Source: a bacterium | GTDB lineage: Bacteria; Patescibacteriota; Minisyncoccia; Phycocordibacterales; UBA5272 | DNA length: 64,000 nt | Direction: 5' to 3' | Assembly: GCA_023267635.1 (NCBI GenBank) | Contig: JAHFMX010000006.1 | Coordinates: 1,940-65,939 of the forward strand | Part shown: positions 1-64,000 of the stretch, piece after piece | How positions within the stretch are numbered: position 1 is the first letter of the stretch | Layout of the letters: each line of letters starts with the position of its first letter | Made by a program: the position numbers and the translations under genes | Notes under the pieces: model-generated | The model's input: only the letters and a program-made list of their open reading frames with translations | Told to the model about the DNA's origin: nothing | The model's database searches: none

Positions 1-69
1 TGTTTGGCGTTGCTCAATTCTAATTCCAATGAGTCAAACATTAACTGACACAATCATGGAGTTAAAATT

Positions 70-681
70 ATGAGATCAATAACAAACGTTTACACGATAA
101 CAGCTACCGATGATGATGGTATCTGCTTATCTCAAACTCCCGGTGGAGCGGGGGCACTCACTATAAATGGTGCCCTCCTTGCTGGGATACCTACAGCACA
201 GCACGTAACCATAGCCTGTGCTGGTAATGAGACTGCAAGAACCTTCACCATAACAGGTCTTGGATTAAATGGGCAGACTAGAACTGAAGTAGTAACAGGT
301 GTTAACGCTGCAACAGCAACAAGCCTACGTAACTTTTCTATTGTAACTTCTGTTGTAGTTGATGCTGCAACAGCGGGCGCAATTAAAGTTGGGTTTGTGC
401 AAACTGCTGAACTGGTCTGGATGCCTTTAAATCATTATGCTCAGGGTATTAACTATGGCTGGATGGTTACTGTAACTACTGCTACATATTCGATTGAAGG
501 CACACATAGCGACATACAAGACTCAACAGTCACGGCATTACCATTTACTATTAGCCCAGCCGCTACTGCTACAGCAGCAGGCTACTCTACAGTACCTTGT
601 AGAGCTGTGAGGGTGAATCTTACAGCCTGGACTTCCGGTACAGTGACTGTACAGCTCACTCAAGCTGATGGTGCAAAATGA
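70..681 (+). CDS. virion structural-module protein, function unknown (Thr/Ala-rich, probably beta-rich)
   Basis: Long ORF with GGAG Shine-Dalgarno 8 nt upstream; first gene of a co-oriented tightly packed structural block; no recognisable catalytic motif. Confidence 0.4.
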   Translation: MRSITNVYTITATDDDGICLSQTPGGAGALTINGALLAGIPTAQHVTIACAGNETARTFTITGLGLNGQTRTEVVTGVNAATATSLRNFSIVTSVVVDAATAGAIKVGFVQTAELVWMPLNHYAQGINYGWMVTVTTATYSIEGTHSDIQDSTVTALPFTISPAATATAAGYSTVPCRAVRVNLTAWTSGTVTVQLTQADGAK

Positions 682-1403
682 GAGTTAGAGACTTAGTTTC
701 GATAGTCAGGGAAGATTATTTGAATGATGTTAAGGCTCAGAAGTATCTGCACAGTGACGCTTCTTTGCTTCGTAAATTCTCTGAGGCAGAGAAGCAAGCA
801 TGTAGCCGTGCAGACCTGATATTCGACAGCACAACCTCGGAGTTCTCAAGGATAACTCTTGTATCCGGGGTGTCTGCTTACAACTTCAGTAACAAGGTTA
901 TAAGCATTGGTGATGTTGTGTATGCCAGTAAGGTTTTGGTTAAGAGGTCACGTGATGGTCTTGATAGGGATTTTCCATTTTGGCGAACCGATGCAGGTTT
1001 AACCAACTTTGATATTTCTTACTCCATTTCTGGAAGAACAATCCAGCTTAACCGAATACCTGCTGATGTAGAAGCTGGGACGTATCTTTACCTAGAAATC
1101 TACCGGCTCCCTTCAGTATCATTGCAAGACCTTAATCAGGAGTTTGAGATTCCTGAAGAACATCAAAGGTCATTGATTTACTGGGTTCTGCATGAGTGCT
1201 ATAAGAAACAGGACTCAGATATATTTGATCAGGAGAAAGCTGACTATTTTCTGGCAAGATTTACACAAGAATTTGGTAGGCCAATTTCTGCAATACAAAG
1301 ACAACATAACTTAGAATCTACAGCTACATGTCAGATATTTCCTGAGACATCAAGAATCAGAAGAATGCGTGTTACAGCTGAAGATAATCCTAATGAATGG
1401 TGA
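678..1403 (+). CDS. hypothetical structural-module protein
   Basis: ORF with ATGA start/stop overlap with upstream gene (translational coupling). Confidence 0.4.
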   Translation: MRVRDLVSIVREDYLNDVKAQKYLHSDASLLRKFSEAEKQACSRADLIFDSTTSEFSRITLVSGVSAYNFSNKVISIGDVVYASKVLVKRSRDGLDRDFPFWRTDAGLTNFDISYSISGRTIQLNRIPADVEAGTYLYLEIYRLPSVSLQDLNQEFEIPEEHQRSLIYWVLHECYKKQDSDIFDQEKADYFLARFTQEFGRPISAIQRQHNLESTATCQIFPETSRIRRMRVTAEDNPNEW

Positions 1404-1409
1404 GGTGCT

Positions 1410-1691
1410 ATGACAAGAGGGAATAGAGGTAATGATTGTGAACCTCCTTCAATTGATGACTTAACAGGAATTGATGGGCAATCATATTGTACATACGTAG
1501 CCATCCTGAATGAAAGATTGACAAATGTTATCCGAATACAAAATGAGCAATTGACCACAAGTAGGCTGATGCTGAAAAAATTAGAACAAGTGACAACTTT
1601 TCAGAATAGATTAATCGGGTACTCTGTTTCTGTAAGTGTAGTTATAAGCTTGCTGTGGGATTATGGAACGAAGTACCTCAAAGGCATTTAA
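1410..1691 (+). CDS. small coiled-coil protein with C-terminal hydrophobic segment (paralog 1)
   Basis: Shares motif TTFQNRLIGYSVSVSVVISLL with the next ORF (LVNFQNRAIGASMAASAILTAL); predicted helix plus one C-terminal TM-like segment. Confidence 0.4.
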   Translation: MTRGNRGNDCEPPSIDDLTGIDGQSYCTYVAILNERLTNVIRIQNEQLTTSRLMLKKLEQVTTFQNRLIGYSVSVSVVISLLWDYGTKYLKGI

Positions 1692-1887
1692 TGCTCAAGT
1701 TTTTACTGGCATACTTTCTGAAAGGATAAAGTACCTGGAGTCTGAGTTGGCTAGATGTAAAGAAGAGATCATAGAGCTAAACAGGAAAATTGAAGAGTTA
1801 GTAAATTTCCAAAATAGGGCTATTGGGGCTTCTATGGCGGCAAGTGCTATTTTAACAGCACTACTGAAATATTTTTTTAATGTGTAA
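1663..1887 (+). CDS. small coiled-coil protein with C-terminal hydrophobic segment (paralog 2)
   Basis: Paralogous to 1410-1691 (FQNR-IG-S motif plus hydrophobic tail); overlaps it by 29 nt in another frame. Confidence 0.35.
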   Translation: MERSTSKAFNAQVFTGILSERIKYLESELARCKEEIIELNRKIEELVNFQNRAIGASMAASAILTALLKYFFNV

Positions 1888-1908
1888 TAAAATAGTCGGG
1901 AGGCTATC

Positions 1909-2325
1909 ATGGCTAATGCAATTTACCCAAAGTGGAAAGAAACAATAATGAAGGCTGAGGCCAATAGTGAACTTGACTCCGCAACAGGAGCTACAGGTGT
2001 CTATGTTGCTTTAGTTGATACAGGTACTTATACCTATTCTTCAGCACATCAATTTTACAGCTCATTGTCCGGTGTTGTCGGTACGGATCAAGAAATTCTA
2101 ACCAAGACACAAACAAGTGGTGTTTTCGATGGTGACAATGTGACTTTCCCTGCTGTTACTGGTGCTACTGTTGAAGCTCTGGTTATCTACCGTAAAAATG
2201 GTGGTGCAAACACCACATGGCCATTGATAGCTTATATAGACACTTCAGTAACTGGATTGCCAGTAACACCTAATGGTGGTGACATTGGTATTACCTGGAA
2301 TGCTTCCGGTATCTTTGCTTTATAA
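1909..2325 (+). CDS. hypothetical virion protein
   Basis: ORF with GGGAGG SD; position in structural block. Confidence 0.4.
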   Translation: MANAIYPKWKETIMKAEANSELDSATGATGVYVALVDTGTYTYSSAHQFYSSLSGVVGTDQEILTKTQTSGVFDGDNVTFPAVTGATVEALVIYRKNGGANTTWPLIAYIDTSVTGLPVTPNGGDIGITWNASGIFAL

Positions 2326-2328
2326 GCC

Positions 2329-4644
2329 ATGACTACCTGGTTTATTGACCCATTAAATGGGACAAACTCGGATGCCAGTGCAGGAAATGGTGATAGCTTC
2401 GCAACTAGAAGGAAGAGTATAAGTAACATAGTTGCTGCTGCTTCAGCTCCTGGGGACACTGTTAAAATCATGGGGAGCCCTGATGCAACGAGCTTAGGTG
2501 TTACTGGTGTCTGGACAGAAGGACCTCCAACTTCTGGAGTTGCTATAACAAGTGCCTCTAATGCTACACCTATAGTAGTTACTCAAGCAAGCCACCCTTT
2601 TGTAAATGGTGATACAGTCTTCATTGCTAATGTTGGTGGCAACACCAACGCTAATGGTCTATGGGATGTAGCTAATAAGACCAGCACTACGTTTGAGCTC
2701 AAGAATCCTGATGGAACAAACTCAGTGGGTAACGGATCATCCAGTGGTGGAAACTCTCAGCTAGTTAATTCTCTTCGTGTTAAGTTAGCTTCAGCCGTGA
2801 CTAAAACTATTTGTCTGACTGGTAACAAGGGAACAAAAACTAACTGGACTGCTTCAGCTAATGTGACTTGTACTGTTGACACTTCCGATTGGAAAGAAGG
2901 TCAAGAGTGCCAAAAAATTGATATTGCTGCGGGGTTCACTACAGGGCTTGCTGCATATATCCCTTTAGCAGGTGCTACGGATTTTAGTGCCTACCAACAA
3001 ATTACTTTCTGGATCAAACAGACTTCAGGGACTATAGGAGCAACGGGGGACATTCAGATTAAACTTTGTTCTGATGCTGTGGGGGCTACTCCGGTAGACA
3101 CGTTTAATATCACGACAGTAGGTGTTTTGAACTACTGGATGCCTATCACAATAGATAAAGGCTCAGCTCTTGGTGCTTCTATCCAATCAGTCTCATTTAA
3201 TGTAGTGACAGACAATGGTGCACAGATATTTTTTATAGACAACATGCAAGCGTGTAAGGCTAGCTCTTCTGCTGATAGCTTGACGCTTAACAGTCTCATA
3301 GGTAAGGCAAATACTGGTGGTAGGTTTTATGGTCTGTGCTCTATAAATAATAATTTGATATTTTTAGGTCAGGATAACAATCAAAGAGTAGTCTACAACA
3401 ACACTCCTAGGGGGTACTACACAGTTGGTGGAAGTGGTACTGTAACAACCTATAAACGGGAGTGCTTCAAGACAACCCCCGCCACATCCCTTGGAGGCTT
3501 TGTCCAAGAGGTGAAGGAGGCAGGAACTTCAGGCAACCTTATTAACTACTCAGGTGGTTGGAACACAACCGATATGACTACACAAACGATGGAGACGTGG
3601 TTTGATGGGCAAAATAATAACGGTTACGGCATCTATCTCGGATCACTTGACTATATAGGTATGAGTAAGATTGGCTTTGTCAGGTACTACACACTAAATC
3701 TAGCTTCAAATTTTAGTGTTTTCTCTTTACTAGCTTCATCGAACAATCTTATCGGCATTTTAGGAACTTCCTTCAATAGGGGCTCCTTCACAATAGATGC
3801 TTGTAATAATCACCAGCAATCAGGGATTAATTTAGGTAATCAGAATAGTATTACTGTTGGTGAAGCTAATGGGAGTTTGACTTTTGGGCTAGCCATAGCA
3901 GAAAATAATAAGTTAACAGCCACTGATATTTGTGGAAATGTAAGTTATGGGATTAGTAGCAATGGGGCTAATAAAAATACTTACTATGTAACAAATATAA
4001 AAAATAATTCTGCAGCTGGGATTCTTTTTCAGAACTCTGATGGGCATCTTGTTGTTGGGGCAACAATTGAAGGCAATGCTTCTTATGGTATTTTGTATGC
4101 AGGTACCTATCATAAAGCCTATCTTAGAAACTGTATTATAAACCAAGCTACTGAAGTTAGTGGCACAGCACAAACATATAGTGGGGATGGTGGTATTTAT
4201 TCTCAAAAGCATGATCAGACCTTAAACAACCACTATAATTTTTTGAATAACGGCATTATTCAATCAGAAGCTTCTGTGAGGCATACAGCATCTGGGATTT
4301 CCTGGAAGGTTTCCCCAACATCTACAGCCTATGTTTTTGATGCCTTCCCATTCATACTACCAGTAGCTAAAGTTGCTTGTAATGCTAGTGCCTTAGTTAC
4401 AGTTAAGCTTTGGATGCGTAGAACTAACACGGGATTGACCGCAAGGCTTGTTTGTAAAGGTAAACAAATTGCTGGGGTTGATGCTGATGTTACTTCAGCA
4501 ATGACAGTGGCTGCTGATACCTGGGAAGAAATTACTATAACTTTCACACCTTCTGAAGTTGGTGTAGTTGAAATTACTGCTGAATGCTTTGGAGGAACAA
4601 CATACAGTTTGTATGTTGATGATTTAACAATAACACAGGCATAA
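2329..4644 (+). CDS. tail spike / tail fibre protein with right-handed parallel beta-helix (pectate-lyase-like) repeats
   Basis: 771 aa. The central region shows tandem N/G/S/T-rich ~22-aa turns (e.g. NNLIGILGTSFNRGSF, GNVSYGISSNGANKNTYYVTN, GNASYGILYAGTYHKAYL), typical of beta-helix tailspikes. Confidence 0.5.
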   Translation: MTTWFIDPLNGTNSDASAGNGDSFATRRKSISNIVAAASAPGDTVKIMGSPDATSLGVTGVWTEGPPTSGVAITSASNATPIVVTQASHPFVNGDTVFIANVGGNTNANGLWDVANKTSTTFELKNPDGTNSVGNGSSSGGNSQLVNSLRVKLASAVTKTICLTGNKGTKTNWTASANVTCTVDTSDWKEGQECQKIDIAAGFTTGLAAYIPLAGATDFSAYQQITFWIKQTSGTIGATGDIQIKLCSDAVGATPVDTFNITTVGVLNYWMPITIDKGSALGASIQSVSFNVVTDNGAQIFFIDNMQACKASSSADSLTLNSLIGKANTGGRFYGLCSINNNLIFLGQDNNQRVVYNNTPRGYYTVGGSGTVTTYKRECFKTTPATSLGGFVQEVKEAGTSGNLINYSGGWNTTDMTTQTMETWFDGQNNNGYGIYLGSLDYIGMSKIGFVRYYTLNLASNFSVFSLLASSNNLIGILGTSFNRGSFTIDACNNHQQSGINLGNQNSITVGEANGSLTFGLAIAENNKLTATDICGNVSYGISSNGANKNTYYVTNIKNNSAAGILFQNSDGHLVVGATIEGNASYGILYAGTYHKAYLRNCIINQATEVSGTAQTYSGDGGIYSQKHDQTLNNHYNFLNNGIIQSEASVRHTASGISWKVSPTSTAYVFDAFPFILPVAKVACNASALVTVKLWMRRTNTGLTARLVCKGKQIAGVDADVTSAMTVAADTWEEITITFTPSEVGVVEITAECFGGTTYSLYVDDLTITQA

Positions 4645-4647
4645 GAA

Positions 4648-5913
4648 ATGGCCTTACCTACTGCTTCAGATTTAGTAACTCTGAACTTCTCCTACGATGG
4701 CTACCCTTGCTGTGATATTTCTCTTACTACTCCACAGTCTACTAGCCTGGATGTTTCTTTTAAAGCACTTCCATTTGTAGGAGCTCAGGGAGGTACATTT
4801 GCACAGACCTTAAACCCAAGCCTATTTACCAACACTAGTACGTTCTATGTCCCTACAGTGTCTGGTGGAGAAGTAACTCTTACACCAAGTTTCTTCACTA
4901 ATGCTAATACAACTTATACAGCATTTGTTAGCCATAATGTTAATGCTGGTCTATTTAGCAATACCAACACATTCTATTCTGCAACTGTTATTGATGTCGG
5001 AGTACAGCTTCACCCGGATTTGTTCTCTGGCACTAGCACGTTCTATGATGCAACAATAACTTTTGGTGCAGTAACGCTCACACCAAGCTTATTTAGCAAC
5101 ATCAACACGTTTTATGCAGACATCATAGTCAAGTACCTTAGCCCTGATCTGGAAGTTAATACAAATAACTTTTTTGGGGGCTCTGTATCGAAGTCTGTTG
5201 CACCTTCTTTATTTAACAACATTAATACTGTTTATGCCCATACAGTAACCCCTGGATCGGTGACGCTTGCCACAAGCCTATTTAGTAGCACAAACACATT
5301 TTACACGCATACATTAGTTGCAGGCAAGGTGCCGCTGCTTCCAAGCTTATTAACTAATGCAAACAGTTTTTATTCTCCTGCTGTAGCAGGTGTAGTAGCT
5401 TATATCTACCCTGATTTACTTTTAAATAGTGCCATATTTTACTCAGCTAAAATATCACTAAGCCTTCTCCCAAGCTTATTAACAAACAGCAATACATTCT
5501 ACACCGGAGAAGTACATACTGGGTTTGTAGGGCTTTTCCCAAGTATATCTATAAATACCAGCACGTTCTACGTGCCTACAGTAGCCCCTGGAGCAATAAC
5601 TCTTACACCCAGCCTCTATGCAGACCTTGACACGTTTAATGCAGCTACAGTCACACGTGGGTCTGTGGTACTTAATCCTGGGCTTATAACTAATAGCAGT
5701 GTGATATTTTCTCCGGCTGTGTCGTTATCATTGAAGCCAAGTTTATTTGCAAACACTAATCTGTTTTATAGTGGCTCTATTGCTACCGGAGCAGTTTCAT
5801 TATTTCCGGGGCTTTTTACTAACACAAATACGTTCTTTGAGCCACAAGGCTTTCACTTTGCATCAAGAACACCAAAGCAGCGCAAGGTATTTGTACCTAT
5901 GGGAGGCTTTTAA
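4648..5913 (+). CDS. virion protein built from ~16 tandem ~21-24-aa repeats (consensus PSLFTNTNTFY-x-TV-x-G-x-VTL)
   Basis: Periodicity directly visible in the translation (PSLFSNINTFYADIIV, PSLLTNANSFYSPAVAG, PSLFANTNLFYSGSIATG and so on); beta-solenoid or fibre-like. Confidence 0.55.
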   Translation: MALPTASDLVTLNFSYDGYPCCDISLTTPQSTSLDVSFKALPFVGAQGGTFAQTLNPSLFTNTSTFYVPTVSGGEVTLTPSFFTNANTTYTAFVSHNVNAGLFSNTNTFYSATVIDVGVQLHPDLFSGTSTFYDATITFGAVTLTPSLFSNINTFYADIIVKYLSPDLEVNTNNFFGGSVSKSVAPSLFNNINTVYAHTVTPGSVTLATSLFSSTNTFYTHTLVAGKVPLLPSLLTNANSFYSPAVAGVVAYIYPDLLLNSAIFYSAKISLSLLPSLLTNSNTFYTGEVHTGFVGLFPSISINTSTFYVPTVAPGAITLTPSLYADLDTFNAATVTRGSVVLNPGLITNSSVIFSPAVSLSLKPSLFANTNLFYSGSIATGAVSLFPGLFTNTNTFFEPQGFHFASRTPKQRKVFVPMGGF

Positions 5914-6105
5914 ATGACTAACCTACTACCAAGCCTATTTGTGAACATTAATACCTTTTCTGTTACATCCAGTAGCACTTCAGGCACTTATGTCTCTAAT
6001 TATGGGGGCTTAGTTTATAGGGAAGACAGAGTGGTTTATAATGCTCAAAAAAGGAAGAGTGTTACACTTTTTCGTAGAGACAAGCACATCTTCATTGAAC
6101 AATAG
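5914..6105 (+). CDS. small ORF whose N-terminus carries one more copy of the same repeat (LLPSLFVNINTF)
   Basis: Starts 1 nt after the TAA of the previous gene, in the same frame, with its own GGGAGG SD 8 nt upstream. Confidence 0.35.
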   Translation: MTNLLPSLFVNINTFSVTSSSTSGTYVSNYGGLVYREDRVVYNAQKRKSVTLFRRDKHIFIEQ

Positions 6106-6113
6106 GAGCTACT

Positions 6114-6629
6114 ATGTTTTATAGCGATTTTGAAAAGAAATTACACATCCCAGGGTTTCATGACCCCAATGACATTCGCCCTATGGGGTGGTTATTCAAG
6201 CCCCCAATTTGGATAGCTGCCACAACTTACTCAAAATCAGATGAAGAAAACTTTGAGATAGTCATACCTTCAGTATTTTCTGGCCTTTATTTCTTCGTAA
6301 GAAACCCAGGAAAGTCCGGCGCAACTGAACCCACATGGGTTAGGAAGGAAGGAAAACTTACAGAGGATGGCACTTTAGGCTTGATCTGGGAAGCTAAGAA
6401 CTACAATCTTATGCCGGTGAACGAGTATATTGTTGCTGTCACTTATATCACTACAAACAGCGTCACAGTCTCTTCAACCTCATTTACCACAGGCTCTTCT
6501 GATTTTGTAATTGATGTGTTGCCAGTTGCAGCGGTGACTGCCGGAGAATTTGAGATCACTACCAGAGTGACTAAAAACACAGGTGCCAAGTTTGATGCCA
6601 CTATGGTCTTCAAAGTTGGGGAGCGTTAA
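6114..6629 (+). CDS. hypothetical virion protein
   Basis: ORF with AGGAG SD in structural block. Confidence 0.4.
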   Translation: MFYSDFEKKLHIPGFHDPNDIRPMGWLFKPPIWIAATTYSKSDEENFEIVIPSVFSGLYFFVRNPGKSGATEPTWVRKEGKLTEDGTLGLIWEAKNYNLMPVNEYIVAVTYITTNSVTVSSTSFTTGSSDFVIDVLPVAAVTAGEFEITTRVTKNTGAKFDATMVFKVGER

Positions 6630-6632
6630 GAC

Positions 6633-7886
6633 ATGGCTAAGCCTAACTTGAGAAATTTCAGTGTAGGCCCTTTCAAAGGGATGAACAATAGACTCCCTAG
6701 AAGAGACATGCCTGCTGATGTGCTAGCTAATGCTGTGAATGTTTTAGTTGATAACTCAGGCAAGGCGATCTTTCCGGCTATTGGCAAGACTCAAGTTTAT
6801 AGTGGTACCAACGTTCACTCTATCAAAGAGTTCCTTGACGTTACATTGTTTGTTGACAATGGAATTCTCAAGAAGCTTAATTCTAATTACACAGCAACTA
6901 CTATTTTAGCCGGTGTTGGGTCTTCTCCTATGTTCTATGAAGAACTGGGGGATCATGTTTATTTCTCCAACTCAATCTTGATGGGGCGCTACTCAAAGAC
7001 CCTACAAATCTATGAGCCCTGGGGTATAGATCGCCCAGCCTTTCAGCCATCTTGTGAGGCATCATCTTTCGGTGGGCTCCCAGCAGGGGAGTATAGGGTT
7101 GCAATAACATGGGTTGGTGCTTGGGAAAGTGGCACTACTACAGGAAGGAAAGTGGCCTTGCTTGATGGCCAAGGAATAAGACTCTACAACTTCCCGACAC
7201 CACCGTCTAATGCTGAGGTTATGCGGGTCTATGTAACTGCCACAAACTCAAAAGAGTATTATCTTTTTTGGGAGTATCCGGTAGGGGCAACAGACATAAC
7301 AATCACAAAGCTAAACCCCCAAGGAGTTGTCCCAACAATCCCTTTGAAGACTATGTACCACTACACTCCTTTAGTCAGGGGAAAGTTTGTTGTTCACAGT
7401 GGCAGGATTTATTATACTCGGAAGAATCGGGTGTTTTTTACGGAGCCAAAGAATTATGGTCTGGCTAAGCCCCTGCAATACTGGACTTTTGATGGTGAGA
7501 TTAAAGCTCTTTATTCGATACCCCCATTATTGTTTGTGCATACCGACAAGACCCTCTACCAGATTACTAACATTGATTTAGATGGTGCACCAGTAATAAG
7601 GAAGTCTGTAAGCTACGGAGCTACACCTAATACTGAAGTTCCTGATCAAACTATTGATGCAGGTTACACGTTCACCAAGCACGGGTTCCTTATGGTAGAC
7701 AACCAAGGAAGCTCAAAGGAGCTCAGCTATAAGGACAATGCTCTTCCTTTATTCTCTAAAGGCACTATGAGCATTGTCGAAAAAGATGGTATGAAGTTTT
7801 TATTGTTTTTCGGTAGAGGGGGTACTCAAAACCCGCTTGCTGATAAAGAGTATAATTCAACAGAACTGGCTCGCGGGAGCCTCTAA
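6633..7886 (+). CDS. hypothetical virion/tail protein
   Basis: 417-aa ORF tightly coupled to flanking genes. Confidence 0.45.
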   Translation: MAKPNLRNFSVGPFKGMNNRLPRRDMPADVLANAVNVLVDNSGKAIFPAIGKTQVYSGTNVHSIKEFLDVTLFVDNGILKKLNSNYTATTILAGVGSSPMFYEELGDHVYFSNSILMGRYSKTLQIYEPWGIDRPAFQPSCEASSFGGLPAGEYRVAITWVGAWESGTTTGRKVALLDGQGIRLYNFPTPPSNAEVMRVYVTATNSKEYYLFWEYPVGATDITITKLNPQGVVPTIPLKTMYHYTPLVRGKFVVHSGRIYYTRKNRVFFTEPKNYGLAKPLQYWTFDGEIKALYSIPPLLFVHTDKTLYQITNIDLDGAPVIRKSVSYGATPNTEVPDQTIDAGYTFTKHGFLMVDNQGSSKELSYKDNALPLFSKGTMSIVEKDGMKFLLFFGRGGTQNPLADKEYNSTELARGSL

Positions 7887-7910
7887 TTTTTATTTTAATA
7901 GGTAACTAAA

Positions 7911-8711
7911 ATGGCACATAATCCTAACATGGCTAATTTGGTAATGTACTACTCAGGTGGAGGCTCTAATAGTGTTACTACAGCTTCAATTGGTGGTGCA
8001 ATATCTTCGGCAAGGGTAACTTCACAAACAGCAACAGCATTAACTACGTTAACCGGAGTCACCATTGATGATGCTATGGGTAACGGAGAAGGCGACGGAA
8101 CTTTGTCTTTTGCTTCAGCAACCAAGACTTTAACATGGCAGCCTCAAAATGGTAGTGCCGGAACCCCGGTAACCATAACAGAAAGTGGTACATGGTTTAT
8201 CCAGGGTTACAACAATGGGGTCAATAACGGTGGTGCCCTATGTGTGACTGTTGTTTACGCAAGCTTGCCAACAGTCAACATTAGTAATACAGTTACTATT
8301 GCAAACAGAACTGAAAAGATGTTCTTAAACTTGACGGAAGATGAGACCAATACCGGCGTAACCAAGTACCATTGTTTCGCATTGAAAAACACACATGCCA
8401 CTAAAAAGATAGTGGACATTAAGATGTGGGTTAGTAAGAATCGTGAGGGTGCAGCTGAGTCTCTTTACCTTGATCCTTTGGCGGCCAGTAATGGTGCGGT
8501 AGGCCCGACTGCGGTGGCTAATGAAAATACAGCACCTGCTGGTAGTACGTTCGTTGTTCCAACATCATCCACTGATGCAGCAGTTCTTAGTTTCGGTACT
8601 TTGTTAGCCGGTGAAGTCAGGTTCTTCTGGCGTAAAGAGGCAACACCAGCTGGGCTTGATACTGCAGTTACAGCTAACACGTTTGTTGCTAGCATTTCAA
8701 TGAGGGGTTAG
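7911..8711 (+). CDS. hypothetical virion protein
   Basis: 266-aa ORF, T/A/G-rich. Confidence 0.45.
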   Translation: MAHNPNMANLVMYYSGGGSNSVTTASIGGAISSARVTSQTATALTTLTGVTIDDAMGNGEGDGTLSFASATKTLTWQPQNGSAGTPVTITESGTWFIQGYNNGVNNGGALCVTVVYASLPTVNISNTVTIANRTEKMFLNLTEDETNTGVTKYHCFALKNTHATKKIVDIKMWVSKNREGAAESLYLDPLAASNGAVGPTAVANENTAPAGSTFVVPTSSTDAAVLSFGTLLAGEVRFFWRKEATPAGLDTAVTANTFVASISMRG

Positions 8712-8713
8712 TC

Positions 8714-9145
8714 ATGGCACTTTATAGTTTATCTTTGATCTCAACGGTTACAACCAACAACGCGCCCGCATGGGGGTTCTTGGCCTCCTCAGATCAAAGC
8801 CCAAAGATTTATGAAATTCACTTAGACATAGGTGCAGCTACAGCTTCAACTTATGGATTGGGTAGAGCAGCTGCAGCAGGCACGCAGACATCTTCAGTAG
8901 CGGTTCTCCCTAATGGACCAGCCGATGCTACAACTAATAAATCTACTTGTGCTAGCACATGGTCTGCAGCTCCTACTATCCCGGCACAGTTCCTTAGACG
9001 CAAATATTTACCGGCTACGATAGGCTCAGGTGTTATCTGGACGTTCCCCGGTGGTCTTGGTGTTGCTGCTTCTTCTGAACTGGTGGTCTGGAACCTTAAC
9101 ACCAATTCAGCTTCTTTGCATGTAACTGTTGTTTCTGAGGAGTAG
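8714..9145 (+). CDS. hypothetical virion protein
   Basis: ORF coupled to upstream gene. Confidence 0.4.
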   Translation: MALYSLSLISTVTTNNAPAWGFLASSDQSPKIYEIHLDIGAATASTYGLGRAAAAGTQTSSVAVLPNGPADATTNKSTCASTWSAAPTIPAQFLRRKYLPATIGSGVIWTFPGGLGVAASSELVVWNLNTNSASLHVTVVSEE

Positions 9146-9148
9146 TAC

Positions 9149-9373
9149 ATGGAAATTAAATTACCTGGCTTTATTTTGAGGTTGTATACTGAGCTTGCTG
9201 ACTTGCAAGAAAAGCAAAGGAAGCTCTTAAACTTTGTGGTCTCCCATGAGTATGACAGCCTTTCTGAAATCGAGAGACAAATTTTGGATAAAAGAGTTGT
9301 GATAATTCAGGACTACATAAATAACATTGGTGAAAGCTTGTTTGTTTTCAGTAAGGAAAGGCATCATGCCTGA
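9149..9373 (+). CDS. small hypothetical protein
   Basis: ORF in structural block. Confidence 0.3.
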   Translation: MEIKLPGFILRLYTELADLQEKQRKLLNFVVSHEYDSLSEIERQILDKRVVIIQDYINNIGESLFVFSKERHHA

Positions 9374-9572
9374 TACCAGAACTGTAGCTTACCTACAGAT
9401 TGAGATAAAAGAGTCAGGGGCGCTTTCTGTGGCTGGTAGCATTGACAATGAAGCGTATGCTATTGCCGCACTTCAAGCGGCTATTGATGCTGTGCGTTCA
9501 CATCACAGCCATAAACAGACTCTTATTATCCCAGGGTACGACACAGATGTGAACAAGCTTAGAACTAACTAG
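9366..9572 (+). CDS. small hypothetical protein (start trimmed to internal ATG with GGAAAGG SD)
   Basis: ORF 9327-9572; the internal ATG at 9366 avoids a long overlap. Confidence 0.3.
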   Translation: MPDTRTVAYLQIEIKESGALSVAGSIDNEAYAIAALQAAIDAVRSHHSHKQTLIIPGYDTDVNKLRTN

Positions 9573-9581
9573 GTAAGCTAA

Positions 9582-10778
9582 ATGATATTTGATAGTTACA
9601 ATTATGATCTGTACAGCTTAAGAAGATTTAAGCAAGGCTACTCAGAGACTTATAACTGGGACTATCCAATATATATTTCTGCTCCTTCTGGCTCTGATGG
9701 CTTTGCTTATGTTACTTACGCTGAGGATTTTAGTGATCTTATTTCTCTTGATGCCTATGTCAGAACTGATGTAAATTTTATAGATCAATTCTCTCTGGCT
9801 GCTTATAAGTCTTATGCGGAAGATTTCCAAGATACCATTTCACTAAAAGTTTATGCTCGATCACAGGCAAACTTTACTGATCAACTAAGTTTGGCGATTT
9901 ATAACCTTACTCAGGCAGATATGACTGATCAACTAAGCTTGTCTGTTTATAAATTAGCTGCTGCTAGTTTCACAGATCAGGTAAGTCTAAGCATATACCA
10001 AGCTACTCAGGCTTTGTTTATTGATGACATATCACTGAGTGTTTATAAGAACTTCAATGTTGGTTTTGTAGATCAATTAAGTCTATCAGCATTAGCAGGA
10101 AGTAGTATTACATTCATTGACAGCCTTGATCTTAAAATTTACACAGCATCAAGCGTTCTTTTCAAAGACATAATTAGTACCTCGGTCTACACCCCAGCAA
10201 CCGTGGCCTTTGTAGATCAGCTCAGCATATCTGCACTAAAGACTTATTACCAATCAGTAATAGACCAGATAGCTATGTCTGTCTACGCTGGTACAGAAGT
10301 TGGCTTCATTGATCAGATCAGTCTTGCAGCAGTTGAGAAGTACATTGGCTATGCGCTTAATTTGGAAACAGGTGCTTTATCTAAATTAGAGGGCTTCAAG
10401 ATTGATACCGTTTCTGGAAGGTTCTGCTGTGATAAGAATGGAATCTACACATTCGATGGCAGTTTAAATATTGCAGCACAGATACCCGCTTTTATTGAAA
10501 CCGGTGACTTGAGCTTGAAAAGCAATGCTTTGAAAACTGCTTCTTATGCTTATACCATTCAAGAAAGTGGCCCGATGGTGCTAACTGTTACAGCTGATTC
10601 AGAAGACTTTGAATATGACATTGACGCTGTTGATGTACCTTTTGAAGTGAGCAGAACTAAACTTGCTGACGGGGTTTCAGATGTTTATTGGAAGTTCAAA
10701 CTTGCTAACTCCAATGGTAGCTCAAATAAAGTCCACAGTATAGACTTGTTGGTTTCAGAAAAACAGAGGAAGTTCTGA
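9582..10778 (+). CDS. virion protein with ~12 tandem ~20-aa repeats (consensus F-x-DQLSLS-x-YK-x-x-x-A)
   Basis: Repeats visible in translation (FTDQLSLAIYNLTQADMTDQLSLSVYKLAAASFTDQVSLSIYQATQALFIDDISLSVYK and so on). Confidence 0.5.
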   Translation: MIFDSYNYDLYSLRRFKQGYSETYNWDYPIYISAPSGSDGFAYVTYAEDFSDLISLDAYVRTDVNFIDQFSLAAYKSYAEDFQDTISLKVYARSQANFTDQLSLAIYNLTQADMTDQLSLSVYKLAAASFTDQVSLSIYQATQALFIDDISLSVYKNFNVGFVDQLSLSALAGSSITFIDSLDLKIYTASSVLFKDIISTSVYTPATVAFVDQLSISALKTYYQSVIDQIAMSVYAGTEVGFIDQISLAAVEKYIGYALNLETGALSKLEGFKIDTVSGRFCCDKNGIYTFDGSLNIAAQIPAFIETGDLSLKSNALKTASYAYTIQESGPMVLTVTADSEDFEYDIDAVDVPFEVSRTKLADGVSDVYWKFKLANSNGSSNKVHSIDLLVSEKQRKF

Positions 10779-11776
10779 TGCAGTGGAGGGGTAAAGAACT
10801 TGGCTCTCAGGAAATGAAACCGGTTACATTTAAACTTTATGGTGATCCTGGGGTTGCTTCAAAGTATATGGATAAAGGACGTTTTCATTTAGGCGAACTT
10901 AAACTAAGGATGCAGCTTAATAGCAATTTGACATGGGGAGAGCAAAGAATAGATGTTGTTGATGGGACGATAATACATGTCATGACAAATAGAAATGGGT
11001 TATCAGATATTGATGAAATTACTATAGATGTTACAGCACTAGCTGATAAAACACCAAAAGAGAAGATATGTAAAGGCTTCATAGCTATGGTCAACGCAGT
11101 TAACTTTAACAGTGTTAACACACAGCTTAATGTACAGGGTCCTGATGACACTACACACACTTTTTTACATACAACGTATACCCCAGCAGCACAATTTGTC
11201 TACTTGGAAAATGCTGTTCCCGGCATTATACCTAATACTTTTGATGATACTGATGATCCTGAAGTTGGTGGGTACAAGAGAATACTGTATGGAGAACTTT
11301 CTACAGATTCAGTAGACTATAAGTATGCACCATTACTAACTTTTCGTAATTCCAGGCAGAATATAGCTGTGTGCAGGGGCATACCAGTTTATAATGGATC
11401 ATCTATTACTGTAACTTATTCTGTAAATTTTGAAGGCTTTATTGCGGTAGTTCCAGGAAGTATAACATATAATTTTATAGACCCTGAACTTTCTGGTAGA
11501 GACCCTGATTTATCAGGGCCTAATAACACAGTTTCAAGGGCTTTTCATAACTTCACAGCAACAGCTAGTGTGCCAAAAGGTGACTATGTACTACAAGCTG
11601 CTGGTAAAGTTGATGTTCTTTTGATTTGTGATAAAGGGTTAGAAAAAGCACAGTTTACTTTTTCTGATGTGAACACTATTTTTTATTCTCAGGAAATGGT
11701 AGTTACTGTTGGTAAAAAATTTAAGAATGTATCAGAGATAGTTAAAGTCAGAGACTTAACTACATTAATAAGCTAG
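10778..11776 (+). CDS. hypothetical virion/tail protein
   Basis: 332-aa ORF, ATGA-coupled to upstream gene. Confidence 0.45.
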   Translation: MQWRGKELGSQEMKPVTFKLYGDPGVASKYMDKGRFHLGELKLRMQLNSNLTWGEQRIDVVDGTIIHVMTNRNGLSDIDEITIDVTALADKTPKEKICKGFIAMVNAVNFNSVNTQLNVQGPDDTTHTFLHTTYTPAAQFVYLENAVPGIIPNTFDDTDDPEVGGYKRILYGELSTDSVDYKYAPLLTFRNSRQNIAVCRGIPVYNGSSITVTYSVNFEGFIAVVPGSITYNFIDPELSGRDPDLSGPNNTVSRAFHNFTATASVPKGDYVLQAAGKVDVLLICDKGLEKAQFTFSDVNTIFYSQEMVVTVGKKFKNVSEIVKVRDLTTLIS

Positions 11777-11786
11777 GAGTAAAAAA

Positions 11787-13712
11787 ATGGGCTCAATAAC
11801 GTTTTTTAAGCCACCACAAGATGGAACTCTTGGTAATTGGCCTAATTGGTATCCGGATAGTTCAGGGATAAAGACCTACACAGAAGACAGGTTCGATAAA
11901 GCCATTGCTTACAGAGACGTTGTTTTAAACAACCTCTATTCAAAACTGGCTGACTTGAATGATGATCTGCTTGCTTTACAGCAATCTCCTGGTGCTACTG
12001 CCAACATAGACTTGGCTGTGCTTGACACACTAAATGCTACGTTCGAGAAGCAGGTAGCTCCGGTTAAACCCACTATATCAGTGGCATTCCCTGATGCCCC
12101 GGCAGATGCCGTACTTGGTACTGTGTCACCTTTTGTCCTTGAGCCAGTACCCGTGTTGACAAGGGCTGAGCCTATTGCTAAAGAGATAGCTCCCCCATCT
12201 AAGTTCACTAAAGTTGCCCCTACTATGGAAGACCTTCCTGTACGTGGTTTCCCTGCTACCCCTACATACACACTACCCACAGTGCCACTAGCTAGAGCAT
12301 TAGTTCTACCAAGTGATCCAGTAATTGATGACGTGCAGTTCTTAGGTGTTACACCCGACAGACTTGGTACTCCAACACCCTACACTTTCACCTTCACTGA
12401 CCAGGATTATGAGTCAGCACTTAGCACTCAGTTGAAAAGCACACTGCTTGATCTGGTTCTTAACTTCAGACAGACAGGTCTCGGTGATACCATACTCAAT
12501 CAAAAATGGGATCAGGGGCGTGAACGCACTAACGCCGTGATGCAAGGAGCTATCTACAACATTTCTCGCTTATTCGCCAGTGCCGGGTGGGACTTGGATA
12601 CTGGCTCCGAAGCAGAACTCATTATGCAGGCTATGGGTGCCAAAGAAGAGCAAGATATACTGGAGTCAAGAAATATTCAGGTATCAGAAGCAACACTCAT
12701 ACAAAACAACTTCCAGTTTAGCTTCACTCAAGCCTTAGCATTAGAAGGTCAATGGCTCTCACATCATGATACCCAGCAACAAAGGGCACTGGATGCAGCC
12801 AAAGCTGTACTTGATGCTTCAGTCCAATATGGAAACTTACTAGTGGCTTACCTTCAGGCTGACGTAGCTTTGTACACAGCTAATGCTACAGTCTTCGCTG
12901 AAAGGATCAAAGCTTCTTTGAACAAATTGGAAATTTACCGGAGCAAGCTGGAAGGTCTTAAGCTCATTAGTGAGCTTAATCAACAAGACATTGACCGTTA
13001 CAAAAGTCAGATCGAGGCAATTGTAGCTGTCTTTGGTCTCTACAAAGATCAACTGGAAGGTGAGAAGATTAAGATTGAGGCTGATGGCTTGAAGGTTCAA
13101 CAATTCCAGGGTAGGATTTCTGCTTTCGCAGAAGAGCGCCAAGCTAAGGCTTTAGAATATGAAGGCTTCAAAAGTGAATGGGGTGCTGAAGAAACCAAGG
13201 CCAGAGTCTTCCAGTCCATTGTTGACTCATTCAAAGCGAAAGCTGATGTGATGAAATCTGTCAATGAGTCTAAACTTCAGAAGATGGATGCAGACATTAA
13301 GCTTAACTTTGATGTACCACTGGACATTCTTGACAAGAAGACAAGTGTTTACAAGGCTAAGATTGATGCTAAACGCTCAGAGATCGGGGCAATCACAGAC
13401 CTTTACAAAACGGATGCTGATGTTTTTGGGACACTTACCAGTGCAGAAAGTACACGTGTCACTTCTGAATTGAAGTCTGTAGAGCTTAAGCTTGATGGTC
13501 AGGTGAAAAAAGTGACAACTGAGTTGGAAGCATTTAAAATTAACTTAGGTAATATATTATCACAGAAAGAATTGCTAATTTCTGGAGAAGAAAAGGAAGC
13601 TGCTCTCTTGGCTCAAGTAGCGTCCAGCATAACCGGATCAGTAAGTCATTCATGTGGTATCAGTGGTTCTTCTTCTTACCCGAATGCAGAACCAATACTT
13701 GTAACAACTTAG
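11787..13712 (+). CDS. putative internal virion / ejection protein, C-terminal half coiled-coil
   Basis: 641 aa; the long K/E/L-rich heptad region after residue ~330 is seen in the sequence. The internal-virion/ejection role is inferred only from position upstream of the giant ORF (order resembles podovirus internal core gene sets). Confidence 0.4.
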   Translation: MGSITFFKPPQDGTLGNWPNWYPDSSGIKTYTEDRFDKAIAYRDVVLNNLYSKLADLNDDLLALQQSPGATANIDLAVLDTLNATFEKQVAPVKPTISVAFPDAPADAVLGTVSPFVLEPVPVLTRAEPIAKEIAPPSKFTKVAPTMEDLPVRGFPATPTYTLPTVPLARALVLPSDPVIDDVQFLGVTPDRLGTPTPYTFTFTDQDYESALSTQLKSTLLDLVLNFRQTGLGDTILNQKWDQGRERTNAVMQGAIYNISRLFASAGWDLDTGSEAELIMQAMGAKEEQDILESRNIQVSEATLIQNNFQFSFTQALALEGQWLSHHDTQQQRALDAAKAVLDASVQYGNLLVAYLQADVALYTANATVFAERIKASLNKLEIYRSKLEGLKLISELNQQDIDRYKSQIEAIVAVFGLYKDQLEGEKIKIEADGLKVQQFQGRISAFAEERQAKALEYEGFKSEWGAEETKARVFQSIVDSFKAKADVMKSVNESKLQKMDADIKLNFDVPLDILDKKTSVYKAKIDAKRSEIGAITDLYKTDADVFGTLTSAESTRVTSELKSVELKLDGQVKKVTTELEAFKINLGNILSQKELLISGEEKEAALLAQVASSITGSVSHSCGISGSSSYPNAEPILVTT

Positions 13713-13721
13713 GAGTAAATC

Positions 13722-15350
13722 ATGCTTAGTGAATTAAATAGAATGAGGGGTGACATCCTTGGTGTAGCCGGAGTTCCCGGAGGTTTAAATGCCTTGAGGG
13801 AGGACTTACTCACACCATCTTTCGCTAAAGGCGGCATGATACCCTACAAGGATGGTGGCATGATAGTGGGGGAAGGCACACCAACGTCGGATAGTATTTC
13901 TGCTGAGCTCCCACCCGGCGCATTTATTGTATCTGCTAAGATGCTCAAAATGTTTGGCCAGCCTTTGTTTGATTATATCCTGTCTTTAGGTGAGACAGCT
14001 GCGGAAGACACTGGAGAAGGTCAAGAAGAGGCACCTGTTAAAGTCTCACAAGGTGAACTCTACATACCACCGGAAGCAGCCAAAGCTTTTGGCCTGGACA
14101 AGCTACAAGGCATGGCTGATGCAGCTAATGGTAAGGCTCCTATGCTAGGAGAGAATGCAGAAATGATGCCTGATCAGGAAAGTATGCCTGAAGGTTCAAT
14201 GGAGCCTCAAAAGTTTTCTGATGCAGGTGTTGTCAAGAAGAAAGATGATGATTACCTAGGCATACCGGAAGCCGGCAGGAATGCTGCAAAAGCTGTAATA
14301 GGAGAGAAGGGCTATAATGCTGTTACGGGTGCAGTCAACTCAGGTGAAGCTGCTCTAGGTGCAGGTGCAACTGCTTTGAAGGACTCAGCTGTTTCTGGGA
14401 CTCAAAGAATTGGTAATGCTTTTCAAGGTAATCAACAGGGCTATGGCCTTTTGGATGTCCCCGGTAAGATTTTTAGCAGACCTGTTGATCAGGTTACTGC
14501 ACCACAAACAGCAGCTACCCCTTTGACTAAGACTCCTGCTACAGCGCCTACCACACCCCCTATCGCTGCAACTCCTACAGTAACGGCTAAACCACCACAG
14601 ACTACAGTACCTTCTCAATCCACTACATCTTCACAACCTGGCAGGTCTCAAGTTGACATAGCTGATGCAGCCACAGCAGCACTAGGTGTACAAAATCAAC
14701 AACGTTGGGAGGCTCAGGATGCCCAAGCTGCACAGGTAAAAGCTAATCAGGATAAGACACAGCAAGCTAAAGATGACGCTGACTTCCGCAGAAGACAAGA
14801 CCAGTACTTTGACACCTTGTACAAAGAGCAAGGTGCAATCGGTAATGCCTTGAATAATGGTATTCCGGTCGAGGCAATACCTAAGAAATCAGCTGGTGCT
14901 GAGTATGCTTTGGGGGATCGTGGACAAACTTTACAAAACCAACTTGGTAACAGGCAGTCTGATGTTGCTGAACAGAACAGCATAAGATCAAATGCCCAAG
15001 AAGATAGAAGAACAGAAGCACTTAAAGGATACTACGGCGGGCATAGTGACACACCAAAAGTGGGAGAAAATAAATTCTCAAGGGATGAAAATGGTAATAT
15101 TTACCCTACTTCAGGCCCAGTGGCTGACCAAAAGTATGCTCAGGAAGCTCCTGCAAGGGCACACAAATTCATAGCTGAAAACTTGTTTAGTGACCCTTTG
15201 TCAATAGACCCCTCTGATCCTGAGATAAATAACCCAACTACCAGAAGTTTCATTCAGCAGTTACTAAGCACTAACCCTGATAAGGCTAATGAGCTCTTCA
15301 GTAACCCAGCTGTTAAGGCACACTTTTCTAAATTCGTACCAGCACAATAA
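13722..15350 (+). CDS. putative internal virion protein with low-complexity Pro/Thr/Gln-rich linker
   Basis: 542 aa; segment TAPQTAATPLTKTPATAPTTPPIAATPTVTAKPPQTT; adjacent to giant ORF. Confidence 0.4.
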   Translation: MLSELNRMRGDILGVAGVPGGLNALREDLLTPSFAKGGMIPYKDGGMIVGEGTPTSDSISAELPPGAFIVSAKMLKMFGQPLFDYILSLGETAAEDTGEGQEEAPVKVSQGELYIPPEAAKAFGLDKLQGMADAANGKAPMLGENAEMMPDQESMPEGSMEPQKFSDAGVVKKKDDDYLGIPEAGRNAAKAVIGEKGYNAVTGAVNSGEAALGAGATALKDSAVSGTQRIGNAFQGNQQGYGLLDVPGKIFSRPVDQVTAPQTAATPLTKTPATAPTTPPIAATPTVTAKPPQTTVPSQSTTSSQPGRSQVDIADAATAALGVQNQQRWEAQDAQAAQVKANQDKTQQAKDDADFRRRQDQYFDTLYKEQGAIGNALNNGIPVEAIPKKSAGAEYALGDRGQTLQNQLGNRQSDVAEQNSIRSNAQEDRRTEALKGYYGGHSDTPKVGENKFSRDENGNIYPTSGPVADQKYAQEAPARAHKFIAENLFSDPLSIDPSDPEINNPTTRSFIQQLLSTNPDKANELFSNPAVKAHFSKFVPAQ

Positions 15351-15355
15351 ACGAC

Positions 15356-18300
15356 ATGGCTAACTTAATTGGGCAGCAAGCTAGAGTAAAACCTTCAGAT
15401 GATCAGGATTTTTTAGGTGCCATAAATAGTTATGGGGGGGCATCAAGCACTTCTGCTACTACTCAGAAGAACCCTGATCAGGAATTCACTGACACCATAA
15501 ATAGCTATGGGGATCAGACAGGAACTCTGGGTGCCTATGGGCAGACTTTTGTTCAAGCTGCTAAAGGCGTACCAGGTTTTATTGGACAAGCAATAGAAGG
15601 AGGTACTCCATTTGACCAAGAAAATGGTGTTGATCAAATAGTAAAAGACACTCAAAAATCTAATGAAGAATTTGCTAGTGGCTCTGATGCAGAACAGCCA
15701 GTTCTTGGTGGTCTTGCAAAAGTAAAAGATATAAAAGGGTCAGCTGGAAGTTTGACCAGCTCCCTAGCAACTATGGCACCAACGGTTATAGGGGGCTTGA
15801 TTGGTGGTGCTTTAGGTGGTCCAGCAGCACCATTGACAGCAACAGCAGGTGCTACTATTGGGGGGCTTATAGGTGGGGGTCTAGGCTATCTAGGCATGTC
15901 CAGACAATCAGAGAATCAACTAATACGTGATGTTGTTGACAAAGAAGATCAAACAAGGTCAGCTCAAGGTAAACCATTACTAAATCAAGATGAAAAAGTA
16001 GCTAAGCAGAATGCTCTGCTTGAGTCGGGAGACCCACAACTACAAGGATTTGCAGAAGCTGCTGGGGAGACTATAGGTAACTTCCTTGAAATTGCAGCAG
16101 CCATGACACCTTTAGGCAAGCTTGGAAATGTCCTGAAAGCTGTTGGAGGCCCATTTTCTGGGGCTTTAGCTACAGCAGCCTTAAGAGGTACAGGGATACT
16201 AGCTGTTGAAAACATAGAAGAGCAAGCTACCAATCTTGTACAAAACCCTATTGCAAAAAGACAAGGGCTTCCTGAAGCCACTGCAGCTGAGACAGCAAAG
16301 CAAACAACATTAGCTACATTACCATTTGCAGCTCTTGGAATGGGGGTTGGTGGTTATCATGACTATAAATCAGCAAAAAAAGAAAAAGACTTCCAAGAGT
16401 ATTTAGCCGGTGCTTCGACTGAAGAACTACAAAGCAATATACAGACTTTACAAACTCCATCACCTGAAGATGATGAGCAAACAGCCCAGTATAAGCAAAG
16501 TCTAGCCCAAGCTTATACTGATGAACTTAACAGCAGAGGTACTACAGATGAAAATAACAACCAGGCAACAGGTGCAGAGCAACCTTCGGGAATCGGGGGA
16601 ATTGCTAATAGGCCAACTACACTTGATAGAGGAACTCCAAAGCAAGAACCAGGAACTAATGGACAAGGTGTCAATGTTACTGAACCTGCTGGAGCTTCAA
16701 GAAGAAGTGTGGAACCCATTCCACAAGAAGAAACCAGACAACCTGGACTTGATGAGCGTGGAAGTACTCTAAGTAACATATCTGATGAGGGCTTAAAAAA
16801 AGCCATAGAGCTTCTGAACAAACATGAAACTGATTCTCCAGAAGCCATTAAGAGTAAAGAAGATGCTATAACTTTTTACAGCAATGAACTTGAAAGAAGA
16901 AAACCACCCACCCAACCAATAGAGGAAACTCAAAATGAAAAACAAAAAATCACCAATGAAACCGATGCCAATGCCAATGAAGCAAATGCCGAAACCGGGC
17001 AAGGGCAAGAAGGGTTGCAAGTAATCCAACCAAACATAACTCAACCAAACATAACTGAAGAGGGTACAAACCTTGAGCAAGCAGGCACGGCAACGTCAAA
17101 GAATGCGGGACAAACGACAAAAGAGGAAACAGGAACTACCACAGTCAGTAGTACTGGTGAAGGAGGGCTAGTTAATGTTAATCAAGCAGCACCTGTCACA
17201 GGTATTGGAGCAGAACAAGCAAAGCAGGGAACAAGTTTTGGTCAACCAGGACTTGCTGAGTCTGTTGAAGCCCAGCAGAAAGAAGAAGTTGTGGGCTCAA
17301 TTCCTACAACTGCTTCCGTGGGAGCCACAGGTGCACAGAAGTCCAAAGCCCCAGTAGTAAGTGAGGGAGCTCCCCAACCTGCTACAGCAGGGGGACAAAC
17401 AACTCCTGACTACTCATACCTCTCTGACAAAGGCTTCACCCCTGAAGAAATACAACATGTAGGAGAAGCAAGTAAGACCCACAAAGACCTTAATGGCTGG
17501 GCACGAGGTAGATTTGGGTATGATCGGGTCAAGGGTGTCAACTTCACACAATCAATAGCACCTAATGCACCTGCCATTAATAATGAAGTGGATGCAGCAG
17601 CACATGAAGCAGCAGCTTCCCCATTAAATGATCTTGCACATCCTTCACAAGCTCAGATAGAAGCAGAAAACCCAAAACTAGGACATATTGAAAACTTTCA
17701 TGGCATGTCAATTTCAATAGAGAATCCTGAAGGCTCGGTTCGTTCTGGTGTTTCACTGGAGGGCAGACCTTGGCAAAATACTTTAAAAAACCATTATGGG
17801 TACATCAAAGGCACAGTGGGTAATGACAATGATCATGTGGATACTTTCATTGGGCCTGATGTTGGTTCTCAAAAAGCCTTCATAGTCAACCAAAACCATG
17901 TTACCAGAGGCATAGGAACTAATAGGTTTGATGAGCACAAAGTCATCCTTGGGGCAAAGACCAAGAAGCAAGCTCTTCAAATCTATCATGACAATTATGA
18001 AAAAGGTTGGCAAGGCATGGGAAGCATCACTCAAATGTCTGTTGGTCAATTAAAGGAGCAGCTAGGTACTGGGAAGTTAACGAAGCCTGTTTTGCAAGAG
18101 CAAGTTAGTCAACAGGAAACCAACCAATCTAATAAGCCTGAAGCTCCCACACCTAAAGGTTACATGAGCACTGGGGATGTTTTTTCAAGGTTAACATCAA
18201 AACAAAGAGCTTTTCATAAGTCAGGGAAACTTATTGTAGTTCCTACAGAGGAGCAACTTCCTGCTAGTCTAAGACCTAAAAAAGGTGAGGAATCCTCAAT

Positions 18301-21300
18301 ACCTGGGCTATATCACCCCAAAGAAGATAAGATTTATGTTGTTGCACACAACATCAAGCATGATGAGCTAAATGGCCTTCTCGCCCATGAGTTTTTACAT
18401 AGGGCTGTTCGTGTAGATAAAGTATTCAAAGGTAAGTTTGACAAATTTGATAGAGGTCTCACTGCTCGGTTTAATATGGCTGGTCGTGGTATTGGTTCAG
18501 ATATTGAGAAAGCAGCTTACAAGCATGTTGTTGATGCTGGTACCCCACAACACCAATTATTAGATGAGTATAAGTCCTACTTGGTGCAAGAGTATGCTAA
18601 GAACCCTGATAGCTTTGTTGGTGAAATTAAACGACTAATTGAGGAATTCATCGCTGCCATTAAAGTAGCCCTTGTTAAATCTGGACTTGATTCTGGATTC
18701 ATTGAAAAGCTAACACCTGCCGATCTGTATGAAATGAGCAAGTATGGAGCTGAGCAGGTTGAATCTACGCAACCACAAAAGAATAATGAAGCCCTTAAAT
18801 CATTCATTGGAGTTAAATCTCAGACTGCTCCAAAATATGAACTATCCACTGCCATGTCTGATATTGAAGCAGGAGAAAACCCTGAAGGGGTAAGGAAAGA
18901 CACTGGCTGGTTCAAAGGAGCTGACGAGCATTGGAGATTTGAGATTGATGACAGTGAAGCAAAGCTTGATGAAAAAGAAGTTAACACACTAAAGGGGTAC
19001 TACAAATTAGGCAGGCTAAGTGGGCTTGAAAAAATTCTTATACACCCCAAACTTTTCGCAGCTTATCCGCAGCTTAGAACTATTGGTATAAAGTTTGCAA
19101 AACTTCAGGAAGGTGTTGGTGGTGGGACAAGCCAAGATGGGAAATTCATAACTCTGAATGTTGACCTTAAAGACGATAAAATTTTATCAGTTCTTTTACA
19201 TGAAGCCCAGCATGCCGTTCAAATACATGAAGGCTGGGCTGGTGGGGGTTCCCCATCAACTTTCCAAAAGGAGTTTGTTGAAAGAGTGGAACTCTTAGAA
19301 AAAATTGTAAAAGATATAAATAATGAGCTATCTGTCCAAGCAGGCATAATGAATAAGTATGAAGTCAGAGGGTCTTACAGAAAATATACAGCTCCTGAAG
19401 GGTACACTGCTGCTGCAAAATATGATGAACTAATGCAGGAAAGATCAGATGCTGCGAAATCTTTAAGACGGATTGGTCTACTTAATGATGTAGCGGATAC
19501 CTCACGTAAAATATATTCTAGGTTATATGGTGAGATTGAGGCACGTAATGTGCAGAGAAGGATGGACTTTTCTGCACAAGAAAGGGAGAAGTTTTCTCCT
19601 GAAGGTACCCAAGATTACGCAAATAAAGACGCTGTTATTCTGTGGGCTAATGCTGATGTTAAGGGCTTATTATTTCCTGAAAATGAAGCAGACCTACTTT
19701 ACTCAAAGAAAACTAAAACTCAAGAAGGAATTAAATTAAATGAAAGAAAACCAACTGAAATCTCTACAAAAGAAACCTCAGAGTACACAAAAAGAAATAT
19801 CCTCAATACCAGCAGACTTGACAGAACTAGTCATGCAGAAAAAAGGTATTTCCAAGAAAGAAGCGGAAACTCTGCTGAGAGAGTTCGGGGCATAAAAGGA
19901 GTTTTCTCACCAGGAAAGAGCATAACTTCCGATTTTGAAAAAGCTGGAGTACCTAGCCCTGAGTACCATGAGTGGTTTAATGGTAATAAGATGGTTGAAA
20001 AGTACATGGGCATTATGACTAAAGCACAGAACACGAAGTTTGGTGCCGCAGTTTACATCTACCCAAAAGAAGATTATCGGAAAATGAGAATCTTTGTAAC
20101 ACCGGATGAGCTCTCAGGGTTTGCACTAAAGACTGACGGCGATATTGTTAGTGTAGTAAGCTTACCAGAAGCGCCTTCAGGTAGAGTTTACTCAATGATG
20201 GCGCTTGCTACGGAACTTGGTGGCACTAAGCTCGACGCTTTTGATACTGTTTTACCTGAAATTTATGCTGTGTCTGGTTTCAAAGAAGTTGGCCGGGTAA
20301 ACTGGAATGAAGACTACAAACCTGATAACTGGGATAAGGAGGTTTTCAGTAAGTTTAATAATGGGGAGCCAGATGTGGTCTTTATGGAGTATGACCCCAC
20401 CTATAGCCCTTTTAAAAGATCAGAGATAGAAGTCTCATTGTCTAATGCACAGCATACAATACCTGGTATTTCCAAACTCACTAAAGAATTTGTAGATGGA
20501 GATACCACAGCTGGTGTTCTGTTGAGGGAGCTCGGCCATGACTCTTTAGACTACCTGACTTCAGGTATAAAGTCAGTAAGCATAAGTTACAAAGACCCAA
20601 CTGGTGTGTATGGTGGAGACAAAGAGCCTTCACTTGGAGTAGCTGCATCCTTTGAAGAAAAAGATCGGAAAGAAGTTCTTAGAGCCTTAGCACAATTTGC
20701 TAAGAACTTCGACCAAGAACAATTTCATGTACTAGGCTCAGTAGGCACAAATACTGAAGTCATGCACGTCTATGATGATGGCTCTTACAATACCAAAGTT
20801 TATAGCTTCACTTTAAATAAGGTGCCAAGTGAAAAAGAAGTTAGCAAATTAATTAATAACTCAGGATTATATGGGCTAACCATTTCCGGTAGCACCCTTG
20901 AATCCTACTATGTGGAGCAAGATCAAAATGACGCAAATGAATACAAAGAGTGGACAAGTAAAATCGACAAGCTCCACGAAATTATCTCCGGCAGAAATCT
21001 CAAAAGCTATGGAGAAAAAGTGGCGAGACTCTGGGTCTACGGTAGCGGAAACAGAGCCATCAGCTATGGTCAAATTGAAGGCAAATTTCACCCATCGTAC
21101 ACCGACCAAGGGCAAAAAGCTTCTCAACGGGTAGCTTCAAGATTGATTGGCAGAGACGTTAAAGCCCCTTCAATACCTAAAACAGTTACTCCTGAACAGA
21201 AAGCACTACAAGCCTCAATTGCTCAAGCTTATGATGAAATGCGAATCAATGCCCTTGATCAGACGAACGTTATACGAGCCTACAAGGAGCTAGCTTCAGA

Positions 21301-24300
21301 AGTTCTTGATCAATACAATGCTATGCCCATAAAAGTTGAAGTCTGGTCTGGCCAAGGAGAGCCCTATTCTGCTAAAGGCAAAGTGTCTTCTGCTGAAATG
21401 AGGAAAGACATAGCTGAAAATAACCATCTTTACATCTATAAAACAGAAGCAGATTCTTTCGGGCCTCCTGGTGTCATCTATGATAGTCACCCTCTTCTTG
21501 AGCAGACTGGTATTAAGGACATCAATGGAGTTCCTTTGGTCTACAATGACCTGCTCCGGGCAGTGCATGACTATTATGCACATACGATGACTGATGCTTC
21601 TTTTGGTCCAATAGGTGAAGAAGCAGCCTGGAAAACCCACATGCTGATGACACGTAGCCCTTGGGCAAAGTGGGCATTGACATCGGAAACTCGCGGGCAG
21701 AATTCATGGGTTAACTTTAGGGCTTCAGTACAAGGGCTTCCATTGAATGAGAGGGGTTTTGCCATCCAGAAAGTTGATCTACTTCCAAAGAAGTTCCTCT
21801 ACACTGGAGATATTGTTGCTGATGCTAACTTGTCAGAATTGCCTGATGAGGGTGCTCTTTACTCAAAGAATCTTAATATGTCAAAAGAAGCAAGGATGCA
21901 GCGTGCTGTAGAACAGGGGTTTGATACTAGCAAGATTATGTACCACGGAACAGGTGGCAACATTAAAGCTTTCGACCTAAGCTTCGGTGGTCAAACTAGC
22001 CATAGTGAGGTTGGCAAGCTTGGTGTGTCACTTTCTGATGCCCCACTTGTAGCAAATGAGTTTGCAGGAATGGCGGGTAGAAGAGAATTACGCAATGCGA
22101 ATGTTATGCAGCTACTTTACAAGCCTGGTAAGCAGCTTGAGATTAATTTACCAGATGCAGGTCTAGTGGACACCATAAAGAAGGCCTGGGCTGATGGGTA
22201 TGATAGTGTTCGATTCAATAACTACAGAACTCCTTTAGGCTACAAAGGTAATGTGTACATTATCAGGAGACCAAGTGACATTCGTTCTATCTACGCTGCT
22301 TTCGATCCTTCTCAACATGGCAGTTCAGATATTCTTTACTCAAAGAATCTTGACCTGTCTCATAAGGCAAGAATGGAAAGAGCTGTTGAACAGGGCTTCA
22401 ACATCAATCATAAATTCGTTCATGTGTCTCCTCATGCTTTGCCTACTGAATTAAGAAATGACAAAACCCTATATCTGAGTGATAACTTTAAATACGCAGA
22501 ACGCTATGCTAGCCCCAGTGCATCTTCAATGGGTGGAAAAACAGGAGACTACTACAGCAACTTAGCCCCAACAAGCACCCCCGTTTACATAAAAGAGAAG
22601 AATGTCTTTGATACTAGAAAACCAAAAGACCGTAAACTATTTAATGAGAAATTTTTAAACAAATATGGCAATGGCACACCACTACAAAAATCTGGGCTCC
22701 CAGATTGGGTAGAAGCAGAAGACTTTAGAGAGTTCTTTGAAGACAACAACCTTGACTATAATGGTGTTATTGTTGATGAAGGTGCTGACCCTAATGACAA
22801 AGGTGGTGTAACTAAAAGAGGTATTAGCTATGCTATGTTTGATCCTTCAGCAGTAAGATCAGTGCACGCAGCATTTGATCCTGCACAACAAGATAGCTCA
22901 GACATTCTTTATTCTAAGAAAGCCAAACCAGAACTTTACTCTGCTTTGGAAAGAGGCATTAACAATTCTCCAGATCGTATTTTCAATGCCCCGGCTTCTC
23001 AGGTTAAGTCATGGCTAAATAGCAATGCACCTAAACTTGGAATTAAATCCGATGAAATTTACTGGACTGGAATTAATGAGTACCTTGACTCTTTAGGTAA
23101 TACTAAGACCAGCAAGCAAAGTGTTCTGGAATTTATAAGTAAGAATAAAGTTAATCCGATTGATAAAATTCTTGGTGTGGAGTCAAAAGACCTTAATGAT
23201 ATTAGATTAGAAATTAATGATCTTGAAAATGAGATTGATGTACTGGAGCATAATTACCCAGGGTCTAGTGGAAATGAAGTCTATGAAGAAGATGAAGATG
23301 GTAATGAGGTCTATGCTGATAGTGACTACGTGCAGGAACTTAGGGATGAGCACGAGAAGATTATAGATGAAAAGACAAAAGAACTTGACAGATTAAAAGA
23401 AGATGAAGAAGAACTTGCAGAAGAGTCTGAAGGCAAGCATTCTGGTGATCGGTTAAACTTACCTAATGGTAGAGATTATAGGGAGCTGGTTGTAACAATA
23501 CCTGGCATTAGGAAATTTAATGAAGAAGATGCCACACACTTTGGGGATGTTGGTGAGGGTACACAAATTTCATGGATTCGATATGACTCAAGAACTGATG
23601 CTAATGGAGAGTCTTCTTTATTCCTAGAAGAGGTACAAAGTCAACGTGGAGCGGAGGGCAGAACTAAGGGCTTCGGTGACTATGATGTAGTAAAAGCACA
23701 TGAAATATCAAAAAAGCTTCATTCTATAGCACTTAAAGAAATCAATCTTGAGAGTGAATTAGAGAATAATGGAGGTACACTTAGTCCTGAAAAATGGAAA
23801 GAGCTAGAATCTTTAAAAGAAGAGCATGACTTATTAATTGCTGAACAGAAAAAAGAAGAGTCTAAGAGAACGCTGGTACCACCTGCACCCTTTATAACTG
23901 ACAGTAAGAACAAAGCTACTAACACCTACATATCACTGCTTCTAAAAAAGGCAGTCATACAGGCAATAAATAATGGGCACTCCTCTGTAAGCTGGACTAC
24001 CGGAGATCAACAAGCAGATCGTTATGATCTTAGTAAAATGGTATTAGCTATTAGGTACAATCATTTAGGAGACTTAGTTACTACTAAAGTTGATGATAGC
24101 GTGTGGCAGACAATAGCTACTGGAGTACCAGAAAATAAAATAGCTGACTACATTGGGAAAGAAGCAGCAGAAAAGTTGCTAAGTCAAGATAAGGATGTCT
24201 ATGGGCATAGAACTATTACAGGTAATGACTTAAAAGTAGGTGGTGTATGGACTGGGGATATGTATGGGGATGCTCGGGGTTTAAATGCGCAAGGCAAACC

Positions 24301-27300
24301 TTCATTGATAACTCAGGCTGCTTCAGAAATTTCACGTAAGTTCGGTGGTAGGATAGGGGCTATAAGTATCCCAGGCCTAAGATATAGGAGCGAATTTGGC
24401 AATCCATCAATAACACCAGAATTAGAACAGCCGGCTTTGATTATTACTCCTGAAATGCGAGAAAAAGTTCTTGCTGAAGATTTGCCTTTGTTCTCACGTA
24501 GAGCTACATTTACACAGACAGTACAAAATCAGTTTCAAAAAGTAAAGCACTTCGCTACCGGCTTCGATCAAGGTATAAGTACACTTGCTGATATGCGCTC
24601 TGTGCTTAGCACTGGTCACATGCCAACTAAGCACATAGATAAACAAAGTATCCTGGATAAGGTTGCTACATACTTAGTCGATTCTTCAAGACCTTTTGAT
24701 GTCTGGACAAGAAGGCTTCCTAACACTGTTAAAGCAGCTCAATTAGTACTCTCAAAAGACCTAGCTAAACGTAGAACCGCTGTCATGAGTAAAGAAGCTC
24801 TTGATACTTATTTGCGGCCTCTATCAAAAGTAATTAAGAAAATAGCTTCCGATATTGGCATGGATCATTGGGCTGCTCAGTCAATGGCGGGGTACTGGAT
24901 GTCAATGAGGTATGCCATAGAAAAGAATCAAGACTTCATTAGACAAGACAAAGAAGCTTATGAGCAAGCAATCACTAACCTAATGTCTAATCCAACTAAT
25001 GCAAGCCTAGTGAAGCTGGTAAACAAGGCTGCTGATAAGCAAGCTGCCAGGATTGCTGCCATCAATGAGCAAAGAGAAATCGACCCTAATAATGAAACAT
25101 TACAAGCAGGCTTGGCCGGCGGTTACAATGACTTCACAGCTACTAAGCTTATGAATGAAATCGAGTCCAAGATACCAAGAGCTTACCTGGAAGAAGCTGC
25201 ACAGCATATATACGACATGATGAAGTGGAAGACAGAACGAGATTTGAAAAACGGTAAGGTTACACAGGAGCAAGTAGATAGTTGGTTCAACTCACCCTTC
25301 TATGTACCATTAACCGGTGATCCAAGTGTAGACGAGTCAGAAGATAGCTTGTTCAACCCAGGCGGCATAAACCAAGCCAAAGATAAGTCAGCTGTAGGAC
25401 GTAAAGGCAGTCTGGCACAGAGCGGTATTGATGCGGCGACCGAACAAGTAGAGAAGTCAGCTAAGTACCACGGTTGGGTAGACTTCAAGAACAGACTGGT
25501 CGAAACTTATGATGAGCTTATTGCTGAGGAAATGGCACAGGGTGCTAGTAAACAAGAGGCCAAGGATAATGTAGAACGTGAGTATGGAATAACCAAGACT
25601 CCTGAAACAAGAGTCGTTGGTACAGATCAAGGTGCTTTGCTACTTCCTTCACAGAACCCCACAGGCATAACTGTTCGCAAGAACGGGGAATCTAATGTCT
25701 ATGATCTCCATAATCAGGAAGCAGTAGATGCTTTGAAGAGCGTGAATAAAGAAGATGTTCCTAGCATACTTCGTCCTGTAGCCAACTTTACCAGAACTTA
25801 TGCACGCTTCGTTACTCAGCTATTACCCGGTTTTGGTCCGGTTAACGCTATACGTGATACATGGGAACGGTCAGAAAATATCCGTACACGGGTCTTAGAA
25901 GAGTATCCTGATCTAAATATGGATCAAGTTGCAAGAGACGCTATTAAAACCGCAGCAGACCCCAGGCTAATACGGAAGATAGCCGGTGTTATGCTAGAGA
26001 ATAGTTCTCTAAGCTCTAAGTTCCCTATTAATGAAGATGACCCAGACATCAAAACCTTAAGAGCTTTGATTGAGGAAGGTGGTGCTTCCACGGTAGGTGA
26101 CTACCTTGCTACTTCAGGCAGAGACCTTGCTAAGCAAATGAAAGATTCCCTGAAGCTCTCTACAGAAGCCTGGAACCTGGTGTCAGCCTGGAATAACTCC
26201 TTCGAGTTGGTTTCATCCTTATCAATCTTCAAGGCACTTACCAGCGCAGGGGTTAACAACAAGACTGCTGCAGCCACAACCCTTAACTTAATGAACTTTG
26301 GTAAGCAGGGCACTATGATAGGCCCCCTGAAAGCTCTATATACCTTCGTCAACCCCACAGTACAGGGGGGTCATCAGCTCTTACAGACGCTGACTACACG
26401 AAAGGGGCAAGCCAGGGCAGTTGCATACACTTTGGCTGGTATTGCCCTCTATGGCATGCTACGTGCCTGGGATGGAGACGACGACGATCTTGGTGAAAAC
26501 AAGATGGACAACCAAGGTATGTTCATTTCAGAACGTAACATCCTGATACCTTATGGTGATGGAAACTACGTGAAAGTGCCTGTAGGCTTTGGTCTTCCTC
26601 AGCTTACCTGGTCTGCTGCTGTTAACCTTGATAAATGGATGTTTGGTAAACAGAAAGGTGAAGACACCGTGGCTGGTATCTTGAAGTCTACAGCTAGAAA
26701 CTTCGCCCCGGTAGCTCCCAGTGAAACCAACATTTCACAGCATCCTATTTACTGGATGGCTCAAACGTTCTCACCACAAATAGCTAAGCCTTTAGTGAAT
26801 GTAGGCTTGAATATCAACACCTTTGGTTCTTCTCTAACCAATGCAGGGTATGGTAAAGAAGGCATTTCTGAAGCTCTACAGGGCAGGAAATCAACTGCCC
26901 AGGAATGGAAGGACATAGCAGTTGAGCTGGGCAAACTGGGTATTGATCTTTACCCGGAACAAGTAAGAGAAATAGTTCGGGGCTTCGCTGTTGGGCCTGT
27001 TAATGAAGTTATCAAAGCTACAATAGAAAATCCTAATAGAGAGAAATTAGGAAGAACAACAGTCAATAACCTGGTTGATAGATGGGTATCAGTACATGAC
27101 AGTGGGGCTTTGAAAGAGAGGCTGTATTACATGCACCGTGATGAGATGAATGCCGCTGCTAGAAAAGAATCACTTGGAACTGAGCTAAGTTCAAAAGAGA
27201 CAGGTTTAGCTAAGCTTAATAGATCAATAAGCAAGCTTGAAGGCTCAGCTAATGGCAAGCGAGCTGCTGCTGCTAAAGCTATTAAAGCTGGTAAGTCAGG

Positions 27301-27385
27301 ATCAGAGTATCTTGCACAAGCCAACAAAATAAGAGATAATGCAGAGCGCATAACACGCAATTACTACAATGCACATGTGGAATAA
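15356..27385 (+). CDS. giant 4009-aa multi-domain protein, candidate injected polyvalent/ejection protein with two zincin-like HExxH motifs
   Basis: Uninterrupted 12 kb ORF. N-terminal glycine-zipper hydrophobic segments (VIGGLIGGALGG...IGGLIGGGLGYLG). HEFLH at nt 18386-18400 and HEAQH at nt 19199-19213. Four copies of a D-I/L-LYSK linker motif. C-terminal hydrophobic stretches. Confidence 0.7.
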   Translation: MANLIGQQARVKPSDDQDFLGAINSYGGASSTSATTQKNPDQEFTDTINSYGDQTGTLGAYGQTFVQAAKGVPGFIGQAIEGGTPFDQENGVDQIVKDTQKSNEEFASGSDAEQPVLGGLAKVKDIKGSAGSLTSSLATMAPTVIGGLIGGALGGPAAPLTATAGATIGGLIGGGLGYLGMSRQSENQLIRDVVDKEDQTRSAQGKPLLNQDEKVAKQNALLESGDPQLQGFAEAAGETIGNFLEIAAAMTPLGKLGNVLKAVGGPFSGALATAALRGTGILAVENIEEQATNLVQNPIAKRQGLPEATAAETAKQTTLATLPFAALGMGVGGYHDYKSAKKEKDFQEYLAGASTEELQSNIQTLQTPSPEDDEQTAQYKQSLAQAYTDELNSRGTTDENNNQATGAEQPSGIGGIANRPTTLDRGTPKQEPGTNGQGVNVTEPAGASRRSVEPIPQEETRQPGLDERGSTLSNISDEGLKKAIELLNKHETDSPEAIKSKEDAITFYSNELERRKPPTQPIEETQNEKQKITNETDANANEANAETGQGQEGLQVIQPNITQPNITEEGTNLEQAGTATSKNAGQTTKEETGTTTVSSTGEGGLVNVNQAAPVTGIGAEQAKQGTSFGQPGLAESVEAQQKEEVVGSIPTTASVGATGAQKSKAPVVSEGAPQPATAGGQTTPDYSYLSDKGFTPEEIQHVGEASKTHKDLNGWARGRFGYDRVKGVNFTQSIAPNAPAINNEVDAAAHEAAASPLNDLAHPSQAQIEAENPKLGHIENFHGMSISIENPEGSVRSGVSLEGRPWQNTLKNHYGYIKGTVGNDNDHVDTFIGPDVGSQKAFIVNQNHVTRGIGTNRFDEHKVILGAKTKKQALQIYHDNYEKGWQGMGSITQMSVGQLKEQLGTGKLTKPVLQEQVSQQETNQSNKPEAPTPKGYMSTGDVFSRLTSKQRAFHKSGKLIVVPTEEQLPASLRPKKGEESSIPGLYHPKEDKIYVVAHNIKHDELNGLLAHEFLHRAVRVDKVFKGKFDKFDRGLTARFNMAGRGIGSDIEKAAYKHVVDAGTPQHQLLDEYKSYLVQEYAKNPDSFVGEIKRLIEEFIAAIKVALVKSGLDSGFIEKLTPADLYEMSKYGAEQVESTQPQKNNEALKSFIGVKSQTAPKYELSTAMSDIEAGENPEGVRKDTGWFKGADEHWRFEIDDSEAKLDEKEVNTLKGYYKLGRLSGLEKILIHPKLFAAYPQLRTIGIKFAKLQEGVGGGTSQDGKFITLNVDLKDDKILSVLLHEAQHAVQIHEGWAGGGSPSTFQKEFVERVELLEKIVKDINNELSVQAGIMNKYEVRGSYRKYTAPEGYTAAAKYDELMQERSDAAKSLRRIGLLNDVADTSRKIYSRLYGEIEARNVQRRMDFSAQEREKFSPEGTQDYANKDAVILWANADVKGLLFPENEADLLYSKKTKTQEGIKLNERKPTEISTKETSEYTKRNILNTSRLDRTSHAEKRYFQERSGNSAERVRGIKGVFSPGKSITSDFEKAGVPSPEYHEWFNGNKMVEKYMGIMTKAQNTKFGAAVYIYPKEDYRKMRIFVTPDELSGFALKTDGDIVSVVSLPEAPSGRVYSMMALATELGGTKLDAFDTVLPEIYAVSGFKEVGRVNWNEDYKPDNWDKEVFSKFNNGEPDVVFMEYDPTYSPFKRSEIEVSLSNAQHTIPGISKLTKEFVDGDTTAGVLLRELGHDSLDYLTSGIKSVSISYKDPTGVYGGDKEPSLGVAASFEEKDRKEVLRALAQFAKNFDQEQFHVLGSVGTNTEVMHVYDDGSYNTKVYSFTLNKVPSEKEVSKLINNSGLYGLTISGSTLESYYVEQDQNDANEYKEWTSKIDKLHEIISGRNLKSYGEKVARLWVYGSGNRAISYGQIEGKFHPSYTDQGQKASQRVASRLIGRDVKAPSIPKTVTPEQKALQASIAQAYDEMRINALDQTNVIRAYKELASEVLDQYNAMPIKVEVWSGQGEPYSAKGKVSSAEMRKDIAENNHLYIYKTEADSFGPPGVIYDSHPLLEQTGIKDINGVPLVYNDLLRAVHDYYAHTMTDASFGPIGEEAAWKTHMLMTRSPWAKWALTSETRGQNSWVNFRASVQGLPLNERGFAIQKVDLLPKKFLYTGDIVADANLSELPDEGALYSKNLNMSKEARMQRAVEQGFDTSKIMYHGTGGNIKAFDLSFGGQTSHSEVGKLGVSLSDAPLVANEFAGMAGRRELRNANVMQLLYKPGKQLEINLPDAGLVDTIKKAWADGYDSVRFNNYRTPLGYKGNVYIIRRPSDIRSIYAAFDPSQHGSSDILYSKNLDLSHKARMERAVEQGFNINHKFVHVSPHALPTELRNDKTLYLSDNFKYAERYASPSASSMGGKTGDYYSNLAPTSTPVYIKEKNVFDTRKPKDRKLFNEKFLNKYGNGTPLQKSGLPDWVEAEDFREFFEDNNLDYNGVIVDEGADPNDKGGVTKRGISYAMFDPSAVRSVHAAFDPAQQDSSDILYSKKAKPELYSALERGINNSPDRIFNAPASQVKSWLNSNAPKLGIKSDEIYWTGINEYLDSLGNTKTSKQSVLEFISKNKVNPIDKILGVESKDLNDIRLEINDLENEIDVLEHNYPGSSGNEVYEEDEDGNEVYADSDYVQELRDEHEKIIDEKTKELDRLKEDEEELAEESEGKHSGDRLNLPNGRDYRELVVTIPGIRKFNEEDATHFGDVGEGTQISWIRYDSRTDANGESSLFLEEVQSQRGAEGRTKGFGDYDVVKAHEISKKLHSIALKEINLESELENNGGTLSPEKWKELESLKEEHDLLIAEQKKEESKRTLVPPAPFITDSKNKATNTYISLLLKKAVIQAINNGHSSVSWTTGDQQADRYDLSKMVLAIRYNHLGDLVTTKVDDSVWQTIATGVPENKIADYIGKEAAEKLLSQDKDVYGHRTITGNDLKVGGVWTGDMYGDARGLNAQGKPSLITQAASEISRKFGGRIGAISIPGLRYRSEFGNPSITPELEQPALIITPEMREKVLAEDLPLFSRRATFTQTVQNQFQKVKHFATGFDQGISTLADMRSVLSTGHMPTKHIDKQSILDKVATYLVDSSRPFDVWTRRLPNTVKAAQLVLSKDLAKRRTAVMSKEALDTYLRPLSKVIKKIASDIGMDHWAAQSMAGYWMSMRYAIEKNQDFIRQDKEAYEQAITNLMSNPTNASLVKLVNKAADKQAARIAAINEQREIDPNNETLQAGLAGGYNDFTATKLMNEIESKIPRAYLEEAAQHIYDMMKWKTERDLKNGKVTQEQVDSWFNSPFYVPLTGDPSVDESEDSLFNPGGINQAKDKSAVGRKGSLAQSGIDAATEQVEKSAKYHGWVDFKNRLVETYDELIAEEMAQGASKQEAKDNVEREYGITKTPETRVVGTDQGALLLPSQNPTGITVRKNGESNVYDLHNQEAVDALKSVNKEDVPSILRPVANFTRTYARFVTQLLPGFGPVNAIRDTWERSENIRTRVLEEYPDLNMDQVARDAIKTAADPRLIRKIAGVMLENSSLSSKFPINEDDPDIKTLRALIEEGGASTVGDYLATSGRDLAKQMKDSLKLSTEAWNLVSAWNNSFELVSSLSIFKALTSAGVNNKTAAATTLNLMNFGKQGTMIGPLKALYTFVNPTVQGGHQLLQTLTTRKGQARAVAYTLAGIALYGMLRAWDGDDDDLGENKMDNQGMFISERNILIPYGDGNYVKVPVGFGLPQLTWSAAVNLDKWMFGKQKGEDTVAGILKSTARNFAPVAPSETNISQHPIYWMAQTFSPQIAKPLVNVGLNINTFGSSLTNAGYGKEGISEALQGRKSTAQEWKDIAVELGKLGIDLYPEQVREIVRGFAVGPVNEVIKATIENPNREKLGRTTVNNLVDRWVSVHDSGALKERLYYMHRDEMNAAARKESLGTELSSKETGLAKLNRSISKLEGSANGKRAAAAKAIKAGKSGSEYLAQANKIRDNAERITRNYYNAHVE

Positions 27386-27740
27386 TCTAAAGATGAGATA
27401 CAGTTACAGTTTTGATGAGGAAGTATATTTTGGTGATTTTGATGAGCTTGAAAAAGCAGCAAACTCTGGATTTAAGGAAAGGCCTGAAGTTGATAAATTA
27501 TGGGTTGGCGAACGACATGATCCAGAGCCACATGATTTTATATTACCCGAAAGCATACTTGAAAGCTTATTGTGCAATGCTTATGATGAATGTGGTGATT
27601 TGTGTGGAGATTGGCTGTCAGGCATACTTAAGGATTCTGAGAAGCTTAAAGAGCTGAAAACGCTTATTGGAGACTGGGTTCAAGCTAACGACCCACCGAA
27701 ATTTTGGGTTGTTACCCATCCAGTTTTATTTAAAAAATGA
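27369..27740 (+). CDS. hypothetical acidic protein
   Basis: ORF overlapping the end of the giant gene; true start may be the internal ATG at 27393. Confidence 0.3.
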   Translation: MHMWNNLKMRYSYSFDEEVYFGDFDELEKAANSGFKERPEVDKLWVGERHDPEPHDFILPESILESLLCNAYDECGDLCGDWLSGILKDSEKLKELKTLIGDWVQANDPPKFWVVTHPVLFKK

Positions 27741-27943
27741 AACTAATTAAATGGTTTTTAGGTGCTGGAGGATTCAGTAACTATGGTTTTGAATTCTCAC
27801 CAGCAAACTTTAAGTACATGCGTGCAGATAAAGCTTTAACTCTGCTCTTTTTTTGGAGGCCCTTAGCATTCGCTCTATGGGCATACTCCATAATACTGGA
27901 TAACTTCATTAACTTAGTAGCAGCAAGGTTTAAGAATGTCTGA
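27737..27943 (+). CDS. small membrane protein
   Basis: 68 aa with hydrophobic segment LTLLFFWRPLAFALWAYSIIL. Confidence 0.3.
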   Translation: MKLIKWFLGAGGFSNYGFEFSPANFKYMRADKALTLLFFWRPLAFALWAYSIILDNFINLVAARFKNV

Positions 27944-28238
27944 TAATAGAACACATCAAAGGCGAGTAGACGATAGATTTAAAGATGAGGTTCTTGAAAA
28001 AAGACATGAAGAACTTGAGCTCTACGTAAGGATTTTCACAGCCAAAGTAGACGGTTATATCGCTGCCATAAATTTATCATTAAAAGTTATGGGCTTTGGC
28101 CTTACTCTTTTTGCTGGTATTGTGGGATGGCACGCTAAAGAAAGTGAAACTACATTAAGAGAACTTACCAGTAATGTTAATTCTCTTACTACTAGTGTAG
28201 CTATTATAAATGCTGAAAGGCCTATAAAGAGGGACTAA
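27936..28238 (+). CDS. small single-pass membrane protein
   Basis: 100 aa, one TM (IAAINLSLKVMGFGLTLFAGIVGW); last gene of the plus-strand unit, stop overlaps the convergent minus-strand stop. Confidence 0.3.
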   Translation: MSDNRTHQRRVDDRFKDEVLEKRHEELELYVRIFTAKVDGYIAAINLSLKVMGFGLTLFAGIVGWHAKESETTLRELTSNVNSLTTSVAIINAERPIKRD

Positions 28239-28573
28239 AATCTACCCCGTGTCAAAAAACTTAAAGCTAGCTTATTATCAAGACCTATCTTCCCACTTCC
28301 TGCCTTTTCTACTTTCTCTTTTGCTCTTTCTTTTAGTTTGTGTCTTTGCTTATGCTGATTAGTGAGCTCCAGCATTTCTTTCAAGTCATTTGAGCCTAGC
28401 CAACTCATTACTTGGGTTAGATCATAAGCAGACTCATTATGTGGGAGGGTTAGAACTTTTTTTGGGAACTTGCAACCAGGTGTAATTGACAGCTCATTAA
28501 TTCTTTGTTGATGGATACCCAGCATCTTTGCCAAGTCCCTTCTGGTTATTTTTGTCTCTTTGTCATAGAGCAT
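28235..28573 (-). CDS. helix-turn-helix DNA-binding protein
   Basis: ITRRDLAKMLGIHQQRINEL HTH-like segment, basic C-terminus. Confidence 0.45.
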   Translation of the reverse strand: MLYDKETKITRRDLAKMLGIHQQRINELSITPGCKFPKKVLTLPHNESAYDLTQVMSWLGSNDLKEMLELTNQHKQRHKLKERAKEKVEKAGSGKIGLDNKLALSFLTRGRF

Positions 28574-28874
28574 CTAAGCTACCACTTTTTATGCTCTCTA
28601 TTCTTTTGTCAATCATATAAGTTTCTAGCCACTCATGCTCTTTCAAATTAGGGTCATCACAGAATGAAAAAGCATGTTCAGAGCACTTAAGCATACCTAA
28701 GCTGTAAAGGTAGATCAGAGTTTCAAGAGGGTTATATGGTATACATATCTGCCCAAAGCTTATTTTATTTATGTAGAAGAAATCCAGGTCTCTGTTATCA
28801 GGGCTTCTTTTCAAAGCTTTTGATAGCTCAGGCATAGGCATCGGATTGATAAGTTGTAAATGTATACTAATCAC
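28563..28874 (-). CDS. hypothetical protein
   Basis: ORF in minus-strand block. Confidence 0.3.
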   Translation of the reverse strand: MISIHLQLINPMPMPELSKALKRSPDNRDLDFFYINKISFGQICIPYNPLETLIYLYSLGMLKCSEHAFSFCDDPNLKEHEWLETYMIDKRIESIKSGSLDAL

Positions 28875-29107
28875 ACAATCACCTGCGTTATTTTCTCAAG
28901 GCTCTCAAAGCCAAAATAGGCTTTTGAAACTTCATCTGTATTTGAATTTATCTCTACTGAGAGTACAACAACTCTAACTTCAAAAATAAATGTATCACCT
29001 GGCTTTACTTTAAGAAGTTCTTCTGGGATAGGCTCATTTTTGTGTGTGAGATAAAATCTTTCAGAATCAATAGACAAGTACCCACTAATGCTTTTATGTG
29101 TGTTCAT
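28871..29107 (-). CDS. hypothetical protein
   Basis: ORF, ATGA-coupled. Confidence 0.3.
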   Translation of the reverse strand: MNTHKSISGYLSIDSERFYLTHKNEPIPEELLKVKPGDTFIFEVRVVVLSVEINSNTDEVSKAYFGFESLEKITQVIV

Positions 29108-29526
29108 AAGAAATCCTCTTCATTTATTTTATCAAGATTATTAAAGCCAAAACGCTCTGCTGCTAACTCTGCTGCTTTTACTGCCCTATCAAGACTACCA
29201 CTTATAAAAAGAGAGCCATTGTGTTGTATAAGATGCCTGAGGCTATCTATTGCTTCCTGCTCAGTTCTACCAAGGCCCTCACACCAATTTCCATGAAAGT
29301 CTTTATTAAAAGGATTACTGTCCCATGAGTACGCCTTTGAAGCATTAACATTGGGGAGCCCAAAAATTGAAACTCCACACCTTGCCGCAAACTTATCAGC
29401 TACCTTTTTAATGTATACAGGGGTTGACCCTGCTATAGCAATGTCAACACATTGATAGGCTTCTACATCATTCGTCATCTTTGTCATAGTGGAATCCATC
29501 ATCATCTTCATGACCGAGTGGTGCAT
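29104..29526 (-). CDS. hypothetical protein
   Basis: 140-aa ORF, no motif recognised with confidence. Confidence 0.35.
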   Translation of the reverse strand: MHHSVMKMMMDSTMTKMTNDVEAYQCVDIAIAGSTPVYIKKVADKFAARCGVSIFGLPNVNASKAYSWDSNPFNKDFHGNWCEGLGRTEQEAIDSLRHLIQHNGSLFISGSLDRAVKAAELAAERFGFNNLDKINEEDFL

Positions 29527-29586
29527 TTTTTACAAGCCCATACCACACAAAAGCGGCAAGGAGTAGTAGTAGTAAAATTAAAAGTA

Positions 29587-29991
29587 TCATTTTGTTGTCC
29601 TGAATTTAATGTTGTAAGAGATCAAAGTGTACCCATCGGGTAAGGAAGATTTCAGCCTCAGAAAGTAGTCAGTATCTGGTGTCAGGTCTGAAATAACAAA
29701 TTCATGGAGAGCTTGCACTCCGTCTCCTGGAGCATTGGTTCTATCATACGTTGGGGGCTCTATAGTGCTTATAGGTGTTTTCCCCAAGTACCATGAACCG
29801 GAACAATCTACATTGCAATGCCAACTTACAGAAACTTTGGTTGTCGTGAGATTAAGAATCTCCACGTCAATCATTGATAATGGTGGTGATGGATCGGCGG
29901 GTGCCTTTGGCCCTGAAAATAGCAGTATTGCCGTTGCTATTGCAATAGCGAGTAGTGTCTTGATGTGGTGTGTTAAAGATTTAGAGTTCAT
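29587..29991 (-). CDS. secreted protein with fibronectin-type-III-like domain
   Basis: N-terminal signal peptide (LLAIAIATAILLFSGPKAPA); C-terminal LTPDTDYFLRL plus W/Y pattern typical of FN3. Confidence 0.45.
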   Translation of the reverse strand: MNSKSLTHHIKTLLAIAIATAILLFSGPKAPADPSPPLSMIDVEILNLTTTKVSVSWHCNVDCSGSWYLGKTPISTIEPPTYDRTNAPGDGVQALHEFVISDLTPDTDYFLRLKSSLPDGYTLISYNIKFRTTK

Positions 29992-30184
29992 AATTTTTAC
30001 CTATTGCTTTGTGATATTCGGTCTGATTTAAATGATTGACTACTGACAGGGCTTCATTATAAGTCCCCATGTCTTGATCAACCTGGGTGTTGGTTTTGGC
30101 ATCCATAACCTTGTATATGTCATGGATTGACCCATTAGATCGTGAGTGAATCATCTTGATAAAGTAGCGACCATCCCTGCTCAA
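29981..30184 (-). CDS. small hypothetical protein
   Basis: ORF only. Confidence 0.25.
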   Translation of the reverse strand: MSRDGRYFIKMIHSRSNGSIHDIYKVMDAKTNTQVDQDMGTYNEALSVVNHLNQTEYHKAIGKNYEL

Positions 30185-30372
30185 CTTACACCTCGTTCCA
30201 GCTTGTCAAGACGGTTTAGTATGTTGGTCATGATGCTATCTGTGACACCTTGCTGTTGTAGTTTGAAGATTCTATACATCCTTATAGCAATCTTAACATC
30301 CTCAAATGTTAAGCCTTCACAGACATCCAGCATTTCAGATAAGCTGTACTTTCTTTGTCCTACTGTATCCAT
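30181..30372 (-). CDS. small hypothetical protein
   Basis: ORF only. Confidence 0.25.
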   Translation of the reverse strand: MDTVGQRKYSLSEMLDVCEGLTFEDVKIAIRMYRIFKLQQQGVTDSIMTNILNRLDKLERGVS

Positions 30373-30775
30373 TACATTTTCCTTTTAGTTTTACAAGATT
30401 TTGATTTTGTTCTGTACACTTCTGTTATAAAGAGCAGAAACCAGTGTGCTGCAAAGGCTAGTCCTTCCACCCCTCACCCCCAAAAAATGGGGGCTTCTTC
30501 ATTATTTTGTCCCTTATCACTAAAGGGATCAAAGAAAGCACCACTATGCTGCAAACCACAGCTACGAAGGGCTTTACCACAAGATTTTCAAACAGAACGT
30601 GAACTAAGGTAATCATAATGAAAATCCTGATAAGTTAGTGACAATTTCATAGGTAATGAACAGGTATACTGATACTATCATAGCCGTCCATATTGGTTCA
30701 AGGTTTACCATTTTTAGGCTCCACATAGATTAAAACTAGTGCTTAATATAACATAAAACAACAAAAAAGCAATAC

Positions 30776-32281
30776 TTATTTTCTTTTCCTTTGTTGTGCC
30801 AATTTCTTTAGGCCATCAAATAAAGACTCCTGGCAGTATTCTTTATTCTTCAAAGCTTCAATAACAAGGCTTTCAACCGTATTTTCAGCTATCAAATGGT
30901 GTACAAACACATGAGAATGTTTGTTCCCTTGTCGGACTAGCCGTTGTATCAGCTGGTCATAGTTCTGGTAGTTCCATGTCAAAGTATACCAGCAAATATG
31001 TTGCCCACACCCCTGTAAATTAAGCCCCAGGGCCATAGATTGTGGTTGGCCGGCCAATAGTGGGAGCTTCCCCGCATTCCAGTCAGCTACGATCTTTTGA
31101 CCTTCTTTTACATTAACACCACCACCAATGTAGGGTAGGTCTTTGCCGAAACGCTCTTTAAGCCTTTCAAGGTCATGATTGAACTCATAAGCTACCAGCA
31201 ATGGCTCCCCATTCAGCTCATTTACAAGTGCTTCCAGGGCTTCACCCTTGGCATCATGAAGGGGCATCCAATCTTTTTTCTTATTCTTCTTCTGCTCTAT
31301 CTGGAACCCAGTTATTGTAAGATCAGGCTCCATGTAAATCCCACCACTGGCTATTTGCCTGCATCGGCTGGACTTAATAGCAGCTGTTCCAGCCACGATA
31401 AGTTTACTGTCTATCTCTGCAATCAGGTTCTCTTCAAATTCATCATAGAGCTTGCGCACCTTCGGGGGAAGCTCTATATTGACCACATTATTAACCACAA
31501 CGGGGAGCTCCAGATAATCCCGTGCTTGGAGCTGGAAAACAAGCGGCTTTATAGCTTCATAGATTTCCTTCTCTTTGCCGGGCTTCACCGTCCAGTTATA
31601 TCCTGAGTAGTCAGAATCAAAGTAGTTCATCCTGTAGTGTGTTATGTACTTCCCTAATGCTTGCCCACTATCTAGCATGTAGCACTCACCAAACAAGTCC
31701 AGGAGCCCATTAGATGCCGGTGAACCAGTAAGCCCCCAGCGCCGGGTGAATGTGTCCAGGATAAGCTTCATGAGATCAAAGCGTAGTGTATTATGGGCTT
31801 TGAATGCTGAGAGCTCATCAATAACAAGGGTGTCGAAGCCCAGGTCTAGCCATCTTCTTTGTTGCTCTTTGGTAAAAAAGTATTTCTTTTTACCATTCTT
31901 ACTACCCTCACTTGGTTTGATCAACCATTTAAGGCTCTCCGGGTTAATGATGTAGATGTCGGCTTCACGTTCAAGAGCCTGCTCTTTTTTTGTTCCGGTT
32001 ATGATCTCAATGCGTAGATCGAAGGTCTGAGTCCACTTCTTGATTTCCTGAGCCCACACATTATGGCACACCCACGGTGGTGCAATTATAAGGGTTTTAT
32101 AGATTTGTCCTTCAGCCATAAGCTTCTTAAGGGCGAGAAGAGTCACTAAGGTTTTCCCCAGTCCAGGCTTCATGAATAAGCCCACAGACTGGTTGTCGAG
32201 AAGGAACTTCAAAGCTTTCTTTTGGTAAGCATGAAGTACAGCTTTTTGTGGGGGTCTGTAGTAGGTTAGTTCGTTACTCAT
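30776..32281 (-). CDS. SNF2-family (DEAD/DEAH-like) helicase
   Basis: Motif I FMKPGLGKTL, motif II LVIDELSAF, motif VI QLIQRLVRQGN (QxxRxxRxGQ). Confidence 0.75.
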   Translation of the reverse strand: MSNELTYYRPPQKAVLHAYQKKALKFLLDNQSVGLFMKPGLGKTLVTLLALKKLMAEGQIYKTLIIAPPWVCHNVWAQEIKKWTQTFDLRIEIITGTKKEQALEREADIYIINPESLKWLIKPSEGSKNGKKKYFFTKEQQRRWLDLGFDTLVIDELSAFKAHNTLRFDLMKLILDTFTRRWGLTGSPASNGLLDLFGECYMLDSGQALGKYITHYRMNYFDSDYSGYNWTVKPGKEKEIYEAIKPLVFQLQARDYLELPVVVNNVVNIELPPKVRKLYDEFEENLIAEIDSKLIVAGTAAIKSSRCRQIASGGIYMEPDLTITGFQIEQKKNKKKDWMPLHDAKGEALEALVNELNGEPLLVAYEFNHDLERLKERFGKDLPYIGGGVNVKEGQKIVADWNAGKLPLLAGQPQSMALGLNLQGCGQHICWYTLTWNYQNYDQLIQRLVRQGNKHSHVFVHHLIAENTVESLVIEALKNKEYCQESLFDGLKKLAQQRKRK

Positions 32282-32942
32282 TTTCGAACCTGATCATTAA
32301 CTCAGGGTAGCACTCCATCCAGCTATCTACGTGATAGGAATTTACCTCGCCGTAGTTTGCATCAAAGACTTTCTTTGGTAGCTTTCCAGTCATGAAACCA
32401 TGACGCTTCAGATCGAACCAACTAATTGTTTTCCAGCTAATGTTATTGACGTGGGCTACACGCTTAATACTTAGCCACTCTTCAGACTCATCAAGACGTT
32501 CTTCAAGTGCTGCTGCTTTACTGGTTACATTTTCAAGTTGTGACAAAGCAGTTTCTTTCTCCTTTTCACTTTCAATTAATGCTTGCAATGCTGCTATGTA
32601 ATTAGCTGGAAGTTTTGGTTGTGCTGCTTCAAGCTCCTGCCAACGATCAATAACCCTCATTAATAAATTCGTATTAAGCCTGGCAGAAACGGCAACTGAT
32701 TGTCTCTTATCAAGTTGGTATGTTTCAAGTTCTATTACTGCTCCTATATTGTTTGTGTACGAGGTACGAATTTTTCGTAACTCACCAAACTCAAGGCTTG
32801 CAGACATTTTAGAAACAATTTTCATTGCATCATTATGTCTGGTTTCTAAGAGATCAGTTATTTCTTTTAGTGTCATTGTCTGTACTTCTACCTTAATCAA
32901 TTCTTTCATTCTAAATTTCCTGTAACTCAAAAAAAACCCCAC
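32274..32942 (-). CDS. Rha-family phage regulatory protein (paralog 1)
   Basis: N-terminal TMTLKEITDLLETRHNDAMKIVSKM ... DRWQELE resembles the Phage_pRha domain; C-terminus YGEVNSYH shared with 34073-34675. Confidence 0.55.
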   Translation of the reverse strand: MGFFLSYRKFRMKELIKVEVQTMTLKEITDLLETRHNDAMKIVSKMSASLEFGELRKIRTSYTNNIGAVIELETYQLDKRQSVAVSARLNTNLLMRVIDRWQELEAAQPKLPANYIAALQALIESEKEKETALSQLENVTSKAAALEERLDESEEWLSIKRVAHVNNISWKTISWFDLKRHGFMTGKLPKKVFDANYGEVNSYHVDSWMECYPELMIRFENE

Positions 32943-33054
32943 AACCCAAACCGCGACCAGACGATTTGAATTACAGGGTTAAAGGTTGATCCTTTGAAAT
33001 GTTAAGCTGGCCGACTAAATTTCAAAAAGTAAATCTAGTCTACCAGGTGATTTG

Positions 33055-33342
33055 CTAATTGTCAAGATCAGCATCATCTAAGCCCCAAGGGTATACAGGT
33101 ACACCATAGTTCTTAATTCTTTTCACAGCTCTACGTTGCCTGTTTAAGTTCTGCTCAAAATGTGGGTGCCATGTGGGGGCTTTATCATTTACAATGTTAG
33201 GGTCCCACATAGATAAATGGTGCCTAAGTCTATCAGCCATGATCCAGTCTTTTTTGTCTTTAGCATCAAACCAGCTACGGTAGAGTTCCTGTAGCTCTTC
33301 CTTCTCTTCTGGAAGAAGCCTGTCAAGATTCTCAACATCCAT
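33055..33342 (-). CDS. hypothetical protein
   Basis: ORF only. Confidence 0.3.
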   Translation of the reverse strand: MDVENLDRLLPEEKEELQELYRSWFDAKDKKDWIMADRLRHHLSMWDPNIVNDKAPTWHPHFEQNLNRQRRAVKRIKNYGVPVYPWGLDDADLDN

Positions 33343-33754
33343 TATCTACCTCCTGGTAAATATGGTCTTGGGGAGTATTTTTATGCACTCTGTTGAACTC
33401 CTGTAATACCATAGCAACAGCATCTACGAAGCTATCTGCCCACCCACATGCATAGCCATTGTTGCAAAGCCAATCAAGTCTTTGTCTTTGTATTGCTGTG
33501 GGTTCTTCTCCGGGACACTTGAACTCCACATAGATTGACTTTCCTTTTCCAAGTAAATATTCTTGATCAGGCCAACCGTTCTTCCCAAGCTTTACATGTT
33601 GAATACCATACTCACTTAGCAAGTATGCTGATACTTTTCTTTCTATACCTGCTTCAATCCCCGACATTTTGCTTGCTCCATTCTTTATCAAGATTCCATG
33701 AAAGAAGATCAAGAAACATGTTAACTCTGTATTCTGAGACCAAAAGAGAGCCAT
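33332..33754 (-). CDS. VRR-NUC domain nuclease (PD-(D/E)xK)
   Basis: GWPDQEYLLGKGKSIYVEFKCPGEEPTAIQRQRL matches the VRR-NUC core (PD...E-F-K...Q). Confidence 0.55.
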   Translation of the reverse strand: MALFWSQNTELTCFLIFFHGILIKNGASKMSGIEAGIERKVSAYLLSEYGIQHVKLGKNGWPDQEYLLGKGKSIYVEFKCPGEEPTAIQRQRLDWLCNNGYACGWADSFVDAVAMVLQEFNRVHKNTPQDHIYQEVDNGC

Positions 33755-33826
33755 TCACAGCATACTGTACACCACCGAAAGCTTCGTCTGCTTTTTTTCT
33801 CAAGTCAGTAATTTCTTTCTTAGTCA

Positions 33827-34072
33827 TTATAGACCCCTTGACCTTTTCTCTTTATGCTCTGCTAAACTTTGGCAGTCCACACAACGAACTCTACCTAAAA
33901 GTAATCTCCCTTCAATAAGGTCTTCGCCACAATCAAAGCAAGATACACCATCCCATTGAGCAAATTGTGCTTCTTGCCATTGTGGCCGTAGCATTGCTGC
34001 TATTTCTTGCTCACTTTGCCTGGCATAAACTTCCAGACATTTCTCATAAGCTAATTCTTCTATACTCGCCAT
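33827..34072 (-). CDS. TraR/DksA-type C4 zinc-finger protein
   Basis: CFDCGEDLIEGRLLLGRVRCVDCQ (CxxC-x17-CxxC) and size typical of phage TraR-like proteins. Confidence 0.5.
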   Translation of the reverse strand: MASIEELAYEKCLEVYARQSEQEIAAMLRPQWQEAQFAQWDGVSCFDCGEDLIEGRLLLGRVRCVDCQSLAEHKEKRSRGL

Positions 34073-34675
34073 TTATACTACCTCATCGAGAATGTTTTGA
34101 TGGTAGGTGTTCACCTGTCCATATTTTGCACTATGTGCTTTTCCTAGTGGTATGCCCTTGTCTTTTGAGAGCTTCACAGCCTTCTTACCAACTCTACCGG
34201 CTTCTACTGAGTCAATTTGAAGACCAAGCTTTGAGTAGTAACCAGCAACTGTGTAGTAATCATCGGGGGTTGCTGCTATCTTTGCTTGTATCTCAATTAT
34301 TTCAGACCTCATTGTATTAAGATTCTTCTCAAACTCAACCATTGCAAGAGCTGTCTGTGCTATTAACTCCATTGCTGTTACAGGGGCTTTTATCTGCTCT
34401 TCAAGTTCTTGCCAACGGTCAACAAGCTTAGCAGTGAACTCCGGTGATAATTGAGCGACAATTACATAACTGTCTCTTTTACATATAAGATACTCTTTAC
34501 CACATACATTATTGATATTCTTGAAGTTCCCCAATGGGGGAGATTGAATTACTCCACGCTCTACAAGTCTTTCAATTGATTGCTTAACTTTATCATGCCG
34601 GGATTCTACTAATTCAGCTATTTCACGGCTAGTCATTGTCATTGCATTTTTTTGTACCATTACTTCTTTACTCAT
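34073..34675 (-). CDS. Rha-family phage regulatory protein (paralog 2)
   Basis: MTSREIAELVESRHDKVKQSIERL ... DRWQELEEQ; C-terminus YGQVNTYH. Confidence 0.55.
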   Translation of the reverse strand: MSKEVMVQKNAMTMTSREIAELVESRHDKVKQSIERLVERGVIQSPPLGNFKNINNVCGKEYLICKRDSYVIVAQLSPEFTAKLVDRWQELEEQIKAPVTAMELIAQTALAMVEFEKNLNTMRSEIIEIQAKIAATPDDYYTVAGYYSKLGLQIDSVEAGRVGKKAVKLSKDKGIPLGKAHSAKYGQVNTYHQNILDEVV

Positions 34676-34687
34676 CCTTTTCTCCTA

Positions 34688-35407
34688 TTAAAATTTACAC
34701 GGTCCGCCTTTAGCAGCACTGAAGTTGCACCACCGGCATGTGTTATTTGGTTTAGGTGGGAACCTAGTATCTTTCAACATGGGTGCAACCGCTTTCTCCC
34801 ATTTCTTTTGCAAGCCCTTAACATCAGCTTTAGTGAAAACCAAAGGATCACTTTCTGGTGGGTATGTGTCGCCGGTGTCCAGGTACACAAGTTTGGGAAC
34901 TACTTTTTCAATAGAAGGGTTGAACTTCATAGCACTAAGAGCATATAGCTCTAGCTGTTCAATGTAGTCCTGTATGTTGTACTCCCGGAATTTTCCGGTC
35001 TTCCAATCAATCACATTAAGAACATTGCCCTCAGGTAAGAACACAGCAAAGTCTAGCTTAACCCGAAGCCAGCAATTAGCCCAGTCATTGAAAACCGTTT
35101 GTGACCAGTCATTCCTGAAAGCCCATGATGCTTCAATGTGAGTTACTTGGGTAAGCTTTGAGCAATAACCACGCAGTTCTTTGAATAAGTCTCTGAAGAG
35201 CTTTAATTCTTTTGGGAGTATCCGTTTTTTACCTTTCAGATATTCTTCAGCAAGCTTATGTATATCTGATCCACGCTCCATTGCCGGTGATGCCGGTTCA
35301 GGAATCTTGTCGATGAACTTGTACTTGGCCGAGGCCGGGCAGGTCTTCCAGGTATGGTAGCGACTGATCGACCAGGATGTTAGATTTGTTGGTTTTTTAA
35401 ATGCCAT
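34688..35407 (-). CDS. Cas4/RecB-like PD-(D/E)xK exonuclease with Cys cluster
   Basis: N-terminal Cys (WKTCPASAKY), D...IDWKTGK core, C-terminal CRWC-x9-C typical of Cas4-like Fe-S nucleases. Confidence 0.55.
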   Translation of the reverse strand: MAFKKPTNLTSWSISRYHTWKTCPASAKYKFIDKIPEPASPAMERGSDIHKLAEEYLKGKKRILPKELKLFRDLFKELRGYCSKLTQVTHIEASWAFRNDWSQTVFNDWANCWLRVKLDFAVFLPEGNVLNVIDWKTGKFREYNIQDYIEQLELYALSAMKFNPSIEKVVPKLVYLDTGDTYPPESDPLVFTKADVKGLQKKWEKAVAPMLKDTRFPPKPNNTCRWCNFSAAKGGPCKF

Positions 35408-35422
35408 TTGCTTTTCCTATTG

Positions 35423-37342
35423 TTAATATTGTGGTTCAAAATATTTACGCATTCCGCCCCAGTTAGTGCCAATCTCTCCATCACTGCCCATAGGGGAATC
35501 AACTGGGACAGCCGTATGTATGATATGCCTTAATTCAGACATTACTTGTTTAACATCTTCACGGGGCACTGAAACCACGATCTCATCGTGAACGAGGAGG
35601 ATTATTTTACCAGAAGTCTCCTTATTTGTAAACTGAATTGTGGCTTCTTTCGTCTGATCTGCACTAGAACCCTGGATAAGATAGTTCAAAAGCTTGTAGG
35701 TAAAATCCACTTTCCTACCATCAATCATCTTGGGAGGCTCACAAAAATACTCACGCCCCCCGATAGTTCTAATAGGCTCACCTCTTTTCGATCTGGACTT
35801 AATGCCCTCTATCAGGCTCTTAATGCCGGGAAGTAACCTGTAGTAGGCATCTTTAATACTTTTAGCCATTGCTACTGTCACATCAAGCCCAGCAGCAAGA
35901 GCGGAAGCCCCCGAACCATAAATGATTGAAAAAGCAATTTGCTTCGCAGCGTACCGGCTTATGTCGATGTTGGCTATTTCATAGATAGCTTCTTTAACCC
36001 ATTGATGCAGGTCTACAGCAGGGTTTTCAATGAACATATCAAGCATTGCACCGTCTTCAAAGTGCGCCAATATGCGAATTTCTTGCCCGGACACATCCCT
36101 ACCTATAAGGACTTCTCCTGGAAATGGTAAAATGTAGCCTCTGCACTTTGGGAGTATGTGTACTCCTTTTATGGGTGTGACAGGTAACTTTTCTGCCTTT
36201 ACAGGATTCCGTTCTTCATGCTGCCATATCGGTTTGAATTTCTTCGGTAAATTCAATAGGTTAGGTTGTGATGAAAGCCTTCCTGTGCGTGCCCCAGTTA
36301 GACCACCAGACTCAGAAGAGCGTACCTGGTTAAACGTACAAAAAATTTTACCTTCTGAAGCGTCAGCCATAGCTAGCCAAGGCTTCATAAATGTCTGTAA
36401 GCATGTACCGAGTTGCGCCCGGTAGTTCAGCATTCCAAGCAGTTGCTTGTCATTGACAGCAACCAACAAAGCATCCTTGTTCGTAGCCACCTTACCTGTA
36501 GGTGTTAGCACAAGATTGTCTTCATCTACTTTACCTGCTGCAATCATAGCGCCCATTAGCTCAGCTGAAGAATTAAGGTTGATGTCTGTACTTGCAGACA
36601 GTGTGTCTATGATCCATGAGTCGGCCAGCTTCATACAGTTCTCAAAAGTCTTGACATCAGCTTTAAGCTTCTTATGATCTACACATACACCTCTGCGCTC
36701 CATGTCTAGTAACACAGGCATAAGACGGCGCTCACGATCATAGGCTTCAAGCATATCCCGCTCTTCTATGTCTGTCCACAGCATGTTGAACAATTGCTCA
36801 GTCTTGTCGGTATCTGAGTTAGCATACTTACCAACAATACCGGCAGGAGCATACTCCAGATACTTCATGTAATAGTGGTCGGACTTCCTAGACTTTGAAA
36901 TCTTAACTCCTTCTACCGGTTGGTGAGTTAGAAGCCATTCTCCTACCTCATCACGTTCTTCTGGTGGCATGTCTAATAGCTCTTCTGAAACCGGCTTTAG
37001 ACCTAAGTCCTTACGATGTGGGTCATCCAGGAAGATAAGGAAAAGTGTGTCATGGATTCTTGACCAATCAGGGACTGGGCATCCCATCTTAATGTCTGCA
37101 ACATCCACGTCAAACTTGCTATTGTGGAAAAGAACGCCGTCCCCGAATGTGTAGGCTTTTTTCAAAGCTTCTATTGCTTCTTCCTTGGTTGAGTTGTTCT
37201 CACTAACATGACCGAAAGCATAGTATTTCCCAGGTTTCCCAGGGTACTTAATAGAAACCCCCAGTGGTTCTGGGGGGTACTTGGGGCGTGCTTTTATTCC
37301 TTGTGTCTCGAAATCAATCGTGACTACTTTGGGGAGTTTCAT
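35423..37342 (-). CDS. family A DNA polymerase with 3'-5' exonuclease domain
   Basis: Exo I TIDFETQG; motif A GRDVSGQEIRILAHF; motif B RYAAKQIAFSIIYG; motif C LLVHDEIVV. Confidence 0.9.
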   Translation of the reverse strand: MKLPKVVTIDFETQGIKARPKYPPEPLGVSIKYPGKPGKYYAFGHVSENNSTKEEAIEALKKAYTFGDGVLFHNSKFDVDVADIKMGCPVPDWSRIHDTLFLIFLDDPHRKDLGLKPVSEELLDMPPEERDEVGEWLLTHQPVEGVKISKSRKSDHYYMKYLEYAPAGIVGKYANSDTDKTEQLFNMLWTDIEERDMLEAYDRERRLMPVLLDMERRGVCVDHKKLKADVKTFENCMKLADSWIIDTLSASTDINLNSSAELMGAMIAAGKVDEDNLVLTPTGKVATNKDALLVAVNDKQLLGMLNYRAQLGTCLQTFMKPWLAMADASEGKIFCTFNQVRSSESGGLTGARTGRLSSQPNLLNLPKKFKPIWQHEERNPVKAEKLPVTPIKGVHILPKCRGYILPFPGEVLIGRDVSGQEIRILAHFEDGAMLDMFIENPAVDLHQWVKEAIYEIANIDISRYAAKQIAFSIIYGSGASALAAGLDVTVAMAKSIKDAYYRLLPGIKSLIEGIKSRSKRGEPIRTIGGREYFCEPPKMIDGRKVDFTYKLLNYLIQGSSADQTKEATIQFTNKETSGKIILLVHDEIVVSVPREDVKQVMSELRHIIHTAVPVDSPMGSDGEIGTNWGGMRKYFEPQY

Positions 37343-37344
37343 TT

Positions 37345-37542
37345 TTAAATCTCATTTTGTGGTTCATCAGGACACCCTTTACTTTCACGTGTTCCACATA
37401 GCCAGTCGTTAGATCGAAATCTGTATCCTTGCCCTTGAGTAAAGGCTCCAGGATCAAGTCTAGGCCAATAACAAGACCTAGAAGCACAATCTTTATCACA
37501 AACATCTACCATTTTTTTAAGATTCTTATCTTTAATTTTCAT
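37345..37542 (-). CDS. small Cys-rich hypothetical protein
   Basis: 65-aa ORF coupled to the polymerase gene. Confidence 0.25.
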   Translation of the reverse strand: MKIKDKNLKKMVDVCDKDCASRSCYWPRLDPGAFTQGQGYRFRSNDWLCGTRESKGCPDEPQNEI

Positions 37543-37570
37543 CTAATACGACTTTAGGGGGCTTCATTTT

Positions 37571-38221
37571 TTAGTTTTTTGTTAATTGATAACTGCTGAC
37601 TCTGATTTCTTCAGCATAGGCTTTCAAGATGATCTTGCGTGTTGCGTAGTCCTTATCAAGACCAAGCAGGACTATGTTTTTAGCTTCTAATCTTCCTAGC
37701 ATATCAAGTTCATTAGCAGGTAGAACTTCTCTATCCAGACCTGCAAATTCACCTTTAAGGCACCAGTTTACCAATTTACTCTCATTCATGAAATGATGTT
37801 GTTCAGTATTCTTACCCTTTTCAAGTCTCATTATCTGCAAGACTTCAGACATAGCTTTATAGCTTGATGCTGCTATTGCTCTGGACTTATCCCAACTACT
37901 ACCATCACGGATAATGTTGTCAATTTGCTCATCACACCAAATTGCAAAATCAACGCTCAGCCATCTTGAATAAGGAACTGCCAATTTTGGATGAAACCAA
38001 GTCCCTAATGAGTTTTTACCAGACTTTGTGATATACCATTTGTTTATATCTGGGTATCTTCTTGTTAAAGCAGCAATGTAGGCACGGGTATCCTGCCTTT
38101 GGAGCCAATGAGCTGGATTTACACCAAAGGGTTTACCTGCTTCGGTTGCAGAAAACCAAGCAGATTTATTAAATGTTATATTTTGACCATCATACATTGT
38201 TTCTATAAGTTGCTTATCCAT
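37571..38221 (-). CDS. KilA-N (APSES-like) domain protein
   Basis: NITFNKSAWFSATEAGKPFG ... GTWFHPKLAVPYSRWLSVDFAIW resembles the KilA-N/Bro-N core. Confidence 0.5.
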   Translation of the reverse strand: MDKQLIETMYDGQNITFNKSAWFSATEAGKPFGVNPAHWLQRQDTRAYIAALTRRYPDINKWYITKSGKNSLGTWFHPKLAVPYSRWLSVDFAIWCDEQIDNIIRDGSSWDKSRAIAASSYKAMSEVLQIMRLEKGKNTEQHHFMNESKLVNWCLKGEFAGLDREVLPANELDMLGRLEAKNIVLLGLDKDYATRKIILKAYAEEIRVSSYQLTKN

Positions 38222-38481
38222 ATTTTTCTCTTTATGTTATTGTAAGGGAGCCTTATAATAACATAACCATTTAAAAATACAATAGCAAACTATAATAAGG
38301 TCTTGGTAATCTTTTGTTATGAATTTGTTTTTCATTTTTAAGATTCTATTGTAAAGTAAGGGAGCCTTATTTTATAATAAGTGATGGTTCTTGCTAAACA
38401 GATTAGTTTAAGTCTCATTGTATTGTAAGCGGAAATTACAATACATTAAAAATATAATACAGCTGATCAAATAGCAATAGC

Positions 38482-38736
38482 TTACCTAAAAAACTCACTG
38501 TCAGAAAGCTTACGGCTCTTGGTTGTCATTAAGTAGTCTCTTTCGTCCATAGCACGAAGGTAGTTAAACCGTGAATGACATCTTAGGACGAATGACTTCC
38601 TATCCTTATTGGTGAACTCCATTGTCATCATGGTCTTGGCCAACTCCTTATCATTGATCTTTTTCAAATTGGTATTCAAAGCAGCCCAGGTCTTAGTGAG
38701 CTCTTCATAGTTATTTATTATGTATTCTTGATCCAC
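38482..38736 (-). CDS. hypothetical protein
   Basis: ORF only. Confidence 0.3.
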   Translation of the reverse strand: MDQEYIINNYEELTKTWAALNTNLKKINDKELAKTMMTMEFTNKDRKSFVLRCHSRFNYLRAMDERDYLMTTKSRKLSDSEFFR

Positions 38737-38812
38737 TCTAGCCTCCTGAAAAAAAAGGCTGCTAATTAGCAGCCCCTAAGATTTTATTTACACTTTATTT
38801 TACACTTTATTT

Positions 38813-39646
38813 TTAATACTTGCCACGTCTTGCTGTAGTTTTGGCAGATGCTGTCGGTGGGGCTTTAGCAGGAGCCTTACCTTTGACAGGCTTAGCAGGT
38901 TCTTCATCTTCAGGAAGTGCATAGTCAGTTTCAATAGCCCCTTCAGCTTTATCAACTCGTCTTATGATAGCCTCCATCAAAGCATCTGGCACTTCTGAAA
39001 TTAGCTCAAAGTTGATTGCATACTGGTTTGTCATGTGTGGCTCTACTTTCAATCTGGTAATAACTCCGTAGACTGGATAATCAAACGTAGCTTTAACCTG
39101 CTTAGCAAATGTAGAGAAGTTCTTGCCTGACGTTGGTGGAATCAGTAAAGAAACAATTTCTTGGTCAGCTATTTCAGTAGCTTTAGTAAACAACTTCGGT
39201 CTACCACTAACAATGCTGCCGATAACCAGAATTTCCAGCTTACGCCTGTTGCTGCAAGCCTTCCCCCGTCCTGTACCACTTGACCCATACTCATTATTGG
39301 GGCAGCCAAGACATGTCTCATGTACTGCGTTACCCGCAATAATTACCTTTTCAGCCGGAGCCATTTCTTTTGCTCCCTCACCATAAGCATAGCAGGCAGG
39401 GGGGAATGTTTCACCGGGCTCATAAGGCCTGTCATAAAACACATTATGGAAACGGTTAGCTAAGATAACACACAGCAGCTCATTTCCAAAAACAGGGACG
39501 TCATTGAATAACAATGTGCTACCTTTAACTTGATATGCTGTAGAAGTTTGTACGGATGCCTCAGCAGTAGCCTGCCGGTCAGCGTCTCTCTTAAGTCTGT
39601 CTTTCCAGGACATGACTGCTTTATTTTCTGAATTTACTTTTGCCAT
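38813..39646 (-). CDS. putative DNA-binding protein with Cys cluster and Lys/Ala/Pro-rich C-terminal tail
   Basis: CYAYG...C-x2-CP...C arrangement and histone-like tail AKPVKGKAPAKAPPTASAKTTARRGKY. Confidence 0.35.
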   Translation of the reverse strand: MAKVNSENKAVMSWKDRLKRDADRQATAEASVQTSTAYQVKGSTLLFNDVPVFGNELLCVILANRFHNVFYDRPYEPGETFPPACYAYGEGAKEMAPAEKVIIAGNAVHETCLGCPNNEYGSSGTGRGKACSNRRKLEILVIGSIVSGRPKLFTKATEIADQEIVSLLIPPTSGKNFSTFAKQVKATFDYPVYGVITRLKVEPHMTNQYAINFELISEVPDALMEAIIRRVDKAEGAIETDYALPEDEEPAKPVKGKAPAKAPPTASAKTTARRGKY

Positions 39647-39667
39647 TTTTTTACCTTTACTTTAAGT

Positions 39668-40033
39668 TTAAATTGCCAATCTTGTTGCAGCTGAAGTCAT
39701 TAAGACAAAATCAACAACAGAGAAAGCTATTGGCTTGGCTTCTTTTTTAAATAAGCCAGTTCTTTTTACTGAATTATGATCTGGGTTCTTTTTAACCCAC
39801 TCATAAATTTCAGACCTTATGAAAAAACGCTTTTTCTTAGTTCTGAAAATCGGTCTTGGGAAGTTCCTGAACTCCTCCATTACCATTAGATCAAGACGCT
39901 CAATGTTGATTAGCCCAAGATATGCAAGAGTTTGCTTACTTGTAAAAACCTCATCGAATGAAAGACCTTTTGGGGGTGTTATTATACCACTTGGCATGTT
40001 ATTCGTCCATGTTGATACAGTTAACCCAACCAT
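39668..40033 (-). CDS. hypothetical protein
   Basis: ORF only. Confidence 0.3.
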   Translation of the reverse strand: MVGLTVSTWTNNMPSGIITPPKGLSFDEVFTSKQTLAYLGLINIERLDLMVMEEFRNFPRPIFRTKKKRFFIRSEIYEWVKKNPDHNSVKRTGLFKKEAKPIAFSVVDFVLMTSAATRLAI

Positions 40034-40206
40034 CTATCAGTTCTTTTAATACAGACAATTGTGCATACCCATATAATGTAACTGACTGTGCTGGGGTGTA
40101 CACACCTTCATCAATGCAGGCGGGACTAACTATGGTGAGTGCCCCATCTTTAATTTTCGCTATGCACCAGCCAAGGTCTTCTGCCTTAGAGTATGATGTG
40201 CCCATG

Positions 40207-40605
40207 CTACTTCACCTTATTTAAACGGATGACGACAGCCTGGAAAGTTCCTATACCGGGTATAGGCTTCTTGGCATTCCATCTTGAAGATACAGCTTCC
40301 GGTGAAAGACGTGATTGGAAGATGTCTTGAGCTTTGTTCTTAACAGCCCAGGCCATCAAGGCAACCTTGTCAGTCACGTTGTAGACTTCTTTGGTTTCTA
40401 CCCGAACTGTTGCCAGTTTCCCGGAAGCTCCTGTCATGTCACTCTTTGGTAGAGTGTCTATGATGTGATTCTTTAATGCTGACTGCTCATCATCAAGAAC
40501 TTTGATCTGTGCATTCAGTTTTGATATTTCTTCTTTCAAGTTCCACAAATGATCAGCGCATGCACCAGCCGTTCTAGGGAATTTGTATACTTTCTTTACC
40601 GCCAT
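40207..40605 (-). CDS. hypothetical coiled-coil protein
   Basis: N-terminal heptad region; no firm family call. Confidence 0.3.
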   Translation of the reverse strand: MAVKKVYKFPRTAGACADHLWNLKEEISKLNAQIKVLDDEQSALKNHIIDTLPKSDMTGASGKLATVRVETKEVYNVTDKVALMAWAVKNKAQDIFQSRLSPEAVSSRWNAKKPIPGIGTFQAVVIRLNKVK

Positions 40606-40620
40606 TTTTATTTTCCTCTA

Positions 40621-40809
40621 TTACTTTACTTTTGGGGCTATGTCTAAAACATAGCATTCTTCATATATGTCATAATAATAAGACAAAGCTTTCCACTCAC
40701 CGGATGATGTTGAAAAAATCTTAAAGTCTTCATCAAGACCTTTCTCTAAGTCAGCCTTGCTTGTAATACCAACCTCGTCTACAAAATTTAGCATTTCTCT
40801 TGGAGTCAT
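40621..40809 (-). CDS. small hypothetical protein
   Basis: ORF only. Confidence 0.25.
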   Translation of the reverse strand: MTPREMLNFVDEVGITSKADLEKGLDEDFKIFSTSSGEWKALSYYYDIYEECYVLDIAPKVK

Positions 40810-41070
40810 TTTAAGCCCTTCTATTTCTTGTTTCTAAAACTTCTGATCATCATCACTGTAGAATTAACAGTAAGGATGAAAATCATGAAGCAGTTAATTA
40901 ATGTTATAACGTCGTGCATGACTCACTTCCATTTTTCTACAAAACGTTTTCGCGTCTTTTCCGTTGGTGGGCTGAACTTAGATAGGTCTTCTATCTTTTT
41001 TTCAGCTATCTCTTTTTTCTCTTCTGGGGTTTCGCCCCATTTATTTTTTGGTTTCATTTTCTATTTTCTT

Positions 41071-41274
41071 CTATTTAGTCCAGTCTTCTACAACACTTAT
41101 TGCTGCATTCAGAGTAGGGTAGTTACCTTCATACTTTTCTTCGTTGCTTAATTCAAACACCCTAAACAATGATATTCTACCGTCTTCGTAGCAGCACACT
41201 CTGGCACGTAGACTGTAAGTGCCACATAGTACCTCAATACAACCATTGTCTAACTTCCTGGTTTCTAAATTCAT
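41071..41274 (-). CDS. small hypothetical protein
   Basis: ORF only. Confidence 0.25.
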   Translation of the reverse strand: MNLETRKLDNGCIEVLCGTYSLRARVCCYEDGRISLFRVFELSNEEKYEGNYPTLNAAISVVEDWTK

Positions 41275-41630
41275 AGAGCCTCCTTCACTTCAAAAAACAC
41301 CACATCCTTCGGTAGCTTTTTAAGCCTCTTGTCTGGAACTCTCTTCCCATTAATAAACACCATGAATTTGCCGAAAACTACACGGGTAGATTCATCCCAC
41401 CTTTCAATCACTTCAAACAGATCACCTCCAACATTAGCCACCAGTTTTATGTAGTTCCTTTCTGATGCTGGTGCTCTGTGGTTGGCATGCCGTGTACTAT
41501 GCTTTCTGCATACTGGGCCGGTTTCAGCTATCATCTCGATTAGCTCTTTGGCTTTAATTTCATTCATGGTCGTTCTCCTTGCCATAGTGGAATCCTGTTT
41601 CGTCATATTCGTAGCCTTCAGGAGCCCCAT
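41271..41630 (-). CDS. hypothetical protein
   Basis: ORF, ATGA-coupled. Confidence 0.3.
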   Translation of the reverse strand: MGLLKATNMTKQDSTMARRTTMNEIKAKELIEMIAETGPVCRKHSTRHANHRAPASERNYIKLVANVGGDLFEVIERWDESTRVVFGKFMVFINGKRVPDKRLKKLPKDVVFFEVKEAL

Positions 41631-41708
41631 TTATAAGTGCCAAGGCAATCATAGGAAGAATAACTACTACGAAAACAACCAATACAAAATATAACATTTC
41701 ATTTCCCC

Positions 41709-42116
41709 TTAAAAATTTCTTACAAACTTTTCTGCATCATCATCAAATGATGCCTCTTTTAAATAAAATCCGATGTTGTGTAACTGACTTTGGGTGAAGT
41801 CAGTAGAACGTATATCCAGTTTTCTTTCTGTTAAAACACCTGCTGCCGTAGAATGTAGCGGGTACTCATTAAGTTTCACTGAAGTGTAGTATGAAGCTTT
41901 CTTATCCAAAGTATCTGCAAACACCATCATCAATTCTGCTTCACAATCACTATTGAGATAGCCTTTAAAAACTTTACCAATAGCTTTCTGAAGTGGTATG
42001 TATTCCAACGTTTTCATTTCAAGCCTCAGTTTGGTTGTCAAATGCTTCGATGTTTCTGTTCCAGTCAAGATGCGTGTGAGTCTGTGGTTTTGATGGTGCA
42101 ACAACGTTCTCAACAA
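41709..42116 (-). CDS. hypothetical protein
   Basis: ORF only. Confidence 0.3.
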   Translation of the reverse strand: MLRTLLHHQNHRLTRILTGTETSKHLTTKLRLEMKTLEYIPLQKAIGKVFKGYLNSDCEAELMMVFADTLDKKASYYTSVKLNEYPLHSTAAGVLTERKLDIRSTDFTQSQLHNIGFYLKEASFDDDAEKFVRNF

Positions 42117-42393
42117 CAGGCTCTACAGTAGTGAAGGACTGATAGAATGTAGTTCCTACTACTGAAAAGAAAATAAGTAAGAATACTGATATTACCCATT
42201 CTGCCAAGTTTTTCATAATAATTAGCCTCTCCTATGAATCGTGCAATTGAGAAACCGCTTGTGATGACCTTCCACTTAAGGCGACTTGATCTGATATATA
42301 CCAGACTGACAAAAGTGCAATAAGCACTGCCACAAGATGAACGAAAGTGTTGACCCACTTAAATAAATTTTTCATTTCAATTTCCAATTAAGG

Positions 42394-42672
42394 TTAATGG
42401 CACCCCCTGTAAGCAATTACAGGGAGCTCTTTTACATCTTCGGGGTGCAAAGCATCAAGGACTTCATCCATCATGTTCTGCGTTTTACAAAAATAATCTG
42501 CATACTTTTCCAAAAAATCAAAGTCGTATGCTCTAAAATTAAATTTAGATTCATGCTCGTCTTTTGATAGCTTGTATCCTTCAGCTTCAAGGACATAGTG
42601 CTTGATCTTATAGTCATAAAATATTGAGACTTTAAGTGTTCCAATTGAGCTGAAGGATAGCAGGGTTCTCAT
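42394..42672 (-). CDS. hypothetical protein
   Basis: ORF only. Confidence 0.3.
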   Translation of the reverse strand: MRTLLSFSSIGTLKVSIFYDYKIKHYVLEAEGYKLSKDEHESKFNFRAYDFDFLEKYADYFCKTQNMMDEVLDALHPEDVKELPVIAYRGCH

Positions 42673-42681
42673 GACTGGCTA

Positions 42682-43218
42682 TCAGGCTATGTGAGTGAAA
42701 CGATTGTTACGGACTGCACGTGCTCTTACCAGTACAGGATCAATGCCTTTAACCCCTTCATTTATCACATAGTCAAACAGAGAAAGTTGAAAAGGCACAG
42801 TAGCCACCGGAGCGGGTGCACGAGAGAACCTTTTATTCCGTGCTTCACGTGCCGCTATCAATGTTTGGTCTATGTTTAACTCTTTGGTTTTGTCTGCTGC
42901 AGAGGTATGTACAATACCCTCAATAAGCTCGGTAACTTCAGACCACGTAGTAGTGGCAGTGTTGACACTAAAGGTTTTGTCAATGCTGTCACCTTCATTG
43001 CTGGTGCCTTTAACTATGACAACGAACCAGCCTTTGCCAAGATTGTAGTCACCGGTTTTCACAGGTTGGAAATACCCAGGCTCATTAACTTGCTCTTTTT
43101 GCTTGTAGCCAAGAGCGGAGTTTCTCAACTCACGTTCTTTACTAAGCTTTGCTATCCGTTTAATGGATTGGGCAAGAGTGGCTTGGTACCGTGCATTTTC
43201 TTCATCTTGTATGTTCAT
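42682..43218 (-). CDS. hypothetical protein
   Basis: 178-aa ORF. Confidence 0.35.
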   Translation of the reverse strand: MNIQDEENARYQATLAQSIKRIAKLSKERELRNSALGYKQKEQVNEPGYFQPVKTGDYNLGKGWFVVIVKGTSNEGDSIDKTFSVNTATTTWSEVTELIEGIVHTSAADKTKELNIDQTLIAAREARNKRFSRAPAPVATVPFQLSLFDYVINEGVKGIDPVLVRARAVRNNRFTHIA

Positions 43219-43250
43219 TTTGCTTACCTATTTTGATTAAATTGTTATTT

Positions 43251-43457
43251 TTACACTTCACTACAGATCATTCCGTTTGGGCTTCCACCCATTTCAAAAA
43301 AATCCTGTGTGAATGCAGTTATTTCGTTCATTGGTGCAGTCACTTTAACTACATCAAACTTATTGCTCAGAACATAATTTGCCGCTTCCCCTGGTATGGA
43401 AAAACGAATTGTAAGGTATATGTTCACATCTTCCCTTTTTAATTTTAGCTCTAACAT
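43251..43457 (-). CDS. small hypothetical protein
   Basis: ORF only. Confidence 0.25.
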   Translation of the reverse strand: MLELKLKREDVNIYLTIRFSIPGEAANYVLSNKFDVVKVTAPMNEITAFTQDFFEMGGSPNGMICSEV

Positions 43458-43566
43458 ACTGACTCCTGTGAGTCTGATTTAAAATTAAAAAGATGTCTGA
43501 ATCTCACAGGCTTTCCGTTTCATGTTTTAGAGGGCTACTACGGATAAGATTCCCTATTAAGGCGGT

Positions 43567-43728
43567 CTACCAGTATCTTGTGCTGTCATTCTCCAGGTCA
43601 AACATAAGCTCTTCAACTTCCGTCAGTGCTAAGTTCATAACGTCTGTCATGATTCTATTGGCTTGGTCATCAGTAATGGTTTTACCTATGTGCTCGATTA
43701 CTGACTCTAATTCTTGAACTGTGTACAT
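43567..43728 (-). CDS. small acidic protein (53 aa) absent from the ORF track
   Basis: Minus-strand ATG preceded by AGAGGA SD; translation MYTVQELESVIEHIGKTITDDQANRIMTDVMNLALTEVEELMFDLENDSTRYW; sits where the track shows only an antisense ORF. Confidence 0.3.
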   Translation of the reverse strand: MYTVQELESVIEHIGKTITDDQANRIMTDVMNLALTEVEELMFDLENDSTRYW

Positions 43729-43998
43729 TTCAGTTTCCTCTATATTCAGTTTAAGTTATTTATTCCGTTTTAGCAGAAGTCCCCTTATTAGTTGGTAGAC
43801 TTCCAGGTTCGGTATTGGTTGAACCCTTGCTTTTCCGTTGAGAGATATTCTCCCCCTATTGGGGTTTATTTGCAACTATTTAATTGCAAATAAATTAAAG
43901 TTTTTTGGGATTTTAATAAATTCAAACACTTAAGGTTTAAAATAATTATATATTTGTAAAATTAATCCGCAAGAAGTGCATTTATTTTATAGTTTAAG

Positions 43999-44247
43999 TC
44001 AGCCTTCAGCATCTTCTTCAAGCAACTCAATCTGGTCTGGTCGATAGATATGAAGCATACCGGAAATTGGTGCATCAAATTCTAAGATAATCCTAGGCTC
44101 ACCGGCTAACGTCTCGAATTCAGCTATGACAGTCCCTGTATGCTGAAAACTCCCACCTACTTTAATAGCCCTATAGGGCTCAAATACTTTGCCCATATTA
44201 GAACGGATTATCATAAATGGGAGGTGTTCTCTCCAACTGAGAGGCAT
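43999..44247 (-). CDS. hypothetical protein
   Basis: ORF only. Confidence 0.3.
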   Translation of the reverse strand: MPLSWREHLPFMIIRSNMGKVFEPYRAIKVGGSFQHTGTVIAEFETLAGEPRIILEFDAPISGMLHIYRPDQIELLEEDAEG

Positions 44248-44470
44248 CTACACAGGATTGGCCAATTACTGCTGCAGCATATCTTTTGTTTATCTCAACT
44301 AAAGCATCTACACCTTCAAGGATAGCTTCTCTATCCTTAGCCGATAATTTGCTCAGCACAGAATCAGCCTTGCCTATGGAGCTCTCCTGTTCTACAGATA
44401 CTCCATAGCCTACTGCATAATTACTAGCCAGAATACAGACAGCGGATAATATTAATACTTTCTTCTTCAT
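44198..44470 (-). CDS. small secreted protein
   Basis: Signal peptide MKKKVLILSAVCILASNYA. Confidence 0.35.
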   Translation of the reverse strand: MKKKVLILSAVCILASNYAVGYGVSVEQESSIGKADSVLSKLSAKDREAILEGVDALVEINKRYAAAVIGQSCVDASQLERTPPIYDNPF

Positions 44471-44479
44471 TTTCTAATC

Positions 44480-44791
44480 CTATTTAATTTCACCAAGCCC
44501 AAAGCATACTGGGCACATTTTACTCATTGTGGAGGCACCCCTGGTAACTTTAACCTTACCAGAGCCATCACACTGGCTACATAGGGAGATTGCAAACTTA
44601 TTGTCAGCATCTCTTATACGCAGCTCATCCAAAGCGTTTTTATAGACTTTTTGAAGATGCTTGAACTCTTCTATGTCTCCACCCTTATCTGGGTGCATGA
44701 TGTGGCTAAGCTTCTTGTATGCCTGCTTCACATCTTCAACTGTAGCACTAGTTCCCAGGCTAAGTATTTCTAAAGCAGTATAATCAGTCAT
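44480..44791 (-). CDS. J-domain protein with one DnaJ-type CxxCxGxG zinc hairpin (mini-DnaJ co-chaperone)
   Basis: DYTALEILSLGTSATVEDVKQAYKKLSHIMHPDKGGD (HPD motif); CSQCDGSGK ... CPVCFGLGE. Confidence 0.75.
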   Translation of the reverse strand: MTDYTALEILSLGTSATVEDVKQAYKKLSHIMHPDKGGDIEEFKHLQKVYKNALDELRIRDADNKFAISLCSQCDGSGKVKVTRGASTMSKMCPVCFGLGEIK

Positions 44792-44799
44792 GTAATTTT

Positions 44800-45024
44800 T
44801 CAGTATGTAATATGCACAAGTAGCCGTTCTGCTTCACTGATGCAGGCCAATTGAGCAACCCCACACCAGTCAGCCCTTACCCTTGCTGAAGCTATGTAGT
44901 TCTCAAGAAGCTTTTGTTTGGGGTAGGTACTACTCAAAGTAGCACCTATGTTGTTGATCCAAAGGAGCTCTTCAGAAGTGCTCCAGGCTGTGTTATGGGA
45001 GTAGTCTGGAGTTTCTTCTTTCAT
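44800..45024 (-). CDS. small hypothetical protein
   Basis: ORF only. Confidence 0.25.
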   Translation of the reverse strand: MKEETPDYSHNTAWSTSEELLWINNIGATLSSTYPKQKLLENYIASARVRADWCGVAQLACISEAERLLVHITY

Positions 45025-45260
45025 TGAAGTGCAATAGAAGCATTAAGATCAACTTGATCGTTAAAGAACTTGATGAAATCTTTTTTGTGTGAGGGGACAT
45101 CTACTTTCTTTATGCTGATTGAACTCCTCACGAAAGTAAGATGCCTAATCAGGCGTGTTTTTAATTTACAAGCTTCACGTTTAGATTTTGACAAGTATGT
45201 GTACCTAAGACCATTTGCTTGCAGACCTGTCACTAGATAAATTTTGGTTAACCTAATCAT
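45021..45260 (-). CDS. small basic hypothetical protein
   Basis: ORF only. Confidence 0.25.
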   Translation of the reverse strand: MIRLTKIYLVTGLQANGLRYTYLSKSKREACKLKTRLIRHLTFVRSSISIKKVDVPSHKKDFIKFFNDQVDLNASIALQ

Positions 45261-46000
45261 AGTGAACCCTTGACAGCAGATGTGATTTCTTTGAACAGTT
45301 CTTTTAAGTACTTCACTTTAGCCTTTTCACCGTATTCAACAGCGGCATCTATGTGTGCATCGAACAGGTCTCTGAAGGAAGTAACCGCCGAAAAATTTAC
45401 AGCTTTAGCCTTGGCAATCAGTTGCTTATCTGTTGCTGCTTCCAGTTTTTCAATTTGCTTTAAAGCACTTGCTAACTCTTTTTCAAGCGTCTTTACTGCA
45501 GGGTCAACTTTTGTTGTGGGTGTGGATACTTTTTCCAGTTGCTTAAGAGCCCCGGAAAGGTCACGCTCAAGCTGCTTTTTTTCAGCTTCAAGTGCTTTAA
45601 CTTTTTGAGCTGAATCTTTGCCTACTGATTTTTCAAGCTCTTTTCTGATAAGTTTTTCAGTGTTTTCCTCGGCCTTGGCAATAGCATCTTCGATCTGCTC
45701 TTCATGCTCTTCAATAGCCTGAGCAACTGCTTCATCAATTAATGCAGAAACTTCATCAAAGTCTTCCCAGCCTTCAGGGAGCCCTGCAGCTGCCGACGTG
45801 TTTGGTGTGCTTAATGTATGTGGGTTGTCTTGATTTAATGCTGCTTCTACTGACTCTGACAGCTCTTGAAGACCAGCTTCAACAACGCCATCGATGTTGT
45901 TAAGTGCCTCTGTAAAGTCTGAGAGGAACTTCTCGAAGGATTTGTTTAGCAGGTCTTCGGGGGTAGGTTCTACTACAGGTTCTGGTTTCTTTTTTGCCAT
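45257..46000 (-). CDS. highly acidic coiled-coil protein, first gene of the leftward early unit
   Basis: 247 aa from the internal ATG (MAKKKPEPV; upstream AAAGAGAA); very high D/E content; promoter-proximal position. Confidence 0.4.
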   Translation of the reverse strand: MAKKKPEPVVEPTPEDLLNKSFEKFLSDFTEALNNIDGVVEAGLQELSESVEAALNQDNPHTLSTPNTSAAAGLPEGWEDFDEVSALIDEAVAQAIEEHEEQIEDAIAKAEENTEKLIRKELEKSVGKDSAQKVKALEAEKKQLERDLSGALKQLEKVSTPTTKVDPAVKTLEKELASALKQIEKLEAATDKQLIAKAKAVNFSAVTSFRDLFDAHIDAAVEYGEKAKVKYLKELFKEITSAVKGSL

Positions 46001-46222
46001 TTTCAAATTCTCTTTATGTTGTTGATCAGGGAGGATTCCCACACGCATAATGATATAGACTTTTATACGAAAAGCAACAACTATTTGAATTATTTTTAGT
46101 TGACAGGGTTAAAAAGGCCCACCGGGTTTAGGGGTGAGCTTCGAGGCCCTTCAGAGGAAGTAGTGGCAAAAAGTAGAGGTAAGCTACTTAGGGGATATGT
46201 TAGCACATTGTCTGAAACAAAG

Positions 46223-46252
46223 TTGACTTTCTTTTTTAAAGGGTGTATTGTG
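46223..46252 (+). promoter_or_regulatory. candidate sigma70-type promoter (TTGACT-17-TATTGT) for the rightward unit
   Basis: Hexamers read directly in the divergent intergenic region upstream of the RHH gene. Confidence 0.3.
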
Positions 46253-46294
46253 TTCATCTTTCTTCACATAAATATTACAAATAGAGGGGCTTCT

Positions 46295-46513
46295 ATGCCT
46301 AGACCAACACCTATTGAACCGTTAGCTCACATTCACATTAAGATGGAGGCTAAATTAAAGCAGCAATTACAAGAACTTGCGGCTAAAAACTCAATTAATT
46401 TCACTCAATTGCTTACCAGACTTGCAGTAGACCACTTAGAAGCGGAAGCTCGCATTTATGGTATTACTGTGAACACCCTCCAGCCACGGAAGGCGGGGGT
46501 TGTAGATGAGTAA
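46295..46513 (+). CDS. ribbon-helix-helix (Arc/CopG-like) DNA-binding protein
   Basis: 72 aa from the ATG with AGAGGGG SD; KMEAKLKQQLQELAAKNSINFTQLLTRLAVDHLE fits beta-strand plus two helices of RHH repressors. Confidence 0.5.
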   Translation: MPRPTPIEPLAHIHIKMEAKLKQQLQELAAKNSINFTQLLTRLAVDHLEAEARIYGITVNTLQPRKAGVVDE

Positions 46514-49403
46514 TGTCCTTTGGTATACCAGATTCCGCCCGAATAAAACTGCCAGCAAGAAGTTTAAGCGTGATTTTGAAAATGATGTGGTAAAAAAGAC
46601 CCCTTCTGCTGATGTTAATGGGGGTATTGTGAGTATTGAAGAAGGAACTCTACTGGACTTCAAGGAACAACTGGAGAACCCTCAAGGTTATGTGGTGTGC
46701 TTTGGGACTTATGATGACGAAGCTTTTGGCTCCCCGGTGGCGTTCACAACAGCTAAAAAGGTAAAAGGAAATGAATCCATTATAGCTAGAACTAATGAGT
46801 TCTTTTCTTTCAGGGAAGGCCAGTCAGGGATCGGTATTGTTGATCATGACCCTTCTGAATATGGAAAAACATTGAGGTGGAGAGAGCTATTAAAAATTCT
46901 CATTGAGATTGACCCACAGATAGCCAAAGCTGAGTACGTAGTGCGAGGCTCTTTGTCCGCCGGGGTACACAAGACTGGTGAAAAACCTAAAGATGGTGGT
47001 GGTTTCCACATCTACTTCAATATTTCTGATATGTCTGACGTTAAGCGTTATTTTGACACTATAGGTCAGCATCTTTGGTTGAAAGGCTACGGGTTTATCC
47101 AGGTTGCCGGGGATGGCTCTTTGCATGAGCGGTGCCCTATTGATCTGTGCATGTACCAGCCTACACGTATTGACTTCATAGACCACCCGATAATTGAGGG
47201 TGAAGGGCTTGAATTTACGCCGCCTACAGTGAGATATAAAGCAGGTCTGCCCATAGACACGTCTAAGCTGGAAAAAATCACTGGATCACAAAAAATTGAG
47301 ATTGTTAAGCTTGTGAGTAAGGCTAAAGCTCTCATGAAAGATGAAGCAAAACAGAAACGGGCAGAATACCTGGAAGCAATAGATAAGATTTTAGAGGGTC
47401 AAGGTTTACCAGCTGATGAAAGAGCCCGGCGTATTGCAGATTATTCTGTGGGTAGTGAGGACTTAGCTCCAGGTACTCTACTCCAGTTTGCTAATGGAGT
47501 TGATATATCTGTTGGTGAGCTACTTGAAAGGCATGAAGAGTTTGAAGGTCTTCCATTAGTTGATCCAAGGAATTTAAGGGGGCATTACCCGGATGATTCA
47601 GCACGGTTTTTCTTCAATGAAGAGTTTAATTATCCAATCATTAGAAGCTGGGGGCACAATGGAAAGGTGTTCAGGCTTGTTAGTTATGAAAAAGCTGAAG
47701 CCAAAGAAGAGTTTGAAAAAAAGGTCTATGGTGGTGTAGAAGAGACTCTTGAGACAATGAAGAGTGATGATTCTGTGTGGCGTAGTGCTGAGTTCCTTGA
47801 TGAGTTGATGAATCTTGAGGAACTTGACGGTGCTGAGTATGACAGGGTTGAAAAGAAGCTGAAAGCGTTGGGCGTTGGTAAGGTAAAGCTTGATGATGCT
47901 TTGCGGAAACGTAAAGCTGCTTTGAGAAAAGAGAAAGGTCTTAATCAGAACGGTGGCTACAACATCACTGAATCTGAAGTTGCAAAGAATATTAGTGATA
48001 GGCTTTTTGGAACTATTTGTTATGACAACAAAGGGAAAGATTTTTACATGTATAACGAAGGGCTTTGGTCTGTTGTTTCTGATGAACTGTTGAAGCGTGC
48101 CATAGATGAAGAGCTCTATATTGATTTTCCAATGGGGTTTGGAAAGGTTTTTCTCAATAATGTGAAAGACCTTCTTAAACATGAAATGTTGTTCAGAGGG
48201 TGGGAAAACGAAAAACACTTGTTGCCATTCACTAATGGTGTGTTGGACACAAAAACAATGATTTTGTCAGACCATTCTTTTGAAAACTGGTTTAACTGGC
48301 AACTACCTTATGCTTACGATGTTGATGCAAAAATTGACGTTGTAGAAAAATGGTTGAATGAGTCATGCCTGGATAATTCTGAAAAAGTTAAAACTATAAG
48401 AGCTTTTTTTAAAATGGCGCTGTTGGGTGGTGAGCTTCAAAAATTTCTTGAGTTAATAGGCCCAGGTGGGAGTGGTAAAAGTACACTAACAAGGCTTCTA
48501 ATAAATTTTGTTGGTAAAAGAAATATAGCTACAACTGATCTTGGGAACCTTGAAAAAAGTCAATTTGAGTCAGCAAAAATTTATGGTAAACGTTTAGTTC
48601 TTATAAGTGACTCAAAAAAATTCGGTGGCGAAGTTTCAATACTCAAACAAATGACTGGTGGTGATCCGATAAGACTTGAGAAAAAAGGCATCCAACAAAC
48701 CGGAGCTGATGATTTTATTTATGGCGGGGTTGTTGCAATTGTTGCTAATGAAGCGATACAGTCCTCTGATTATACGTCCGGTTTGTCAAGGCGTAGATTG
48801 CCAGTAACATTTGATCGACAAGTCACCGATACAGATAAGGCTAAATGGGAATCTTTAGGCGGTATTGAATCAGTAATGATTAAGGAGCTTCCAGGTTTGT
48901 TGAATTGGGTTCTTGAAATGAATGAGAGTGAAGTAAGGAAAGCTATTTGTGGTATCAATGGTGTTTTGGTTTTATCAGAGCGTGAACATTTGATCACTAC
49001 AAATAAACAAGCTCAATGGATTCATGAAAATCTTTCTTTGAACCCAAAAAGTTTTTTGAGTGTGTGGGTTAGCATGAGAAAAAAAGATAGCTCTGAGACT
49101 ATAGAAGCTTGCAAGGATAAGTTGTACCCCAACTATGAAAATTGGTGTGATGAGCAAGGATTGAGACCTATAGCTGTTAAAAGTTTTTCTGAAAATATTT
49201 TAGACATTTGTAAAAGACTTGGCTTAGATGCTTGCAAAGTAGTTACCAGATCAGGAGCATACATAAGGGGTTTTGAAATACGGGATAGAGATAAAAAAGG
49301 TTTATGCTCTCCTATAACTGGAAAAGTTTTTATGGAAGAACCAAAAGAATTAAGCAATGTTATTTCTTTAACTAAAGCTAAAGGTAAAAAAAGTAAATAT
49401 TGA
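46506..49403 (+). CDS. bifunctional primase-polymerase (AEP) / D5-P4-type superfamily-3 helicase
   Basis: N-terminal AEP motifs GIGIVDHD and GGGFHIYFN; Walker A GPGGSGKST; Walker B-like LVLISD; 965 aa. Confidence 0.75.
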   Translation: MSNVLWYTRFRPNKTASKKFKRDFENDVVKKTPSADVNGGIVSIEEGTLLDFKEQLENPQGYVVCFGTYDDEAFGSPVAFTTAKKVKGNESIIARTNEFFSFREGQSGIGIVDHDPSEYGKTLRWRELLKILIEIDPQIAKAEYVVRGSLSAGVHKTGEKPKDGGGFHIYFNISDMSDVKRYFDTIGQHLWLKGYGFIQVAGDGSLHERCPIDLCMYQPTRIDFIDHPIIEGEGLEFTPPTVRYKAGLPIDTSKLEKITGSQKIEIVKLVSKAKALMKDEAKQKRAEYLEAIDKILEGQGLPADERARRIADYSVGSEDLAPGTLLQFANGVDISVGELLERHEEFEGLPLVDPRNLRGHYPDDSARFFFNEEFNYPIIRSWGHNGKVFRLVSYEKAEAKEEFEKKVYGGVEETLETMKSDDSVWRSAEFLDELMNLEELDGAEYDRVEKKLKALGVGKVKLDDALRKRKAALRKEKGLNQNGGYNITESEVAKNISDRLFGTICYDNKGKDFYMYNEGLWSVVSDELLKRAIDEELYIDFPMGFGKVFLNNVKDLLKHEMLFRGWENEKHLLPFTNGVLDTKTMILSDHSFENWFNWQLPYAYDVDAKIDVVEKWLNESCLDNSEKVKTIRAFFKMALLGGELQKFLELIGPGGSGKSTLTRLLINFVGKRNIATTDLGNLEKSQFESAKIYGKRLVLISDSKKFGGEVSILKQMTGGDPIRLEKKGIQQTGADDFIYGGVVAIVANEAIQSSDYTSGLSRRRLPVTFDRQVTDTDKAKWESLGGIESVMIKELPGLLNWVLEMNESEVRKAICGINGVLVLSEREHLITTNKQAQWIHENLSLNPKSFLSVWVSMRKKDSSETIEACKDKLYPNYENWCDEQGLRPIAVKSFSENILDICKRLGLDACKVVTRSGAYIRGFEIRDRDKKGLCSPITGKVFMEEPKELSNVISLTKAKGKKSKY

Positions 49404-49700
49404 TGTTGTGGGTAGAAACAAAATGTTATGAATGGGTTGTGAATATGTTGTGTTACAGAATATTGATTTTACTGGGTTGCGGTGTATGTGGTGGATAAAT
49501 GACACATTTAGCTATAAGGTACATATATGCATAAAACCCTACATTATAGTAGGTAATATATGTATATATGTACCCCTATACACGGACTTGAAGTGCCAAA
49601 ATCCACTGCAATCCACCGCAGCCCACGAGTGACGTGGCTTCCGAGTCATAACACCTATACACCACGGTGGTGGATAATCCACATATTTTGGGTTAAAAAG
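49404..49700. promoter_or_regulatory. candidate replication origin: AT-rich region with near-DnaA-box 9-mers and repeated CCTATACAC
   Basis: GGTGGATAA (49489-49497) and TGTGGATTA (49668-49676, reverse strand), each 1 mismatch from TGTGGATAA; CCTATACAC at ~49573 and ~49655; GTATATATGTAC AT-rich block; immediately downstream of the primase-helicase. Confidence 0.35.
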
Positions 49701-49730
49701 TTTTTTAACAATGAAAATAGAGAAAATTAA

Positions 49731-49860
49731 GATGAAAAATTTTAAAAAATAGAGAAAAAATTTTAAAAAAGAGAGAAAATTTTAAAAAAGAGAGAAAATT
49801 TTAAAAAAGAGAGAAAAAATTTTAAAAAAGAGAGAAAAAATTTTAAAAAAGAGAGAAATG
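49731..49860. repeat. six tandem 20-22-bp direct repeats, unit AGAGAAAA(AA)TTTTAAAAAAG
   Basis: Read directly; unit length not a multiple of 3 and stop codons in all frames; iteron-like. Confidence 0.8.
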
Positions 49861-50007
49861 AAGATGAAAAAATTAGGTGAAAGATTTTATGATTCAGTTA
49901 TAGATTTGTACTTATCTGAAGAACTTTTTAAATCAAAACAGGAAACCAAGAAATGACGACCGAAGAACTTTTAAAATATTTTAAAAATATTGCTGATGAA
50001 GATTTTG

Positions 50008-50190
50008 TGTTAACAGAAGATCAGCTCAAAGAAATTTTAAAACCGAAAAACATTAAACAGGAAAAAACAAAATGAGAAAAAAAGAGAAAATAAAAAATGA
50101 AGATCAGCTCAAAGAATTTTTAAAACCGAAAAACATTAAACAGGAAAAACAAAATGAGAAAAAAAGAGAAAATAAAAAATGAAGATAGTG
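50008..50190. repeat. ~90-bp tandem duplication spanning the 5' end of gene 50154-50573
   Basis: GAAGATCAGCTCAAAGAA(A)TTTTAAAACCGAAAAACATTAAACAGGAAAAA(A)CAAAATGAGAAAAAAAGAGAAAATAAAAAATGAAGAT occurs twice head-to-tail. Confidence 0.8.
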
Positions 50191-50573
50191 TAGATTTTCA
50201 ACTCGAAGGCATTCAAAGTCTTTTGAAAACCATGCCAGTTGAATATCATGATGAGGCTTATAGAAAGCTGATAGTTAACCTCCTTGATGAGTTATCAGAT
50301 TTACTTGTATGCTACAAGGAGTTAAAGACCAATGAAGACTTTGAGGATAATGATTTACTACGAAGACAAGCTTTTAAAGAAGCAGACATGGAAGGTATTA
50401 AATTTTTAAAAGGTTGGAGGATGAATATAGAGGTTGATAAAGTTAACAGGTACTTTCCTTATCCACATTGTGGGGATCACTACTACCCTATAGTCAGGAA
50501 GGATGAGTGGGGTGAGATAAAAGAATATTTTAGAAACAGAAAAAGGAAAAACAAAAGTGAAAAACTATTATGA
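50154..50573 (+). CDS. hypothetical protein
   Basis: 139-aa ORF; its first 10 codons lie in the second copy of the 90-bp duplication. Confidence 0.4.
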   Translation: MRKKEKIKNEDSVDFQLEGIQSLLKTMPVEYHDEAYRKLIVNLLDELSDLLVCYKELKTNEDFEDNDLLRRQAFKEADMEGIKFLKGWRMNIEVDKVNRYFPYPHCGDHYYPIVRKDEWGEIKEYFRNRKRKNKSEKLL

Positions 50574-50868
50574 TGAAGAAAAAAATTTATTTGAAAAAAT
50601 TATTTGGCATTTAAAATTTTTGGGTAAAAATTATTCCAAAGTTAAACATGATGAACCAAAAGATTTCAATAGGCTCATACATGAAGTTGCACAAATAGAT
50701 TTACGTGCAGCGTTGTACTTGGAAAAAGATGCCTGGAGAATTGAAAATTTTATTGAGTCTTATGAACTCGAAGAAAGTTTTTTATGGTGGGACACACCAC
50801 AAGGCGCAAAGTTTTGGGATAGCATAGCAGTCAGAGTTGGCTGGCAAAGAAATTATTTTGGAGATTAA
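50557..50868 (+). CDS. hypothetical protein
   Basis: ORF only. Confidence 0.35.
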   Translation: MKNYYDEEKNLFEKIIWHLKFLGKNYSKVKHDEPKDFNRLIHEVAQIDLRAALYLEKDAWRIENFIESYELEESFLWWDTPQGAKFWDSIAVRVGWQRNYFGD

Positions 50869-50869
50869 G

Positions 50870-51502
50870 ATGGCTGAAGTATTACCACCAAGAAAGAAAT
50901 ATATAAAATCTAAGTTGGTTGAAAAAAATCCTGCACCGAAAGGGAAGCCAAGAGGCAGGCCAACAAAGTCAGAGGATAAAGCAAAAATAAAGTTTTATGG
51001 GGGGGAAAATAAAAGGGATAAGATTGTTGCTGACTATAAACTCGGGTGCATGTCTAATCAAGACATAGCTTATCGACATGATGTATCAGAAGGCACTGTT
51101 AGAAATCATACAAAGGGACTTGAAAAAGATAATAAGTATGTTTATGAGTCAGGAATGGAGTACTATAAAAATCTAGCAAACCTAGATTCTTATGAATTTG
51201 AAGTAGTTAAAGAGATAGTTGAGCTTCGAAATTCACAACTTCATTTTATTTCCTGTGCAACAATAAAGAACGTAGCACACGTTTCACAGAAAATAAATTC
51301 AAACATGACGCTCGATGAACACTTAAAAGTCCAACACATTTTAAAGAAAGGGAGGGAGACTGTTGAACCTAGACGTGACAATCAAGCAGTAACTATCAAC
51401 CAAACAACCGGCATTAACATCAAAACATTGTCAGACGAAGAATTAATTCAAGAATCAAGGAGGCTCGACGAAAAACTAAGAATCGTGGGTGATGGAAAAT
51501 GA
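50870..51502 (+). CDS. DNA-binding protein with AT-hook-like GRP motif and HTH; terminase small subunit candidate
   Basis: KGKPRGRPTKSE; HTH-like MSNQDIAYRHDVSEGTVRNH; GGAG SD; lies 1.3 kb upstream of the large terminase. Confidence 0.3.
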   Translation: MAEVLPPRKKYIKSKLVEKNPAPKGKPRGRPTKSEDKAKIKFYGGENKRDKIVADYKLGCMSNQDIAYRHDVSEGTVRNHTKGLEKDNKYVYESGMEYYKNLANLDSYEFEVVKEIVELRNSQLHFISCATIKNVAHVSQKINSNMTLDEHLKVQHILKKGRETVEPRRDNQAVTINQTTGINIKTLSDEELIQESRRLDEKLRIVGDGK

Positions 51503-51666
51503 AAAAGAAAAAGTATACTTTAGAGATTATTGATAGAGATTCTGGTAGGGTAGTACAAACTGAAACCCGGAAAAGTGCCACAGCTTTTGATAGGCTGTGG
51601 TGTAAAGCAATCTCTAACATTAATTCATTGAAATATAAATTGAGAATTTCAATCGAAGAAACTTAA
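51499..51666 (+). CDS. small basic ORF (55 aa) not in the track
   Basis: ATGA-coupled to previous gene. Confidence 0.25.
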   Translation: MKKKKYTLEIIDRDSGRVVQTETRKSATAFDRLWCKAISNINSLKYKLRISIEET

Positions 51667-51681
51667 CCTGGGAAAAATAGA

Positions 51682-51861
51682 ATGAAAACAGACATAGAAA
51701 ACATAACACGCAAAGAACTTATAAAACTTTATGAGCATCAAGCTATCCGGATCAGAGAACTCGAAGCTGAGTTAAAAAGTCTGAAAGGTTTGAACGATGA
51801 GTTCATTGAAATAATATTTAAGCCGACGCTTGAAGAGCAGTACATATTTTTTAACACTTAG
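51682..51861 (+). CDS. small ORF (59 aa) not in the track
   Basis: ATG with AAAATAGA upstream; helical sequence. Confidence 0.25.
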   Translation: MKTDIENITRKELIKLYEHQAIRIRELEAELKSLKGLNDEFIEIIFKPTLEEQYIFFNT

Positions 51862-51985
51862 TTTGAAGTCTGACTAAGGAATACAACAAGGCTCTACACA
51901 AGGCATTATGTCTGTGATTAGTAAGAGCAGCTTAAAAAAATACCGCCAAAAATACCGCCATTAACTTAAACTGAGAGAAAATTAG

Positions 51986-52180
51986 ATGAACTTTGAAATT
52001 AATTTAAAAAATCGTGATGCACGGCGAGAAGAAGTAAGAGCAATAGCCTTTGCCCAAAAAGAGTGGCTAAGGAACAAGATTGAGCCTAATGGGGAAATTA
52101 AGAGACTATGGCCATACCAACACACTACCTCAGAGGTGAAAGTGTCACCAGCATCAAATTTGAGGGGTTCCTGTGGTTGA
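51986..52180 (+). CDS. small hypothetical protein
   Basis: ORF with GAGAGAAAA upstream. Confidence 0.3.
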   Translation: MNFEINLKNRDARREEVRAIAFAQKEWLRNKIEPNGEIKRLWPYQHTTSEVKVSPASNLRGSCG

Positions 52181-52421
52181 AATTAAAGAGACAAAAAATA
52201 AAGCAGAGTTTATAGAGGCACAAAACATTATCAATAATTTTGAAGAAGTGATAGAAAAACTCAGGTACACAAACAGGGCATTGTATGGGCACTTTAATGC
52301 TTTTGAGGAAGAGGTGTTTAAGCTTAAAGCACAGATTGATAACTTTAAAACCCAGATTAATAATTTGAAAACTGAGAACCAAGCACTTCATGATGAGTTG
52401 GGTAGACGTGGGCAATGGTAG
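52173..52421 (+). CDS. small coiled-coil protein
   Basis: Heptad-like K/E/L/N pattern. Confidence 0.3.
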   Translation: MVEIKETKNKAEFIEAQNIINNFEEVIEKLRYTNRALYGHFNAFEEEVFKLKAQIDNFKTQINNLKTENQALHDELGRRGQW

Positions 52422-52469
52422 TTTTTTTACATAAAATGTGGTAACTTATAATTTTAGAAGGAGATAGCT

Positions 52470-52619
52470 ATGCCAACAAAATCTAAGCCCCAAAAAAGAT
52501 TAATGCAAGCAGTCGAGCATAACCCTGAGTTTGCCAAGAAAGTTGGTATCCCACAGAAGGTTGGTAAGGACTTTCTTGAAGCTGACAAAGCTATTGGCAA
52601 ACTGAAAAAGAAAAAGTAG
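52470..52619 (+). CDS. small basic protein (49 aa) not in the track
   Basis: AAGGAGA SD 7 nt upstream; MPTKSKPQKRLMQAVEHNPEFAKKVGIPQKVGKDFLEADKAIGKLKKKK. Confidence 0.4.
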   Translation: MPTKSKPQKRLMQAVEHNPEFAKKVGIPQKVGKDFLEADKAIGKLKKKK

Positions 52620-52631
52620 GTATATGCCTGT

Positions 52632-52820
52632 ATGATTGAGCGATTAAATGAAGAAAGAGAGCGATGCTTGTTGGTTTTAAAGCATAATGAGACAGTGGTG
52701 GGTGACTTAGAGCTTTCAAGAAAGCTTAGAAATGATCTGTGCTTTGCAGGTGCCGCTGTTTATTTCAAGAATGAAGAGAATATTCATAAAGCTTATAGAG
52801 CTTTGAAGAGCTACGTGTAG
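52632..52820 (+). CDS. small hypothetical protein immediately upstream of the large terminase
   Basis: ORF only. Confidence 0.3.
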   Translation: MIERLNEERERCLLVLKHNETVVGDLELSRKLRNDLCFAGAAVYFKNEENIHKAYRALKSYV

Positions 52821-54977
52821 ATGTCAGTAGCCCCTGAGAGTGCTAGAGAGCTTCTAAGAGCGAAGGTCGAAGTAGCCAGAGAGATAGAGAAGCGAGAGTG
52901 TGAAAAGTCTCTAGCAGAGTTCTGTCGCTCTGCATGGCACATCATAGAGCCGGGAACTCCACTCAAGTGGAACTGGCACATTGACACTATCTGCGCTTAC
53001 ATCCAGGCTTTCCATGAGGGGAAGTTACCGGATAAGAGGTTGATCATAAACGTACCTCCAGGGACTTTAAAAAGTATCATTGTCTCTGTGATGTACCCAT
53101 CTTGGGCTTGGATCAAAGACCCTTCTACTCGGTTCTTGGCTATCAGTAACGCTGCTTCTTTGGCTACTCGTGATGCATTGAGAATGAAGTCAATCGTCAC
53201 ATCCCCTTGGTATCAGAGCCACTGGCCAACGACATTGAGGATCGATCAGAATGAGAAGAACCTGTTTGTTAATGGCACACAAGGCTTCAGGCAGTCACAA
53301 GGTATAAGTGCATGTACCACTGGGAAGCGTGGAGATTGCTTTCCAGAATATATGGAAGTGTCTACAGAGCATGGGATGAAGAAGATTACAGAAGTTAAGG
53401 TCAATGACTTGGTTTGGTCTATGAACACTAAGACCGGGGGTGTAGAGTTAAAGCCAGTCACTCACTTAGTGCACAATGGCACAAGTGAGATTGTTGAAGT
53501 AGTGCTTAGTAATGGTCAGATAATACACTGTACACCTGACCATAAGGTTTGGACTATTGAAGAGGGTATGGTTAGGGCTGATAGCTTAGTGTCTGTTAAG
53601 GGCTCTGAGCTCTCTCTTGACATCATTAGCATAATTGGCACTAATTCCAAACAATTTAGCAAGCTCTTTACCAGTCATGGTGGAGTTAACAAACCTCTCT
53701 TCACTCCTGATAAGACCTGTGTTGCTGATAGAGTAAGCACCCTCATAACCAGGGATAGTACGCCACTCAATGTTGTTAGTAGTAGAAGTATTGGGCATAT
53801 TAGTGATACCTACTGTTTGTGTGTGAAAGACAATGCTACATTATTTGTAGGAACAAGACAAGTGCTTGTCTCCAATTGTCTAATAATAGATGACCCCGTA
53901 GACAGCCAACAAGCCTTCTCTGATGTTATTAGAGAATCAGTTAACAATACGTGGGATAATGCTTTGTCATCAAGATTAAATGACATGACAAAATCCGGAG
54001 TGCTATTAATCCAACAAAGGGTTAATGAACTTGACCTTACTGGGCATCTGCTAAAAAAAGTAAAATCACATTGGACACATCTTAGCATTCCAATGAGGTA
54101 TGAAGGAACATCAACGTTTAATCCCATTAAAGATATTGGAAATGCTGAAGTAAAAGACCCAAGAATAAAAAAGAGTCAACTACTATTTCCTTCTCGATTT
54201 CCTGAGCGTGCAGTTCAATCGTTAGAGGAAGACTTAGGAGAGTATGGTACTTCGGCTCAGCTTCAACAAAGACCGGTTCCGGCAGGCGGCGGAATTATAA
54301 AAAAACATTGGTGGCGTGTCTTACCAGAAGACGAAATGCCAAAGATCATCAACGTCTTCATCAGCTTCGACACTGCGTTCTCAGAAGCAGACTCAAAGAC
54401 TTCTGCGTTCTCCGCCGCGACGCGCTGGGGTATCTTCTGGCATGAGCAAAGACAACGCTACTGTCTCTTGGCGTTGGGCATGTGGTTCGCACGGGTAGGC
54501 TACGACGAGCTACGTGCTACAGTCCAGGCCATGAACAAAGACCATGATCCCGATGTGCTACTCATCGAAAAAAAGGCAACAGGCATAAGTATCATACAAG
54601 ATTTGAAGAGATCAGTTCCAGGTAAGGTAAGAGCGTACTGCCCAGGCAAGGGAGAAGACAAGATCAGTAGAGGAAACTCAGTATCCCCTATGGTGCAATC
54701 AGGTCAATGCTATGTACCTAACAAGACTTGGGCTTTAGGTGATGGTAAGGGCAAGCTAGGTTTGATTGATTACATTGCTAGTTTTCCCGGAGGTGCACCA
54801 CCCGCGCCAGACATATTTGACTCATTTTCAGCGGCACTCATATTCATGCGCTCAGGCAATTGGCTCGGAGATCATGATGACGACAAAGACTGGACTAATG
54901 TTATCACACACGTGAGCTCTGAAGAGGAGGATGAAGACCTTGAAGACTCAGCAATACCAACTCGATTTTATGGCTAA
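52821..54977 (+). CDS. terL: terminase large subunit (ATPase plus nuclease) interrupted by a mini-intein
   Basis: N-terminal LIINVPPGTLKS (Walker-A-like, PPxxGKS class); Walker B LIIDDP re-formed when the extein junction GKRGD | CLIIDDP is joined. Confidence 0.7.
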   Translation: MSVAPESARELLRAKVEVAREIEKRECEKSLAEFCRSAWHIIEPGTPLKWNWHIDTICAYIQAFHEGKLPDKRLIINVPPGTLKSIIVSVMYPSWAWIKDPSTRFLAISNAASLATRDALRMKSIVTSPWYQSHWPTTLRIDQNEKNLFVNGTQGFRQSQGISACTTGKRGDCFPEYMEVSTEHGMKKITEVKVNDLVWSMNTKTGGVELKPVTHLVHNGTSEIVEVVLSNGQIIHCTPDHKVWTIEEGMVRADSLVSVKGSELSLDIISIIGTNSKQFSKLFTSHGGVNKPLFTPDKTCVADRVSTLITRDSTPLNVVSSRSIGHISDTYCLCVKDNATLFVGTRQVLVSNCLIIDDPVDSQQAFSDVIRESVNNTWDNALSSRLNDMTKSGVLLIQQRVNELDLTGHLLKKVKSHWTHLSIPMRYEGTSTFNPIKDIGNAEVKDPRIKKSQLLFPSRFPERAVQSLEEDLGEYGTSAQLQQRPVPAGGGIIKKHWWRVLPEDEMPKIINVFISFDTAFSEADSKTSAFSAATRWGIFWHEQRQRYCLLALGMWFARVGYDELRATVQAMNKDHDPDVLLIEKKATGISIIQDLKRSVPGKVRAYCPGKGEDKISRGNSVSPMVQSGQCYVPNKTWALGDGKGKLGLIDYIASFPGGAPPAPDIFDSFSAALIFMRSGNWLGDHDDDKDWTNVITHVSSEEEDEDLEDSAIPTRFYG
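53337..53876 (+). mobile_element. 180-aa mini-intein (Hint domain, no homing-endonuclease insert) inside terL
   Basis: Starts at Cys (CFPEYMEV, block A); TPDH block-B-like; ends VLVSN followed by extein Cys; inserted exactly at the Walker B motif. Confidence 0.55.
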
Positions 54978-54994
54978 CTTAAAATAGGAAACTT

Positions 54995-55273
54995 ATGAAC
55001 AAACTAATTTTAATCTCTATACTTTTAACTGGATGTGCTACTGCAAGCAGAGACATCACATATTCTGATGGCACTACATCACACCTCTATGTCTTTGAAC
55101 TTGGAAGGACTGAGGCAATAACAGCACTCAATGCTTCTGAGTCCAGGGACTCAAGTAACTTATCAGTAGGTTCTGCTAATGCAGATGTGAATGTAAAGGC
55201 TATTGATGCTTCAGGTGCATTGATTGGGGATGCTATTGGTACAGCTCTAAAAATATTTGTAGGTAAACCATAA
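54995..55273 (+). CDS. lipoprotein (lipobox LLTGC); candidate spanin component
   Basis: MNKLILISILLTGCATAS signal plus lipobox; glycine-rich amphipathic C-terminus; immediately upstream of the endolysin. Confidence 0.45.
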   Translation: MNKLILISILLTGCATASRDITYSDGTTSHLYVFELGRTEAITALNASESRDSSNLSVGSANADVNVKAIDASGALIGDAIGTALKIFVGKP

Positions 55274-55848
55274 TGGCAGACTTTAAAAAAGCATACAACA
55301 TAACGATCAAGAACGAAGGACTTTACAGTGTAGACCCAGATGATATGGGGGGAGAAACTTTCAATGGCATATCCAGAAAGAATTGGCCTAGTTGGAGTGG
55401 GTGGAGTGTAGTAGATGGTGCAAAAGTAAATGGAAAGCTAAGAATAACACCAGACTTCATGAACAAGATTGCTCCATTGGTTTTTAATTTCTACAAGGCA
55501 AACTTCTGGGACGCAGTGCGGGGGGATGGCATACCTAGTCAAGCTATTGCCAATGAATTATTTGACACCGCTGTGAATGTTTCTGTGCACCAAGCCACCA
55601 TGTTCTTGCAAGCGTCTCTGAACATCATGAATAACAGGGGGAAATTGTGGCAGGATATTAAGGAAGATGGTAAATTTGGTGCAGGTACTTTGAGCTCTCT
55701 GCAAACTGCGGTCAAGGTTCGTGGGGAAGCAATGGTGTACAAAGTTCTTAACTGCTATCAAGGAGCTTTTTATATCAATCTCATGGAGAACAAAGAACTT
55801 AATGAGAAGTACATCGGTTGGTTCAACAGAGTTAACACAAACATATAA
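55273..55848 (+). CDS. endolysin: GH108 lysozyme-like domain plus PG_binding_3 domain
   Basis: IKNEGLYSVDPDDMGGETFNGIS (GH108 EGGY...DP.D.GG.T..GI motif); FYKANFWD...LFDTAVN...DGKFGAGTL typical of PG_binding_3. Confidence 0.7.
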   Translation: MADFKKAYNITIKNEGLYSVDPDDMGGETFNGISRKNWPSWSGWSVVDGAKVNGKLRITPDFMNKIAPLVFNFYKANFWDAVRGDGIPSQAIANELFDTAVNVSVHQATMFLQASLNIMNNRGKLWQDIKEDGKFGAGTLSSLQTAVKVRGEAMVYKVLNCYQGAFYINLMENKELNEKYIGWFNRVNTNI

Positions 55849-55869
55849 AACAAGTAGGAGTTAAATATC

Positions 55870-57771
55870 ATGGCTACTAATATTACAGTTAATGATAAAA
55901 AATTAACAAACGTTGCAACTAATCAAGCAATATGTACTAATTTCATTAGCACAATACGATATGCAAACTTTTCGACTACTTATTATGTAACAGAAGATGT
56001 AGCTCAAATCTCTGTAATCTTTCCAAACTGGTATGTTGATCAAGGTGCCACTCAAACAGAACTAGGCTCCGGTTCAGATATTACAATAGAGGCAAGTATA
56101 GAGTACCCACCAAATGTATTTAACCCATTAACATTTTCTGGTAAAACTATAGGCACCATTCCAAATGGTGAAAATATTGTTGCTGATGCTGTGAGACTGC
56201 GACTACAAAAAGGTGAAAAATTTAAACTAAGAGGCTACTTGGTTACACCTTCAGGAATGCCATTAATAACTACTATTTTCATTGATCCTGAAGGAACTCT
56301 ATGTGAAACAAGCGCGACATTATTGACAAATAAAACTTTGGGCGGTGATATAGTCAATACATCTTCTGGTTTTGATTCACAATCTTATGGAAGCGTCGCC
56401 ATATTAGGCTTAGCGTCTGGGCCTAGTGTATATGTTATAGGAACGTCCAGGACTAGAGGCTCATTAGACATTAAGGACCTATCTCTAGGGACTGGTGAAG
56501 TATGCAGAACATTGGCTAATAGCAATATTTCTTTTTGTAATGCAGCCGTCGGCAGTGATGGAATATTCTACTTTTTGAGATCAAATGCTAAAAGAATTAA
56601 ATTACTACAGTACTATAACAACATTGTTATTTCACATGGTGTGAATGATCTTCTTTACTCCCCCGGAGCATTTTTCTCTTATTACAAAGCTGTATTGGAG
56701 TTAATACCAAAAGATATAGCAGTTTTCTTGTGTACAATAGCACCTTGGACTACTTCTACCGATGGATGGGCAACTACGACAAACCAAACTATTACAGCTA
56801 ATGAGCCAAATAGACTAGTATTTAATTCAACCTTAAAAAATGGAAAAATTAAAGGAGTATCTGGGTACTTTGACATAAATGATGCTCAATCAAGTAGCTT
56901 TCTATCTGGTAAATGGGAGCCAGGGGCAACTGATGACGGCATACATGCAAATGGTTTTGGGTATCAATTGCCAGTTTATAGAAAAGCAATAGACATAACA
57001 AAGTTTAAGCCACAAACAAACACGCAAGATAAAATAGAGTTCCCATATACTGAGGTATTCACATTTACATGGTCGTCTGGGGGAGCTAAAACATTAACCT
57101 TTACACCGACATCTGATGCTGGGATAGTCTTTGAAAACTCAGATGGTGTTATACAAAATAATGGGTTTTCTAGCACTGTAAAAAAAGGTGAGAAAATGAG
57201 GATTAAGGCAAAGTATCCAGAATTTATTGGGTATCTTAACTTCAATTCAAAAGGAGTTATTAGCACTGTATTTCCTAGTCTTACAAAGTACGTTGAACTT
57301 GTATCTTTTGACTGCTCTTCTAACACTATCTCTGGAACAATAGGAACCCTAGATTACAATCCGTTGCTCGTTAACTTTTTTGTACTTCTTAATCAATTGA
57401 CTGGAAGCATACCAAGCTTAACCAAAAATACCTTACTAGGCTCTTTCCAAGCACATTTTAATCAAATATCTGGGGGTATTCCTGATCTGAGTGCTAATAC
57501 TGTTTTAACAACATTTGATGTTCATAGTAATCAACTTACAACTTATGCAGGCGGAACCATAGGGCCTATACTAAGAACATTCAATGCTTCTAGTAACTTA
57601 CTACCTGCTGCTGAAATAAATAAAATACTGGCTGCTTTTGTAGCAGCAAACATAACCACAGGAACAAGAACGCTGACACTTGGAGGAACTGGTAATGCTG
57701 CTCCTACTGGTCAGGGAGTTACAGATAAAGCAACGCTTATAACAGCTGGCTGGACTGTTAGTACTAACTAG
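55870..57771 (+). CDS. tail fibre/spike with SGNH-hydrolase-like esterase domain and C-terminal leucine-rich-repeat-like segment
   Basis: SGNH block III ISHGVNDLL and block V TDDGIHANGFG; C-terminal NQLTGSIPSLTKNTLLGSFQAHFNQISGGIPDLSANTVLTTFDVHSNQLT. Confidence 0.5.
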   Translation: MATNITVNDKKLTNVATNQAICTNFISTIRYANFSTTYYVTEDVAQISVIFPNWYVDQGATQTELGSGSDITIEASIEYPPNVFNPLTFSGKTIGTIPNGENIVADAVRLRLQKGEKFKLRGYLVTPSGMPLITTIFIDPEGTLCETSATLLTNKTLGGDIVNTSSGFDSQSYGSVAILGLASGPSVYVIGTSRTRGSLDIKDLSLGTGEVCRTLANSNISFCNAAVGSDGIFYFLRSNAKRIKLLQYYNNIVISHGVNDLLYSPGAFFSYYKAVLELIPKDIAVFLCTIAPWTTSTDGWATTTNQTITANEPNRLVFNSTLKNGKIKGVSGYFDINDAQSSSFLSGKWEPGATDDGIHANGFGYQLPVYRKAIDITKFKPQTNTQDKIEFPYTEVFTFTWSSGGAKTLTFTPTSDAGIVFENSDGVIQNNGFSSTVKKGEKMRIKAKYPEFIGYLNFNSKGVISTVFPSLTKYVELVSFDCSSNTISGTIGTLDYNPLLVNFFVLLNQLTGSIPSLTKNTLLGSFQAHFNQISGGIPDLSANTVLTTFDVHSNQLTTYAGGTIGPILRTFNASSNLLPAAEINKILAAFVAANITTGTRTLTLGGTGNAAPTGQGVTDKATLITAGWTVSTN

Positions 57772-57788
57772 CTTTCAGTAGAGCTGTG

Positions 57789-57812
57789 ATATTATTATTA
57801 TTATTATTATTA
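57789..57812. repeat. (TTA)8 microsatellite in intergenic spacer
   Basis: Read directly. Confidence 0.8.
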
Positions 57813-57867
57813 ACTTAGGTGTAAGTTTAGTAGAGTATAAATATTTTTAGATTAGGAGATCAGTACC

Positions 57868-58713
57868 ATGGCAACACCAACTGTAACACTTTGGCCTTCA
57901 GCATCAAGTACAAAGCTGTCCAATATTTTATATGACCTAAGCACTAATACAACAGCCGGTGTGGGCACGTTTGTTGTCCCAAGCAATGTCAGTCTTATCT
58001 ATGTTGATGCTTGTAGTGGAGCCGGTGGCTCAGCCGGTGGACATTCTGCTGACCCAGGCGGTGGTGGTGGAGCCGGTGGATCAGGGCAGTGTGTTAATAT
58101 GTTATCTTTGGCAGTAACACCAGGAAGCACCCTAACATTAACAATCGGCGCAGCAGGAACACCTGGTACAGCAGGCAATGACGGTGCAACTTCAGGAGGA
58201 AACACGACAATAGATGGTGTTATATGGACTGGTTCATCAACGCCAAATTTATTCAAATTAACAGGAGGCATTCTTGCCTCAAAAGGTACTGTTACTAATG
58301 GTGGAGCAGGTGGTTCAGCAGGTAGTTCTTCTGCTGCTGCTGGAGCTACTGGCACTGGCACTGGTGCAAGTGGTGGTACAGTTTCTTCAGTTATTGGAGT
58401 TTTAAATTCGAGAGCTTATTCTGCGGCAGGTGGTTCAGCAGGTGGTGGTGCTACAGGCCCAGGAGCTGGTGGTGCTGGTACTGCTATAGGTATAGCAACA
58501 GATTCCAGTATATTTATTTCTGGTGGTGCAGCATCTGGCACTAAGGGTGGTGGTGCAGCAGGTACTAATTCACAATATGGTAAAGGCGGAGCTGGTGGAA
58601 CTGGCACAACTCCAGGTGGTAATGCTACTGGATATGGATCGTCAGGTGGCGGCGGAAGTGCTACTACAGGTGGTGGTTTAAGTATGCCAGGCTTTGTTAT
58701 GATTTATTATTGA
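57868..58713 (+). CDS. glycine-rich virion protein
   Basis: GAGGSAGGHSADPGGGGGAGGSG and repeated GG-x-G tracts, about 30% Gly; AGGAG SD. Confidence 0.45.
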   Translation: MATPTVTLWPSASSTKLSNILYDLSTNTTAGVGTFVVPSNVSLIYVDACSGAGGSAGGHSADPGGGGGAGGSGQCVNMLSLAVTPGSTLTLTIGAAGTPGTAGNDGATSGGNTTIDGVIWTGSSTPNLFKLTGGILASKGTVTNGGAGGSAGSSSAAAGATGTGTGASGGTVSSVIGVLNSRAYSAAGGSAGGGATGPGAGGAGTAIGIATDSSIFISGGAASGTKGGGAAGTNSQYGKGGAGGTGTTPGGNATGYGSSGGGGSATTGGGLSMPGFVMIYY

Positions 58714-58720
58714 GAATTAT

Positions 58721-58891
58721 ATGAAAAAAATTATTTTAATTTTACTATTTATTTCAACAAGCTTAAATGCAAAAACATATTACGTTGATAATAAAATTCC
58801 AACTGATAGTAACACATATAATCCGATAACATATTCGGCAATAGGTGGAACTGAATCAGCATTTAAAACAATTAAATCTCTTAATGCTTGA
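58721..58891 (+). CDS. small secreted protein (56 aa), very AT-rich, not in the track
   Basis: Signal peptide MKKIILILLFISTSLNA. Confidence 0.35.
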   Translation: MKKIILILLFISTSLNAKTYYVDNKIPTDSNTYNPITYSAIGGTESAFKTIKSLNA

Positions 58892-59081
58892 TATACCAAT
58901 TGACCACAGACCACTTGAGTACTCATATCACACAGAGTGTCGTGTTAAGATTGAAGAAAAGGGTTGCGCTATATGCCATGCGGGTACAGAGAAAGGCCAT
59001 ATAAGTGACCGAGTAATATGGGTAAGAAAAAATTGCATTGAAGATTCTGAAATATTAAAACGTATAGGTGAACTAAAATGA
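58884..59081 (+). CDS. small Cys/His-containing protein
   Basis: 65 aa from the internal ATG of ORF 58845-59081; HTECRVKIEEKGCAICHAGTEKGH. Confidence 0.3.
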   Translation: MLDIPIDHRPLEYSYHTECRVKIEEKGCAICHAGTEKGHISDRVIWVRKNCIEDSEILKRIGELK

Positions 59082-59383
59082 TAACTCCAGCAGTAGCAGC
59101 ACTAATACTTAACTCTTTAGGTTTTATAAAAGCTTTGCACAAAGGTGAAGAAATTGAACACAAAGAGGTGTACAAGAACACCCAGTCTTTGATGAACATG
59201 ACGTTATTTTCTCTTTGGGTGGTGTCCCAGGTATTTCCTGGGCTTGGCCTTGATGAGGGCACAGAAAACTCAATTGCCTCTGGTTTAGTTGCAATAGTCA
59301 CTGTCTATAACACATGGTGCACCAATGCAACAAGCAAGAACGTAGGACTTGGTGCTATACCAGTGAAGTCAGAAGAAGTATGA
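59078..59383 (+). CDS. three-TM membrane protein; holin candidate
   Basis: Hydrophobic segments PAVAALILNSLGFI, LFSLWVVSQVFPGLGL, IASGLVAIVTVY; 101 aa; about 3 kb from the endolysin. Confidence 0.35.
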   Translation: MITPAVAALILNSLGFIKALHKGEEIEHKEVYKNTQSLMNMTLFSLWVVSQVFPGLGLDEGTENSIASGLVAIVTVYNTWCTNATSKNVGLGAIPVKSEEV

Positions 59384-59604
59384 CCACACTGGTAGCAATT
59401 AAAGATTTAAAAATGAGATTACATGGAGAATCTTTTTGGAGGGAGTATCACAAAGGTACAGAATTTGGGCTTATGGAGTACTCACAAGAAGAACCAAGAC
59501 CTTTGTATGCACATGTCAGTCTTCCTGATGGTGGTGATTCTTGGGCACCTTTGTTCAACCACGCCAGAAAAGAGCACAAACCAATATTTTTAACGAAGGG
59601 CTAG
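59380..59604 (+). CDS. hypothetical protein
   Basis: ATGA-coupled internal start of ORF 59314-59604. Confidence 0.3.
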   Translation: MTTLVAIKDLKMRLHGESFWREYHKGTEFGLMEYSQEEPRPLYAHVSLPDGGDSWAPLFNHARKEHKPIFLTKG

Positions 59605-59613
59605 AAAAGACAA

Positions 59614-59784
59614 ATGAATAAAGTAGAAGAAACTTTAAAACACCTGGTTCTTAGAGGCCCTACGAAAAGTAGAGTAAACCTGCATAAGAATGCTAATGGT
59701 AGTTTGGACAATGCGTACTCGATTGGAGTTAAGGACGGTAAAATACTTTTGGCTAGAGAACTATTGAAGGAACTTAATAAATGA
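59614..59784 (+). CDS. small ORF (56 aa) coupled to portal start
   Basis: ATGA overlap with 59781. Confidence 0.25.
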   Translation: MNKVEETLKHLVLRGPTKSRVNLHKNANGSLDNAYSIGVKDGKILLARELLKELNK

Positions 59785-62213
59785 GTACAATGAATTATGG
59801 TCTTGGTGACGAAGATATAGCAGTTCCAACTTGGGAAGAAGCAGCTAAACCTGATATTGTAGAAGTTATGAAATTTGTTGAGGAGGCTGAGGCTAATGGA
59901 CTTGCACCTGAAGAAGTTTTATCACATGATCAGATGATGGTGTGGGAAGAATTCTTGGCTACAATGAATAGTGCAGAGCAGCCTCTTGAGCACTTTGCTG
60001 ATTTAACTGACTACATTGATAGCGTTGATCACAGTTACTTAGGGGGCTTGGCTTCCGATGTAATCAACTGGGTTATGTGGGACGAGGAAACCAGGAGAGA
60101 TTGGGAGTACCGTGAGGCAGAAGGCATTAGATTACTAGGAGTCTCAGACACACCATTAAGCAAAGCTCTCTTTGAAGGAGCGAGTCAGTTAGTGCACCCG
60201 ATACTAGCAGAGGCAACAATAGACTTCCATTCAAGAATGATGACTGAAATATGGCCTCCTGAAGGACCAGTCAAAGCCATTGTTCTTGGAGACTCAACAC
60301 CAGAACTAGAAGAACAGGCTGATCGTGTTTCAGATTACATGAACTATCAGTACACTGAAGACATGCCTGGTGGGTTTGAAGAAACTGACGCTATGCTGTT
60401 TAGGCTTACGCTTTCAGGTTCTTGCTTTAAGAAAACCTACAATGACCCTCTTACAGGTAAAAACGTTTCTAAGAAGGTAGAGGCTTCAGACTTCATAGTG
60501 CCCTACTCAGCTACAGACTTGGTATCAGCTCCACGCTTCACCCACAGATACCGGATGAATCACAACACAGTACTTAAACATCAACAAGCCGGATACTTCA
60601 CTAAACTTGTTGATGTACAACTGCCTACAACTACCAATGACACAACACAGAAATCCCCTCAACGAAGAGAGATAGATAGCGTAGAAGGGAGCAATGAAGG
60701 TTCTTCTATTGAAGACCCTACACATATTTTAATGGAAATGGTTGTGGACTTGGAAATTCCTGGAATGGAGGACACTGATCCAGTTACCGGTAAACCTACA
60801 GGCATCCTTAGACCCTACTTAGTTATTGTTGATTATGACTCTCAAAAGATTCTGCGAGTCCAAAGAATGTGGGAGCAGGATGATGAGAAGAAAGAAAAAA
60901 TTGTTGAGTACACTCATTTCAGACTTTTCCCTGGCCTTGGATTCTATGGTATGGGTCTTTTGCATTTTATGGGCAATCTGGTACTTGGTGCTAGTGGTTC
61001 GCTAAACAGTTTACTTGACTCAGCTGCATTCAGCAATTTCCAAGGGGGCTACAGATCAAGTGATGCACGAATATCTGGAGATCAGAAACCTCTGAAGCCC
61101 GGTGAATGGCGTGAGCTTAAGAACGTAACCGCAGAGGACTTACAGAAGGCTTTTTTCCGAGTGCCTTATGGGGAGCCTTCAGATGTTTTGTTTGATGTTC
61201 TGAAGTACCTGGATGAAAAAGCTTCAACCAGTTTCCTCTCAGCCGGACAAGTGATGACCGGCGAAGCAAACAACAATGCCCCGGTTGGGACAACCCTAGC
61301 TCTTATTGAGCAAGGCTCCAAGCCATTCAATGCAGTCCACATTCGTTTGCATCGTGCTATGCACGAAGAGTTCAGACGGTTGGCTAATCTTAATGGTAAG
61401 AACGTCCCTGAAGAAGGATACCCATACGCCATAGCAAGTAAGTCTAAAGTTATTTTTGCTGCAGACTTCGATGAAAGAGTCGATGTAATACCTGTTTCTG
61501 ACCCTAACATCATTAGCTCAACACAAAGGATTCACATAGCCCAAGCTGTTTTGCAAGTGGCAGAAGCCCATCCTGATGAAGTTAATATTTCTGAAGCAAT
61601 CAAGGCTTTCTTTACAGCGATCAGAGTGCCTAATGTTGATGCACTTATAGCAGATAACCAAGCAATAAAAGCCAATCAACAAAGAATGGCAGACATTGAG
61701 TATGAAGCCAAGCAGAAGGATATTGCCAAAGTACAGGCTGAGATAAACAAGCTTGAGGCTGAACGTGTACAAGTTACATTGACAGGAATGTACACAGCAT
61801 ACCAGGCGGCGCAAGTTGCCGTACAAGATGCAATGGGCACACCTGCTACGGTTGACCCTAAGACAGGAGTGGTTATTCAAGGGACTGCTCCTGGCCTTTC
61901 AGTTGCTACAGTTGCAGAACAGCTATTTCAAAGTGCCGGTGGTAAAGATTGGAATGGTTCACCACTACTTGATGAGGCACATGCTCAAGCACAACCACAG
62001 CAACCAGTTTTATCAAACTTTGCTCAAACACCTATGCAAGCACAGACAGCAGCTGTTGGTAATAACACAAGTCCAATGTTTCCGGCTAACCCTAAGATGC
62101 CTGAAGTGGGTACACCACCTTCAACAGCTCCTGTGGCAGCTCCTGCAAGTGGGTTAGTTGGAGCTAATGCAGGGATCGAAACACAAAGAGCTGATGGTGG
62201 ACTGAGTGCCTAG
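59781..62213 (+). CDS. putative portal protein with long C-terminal helical (barrel-like) extension
   Basis: 810 aa; sits between the terminase and the scaffold-like gene; C-terminal Q/A/K-rich helix (QRMADIEYEAKQKDIAKVQAEINKLEAERVQ) reminiscent of P22-type portal barrels. Confidence 0.45.
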   Translation: MSTMNYGLGDEDIAVPTWEEAAKPDIVEVMKFVEEAEANGLAPEEVLSHDQMMVWEEFLATMNSAEQPLEHFADLTDYIDSVDHSYLGGLASDVINWVMWDEETRRDWEYREAEGIRLLGVSDTPLSKALFEGASQLVHPILAEATIDFHSRMMTEIWPPEGPVKAIVLGDSTPELEEQADRVSDYMNYQYTEDMPGGFEETDAMLFRLTLSGSCFKKTYNDPLTGKNVSKKVEASDFIVPYSATDLVSAPRFTHRYRMNHNTVLKHQQAGYFTKLVDVQLPTTTNDTTQKSPQRREIDSVEGSNEGSSIEDPTHILMEMVVDLEIPGMEDTDPVTGKPTGILRPYLVIVDYDSQKILRVQRMWEQDDEKKEKIVEYTHFRLFPGLGFYGMGLLHFMGNLVLGASGSLNSLLDSAAFSNFQGGYRSSDARISGDQKPLKPGEWRELKNVTAEDLQKAFFRVPYGEPSDVLFDVLKYLDEKASTSFLSAGQVMTGEANNNAPVGTTLALIEQGSKPFNAVHIRLHRAMHEEFRRLANLNGKNVPEEGYPYAIASKSKVIFAADFDERVDVIPVSDPNIISSTQRIHIAQAVLQVAEAHPDEVNISEAIKAFFTAIRVPNVDALIADNQAIKANQQRMADIEYEAKQKDIAKVQAEINKLEAERVQVTLTGMYTAYQAAQVAVQDAMGTPATVDPKTGVVIQGTAPGLSVATVAEQLFQSAGGKDWNGSPLLDEAHAQAQPQQPVLSNFAQTPMQAQTAAVGNNTSPMFPANPKMPEVGTPPSTAPVAAPASGLVGANAGIETQRADGGLSA

Positions 62214-62430
62214 TATGAAAGACAAAGTACTTGAAGATTTAATAAGTGAATTGAAAGAAAGGAGAACTGCTGTTAGCTCAAGTATTCTGAAGGGGCGCTT
62301 AAGCTTTGAGGAGTACAAAAGGCAGTCAGGAATTTATTGTGCTATTGATGACACATTGGCAAGCATAGCAGTTAAGCAGGGTTCTGAGTCTACCAGAGAA
62401 GAAAAAGAGTTTGATGATCTAACCTGGTAA
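62206..62430 (+). CDS. small hypothetical protein
   Basis: ORF only. Confidence 0.3.
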   Translation: MPSMKDKVLEDLISELKERRTAVSSSILKGRLSFEEYKRQSGIYCAIDDTLASIAVKQGSESTREEKEFDDLTW

Positions 62431-62517
62431 ATCAGGGGGTTTTTCTTTATTGTTAAGAAAAACATGACTTATAATAATTTTGAATAAATACTCTAACTAA
62501 TTTTACATAGGAAATTT

Positions 62518-62913
62518 ATGAATTTTGAAGCTGAAAACGTGCCACTTGAAAAGTTACCTCAACCAGCAGGTTGGAGAATTTTAGTTGCACCGGTTAAGAT
62601 TGAAAAAGTTTCACAAGGCGGGATTGTCCTTGTCGATGATACTACTGAAGCAATGCAGTACTTCAGAAATGTTGGTAAAGTTTTGGCGGTTGGTAGTGAA
62701 TGCTACAAGCATCCAAAGTTTCAAGGTGGCATTGAGCTCACTGTTAAAGAACCGAGAGCCTGGTGTAAAGTGGGCGACATTATCCATTTCAATTCATTCA
62801 ATGGTGCGGACATAGTCCTCCATTATGAAGGGGAAGCGATAAAGTTAAAAATAATGAATGACGATTGTGTATTTTCGGTTATCCCTGATACGGATGTTCT
62901 GAAACTTGTATAA
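62518..62913 (+). CDS. GroES/Cpn10-like co-chaperonin
   Basis: Aligns by eye to E. coli GroES across both halves: RILVAPVKIEKVSQGGIVL ... GKVLAVG (RVIVKRKEVETKSAGGIVL ... GEVLAVG) and CKVGDIIHFN (VKVGDIVIFN). Confidence 0.7.
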   Translation: MNFEAENVPLEKLPQPAGWRILVAPVKIEKVSQGGIVLVDDTTEAMQYFRNVGKVLAVGSECYKHPKFQGGIELTVKEPRAWCKVGDIIHFNSFNGADIVLHYEGEAIKLKIMNDDCVFSVIPDTDVLKLV

Positions 62914-62944
62914 CCTGCAATAAGCAGCGAAAAGAGAGTTTACT

Positions 62945-63778
62945 ATGAATGAAGACGAGGGCTTTGACCCGGTAATAATTGATTCAGACATTGAGCTGGA
63001 TTTTGTTAATGATGAGCTTGTAGATAAGCTTGCAGAAGAAAAGAAAGTTGATGTAGAAGACAAGCCAACTGAAGACGAGGACGACGACAACACCCGGTAT
63101 GGTAAGAAGATTGAAAAGCGTTTTGCCAAGATAACTAAAAGGCACTACGAAGAGATTAACGAGTTGAAGAACCGTTTAACCTCAATGGAGAATGAGAATA
63201 AGGAACTCAAAGCTTCACAACATGCAGACAAGAGAACTCAGGAAGACCTGGACTACTCAGCTAAAGTTAGTGAGCTTTTAAAAAGTAAAAAGGAAGCACT
63301 TGATGTTGGAGATCATGATCAGGTGATTGATCTTGATCAAAAGATCATGGACTTGAAGATTGAGAAGAGTCGAGTGACTCCTCAAGTTGTTGAGTCAAAA
63401 CCTCAACAGAAAGCCCCGTCTAGTGAGGCTTCAGCACCACAAGCTTTGCTGGACTGGGAAGCTGAAAACCAATGGGTTTATAACCCTAAATTGGCTGCTA
63501 AGAAGGCTAAGGCTAATGAATTGCTTAAGTCACTTGTTGCTGAAGGCTGGGAAGTAAATGACCCAGAAACATTTGAAGAGCTTGACAAGAAGTTAGCAAG
63601 AGCTCCAGTAAATCCTTCAACAAGTGTTGATCGAGGCTCCTCTGTGGAGGGCACTGGCACTAGAGAAACCGGGCTATCAAGCACACAACGCAAACTACTA
63701 GCTGGAATGGGTCTGGATGTAAATGATCCAAAAGTAATAGCAAGGTTCAAAAAGAACACTAAGAGGAACGCAGCATGA
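62945..63778 (+). CDS. scaffolding-like protein (acidic, helical)
   Basis: Acidic N-terminus (EDKPTEDEDDDN), long K/E helices; position between portal and the next long ORF. Confidence 0.4.
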   Translation: MNEDEGFDPVIIDSDIELDFVNDELVDKLAEEKKVDVEDKPTEDEDDDNTRYGKKIEKRFAKITKRHYEEINELKNRLTSMENENKELKASQHADKRTQEDLDYSAKVSELLKSKKEALDVGDHDQVIDLDQKIMDLKIEKSRVTPQVVESKPQQKAPSSEASAPQALLDWEAENQWVYNPKLAAKKAKANELLKSLVAEGWEVNDPETFEELDKKLARAPVNPSTSVDRGSSVEGTGTRETGLSSTQRKLLAGMGLDVNDPKVIARFKKNTKRNAA

Positions 63779-64000
63779 GCAGGCCAGTAAAGAATTTAAA
63801 TACTTCAAGGGTGAGCAGAGAACAGGAAACACGTTCTTCTGCACCCTTGCATGAAAACTATGATGTGTCGTTAGATGATGACTATGAAGATGATGGTCTT
63901 TTATCTACACGTCGCATACCCGCTAGGGAAGGCTACCACCAAAGATGGGTGCGCACAACAATACATGGGGTCGAGGATTCTTCCAACGTCCAAAGAATGT
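63778..64000 (+). CDS. 5' part of a long ORF running off the window; probable major capsid protein by position
   Basis: ATGA-coupled to scaffold-like gene; open to the window end. Confidence 0.3.

Follow-up and report, generated by a model that had tools for sequence, protein, structure and literature searches.

A phage protein combining a predicted carbohydrate esterase with a plant-type LRR cassette, a probable accessory receptor-binding protein

The 64,000-nucleotide stretch of DNA analyzed here (the “window”) carries, at positions 55870–57771 of the + strand, a complete ORF of 633 aa with an ATG start, exactly as delimited in the original prediction. It combines four elements: a CBM-like domain, an SGNH esterase, a small beta-sandwich, and an LRR solenoid with its C-cap. 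The gene belongs to an uncultured aquatic phage. On balance, we think it probable that the product is a host-surface polysaccharide O-acetylesterase that serves as an accessory receptor-binding protein, with the LRR providing the binding specificity; it is most likely a further variant of the SGNH esterase receptor-binding proteins already known from phages. In phage host recognition, SGNH esterases have come to be seen as a major alternative to depolymerases, and the LRR solenoid is a scaffold best known from the immune receptors of plants and animals.

Judged from sequence and model together, residues ~10–380 appear to form a two-domain carbohydrate esterase: a CBM-like beta-sandwich (residues ~10–185; 55897–56424, +) packed on an SGNH hydrolase (residues ~186–380; 56425–57009, +). 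The AF2 model of residues 1–440 (pLDDT 86, pTM 0.82) has pLDDT values mostly above 90 in the first domain and, with the family alignment, above 90 in the second, where the three-layer alpha/beta/alpha fold of SGNH hydrolases is present. This model was built from a family-only alignment; when N- and C-terminal homologues were combined, the esterase was misaligned and pLDDT was about 30 at residues 290–390. Searching a third time for homologues, with the family profile as query, gained only six sequences, owing to the candidate prefilter.

The GxND and DGIH blocks noted in the original prediction are both in place: block III reads G257-V-N259-D260 (56638–56649, +) and block V reads D355-D356-G-I-H359 (56932–56946, +), the latter holding the predicted Asp and His of the triad. 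The catalytic Ser block, which the earlier reader had not located, was found as a conserved block I, G191-T192-S193 (56440–56448, +), with S193 as the predicted nucleophile. The 28-sequence family alignment shows no variation at G191, S193 and H359 and hardly any at N259, D260 and D356 (in the CBM-like domain, S76, Y79 and R121 are likewise invariant), and Ser193, Asn259, Asp356 and His359 all appear to be in place in the predicted hydrolase. Block I aligns with the GDS of 9kr0 and the GNS of PbeAcXE (the 9kqz chain reads GDA, with Ala at the Ser site), block III with the GVND of 9kr0 and PbeAcXE, and block V with their D..H; the replacement of the middle Asp of block I by Thr is also seen in homologue P0014 and in the orthologue from a sister phage (contig L001). 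In block II, placed by alignment columns at V227-G-S-D-G231 (56548–56562, +), the Gly is displaced by one residue (V-G228-S229-D vs. the family consensus x-S-G-D), and relatives read S-A-D (P0002) or G-G-D (the L001 orthologue); the shift may be tolerated, since the contribution of this residue would come from its backbone amide. The Pfam Lipase_GDSL_2 match (E 7.5e-4) scores 20.5 bits, below the curated cut-off of 32.9; we counted this sub-threshold score and the block II Gly shift against reading the protein as an esterase of the receptor-binding type.

Foldseek returned 64 PDB matches at E ≤ 0.001, and the best 50 of these were almost all SGNH/GDSL-type esterases, with no phage tailspike structures among them. 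The best two-domain matches were a polymer esterase (9kr0, E 1.4e-20) and a carbohydrate acetyl-esterase (PbeAcXE 7toh, E 1e-18), aligned over 416–428 columns; target TM-scores against the AcXE-like and 9kr0 structures were about 0.65. The family profile also matched 9kr0 (E 7e-14) and 7tog (E 7e-7, chain residues 84–384) with blocks I, III and V in register, and for the N-terminal beta-sandwich the matches were the AcXE CBM-like domain (7tok) and the N-terminal domains of 9kr0 and 7toh. Other fold matches of the SGNH domain were sialate, xylan and peptidoglycan O-acetylesterases. These matches favor the O-acetylesterase reading that had been put forward earlier, and the predicted product is an enzyme that takes acetyl groups off bacterial surface sugars. 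They also argue against a lipase or lysophospholipase with membrane lipids as substrate, as the label “lysophospholipase L1-like esterase” would have it. That label is the name of PHROG 8480, which matches residues 30–432 (E 3.7e-39), and recurs in the RefSeq annotations of homologues, and the SGNH superfamily does include lipases; it is, however, a generic transfer, and one homologue, in a temperate phage, adjoins polysaccharide-modifying conversion genes of the O-antigen type (including an Acyl_transf_3 acyltransferase), so that we regard a lipase as highly improbable. PHROG 8480, together with the actinophage “minor tail protein” and “SGNH hydrolase-type protein” entries, is the direct sequence family of residues 30–432; none of these phage proteins carries the LRR cassette, and their role is annotated by inference only.

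The same CBM+SGNH architecture is found in the FjoAcXE-like esterases (PbeAcXE, 7TOG/7TOH; CspAcXE, 7TOJ) and in the polyvinyl-alcohol esterase 9KQZ/9KR0. PbeAcXE is a characterized carbohydrate esterase with the same domain boundaries as the 633-aa protein; in AcXE, the CBM-like domain spans residues 1–175 and the SGNH domain residues 180–385, with the triad S188/D363/H366 (PMC9105624). In the phage protein, too, a CBM-like domain at the N-terminus packs tightly on the SGNH domain that follows it, but identity to the AcXE-like and 9KR0 enzymes is only 16–19% and the LRR is absent from them. We do not file it as a FjoAcXE-like member because it lacks the Gly-Asn-Ser-Ile motif: block I reads GNSI in AcXE, GDSI in 9kr0 and GTSR here (family consensus G-D-S-R). 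Further, a secretion signal is predicted for FjoAcXE (PMC9105624), whereas the 633-aa ORF begins directly with the CBM-like fold. In the profile alignment, the CBM residue Arg139 of AcXE, which binds uronic acid, falls opposite a variable, gapped loop of the phage family; its equivalence with the invariant R121 was considered and rejected, as the alignment puts the two at different positions.

The C-terminal cassette opens with a small beta-sandwich (residues ~394–465; 57049–57264, +), modeled as beta strands with pLDDT 64–81 and common to the LRR-cassette proteins P0024, P0034 and P0109. It is followed by the solenoid (residues ~466–575; 57265–57594, +), made of five 23-residue repeats (four clear and one degenerate) of the form LxxFxCxxNQLTGSIPSLxxNTx, and by a helical C-cap ending in LGGTGNAAPTGQGVTDKATLITAGWTVSTN (residues 576–633; 57595–57768, +), with helices at 580–593 and 615–625; solenoid and cap are both modeled at pLDDT >90. 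By sequence and by model, residues 466–633 are predicted to form a short LRR solenoid of plant type, closed by a conserved helical cap, and not a generic beta-sandwich; with the Ser block present as well, neither of the two outcomes named beforehand as refuting the original prediction was seen. The motifs that had drawn attention, NQLTGSIP (508–515) and NQISGGIP (531–538), lie within the 23-residue repeats; the original attribution of the last 200 aa to such repeats was right about their presence and too generous about their extent, as repeats and cap take up about 165 aa and the small beta-sandwich before them is separate.

In phmmer searches the C-terminus matched plant LRR receptor kinases (E 1e-17); nearly all of its PDB sequence matches (60 listed of 65; best E 1e-17) were plant LRR proteins, and Foldseek superposed it on BIR2 with an rmsd of 1.6 Å over 107 columns at 34% identity. 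With the LRR ectodomains of the plant-specific (PS) class (MIK2, BIR2, BRI1, SERK1, FLS2) it shares the signature LxxLxLxxNxL(T/S)GxIP; it differs from them in a period of 23 rather than 24 residues, in a helical C-cap that ends in GWTV(T/S)TN and has no Cys pair (the plant ectodomains have Cys-pair N- and C-caps), in the shortness of the solenoid (about five repeats here) and in an essentially phage-only distribution. The cassette resembles the PS class, yet is a distinct phage-borne subfamily. Pfam LRR_4 reached an E-value of only 0.048 on the C-terminus; Pfam by itself would miss both the SGNH and the LRR domains.

Over 410 unique repeats from 143 proteins, with the consensus L..F.C..NQLTGSIPSLSANT, the concave x positions have an entropy of 3.2–3.7 bits, as against 1.0–2.7 bits at convex and loop positions, and repeat number in the family ranges from 2 to more than 12. 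The orthologue in the sister phage is only 55% identical to the 633-aa protein, whereas identity is 89% for the portal, 99% for a GroES-like protein and 83% for a 277-aa protein; it differs by a two-repeat LRR indel and by substitutions at concave positions. The small beta-sandwich is the most divergent segment (41% identity); the C-cap is 86% identical and nearly invariant family-wide, an unusually high conservation for a receptor-binding tip that we counted against such a role. Moreover, the sister phage carries two tandem SGNH-LRR paralogues with mosaic junctions, the second of them in the slot that is occupied in our window by a glycine-rich gene, and its first 14 residues resemble the N-terminus of the glycine-rich protein. 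This rapid divergence and apparent cassette exchange relative to core structural genes is the pattern seen in receptor-binding proteins. Since the concave positions are the most variable and repeat number differs between sister phages, we take the LRR to be the probable specificity module, in agreement with the host-recognition role first suggested for it.

An alternative is that the LRR binds a partner other than the host, either a ligand on eukaryotes or in mucus (BAM-like adherence) or another virion or phage protein, the esterase acting independently. A conserved partner would account for the high conservation of the C-cap across unrelated phages, in 27 of 62 IMG/VR loci the LRR gene is followed by a conserved ORF of 79 aa, and a paper on a coral-mucus vibriophage speculated on an LRR in adherence (PMC10945359). 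The variability of the concave strands and the change in repeat number between sister phages, on the other hand, point to a ligand that changes rapidly, the 64-kb window lacks the 79-aa partner ORF, and here the cassette is fused to an enzyme predicted to be aimed at bacterial-type polysaccharides; we therefore consider a non-host ligand very unlikely.

The cassette is present on at least 93 IMG/VR viral contigs, in 1 of 185,579 species genomes and in none of 50,697 GenBank phage records. Its rarity among phage receptor-binding proteins, as originally supposed, thus holds for cultured phages and does not extend to viral metagenomes. The C-terminus has 160 homologues at about 50% identity. Fusions to an esterase are scarce: three further cluster representatives were found among 1.84 billion, and none among 83 LRR ORFs from IMG/VR loci that were searched for SGNH+LRR fusions. 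On the IMG/VR contigs, the annotated neighbors of LRR-cassette genes are mostly tail fiber, tail and virion structural proteins. In the searchable literature we found no account of an LRR solenoid as a module of phage receptor-binding proteins; the nearest mention is a 10%-probability HHpred match in a vibriophage (PMC10945359).

More tentatively, and with somewhat less than even confidence, we suggest that the cassette (small beta-sandwich, 23-residue plant-type LRRs and GWTVTTN cap) represents a phage-restricted family of LRR receptor-binding modules, a new class of host-recognition scaffold. If so, the family would diversify by repeat number and concave hypervariability, much like plant receptors or lamprey VLRs. 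The cassette is grafted onto many different N-terminal modules (an esterase here, LamG-like, lactonase/PASTA, DUF4185 or tail-fiber domains elsewhere), and the gene of the 79-aa protein, which often accompanies it, would be a dedicated partner. Because uncultured phages carry the cassette in abundance, while cultured ones and bacterial genomes essentially lack it, current catalogues of receptor-binding proteins and tools for host prediction that were trained on isolates would overlook it. It could also offer a handle on the hosts and receptors of this uncultured aquatic phage group, and an architecture of repeats with a well-defined variable face would be attractive as a programmable binding scaffold.

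As first described, the gene lies between the lysis genes and the portal, away from the other tail genes, in the order TerL, 92-aa lipoprotein, GH108 endolysin, 633-aa ORF, glycine-rich protein, small ORFs, portal. The endolysin (55273–55848, +; Pfam Glyco_hydro_108 E 2.9e-18, PG_binding_3 E 7e-12) is directly upstream, at a distance of 22 nt, and a ribosome-binding site read from the sequence (AGGAG; 55856–55860, +) stands 9 nt before the ATG, in the same context as in the paralogue P0002 of the sister phage. Directly downstream is the glycine-rich protein of 281 aa (57868–58713, +; Pfam Gly_rich_2 E 3e-7), which matches PHROG 863, “tail fiber assembly” (E 3e-7). A scan between the endolysin, the 633-aa gene and the glycine-rich gene found no terminator, and promoter scans around the 633-aa gene scored no better than shuffles.

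This position was counted against a receptor-binding role. Since the gene and its homologues in five other lineages (Mesorhizobium, Rhizobium, Shewanella and Gordonia phages and a temperate phage contig) directly follow the endolysin, a soluble lysis-time esterase is a serious rival, if an unlikely one: the protein would stay outside the virion, be set free together with the endolysin and remove acetyl groups from envelope polysaccharide, with the LRR as an envelope tether. Variants of this idea have it destroy receptors on debris that would otherwise trap progeny, or strip O-acetyl groups from peptidoglycan to let the GH108 muramidase cut. By tblastn, members of the residue 30–432 family occur at 24–30% identity in Mesorhizobium, Rhizobium, Shewanella, Arthrobacter and Gordonia phages; CBM-SGNH homologues lie just 3′ of lysis genes in Rhizobium RHph_Y25, Shewanella QDWS, Gordonia Wrigley and the temperate phage P0017 (that of Mesorhizobium Lo5R7ANS lies between TerS and TerL). 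The lysis reading would also fit the placement after the lipoprotein, the want of an N-terminal anchor domain and the presence of the peptidoglycan O-acetylesterase 4k3u (E 2e-6) among the fold matches, but this last match is far weaker than those to the CBM+SGNH esterases. An enzyme whose substrate is the conserved peptidoglycan would not be expected to diverge fast or to have tandem paralogues, elsewhere the LRR cassette has tail genes and not lysis genes as its neighbors, and some family members are fused to tail-fiber N-termini. The late-operon end beside the lysis genes is, besides, also a usual site of accessory receptor-binding genes.

A homologue of the whole fusion (P0153) and two CBM-SGNH homologues (P0163 and P0171) have N-terminal extensions that match PHROG tail-fiber/tailspike families with E-values down to 3e-30; the P0153 extension, which recalls a tail-fiber motif, has no Pfam support. 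It is because of these fusions that we infer attachment to the virion. The 633-aa protein itself has no recognizable anchoring N-terminus (in the AF2 model the CBM-like fold sets in at about residue 10, and no PHROG or Pfam tail N-terminal domain matched), so that “tail fiber” in the original prediction, for a gene directly after an endolysin, is at most a putative designation. No trimerization element was seen in it, and LRR solenoids are usually monomeric; we counted these points, like the missing anchor, against a receptor-binding role. In weighing a role in host interaction, we counted in its favor the divergence from the sister phage, the tandem paralogues, the tail-gene neighbors, the tail-fiber-fused relatives, the conversion-gene neighbor and the proven esterase activity of other SGNH receptor-binding proteins.

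The known SGNH esterase receptor-binding proteins, to which our protein is likened by the presence of an SGNH esterase in a putative host-recognition protein, include gp63.1 of E. coli phage G7C, those of the Pectobacterium phages PP99 and Possum, and SGNH tail fibers of Klebsiella prophages. Esterase activity has been experimentally established for such proteins (PMC13123978), and they are described as deacetylating surface polysaccharide without depolymerizing it (PMC13123978; PMC9569702, PMC6989608). These tail fibers and tailspikes often pair the SGNH domain with gp11/gp12-type or tailspike N-terminal domains (PMC13123978), whereas the 633-aa protein has an AcXE-type CBM+SGNH unit, an LRR C-terminus and no recognizable anchor. 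In the mechanism we propose, the concave face of the LRR, the most variable surface in the family, would bind a ligand on the host envelope and so position the esterase, which would take O-acetyl groups off O-antigen, capsule or EPS; the phage would recognize and modify its receptor without depolymerization, as the known SGNH esterase tailspikes do. As an accessory receptor-binding protein it would form part of the virion, docked perhaps via its short N-terminus or via a neighbor such as the glycine-rich gene product, and its specificity could be swapped by cassette recombination.

The window also contains a beta-helix tailspike-like gene (2329–4644). An ORF of 4009 aa first raised the suspicion of an N4-like phage, which was rejected on PHROG and portal matches; this ORF has endolysin-type, virion structural and DarB-like segments by PHROG. 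A megablast search with a 12-kb region gave no match. The nearest portals, at 30–41% identity, are those of Roseobacter CRP-901/902, Pelagibacter HTVC023P/027P, Planktothrix and Caulobacter phages, and identical copies of the 633-aa gene (0 mismatches) are present on three further metagenomic contigs.

The target gene (window 55870..57771, plus strand) encodes 633 aa in one uninterrupted ORF, with an AGGAG ribosome-binding site 9 nt 5' of its ATG. An ENA assembly and two SRA runs supply three further metagenomic contigs that carry it without mismatch over its 1902 nt, and we therefore regard it as a real, circulating sequence. The gene lies directly after that of a GH108 endolysin (55273-55848), itself separated by a 92-aa lipoprotein gene from the intein-interrupted terminase large subunit gene (52821-54977), and directly before the gene of a glycine-rich 281-aa protein that matches PHROG 863 (57868-58713); several small ORFs then lead to the portal gene (59781-62213). 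The target and the glycine-rich gene are 96 nt apart, and this spacer carries a (TTA)7-type microsatellite (57790-57812), unchanged in all three other samples covering it. Among cultured phages, the portal is closest to those of aquatic phages, with identities of 30-41% (Roseobacter CRP-901/902, Pelagibacter HTVC023P/027P, Planktothrix and Caulobacter phages), and Megablast against 50,697 phage records found no close relative.

On the evidence of sequence and predicted structure, the N-terminal 380 residues are a two-domain esterase. Residues 30-432 match PHROG 8480 (E 3.7e-39), and the Pfam GDSL model reaches only E 7.5e-4, under its curated threshold. The SGNH esterase blocks claimed in the original prediction are in place, including the serine block on which that claim turned: block I reads G-T-S (G-D-S in most relatives), and blocks III (GVND) and V (DDGIH) align with solved enzymes. 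Block II is imperfect, with G228-S229-D in the target versus S-G-D in the esterase family. Across alignments of 16 and 28 homologues, no substitution occurs at G191, S193 or H359, while N259, D260 and D356 come close to invariance. Given the family alignment, AlphaFold modelled residues 1-440 with pLDDT 86 and pTM 0.82, and in Foldseek this model matched, over both domains, the polyvinyl-alcohol esterase 9KR0 at E 1.4e-20 and PbeAcXE, an acetyl-xylan esterase (7TOH), at E 1e-18; the esterase-family profile retrieves the same two proteins by sequence (E 7e-14 and 7e-7), with blocks I, III and V aligned and, in the 9KQZ chain, Ala at the aligned Ser. In the acetyl-xylan esterase (AcXE), a CBM-like domain (1-175) is packed on the SGNH domain (180-385), the triad is S188/D363/H366 and substrate binds where the two domains meet (PMC9105624). 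In the target, the boundaries (~10-185 and ~186-380) and the predicted triad (S193/D356/H359) correspond almost exactly, but the GNSI motif and Arg139 of AcXE are not conserved in the target's esterase family, and for this reason the target is no member of the AcXE family.

In the C-terminal 240 residues, a low-confidence linker precedes a small beta-sandwich (~394-465); then come five 23-residue repeats (one degenerate, four clear) and a helical cap, with a predicted pLDDT >90 from residue ~470 on. A phmmer search of PDB sequences returned almost only plant LRR proteins (MIK2 best, E 1e-17), and the Arabidopsis BIR2 ectodomain was superposed by Foldseek at 1.6 A over 107 columns (34% identity). 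We found 160 metagenomic homologues of this region at ~50% identity, most of them 150-410 aa long and ending in the same cap (...LGGTGNAAPTGQG.TDKATL..RGWTVTTN).

Scans with a degenerate pattern detected this LRR cassette in 93 or more IMG/VR viral contigs and, among contigs representing 185,579 species by one genome each, only once, on a 58.7-kb, phage-sized MAG contig; tblastn found none in 50,697 GenBank phage records. Together these counts indicate a phage-borne module that is so far confined to uncultured phages, so that the rarity originally ascribed to such repeats holds for cultured phages and fails for uncultured ones. BFVD matches of the LRR part were mainly giant-virus LRR proteins, with a few uncultured Caudovirales proteins. 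The N-terminal partners of the cassette are many and varied (lactonase/PASTA domains, DUF4185, tail-protein segments), and some cassette proteins are free-standing LRRs with their own N-cap; some N-termini we read as LamG-like, which Pfam did not confirm on the two proteins scanned. An esterase domain was present in 0 of 83 LRR ORFs from IMG/VR loci, and when 1.84 billion cluster representatives were searched exhaustively with HMMER, the 4393 matches included only three other full-length esterase-LRR fusions (P0150, P0002 and P0153). Directly 3' of the cassette gene, 27 of 62 non-redundant IMG/VR loci carry a conserved ORF of ~79 aa (for example, L020:8479-8718, L027:8476-8715 and L032:1335-1574; consensus MKIYSNQ..(V/I)IPFPDEV.TTE.EWWMIYD..TK.I.IEP.QCSGYTSSP.TMVIADT.EEL..YI.), which is absent from the window, has no predicted transmembrane segment and no PHROG or Pfam match, and may encode a dedicated partner or chaperone. 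The target, the glycine-rich protein and many cassette proteins also start M-(A/P)-T-x-(S/T)-(I/V)-x-(I/V/L) (MPTTSISITPQ, MATNITVND, MATPTVTLWPS; window 55870-55900 and 57868-57900, and IMG/VR LRR ORF N-termini), which may be a first strand or docking peptide common to them all, or coincidence.

The repeats vary as a specificity module might. Among 410 unique repeats from 143 LRR-family proteins, taken without regard to kinship, L3, F6, C8, N11, L13, G15, I17, P18 and L20 are conserved structural positions, and the positions that the convex and loop side exposes to solvent (QLTGSIPSLSANT) have entropies of 1.0-2.7 bits; the x positions of the LxxLxLxxN strand (4, 5, 7, 9 and 10) reach 3.2-3.7 bits, as a concave binding face under diversification would be expected to show. 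The same metagenome yielded a sister phage (L001), which shares 89% identity with the window phage in the portal, 99% in the GroES-like protein and 83% in a 277-aa protein; its orthologue of the target is 55% identical overall (SGNH 62%, middle sandwich 41%, LRR 62%, C-cap 86%), with a two-repeat insertion and concave-position substitutions in the LRR. Straight after this gene (L001:2-1666) stands a second esterase-LRR gene, P0002 (L001:1725-3653; 41% identity), in the slot of the window's glycine-rich gene. At the junction (L001:1655-1732), P0002 is preceded by what is left of an endolysin gene's 3' end and by the target's ribosome-binding-site context, and its opening 14 residues (MPTPTVASWPSGSG) are similar to those with which the window's glycine-rich protein begins (MATPTVTLWPSASS); judged by these traces, P0002 is a mosaic. 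Host-range determinants typically show rapid divergence, duplication and an exchange of cassettes mediated by junctions.

Where the protein acts is less plain than what it is, which is very probably a carbohydrate O-acetylesterase joined to an LRR binding module. The predicted models give the target no virion-anchor domain of its own. In the cultured and temperate phages covered (L088-L091 and L093/L094), the CBM-SGNH gene sits just 3' of lysis genes, where the late operon ends, in four unrelated lineages (Rhizobium RHph_Y25, Shewanella QDWS, Gordonia Wrigley and the temperate P0017 contig), and between TerS and TerL in a fifth, Mesorhizobium Lo5R7ANS; in the window the target likewise directly follows the endolysin. 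Both points would suit a soluble esterase acting at lysis or destroying receptors, the main rival and in our estimate an improbable one. In favor of the virion, P0153, one of the fusion homologues, carries 110 extra N-terminal residues that match PHROG tail-fibre and tailspike N-terminal families, extensions of the CBM-SGNH homologues P0163 and P0171 match a tail-fibre PHROG (E down to 3e-30), the annotated IMG/VR neighbors of LRR-cassette genes are mostly tail fibre, tail and virion structural proteins (PHROG 863 included), and the homologue P0007 comes straight after large tail-type genes. Virion attachment is thus the more likely location, and a virion-borne accessory receptor-binding protein, an esterase with an LRR specificity module, is the explanation we favor with some reserve; the domains and probable roles of the original prediction stand, while its "tail fibre" is unproven. 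On the P0017 contig (L093/L094) the CBM-SGNH gene is followed by glycosyltransferases (GT2), RgpF, an Acyl_transf_3 acyltransferase and an integrase, which look like a surface-polysaccharide conversion module and so favor a polysaccharide over peptidoglycan or lipid as the substrate.

SGNH esterase receptor-binding proteins are already established in phages (PMC13123978), and PMC9569702 and PMC6989608 give further examples from Pectobacterium phages; the target differs from these in its AcXE-type CBM-SGNH unit and, above all, in its LRR cassette. Reports of LRR proteins in viruses come chiefly from viruses of eukaryotes, and a vibriophage tail module gave only a 10%-probability HHpred LRR match (PMC10945359); in our full-text literature search, no account of phage receptor-binding modules made of LRRs came up. 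What makes the target gene of interest is chiefly the family of phage-restricted LRR cassettes that it brings to light.

Other genes of the window also deserve mention. The terminase large subunit is split by a mini-intein (roughly 53340-53876; Pfam Intein_splicing E 3.4e-9, over cut-off, with Hint matches too), its PHROG terminase matches falling in two parts (residues 19-173 and 353-680). On the opposite strand within the intein region is a 70-aa ORF (53586-53798, minus strand; IEWRTIPGYEGAYSISNTGLIRS), which we take to look like a NUMOD4-type homing-endonuclease N-terminus. The GroES-like co-chaperonin (62518-62913, plus strand; PHROG 3188, E 1.7e-15) has the portal on one side and on the other the 277-aa acidic protein, which may be a scaffold. 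A 4009-aa ORF (15356-27385, plus strand), with an endolysin-type segment (~730-920) and DarB-like and large virion-protein PHROG segments, presumably encodes a giant internal or ejected virion protein. The likely main tailspike is a 771-aa protein (2329-4644, plus strand) whose sequence pattern hints at a parallel beta-helix and which has 44% identity to a gene on a contig (L005) that also carries an LRR gene; it is followed by a 421-aa protein (4648-5913, plus strand) built of ~20-residue repeats (PSLF.NTNTFY....V).

Follow-up and report, generated by a model that had tools for sequence, protein, structure and literature searches.

Phage-encoded co-chaperonins that act on the GroEL of the host in head folding have been described in T4 (gp31) and RB49 (CocO), and both of these proteins are without a roof hairpin (summarised in PMC5649160). 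GroES-only genomes are common in virioplankton (Marine et al. 2017, PMC5649160); in 53.6% of the GroES-only contigs, a 'kinesin-like' gene lies immediately downstream of GroES and is followed by the head protein, which, according to the same authors, may depend on the host GroEL, as in T4 (PMC5649160). GroES was also reported in the phages HTVC023P and HTVC027P (bioRxiv 10.1101/2019.12.14.876532), and in HTVC023P-type phages it belongs to a set of 13 core genes (PMC9599517). We searched the literature for virion proteomics on this clade of GroES proteins and for functional tests of them, and obtained nothing relevant. The gene described here adds one divergent member to this very abundant family of aquatic-phage co-chaperonins. 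Its product is new and fairly divergent, and because the family, its synteny and the host-GroEL idea have all been published already, little is changed by the finding as such. Its interest lies in the conserved non-GroES features of an abundant clade, and in the fixed position of the gene in the capsid module across unrelated hosts, which makes the idea of a phage GroES folding head proteins on the host GroEL testable.

The window, by which we mean the whole stretch of DNA analysed (64,000 nucleotides), appears to be a rotated, nearly complete tailed-phage genome, either circular or terminally redundant. The head module begins at the end of the window, running from the terminase to a scaffold-like gene, and resumes at the start of the window with an SU10-type adaptor; because this adaptor belongs to the opposite end of that module, the window is read as a rotated circular genome. 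About 2.7 kb of the phage genome lie outside the window, in a part where relatives have head genes and within which, just past the end of the window, the major capsid gene falls. The genome is that of a phage of ~67 kb with an SU10-type head module, in contrast to the T4-like myoviruses. The window also encodes a DNA polymerase, an exonuclease, a helicase and a primase. The features of the head module are as follows.

52821 to 54977, + strand: large terminase, 718 aa, interrupted by an intein (PHROG 38, terminase large subunit, 4e-67)
59781 to 62213, + strand: portal protein, 810 aa (PHROG 1216, portal, 6e-18)
62206 to 62430, + strand: small ORF between the portal and Cpn10 genes, 74 aa (71 aa as called on other contigs)
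62509 to 62514, + strand: Shine-Dalgarno-like AGGAAA, three bases 5' of the Cpn10 ATG, read directly from the sequence
62518 to 62913, + strand: Cpn10/GroES-family co-chaperonin gene, 131 aa, 14.6 kDa, pI 5.3
62945 to 63778, + strand: acidic coiled-coil protein, 277 aa (composition, position and a homologous family in 8 phages)
63775 to 64000, + strand: first part of a head-module ORF of 175 aa that continues past the window end (phrog_36003; complete on the identical contig L006)
678 to 1403, + strand: SU10-type head-tail adaptor (Pfam SU10_adaptor, 7.5e-16; phrog_399)

The intein of the terminase (Pfam Intein_splicing, 37.1 bits against a gathering threshold of 35.8, residues 185-340, with the Hint module starting from residue 168) sits between the N-terminal ATPase part of the protein (residues 19-173) and its C-terminal part (residues 353-680), and the terminase of one relative (L012) likewise carries an intein.

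The original prediction placed a 131-aa product at 62518-62913, and this placement is borne out: the ORF, as read from the + strand of the window sequence, starts with ATG and stops with TAA, the same 131-aa gene was called by independent gene callers on three other contigs, and the identical protein is also present on a contig of 66,757 bp. The gene is preceded by a gap of 87 bp (62431-62517). Scanning 59500-64000 for promoters and terminators, we found a promoter-like TTGTTA-17-AATAAT within this gap (62450-62478) and a weak hairpin with a T-run (62423-62436) that overlaps the stop of the 74-aa ORF. Shuffled sequence contained such sites at least as often as the scanned region did, and we therefore claim no separate transcription unit for the Cpn10 gene.

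Similarity of the product to GroES, which had been proposed by eye, goes well beyond chance by Pfam, PHROG, phmmer and BLASTP. The Pfam Cpn10 profile (PF00166) matches residues 15-104 at 27.2 bits, above its gathering threshold of 21.1 (E = 4e-6), and PHROG 3188, 'co-chaperonin GroES', matches residues 14-122 (E = 1.7e-15). With the single sequence as query, the best phmmer match in the PDB is a 10-kDa chaperonin (E = 2.4e-4, residues 16-122), and BLASTP against E. coli GroES gives 29% identity (E = 6e-6). We also searched the PDB with a profile built from 124 family members that included no bacterial GroES. This family profile matched solved chains of chloroplast Cpn20 at 7e-21, of bacterial GroES at ~2e-15 and, from the 1AON complex, of E. 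coli GroES at 2e-7. Cpn10 matches were thus obtained in Pfam, in PHROG and with the family profile, the kind of search in which the original prediction had expected its support. Matches to NCBIfam were 13 in number and all to GroES models (NF0015xx equivalog and subfamily models), the best at 26.7 bits vs. cut-offs of 96-215. Because these scores are far below the cut-offs, the protein is, by sequence, a divergent homologue and not an ortholog-grade cellular GroES. The resemblance to GroES that its sequence shows distinguishes it from T4 gp31, in whose sequence none can be detected.

Modest E-values are all that the single-sequence searches of Pfam and the PDB provide, and these would be compatible with an ORF that arose by chance or resembles GroES spuriously. 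Against such an explanation stand 17 close homologues that are conserved over the full length at 47-59% identity, the profile E-values of 1e-15 to 1e-21 to solved GroES structures, and a confidently predicted GroES fold. We consider a chance ORF to be excluded by the conservation among homologues, the profile matches, and the predicted fold with its Foldseek matches.

The fold was predicted with AlphaFold (AF2) as a monomer. From the alignment of 124 sequences, the model reached a pLDDT of 87.8 and a pTM of 0.82, and only this model was used, a model from a 17-sequence alignment (pLDDT 42) having been discarded. Its least confident stretch, residues 31-50, lies at the position of the GroES mobile loop. 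In a Foldseek search of the PDB, the top 27 matches were all GroES, Cpn10, Hsp10 or T4 gp31 chains (target-normalised TM 0.54-0.75), with T4 gp31 (1G31, 2CGT) ranking after the GroES, Cpn10 and Hsp10 chains (1G31 at E = 5.6e-3); the search returned nothing significant beyond these families, and no capsid or assembly protein was matched. Among predicted viral structures, the top Foldseek matches were entries named 'Co-chaperonin GroES [uncultured virus]' (A0A221S...). The GroES beta-barrel, the absence of which would have spoken against the original prediction, is thus present in the predicted structure, and we are confident of this fold as far as a model can convey it. Four independent lines agree on GroES homology, namely curated profiles, solved structures matched by sequence, the fold and the functional motif described below, and on these grounds the 131-aa gene is confirmed as a real, divergent phage-lineage member of the Cpn10/GroES family.

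Three sequence elements had been named in support of the GroES assignment. The GGIVL motif of the mobile loop is present at residues 34-38, identical to residues 23-27 of E. coli GroES, and the VLAVG strand is present at residues 55-59, identical to residues 40-44. The third, given as KVGDI-x-FN, is found as KVGDIIHFN (residues 84-92), which agrees with the KVGDIVIFN of E. coli GroES at 7 of 9 positions; the strand itself is therefore there, although the spacer consists of two variable residues instead of one. The protein accordingly shares with cellular GroES, Cpn10 and Hsp10 (e.g., E. coli GroES, chain O of 1AON) the Cpn10 domain, the predicted beta-barrel and the GGIVL, VLAVG and KVGD elements. 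It differs from cellular GroES by its low identity, by extensions at both termini, by a longer loop, by a roof that is longer by ~10 residues, by a G-W-R motif where GroES has H-D-R, a replacement seen in the window protein and its family, and by its gene setting, a phage head module as opposed to the groESL operon. Two regions of the gene concern us in particular.

62602 to 62676, + strand: mobile-loop coding region (residues 29-53), placed by alignments to GroES, with GGIVL at 62617-62631
62695 to 62769, + strand: enlarged 'roof' region (residues 60-84), placed by alignments and column frequencies, with the motifs C/A-Y, K-F and P-W-C-K

Column frequencies were taken from a MAFFT alignment of 275 sequences (274 relatives and E. 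coli GroES), which was used for family frequencies only, since the E. coli GroES row is misplaced near VLAVG; correspondences to E. coli GroES come from pairwise and small alignments. In the mobile loop, which is 4 residues longer than that of E. coli GroES, G34 is conserved in 256 of 275 sequences, G35 in 267 and I36 in 244, and the tripeptide at the GroEL-binding position (I36-V37-L38) is fully hydrophobic in 230 of 274 relatives. Conservation outside the loop is of similar extent, with P14 in 262 of 275 sequences, W19 in 218, Y63 in 241, W82 in 222 and C83 in 212. The roof motifs C/A-Y, K-F and P-W-C-K are conserved in the family and absent from GroES, and residues 70-79 form an insertion of ~10 aa that is specific to the subclade of the window protein (28 of 275 sequences). 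The model presents the roof with confidence as a short helix (residues 66-69) and coil, not as a beta-hairpin. Relative to GroES, the window protein is extended by 14 aa at the N-terminus and by ~9 aa at the C-terminus, and the family medians of the two extensions are 28 and 10 residues (the former counted as residues before the conserved proline), compared to 4 and 2 in E. coli GroES. We also considered C62 and C83 as a disulfide or metal-binding pair and rejected this pair as a family feature, because C83 occurs about as often with A62 as with C62 (102 A/C vs. 104 C/C).

The terminal strands of GroES form the interface between subunits of the ring. Extensions at these strands, together with the conserved motifs that GroES does not have, could, judging from the sequences, point to an altered or additional activity. 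They are compatible with an explanation in which the Cpn10 fold has been exapted as a dedicated procapsid-assembly factor that binds the scaffold-like or the capsid protein directly, by surfaces specific to the family, and works either free of GroEL or as a client-specific adaptor instead of a generic lid, an explanation that we regard as unlikely. It would account for family-specific residues whose conservation is close to that of the mobile-loop motif, for N- and C-terminal extensions that occur family-wide, for a score below the NCBIfam GroES cut-offs, and for the strict adjacency of the gene and the scaffold-like gene, seen in every relative examined. It fits poorly with the retention of the GG and hydrophobic tripeptide in at least 84% of the members, with the predicted flexibility of the loop, a property shared with GroES, and with the lack of any structural match to capsid or assembly proteins. 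The combination of GG and hydrophobic tripeptide is not known to have a role other than GroEL binding. Framed at the level of the clade, it is similarly unlikely that these Cpn10 proteins, in place of simply substituting for GroES, act in head morphogenesis as a factor inherited along with the SU10-type capsid module, whether as a client-specific adaptor that hands head proteins to the host GroEL or as a GroEL-independent assembly chaperone; if this were true, the surface formed by G-W-R, C/A-Y..K-F and P-W-C-K would, along with the terminal extensions, bind the adjacent scaffold-like protein or the capsid protein.

The reading that we prefer, in which the protein serves as a GroES-like lid on the host GroEL, follows the example of T4 gp31 and RB49 CocO. 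The window protein resembles these two in being phage-encoded, in the GroES fold (predicted here), in a mobile loop that exceeds the GroES loop in length, and in that the window holds no phage GroEL, and a head protein as client is presumed by analogy with them. The roof region, which is deleted in gp31 and CocO, is retained and enlarged in the window protein, and for this reason the protein does not fit the variant in which the co-chaperonin provides a bigger cage. We scanned 20 ORFs of the 64-kb window against the PHROGs, including all ORFs of at least 500 aa, with the 4009-aa and 633-aa ORFs covered via Pfam and the portal via PHROG separately; no GroEL was found among them.

The assignment of the gene to a capsid-assembly cluster was correct, and the cluster is kept in relatives at 25-37% identity. 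Its more precise placement between portal and scaffold genes is right as to the portal, which lies upstream, although the 74-aa ORF (62206-62430), which has no family match in Pfam or PHROG, intervenes between the two, and the scaffold label of the downstream gene rests on composition and position. That gene encodes a highly charged helical protein of 277 aa with a pI of 4.9, a net charge of -18 in the N-terminal 50 residues and of +6 in the C-terminal 40 residues. Only weak matches to KIF21A (kinesin, Pfam) and phrog_94 were obtained, and no curated scaffold family in Pfam, PHROG or NCBIfam covers it. Compared to HTVC027P gp56, the pairwise E-value is 0.03, and a multiple alignment shows shared motifs. 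The proteins encoded just 3' of Cpn10 across phages align as one family, the homologues of which were placed by multiple alignment at the following positions.

L001, 6349 to 7347: scaffold-like homologue
L002, 6376 to 7314: scaffold-like homologue
L003, 6425 to 7372: scaffold-like homologue
L004, 6400 to 7284: scaffold-like homologue
L005, 6348 to 7241: scaffold-like homologue
L009, 8487 to 9488: scaffold-like homologue
L012, 8484 to 9305: scaffold-like homologue

The 277-aa protein is, from its sequence properties, a probable scaffolding protein, and its gene is the counterpart of the one termed 'kinesin-like' in virome studies (PMC5649160). Members of this family share an N-terminal motif, Y-G/S-x-K-V-Q-K-R-I-A-K-L-T-K, an invariant W...N.W in the middle, the motif EGYDP.SDEYY and a basic C-terminal L-S/T-P-S-Q...LG segment; no curated family covers these proteins. 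On the identical contig L006, the 277-aa gene is followed by the 175-aa ORF and then by an ORF of ~172+ aa.

Comparing the head region at the DNA level with 50,697 phage records gave no match, and relatives were therefore sought by protein similarity. Except for its identical copy, no database entry exceeds 59% identity to the Cpn10 protein, and its nearest counterpart in a cultured phage is gp55 of HTVC027P (37.5% identity, tblastn E = 4e-16). The family is large: at E <= 1e-3, clustering at 90% identity gives more than 6,900 clusters, and at 50% identity there are 1,465 representatives. The order of genes, comprising TerL, a large SU10-type portal, small ORFs, Cpn10, a coiled-coil protein of ~275-334 aa, a protein of ~155-175 aa, a protein of ~190 aa and the major capsid protein, is kept in seven relatives: Pelagibacter phage HTVC027P, metagenomic phage DSL-LC04, Caulobacter phage RW, Synechococcus phage MinM2, Roseobacter phage CRP-902 and two metagenomic lineages. 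In these relatives, the gene at the position of the portal bears Pfam SU10_portal, and the major capsid protein is ~300 aa long and of the Phage_capsid_4 / Mu gpT-like type. The order recurs in phages of SAR11, Roseobacter, Caulobacter, cyanobacteria and a gammaproteobacterium, and the Cpn10 proteins of the seven relatives are 25-51% identical to the window protein. The GroES proteins of GroES-only virioplankton genomes, of HTVC023P-type pelagiphages (where GroES is a core gene) and of CRP-901-type roseophages are homologous to the window protein and have the same synteny in phages without GroEL; compared to this group, the window protein belongs to a separate subclade, with a short N-terminal extension of 14 aa and a roof insertion of ~10 aa.

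That GroES-only genomes are so common in aquatic viromes and that the family is huge could also be explained if the protein were a general proteostasis booster or a means of host takeover, supplying more co-chaperonin or redirecting the host GroEL to phage proteins at large in slow-growing aquatic hosts, with no special link to the capsid; the small size of the capsid protein, which would fit an ordinary GroEL/ES cage, agrees with this as well. We nonetheless consider such a role quite unlikely. The gene is fixed in the head module in phages of Alphaproteobacteria, of Cyanobacteria and of a gammaproteobacterium, and is not found among early or auxiliary genes; this fixed place across hosts argues for co-inheritance with the head proteins.

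Given that the capsid-cluster setting is conserved, that the window holds no GroEL and that the tripeptide is conserved, it is most reasonable to read the protein as one that assists head assembly together with the host GroEL. By analogy with the known phage co-chaperonins, we assign a probability of roughly 70% to a GroES-like lid that acts on the host GroEL in the folding of head proteins, likely of the capsid protein. Under this proposal, Cpn10 would be expressed together with the head genes, would assemble into a GroES-like lid, and would dock on the GroEL of the host, as the phage carries none of its own, through I36-V37-L38 of the mobile loop. The host chaperonin would thereby be adapted or augmented for proteins of the head module, most likely the HK97-fold major capsid protein of ~300 aa. 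In this scheme, the formation of a ring, the binding to GroEL and the choice of client are what we infer. Several points count against it. The capsid protein of ~300 aa is much smaller than the major capsid protein of T4, and an enlarged folding cage is not obviously needed for it, unlike for T4 gp23. We also counted against the lid the score of ~26 bits relative to the NCBIfam cut-offs, the terminal extensions, the GWR, CY..KF and PWCK motifs, and the ~2.7 kb that lie beyond the window.

Several other genes of the window carry features of their own. A glycine-rich protein of 281 aa is encoded just 5' of the portal region (57868-58713, + strand; Pfam Gly_rich_2, 31 bits against a gathering threshold of 24.3), and a protein of 633 aa (55870-57771, + strand) has a weak, below-threshold match to GDSL lipases/acylhydrolases. 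Just before these two genes, contig L006 has a Glyco_hydro_108 / PG_binding_3 endolysin gene, which corresponds to 55273-55848 of the window. A 'polyvalent protein' of 4009 aa is encoded by a single ORF (15356-27385, + strand) with an inorganic pyrophosphatase domain (residues 765-902), LPD23 (1149-1204), a DUF6782 metallopeptidase-like domain (1226-1294), an ART-PolyVal ADP-ribosyltransferase domain (2193-2320) and LPD38 (3723-3883); it is probably a multi-effector virion protein that is injected. Amid the replication genes lie three genes with matches to Ant-type anti-repressors or KilAC-like transcriptional regulators, all on the - strand (32274-32942, 34073-34675 and 37571-38221).
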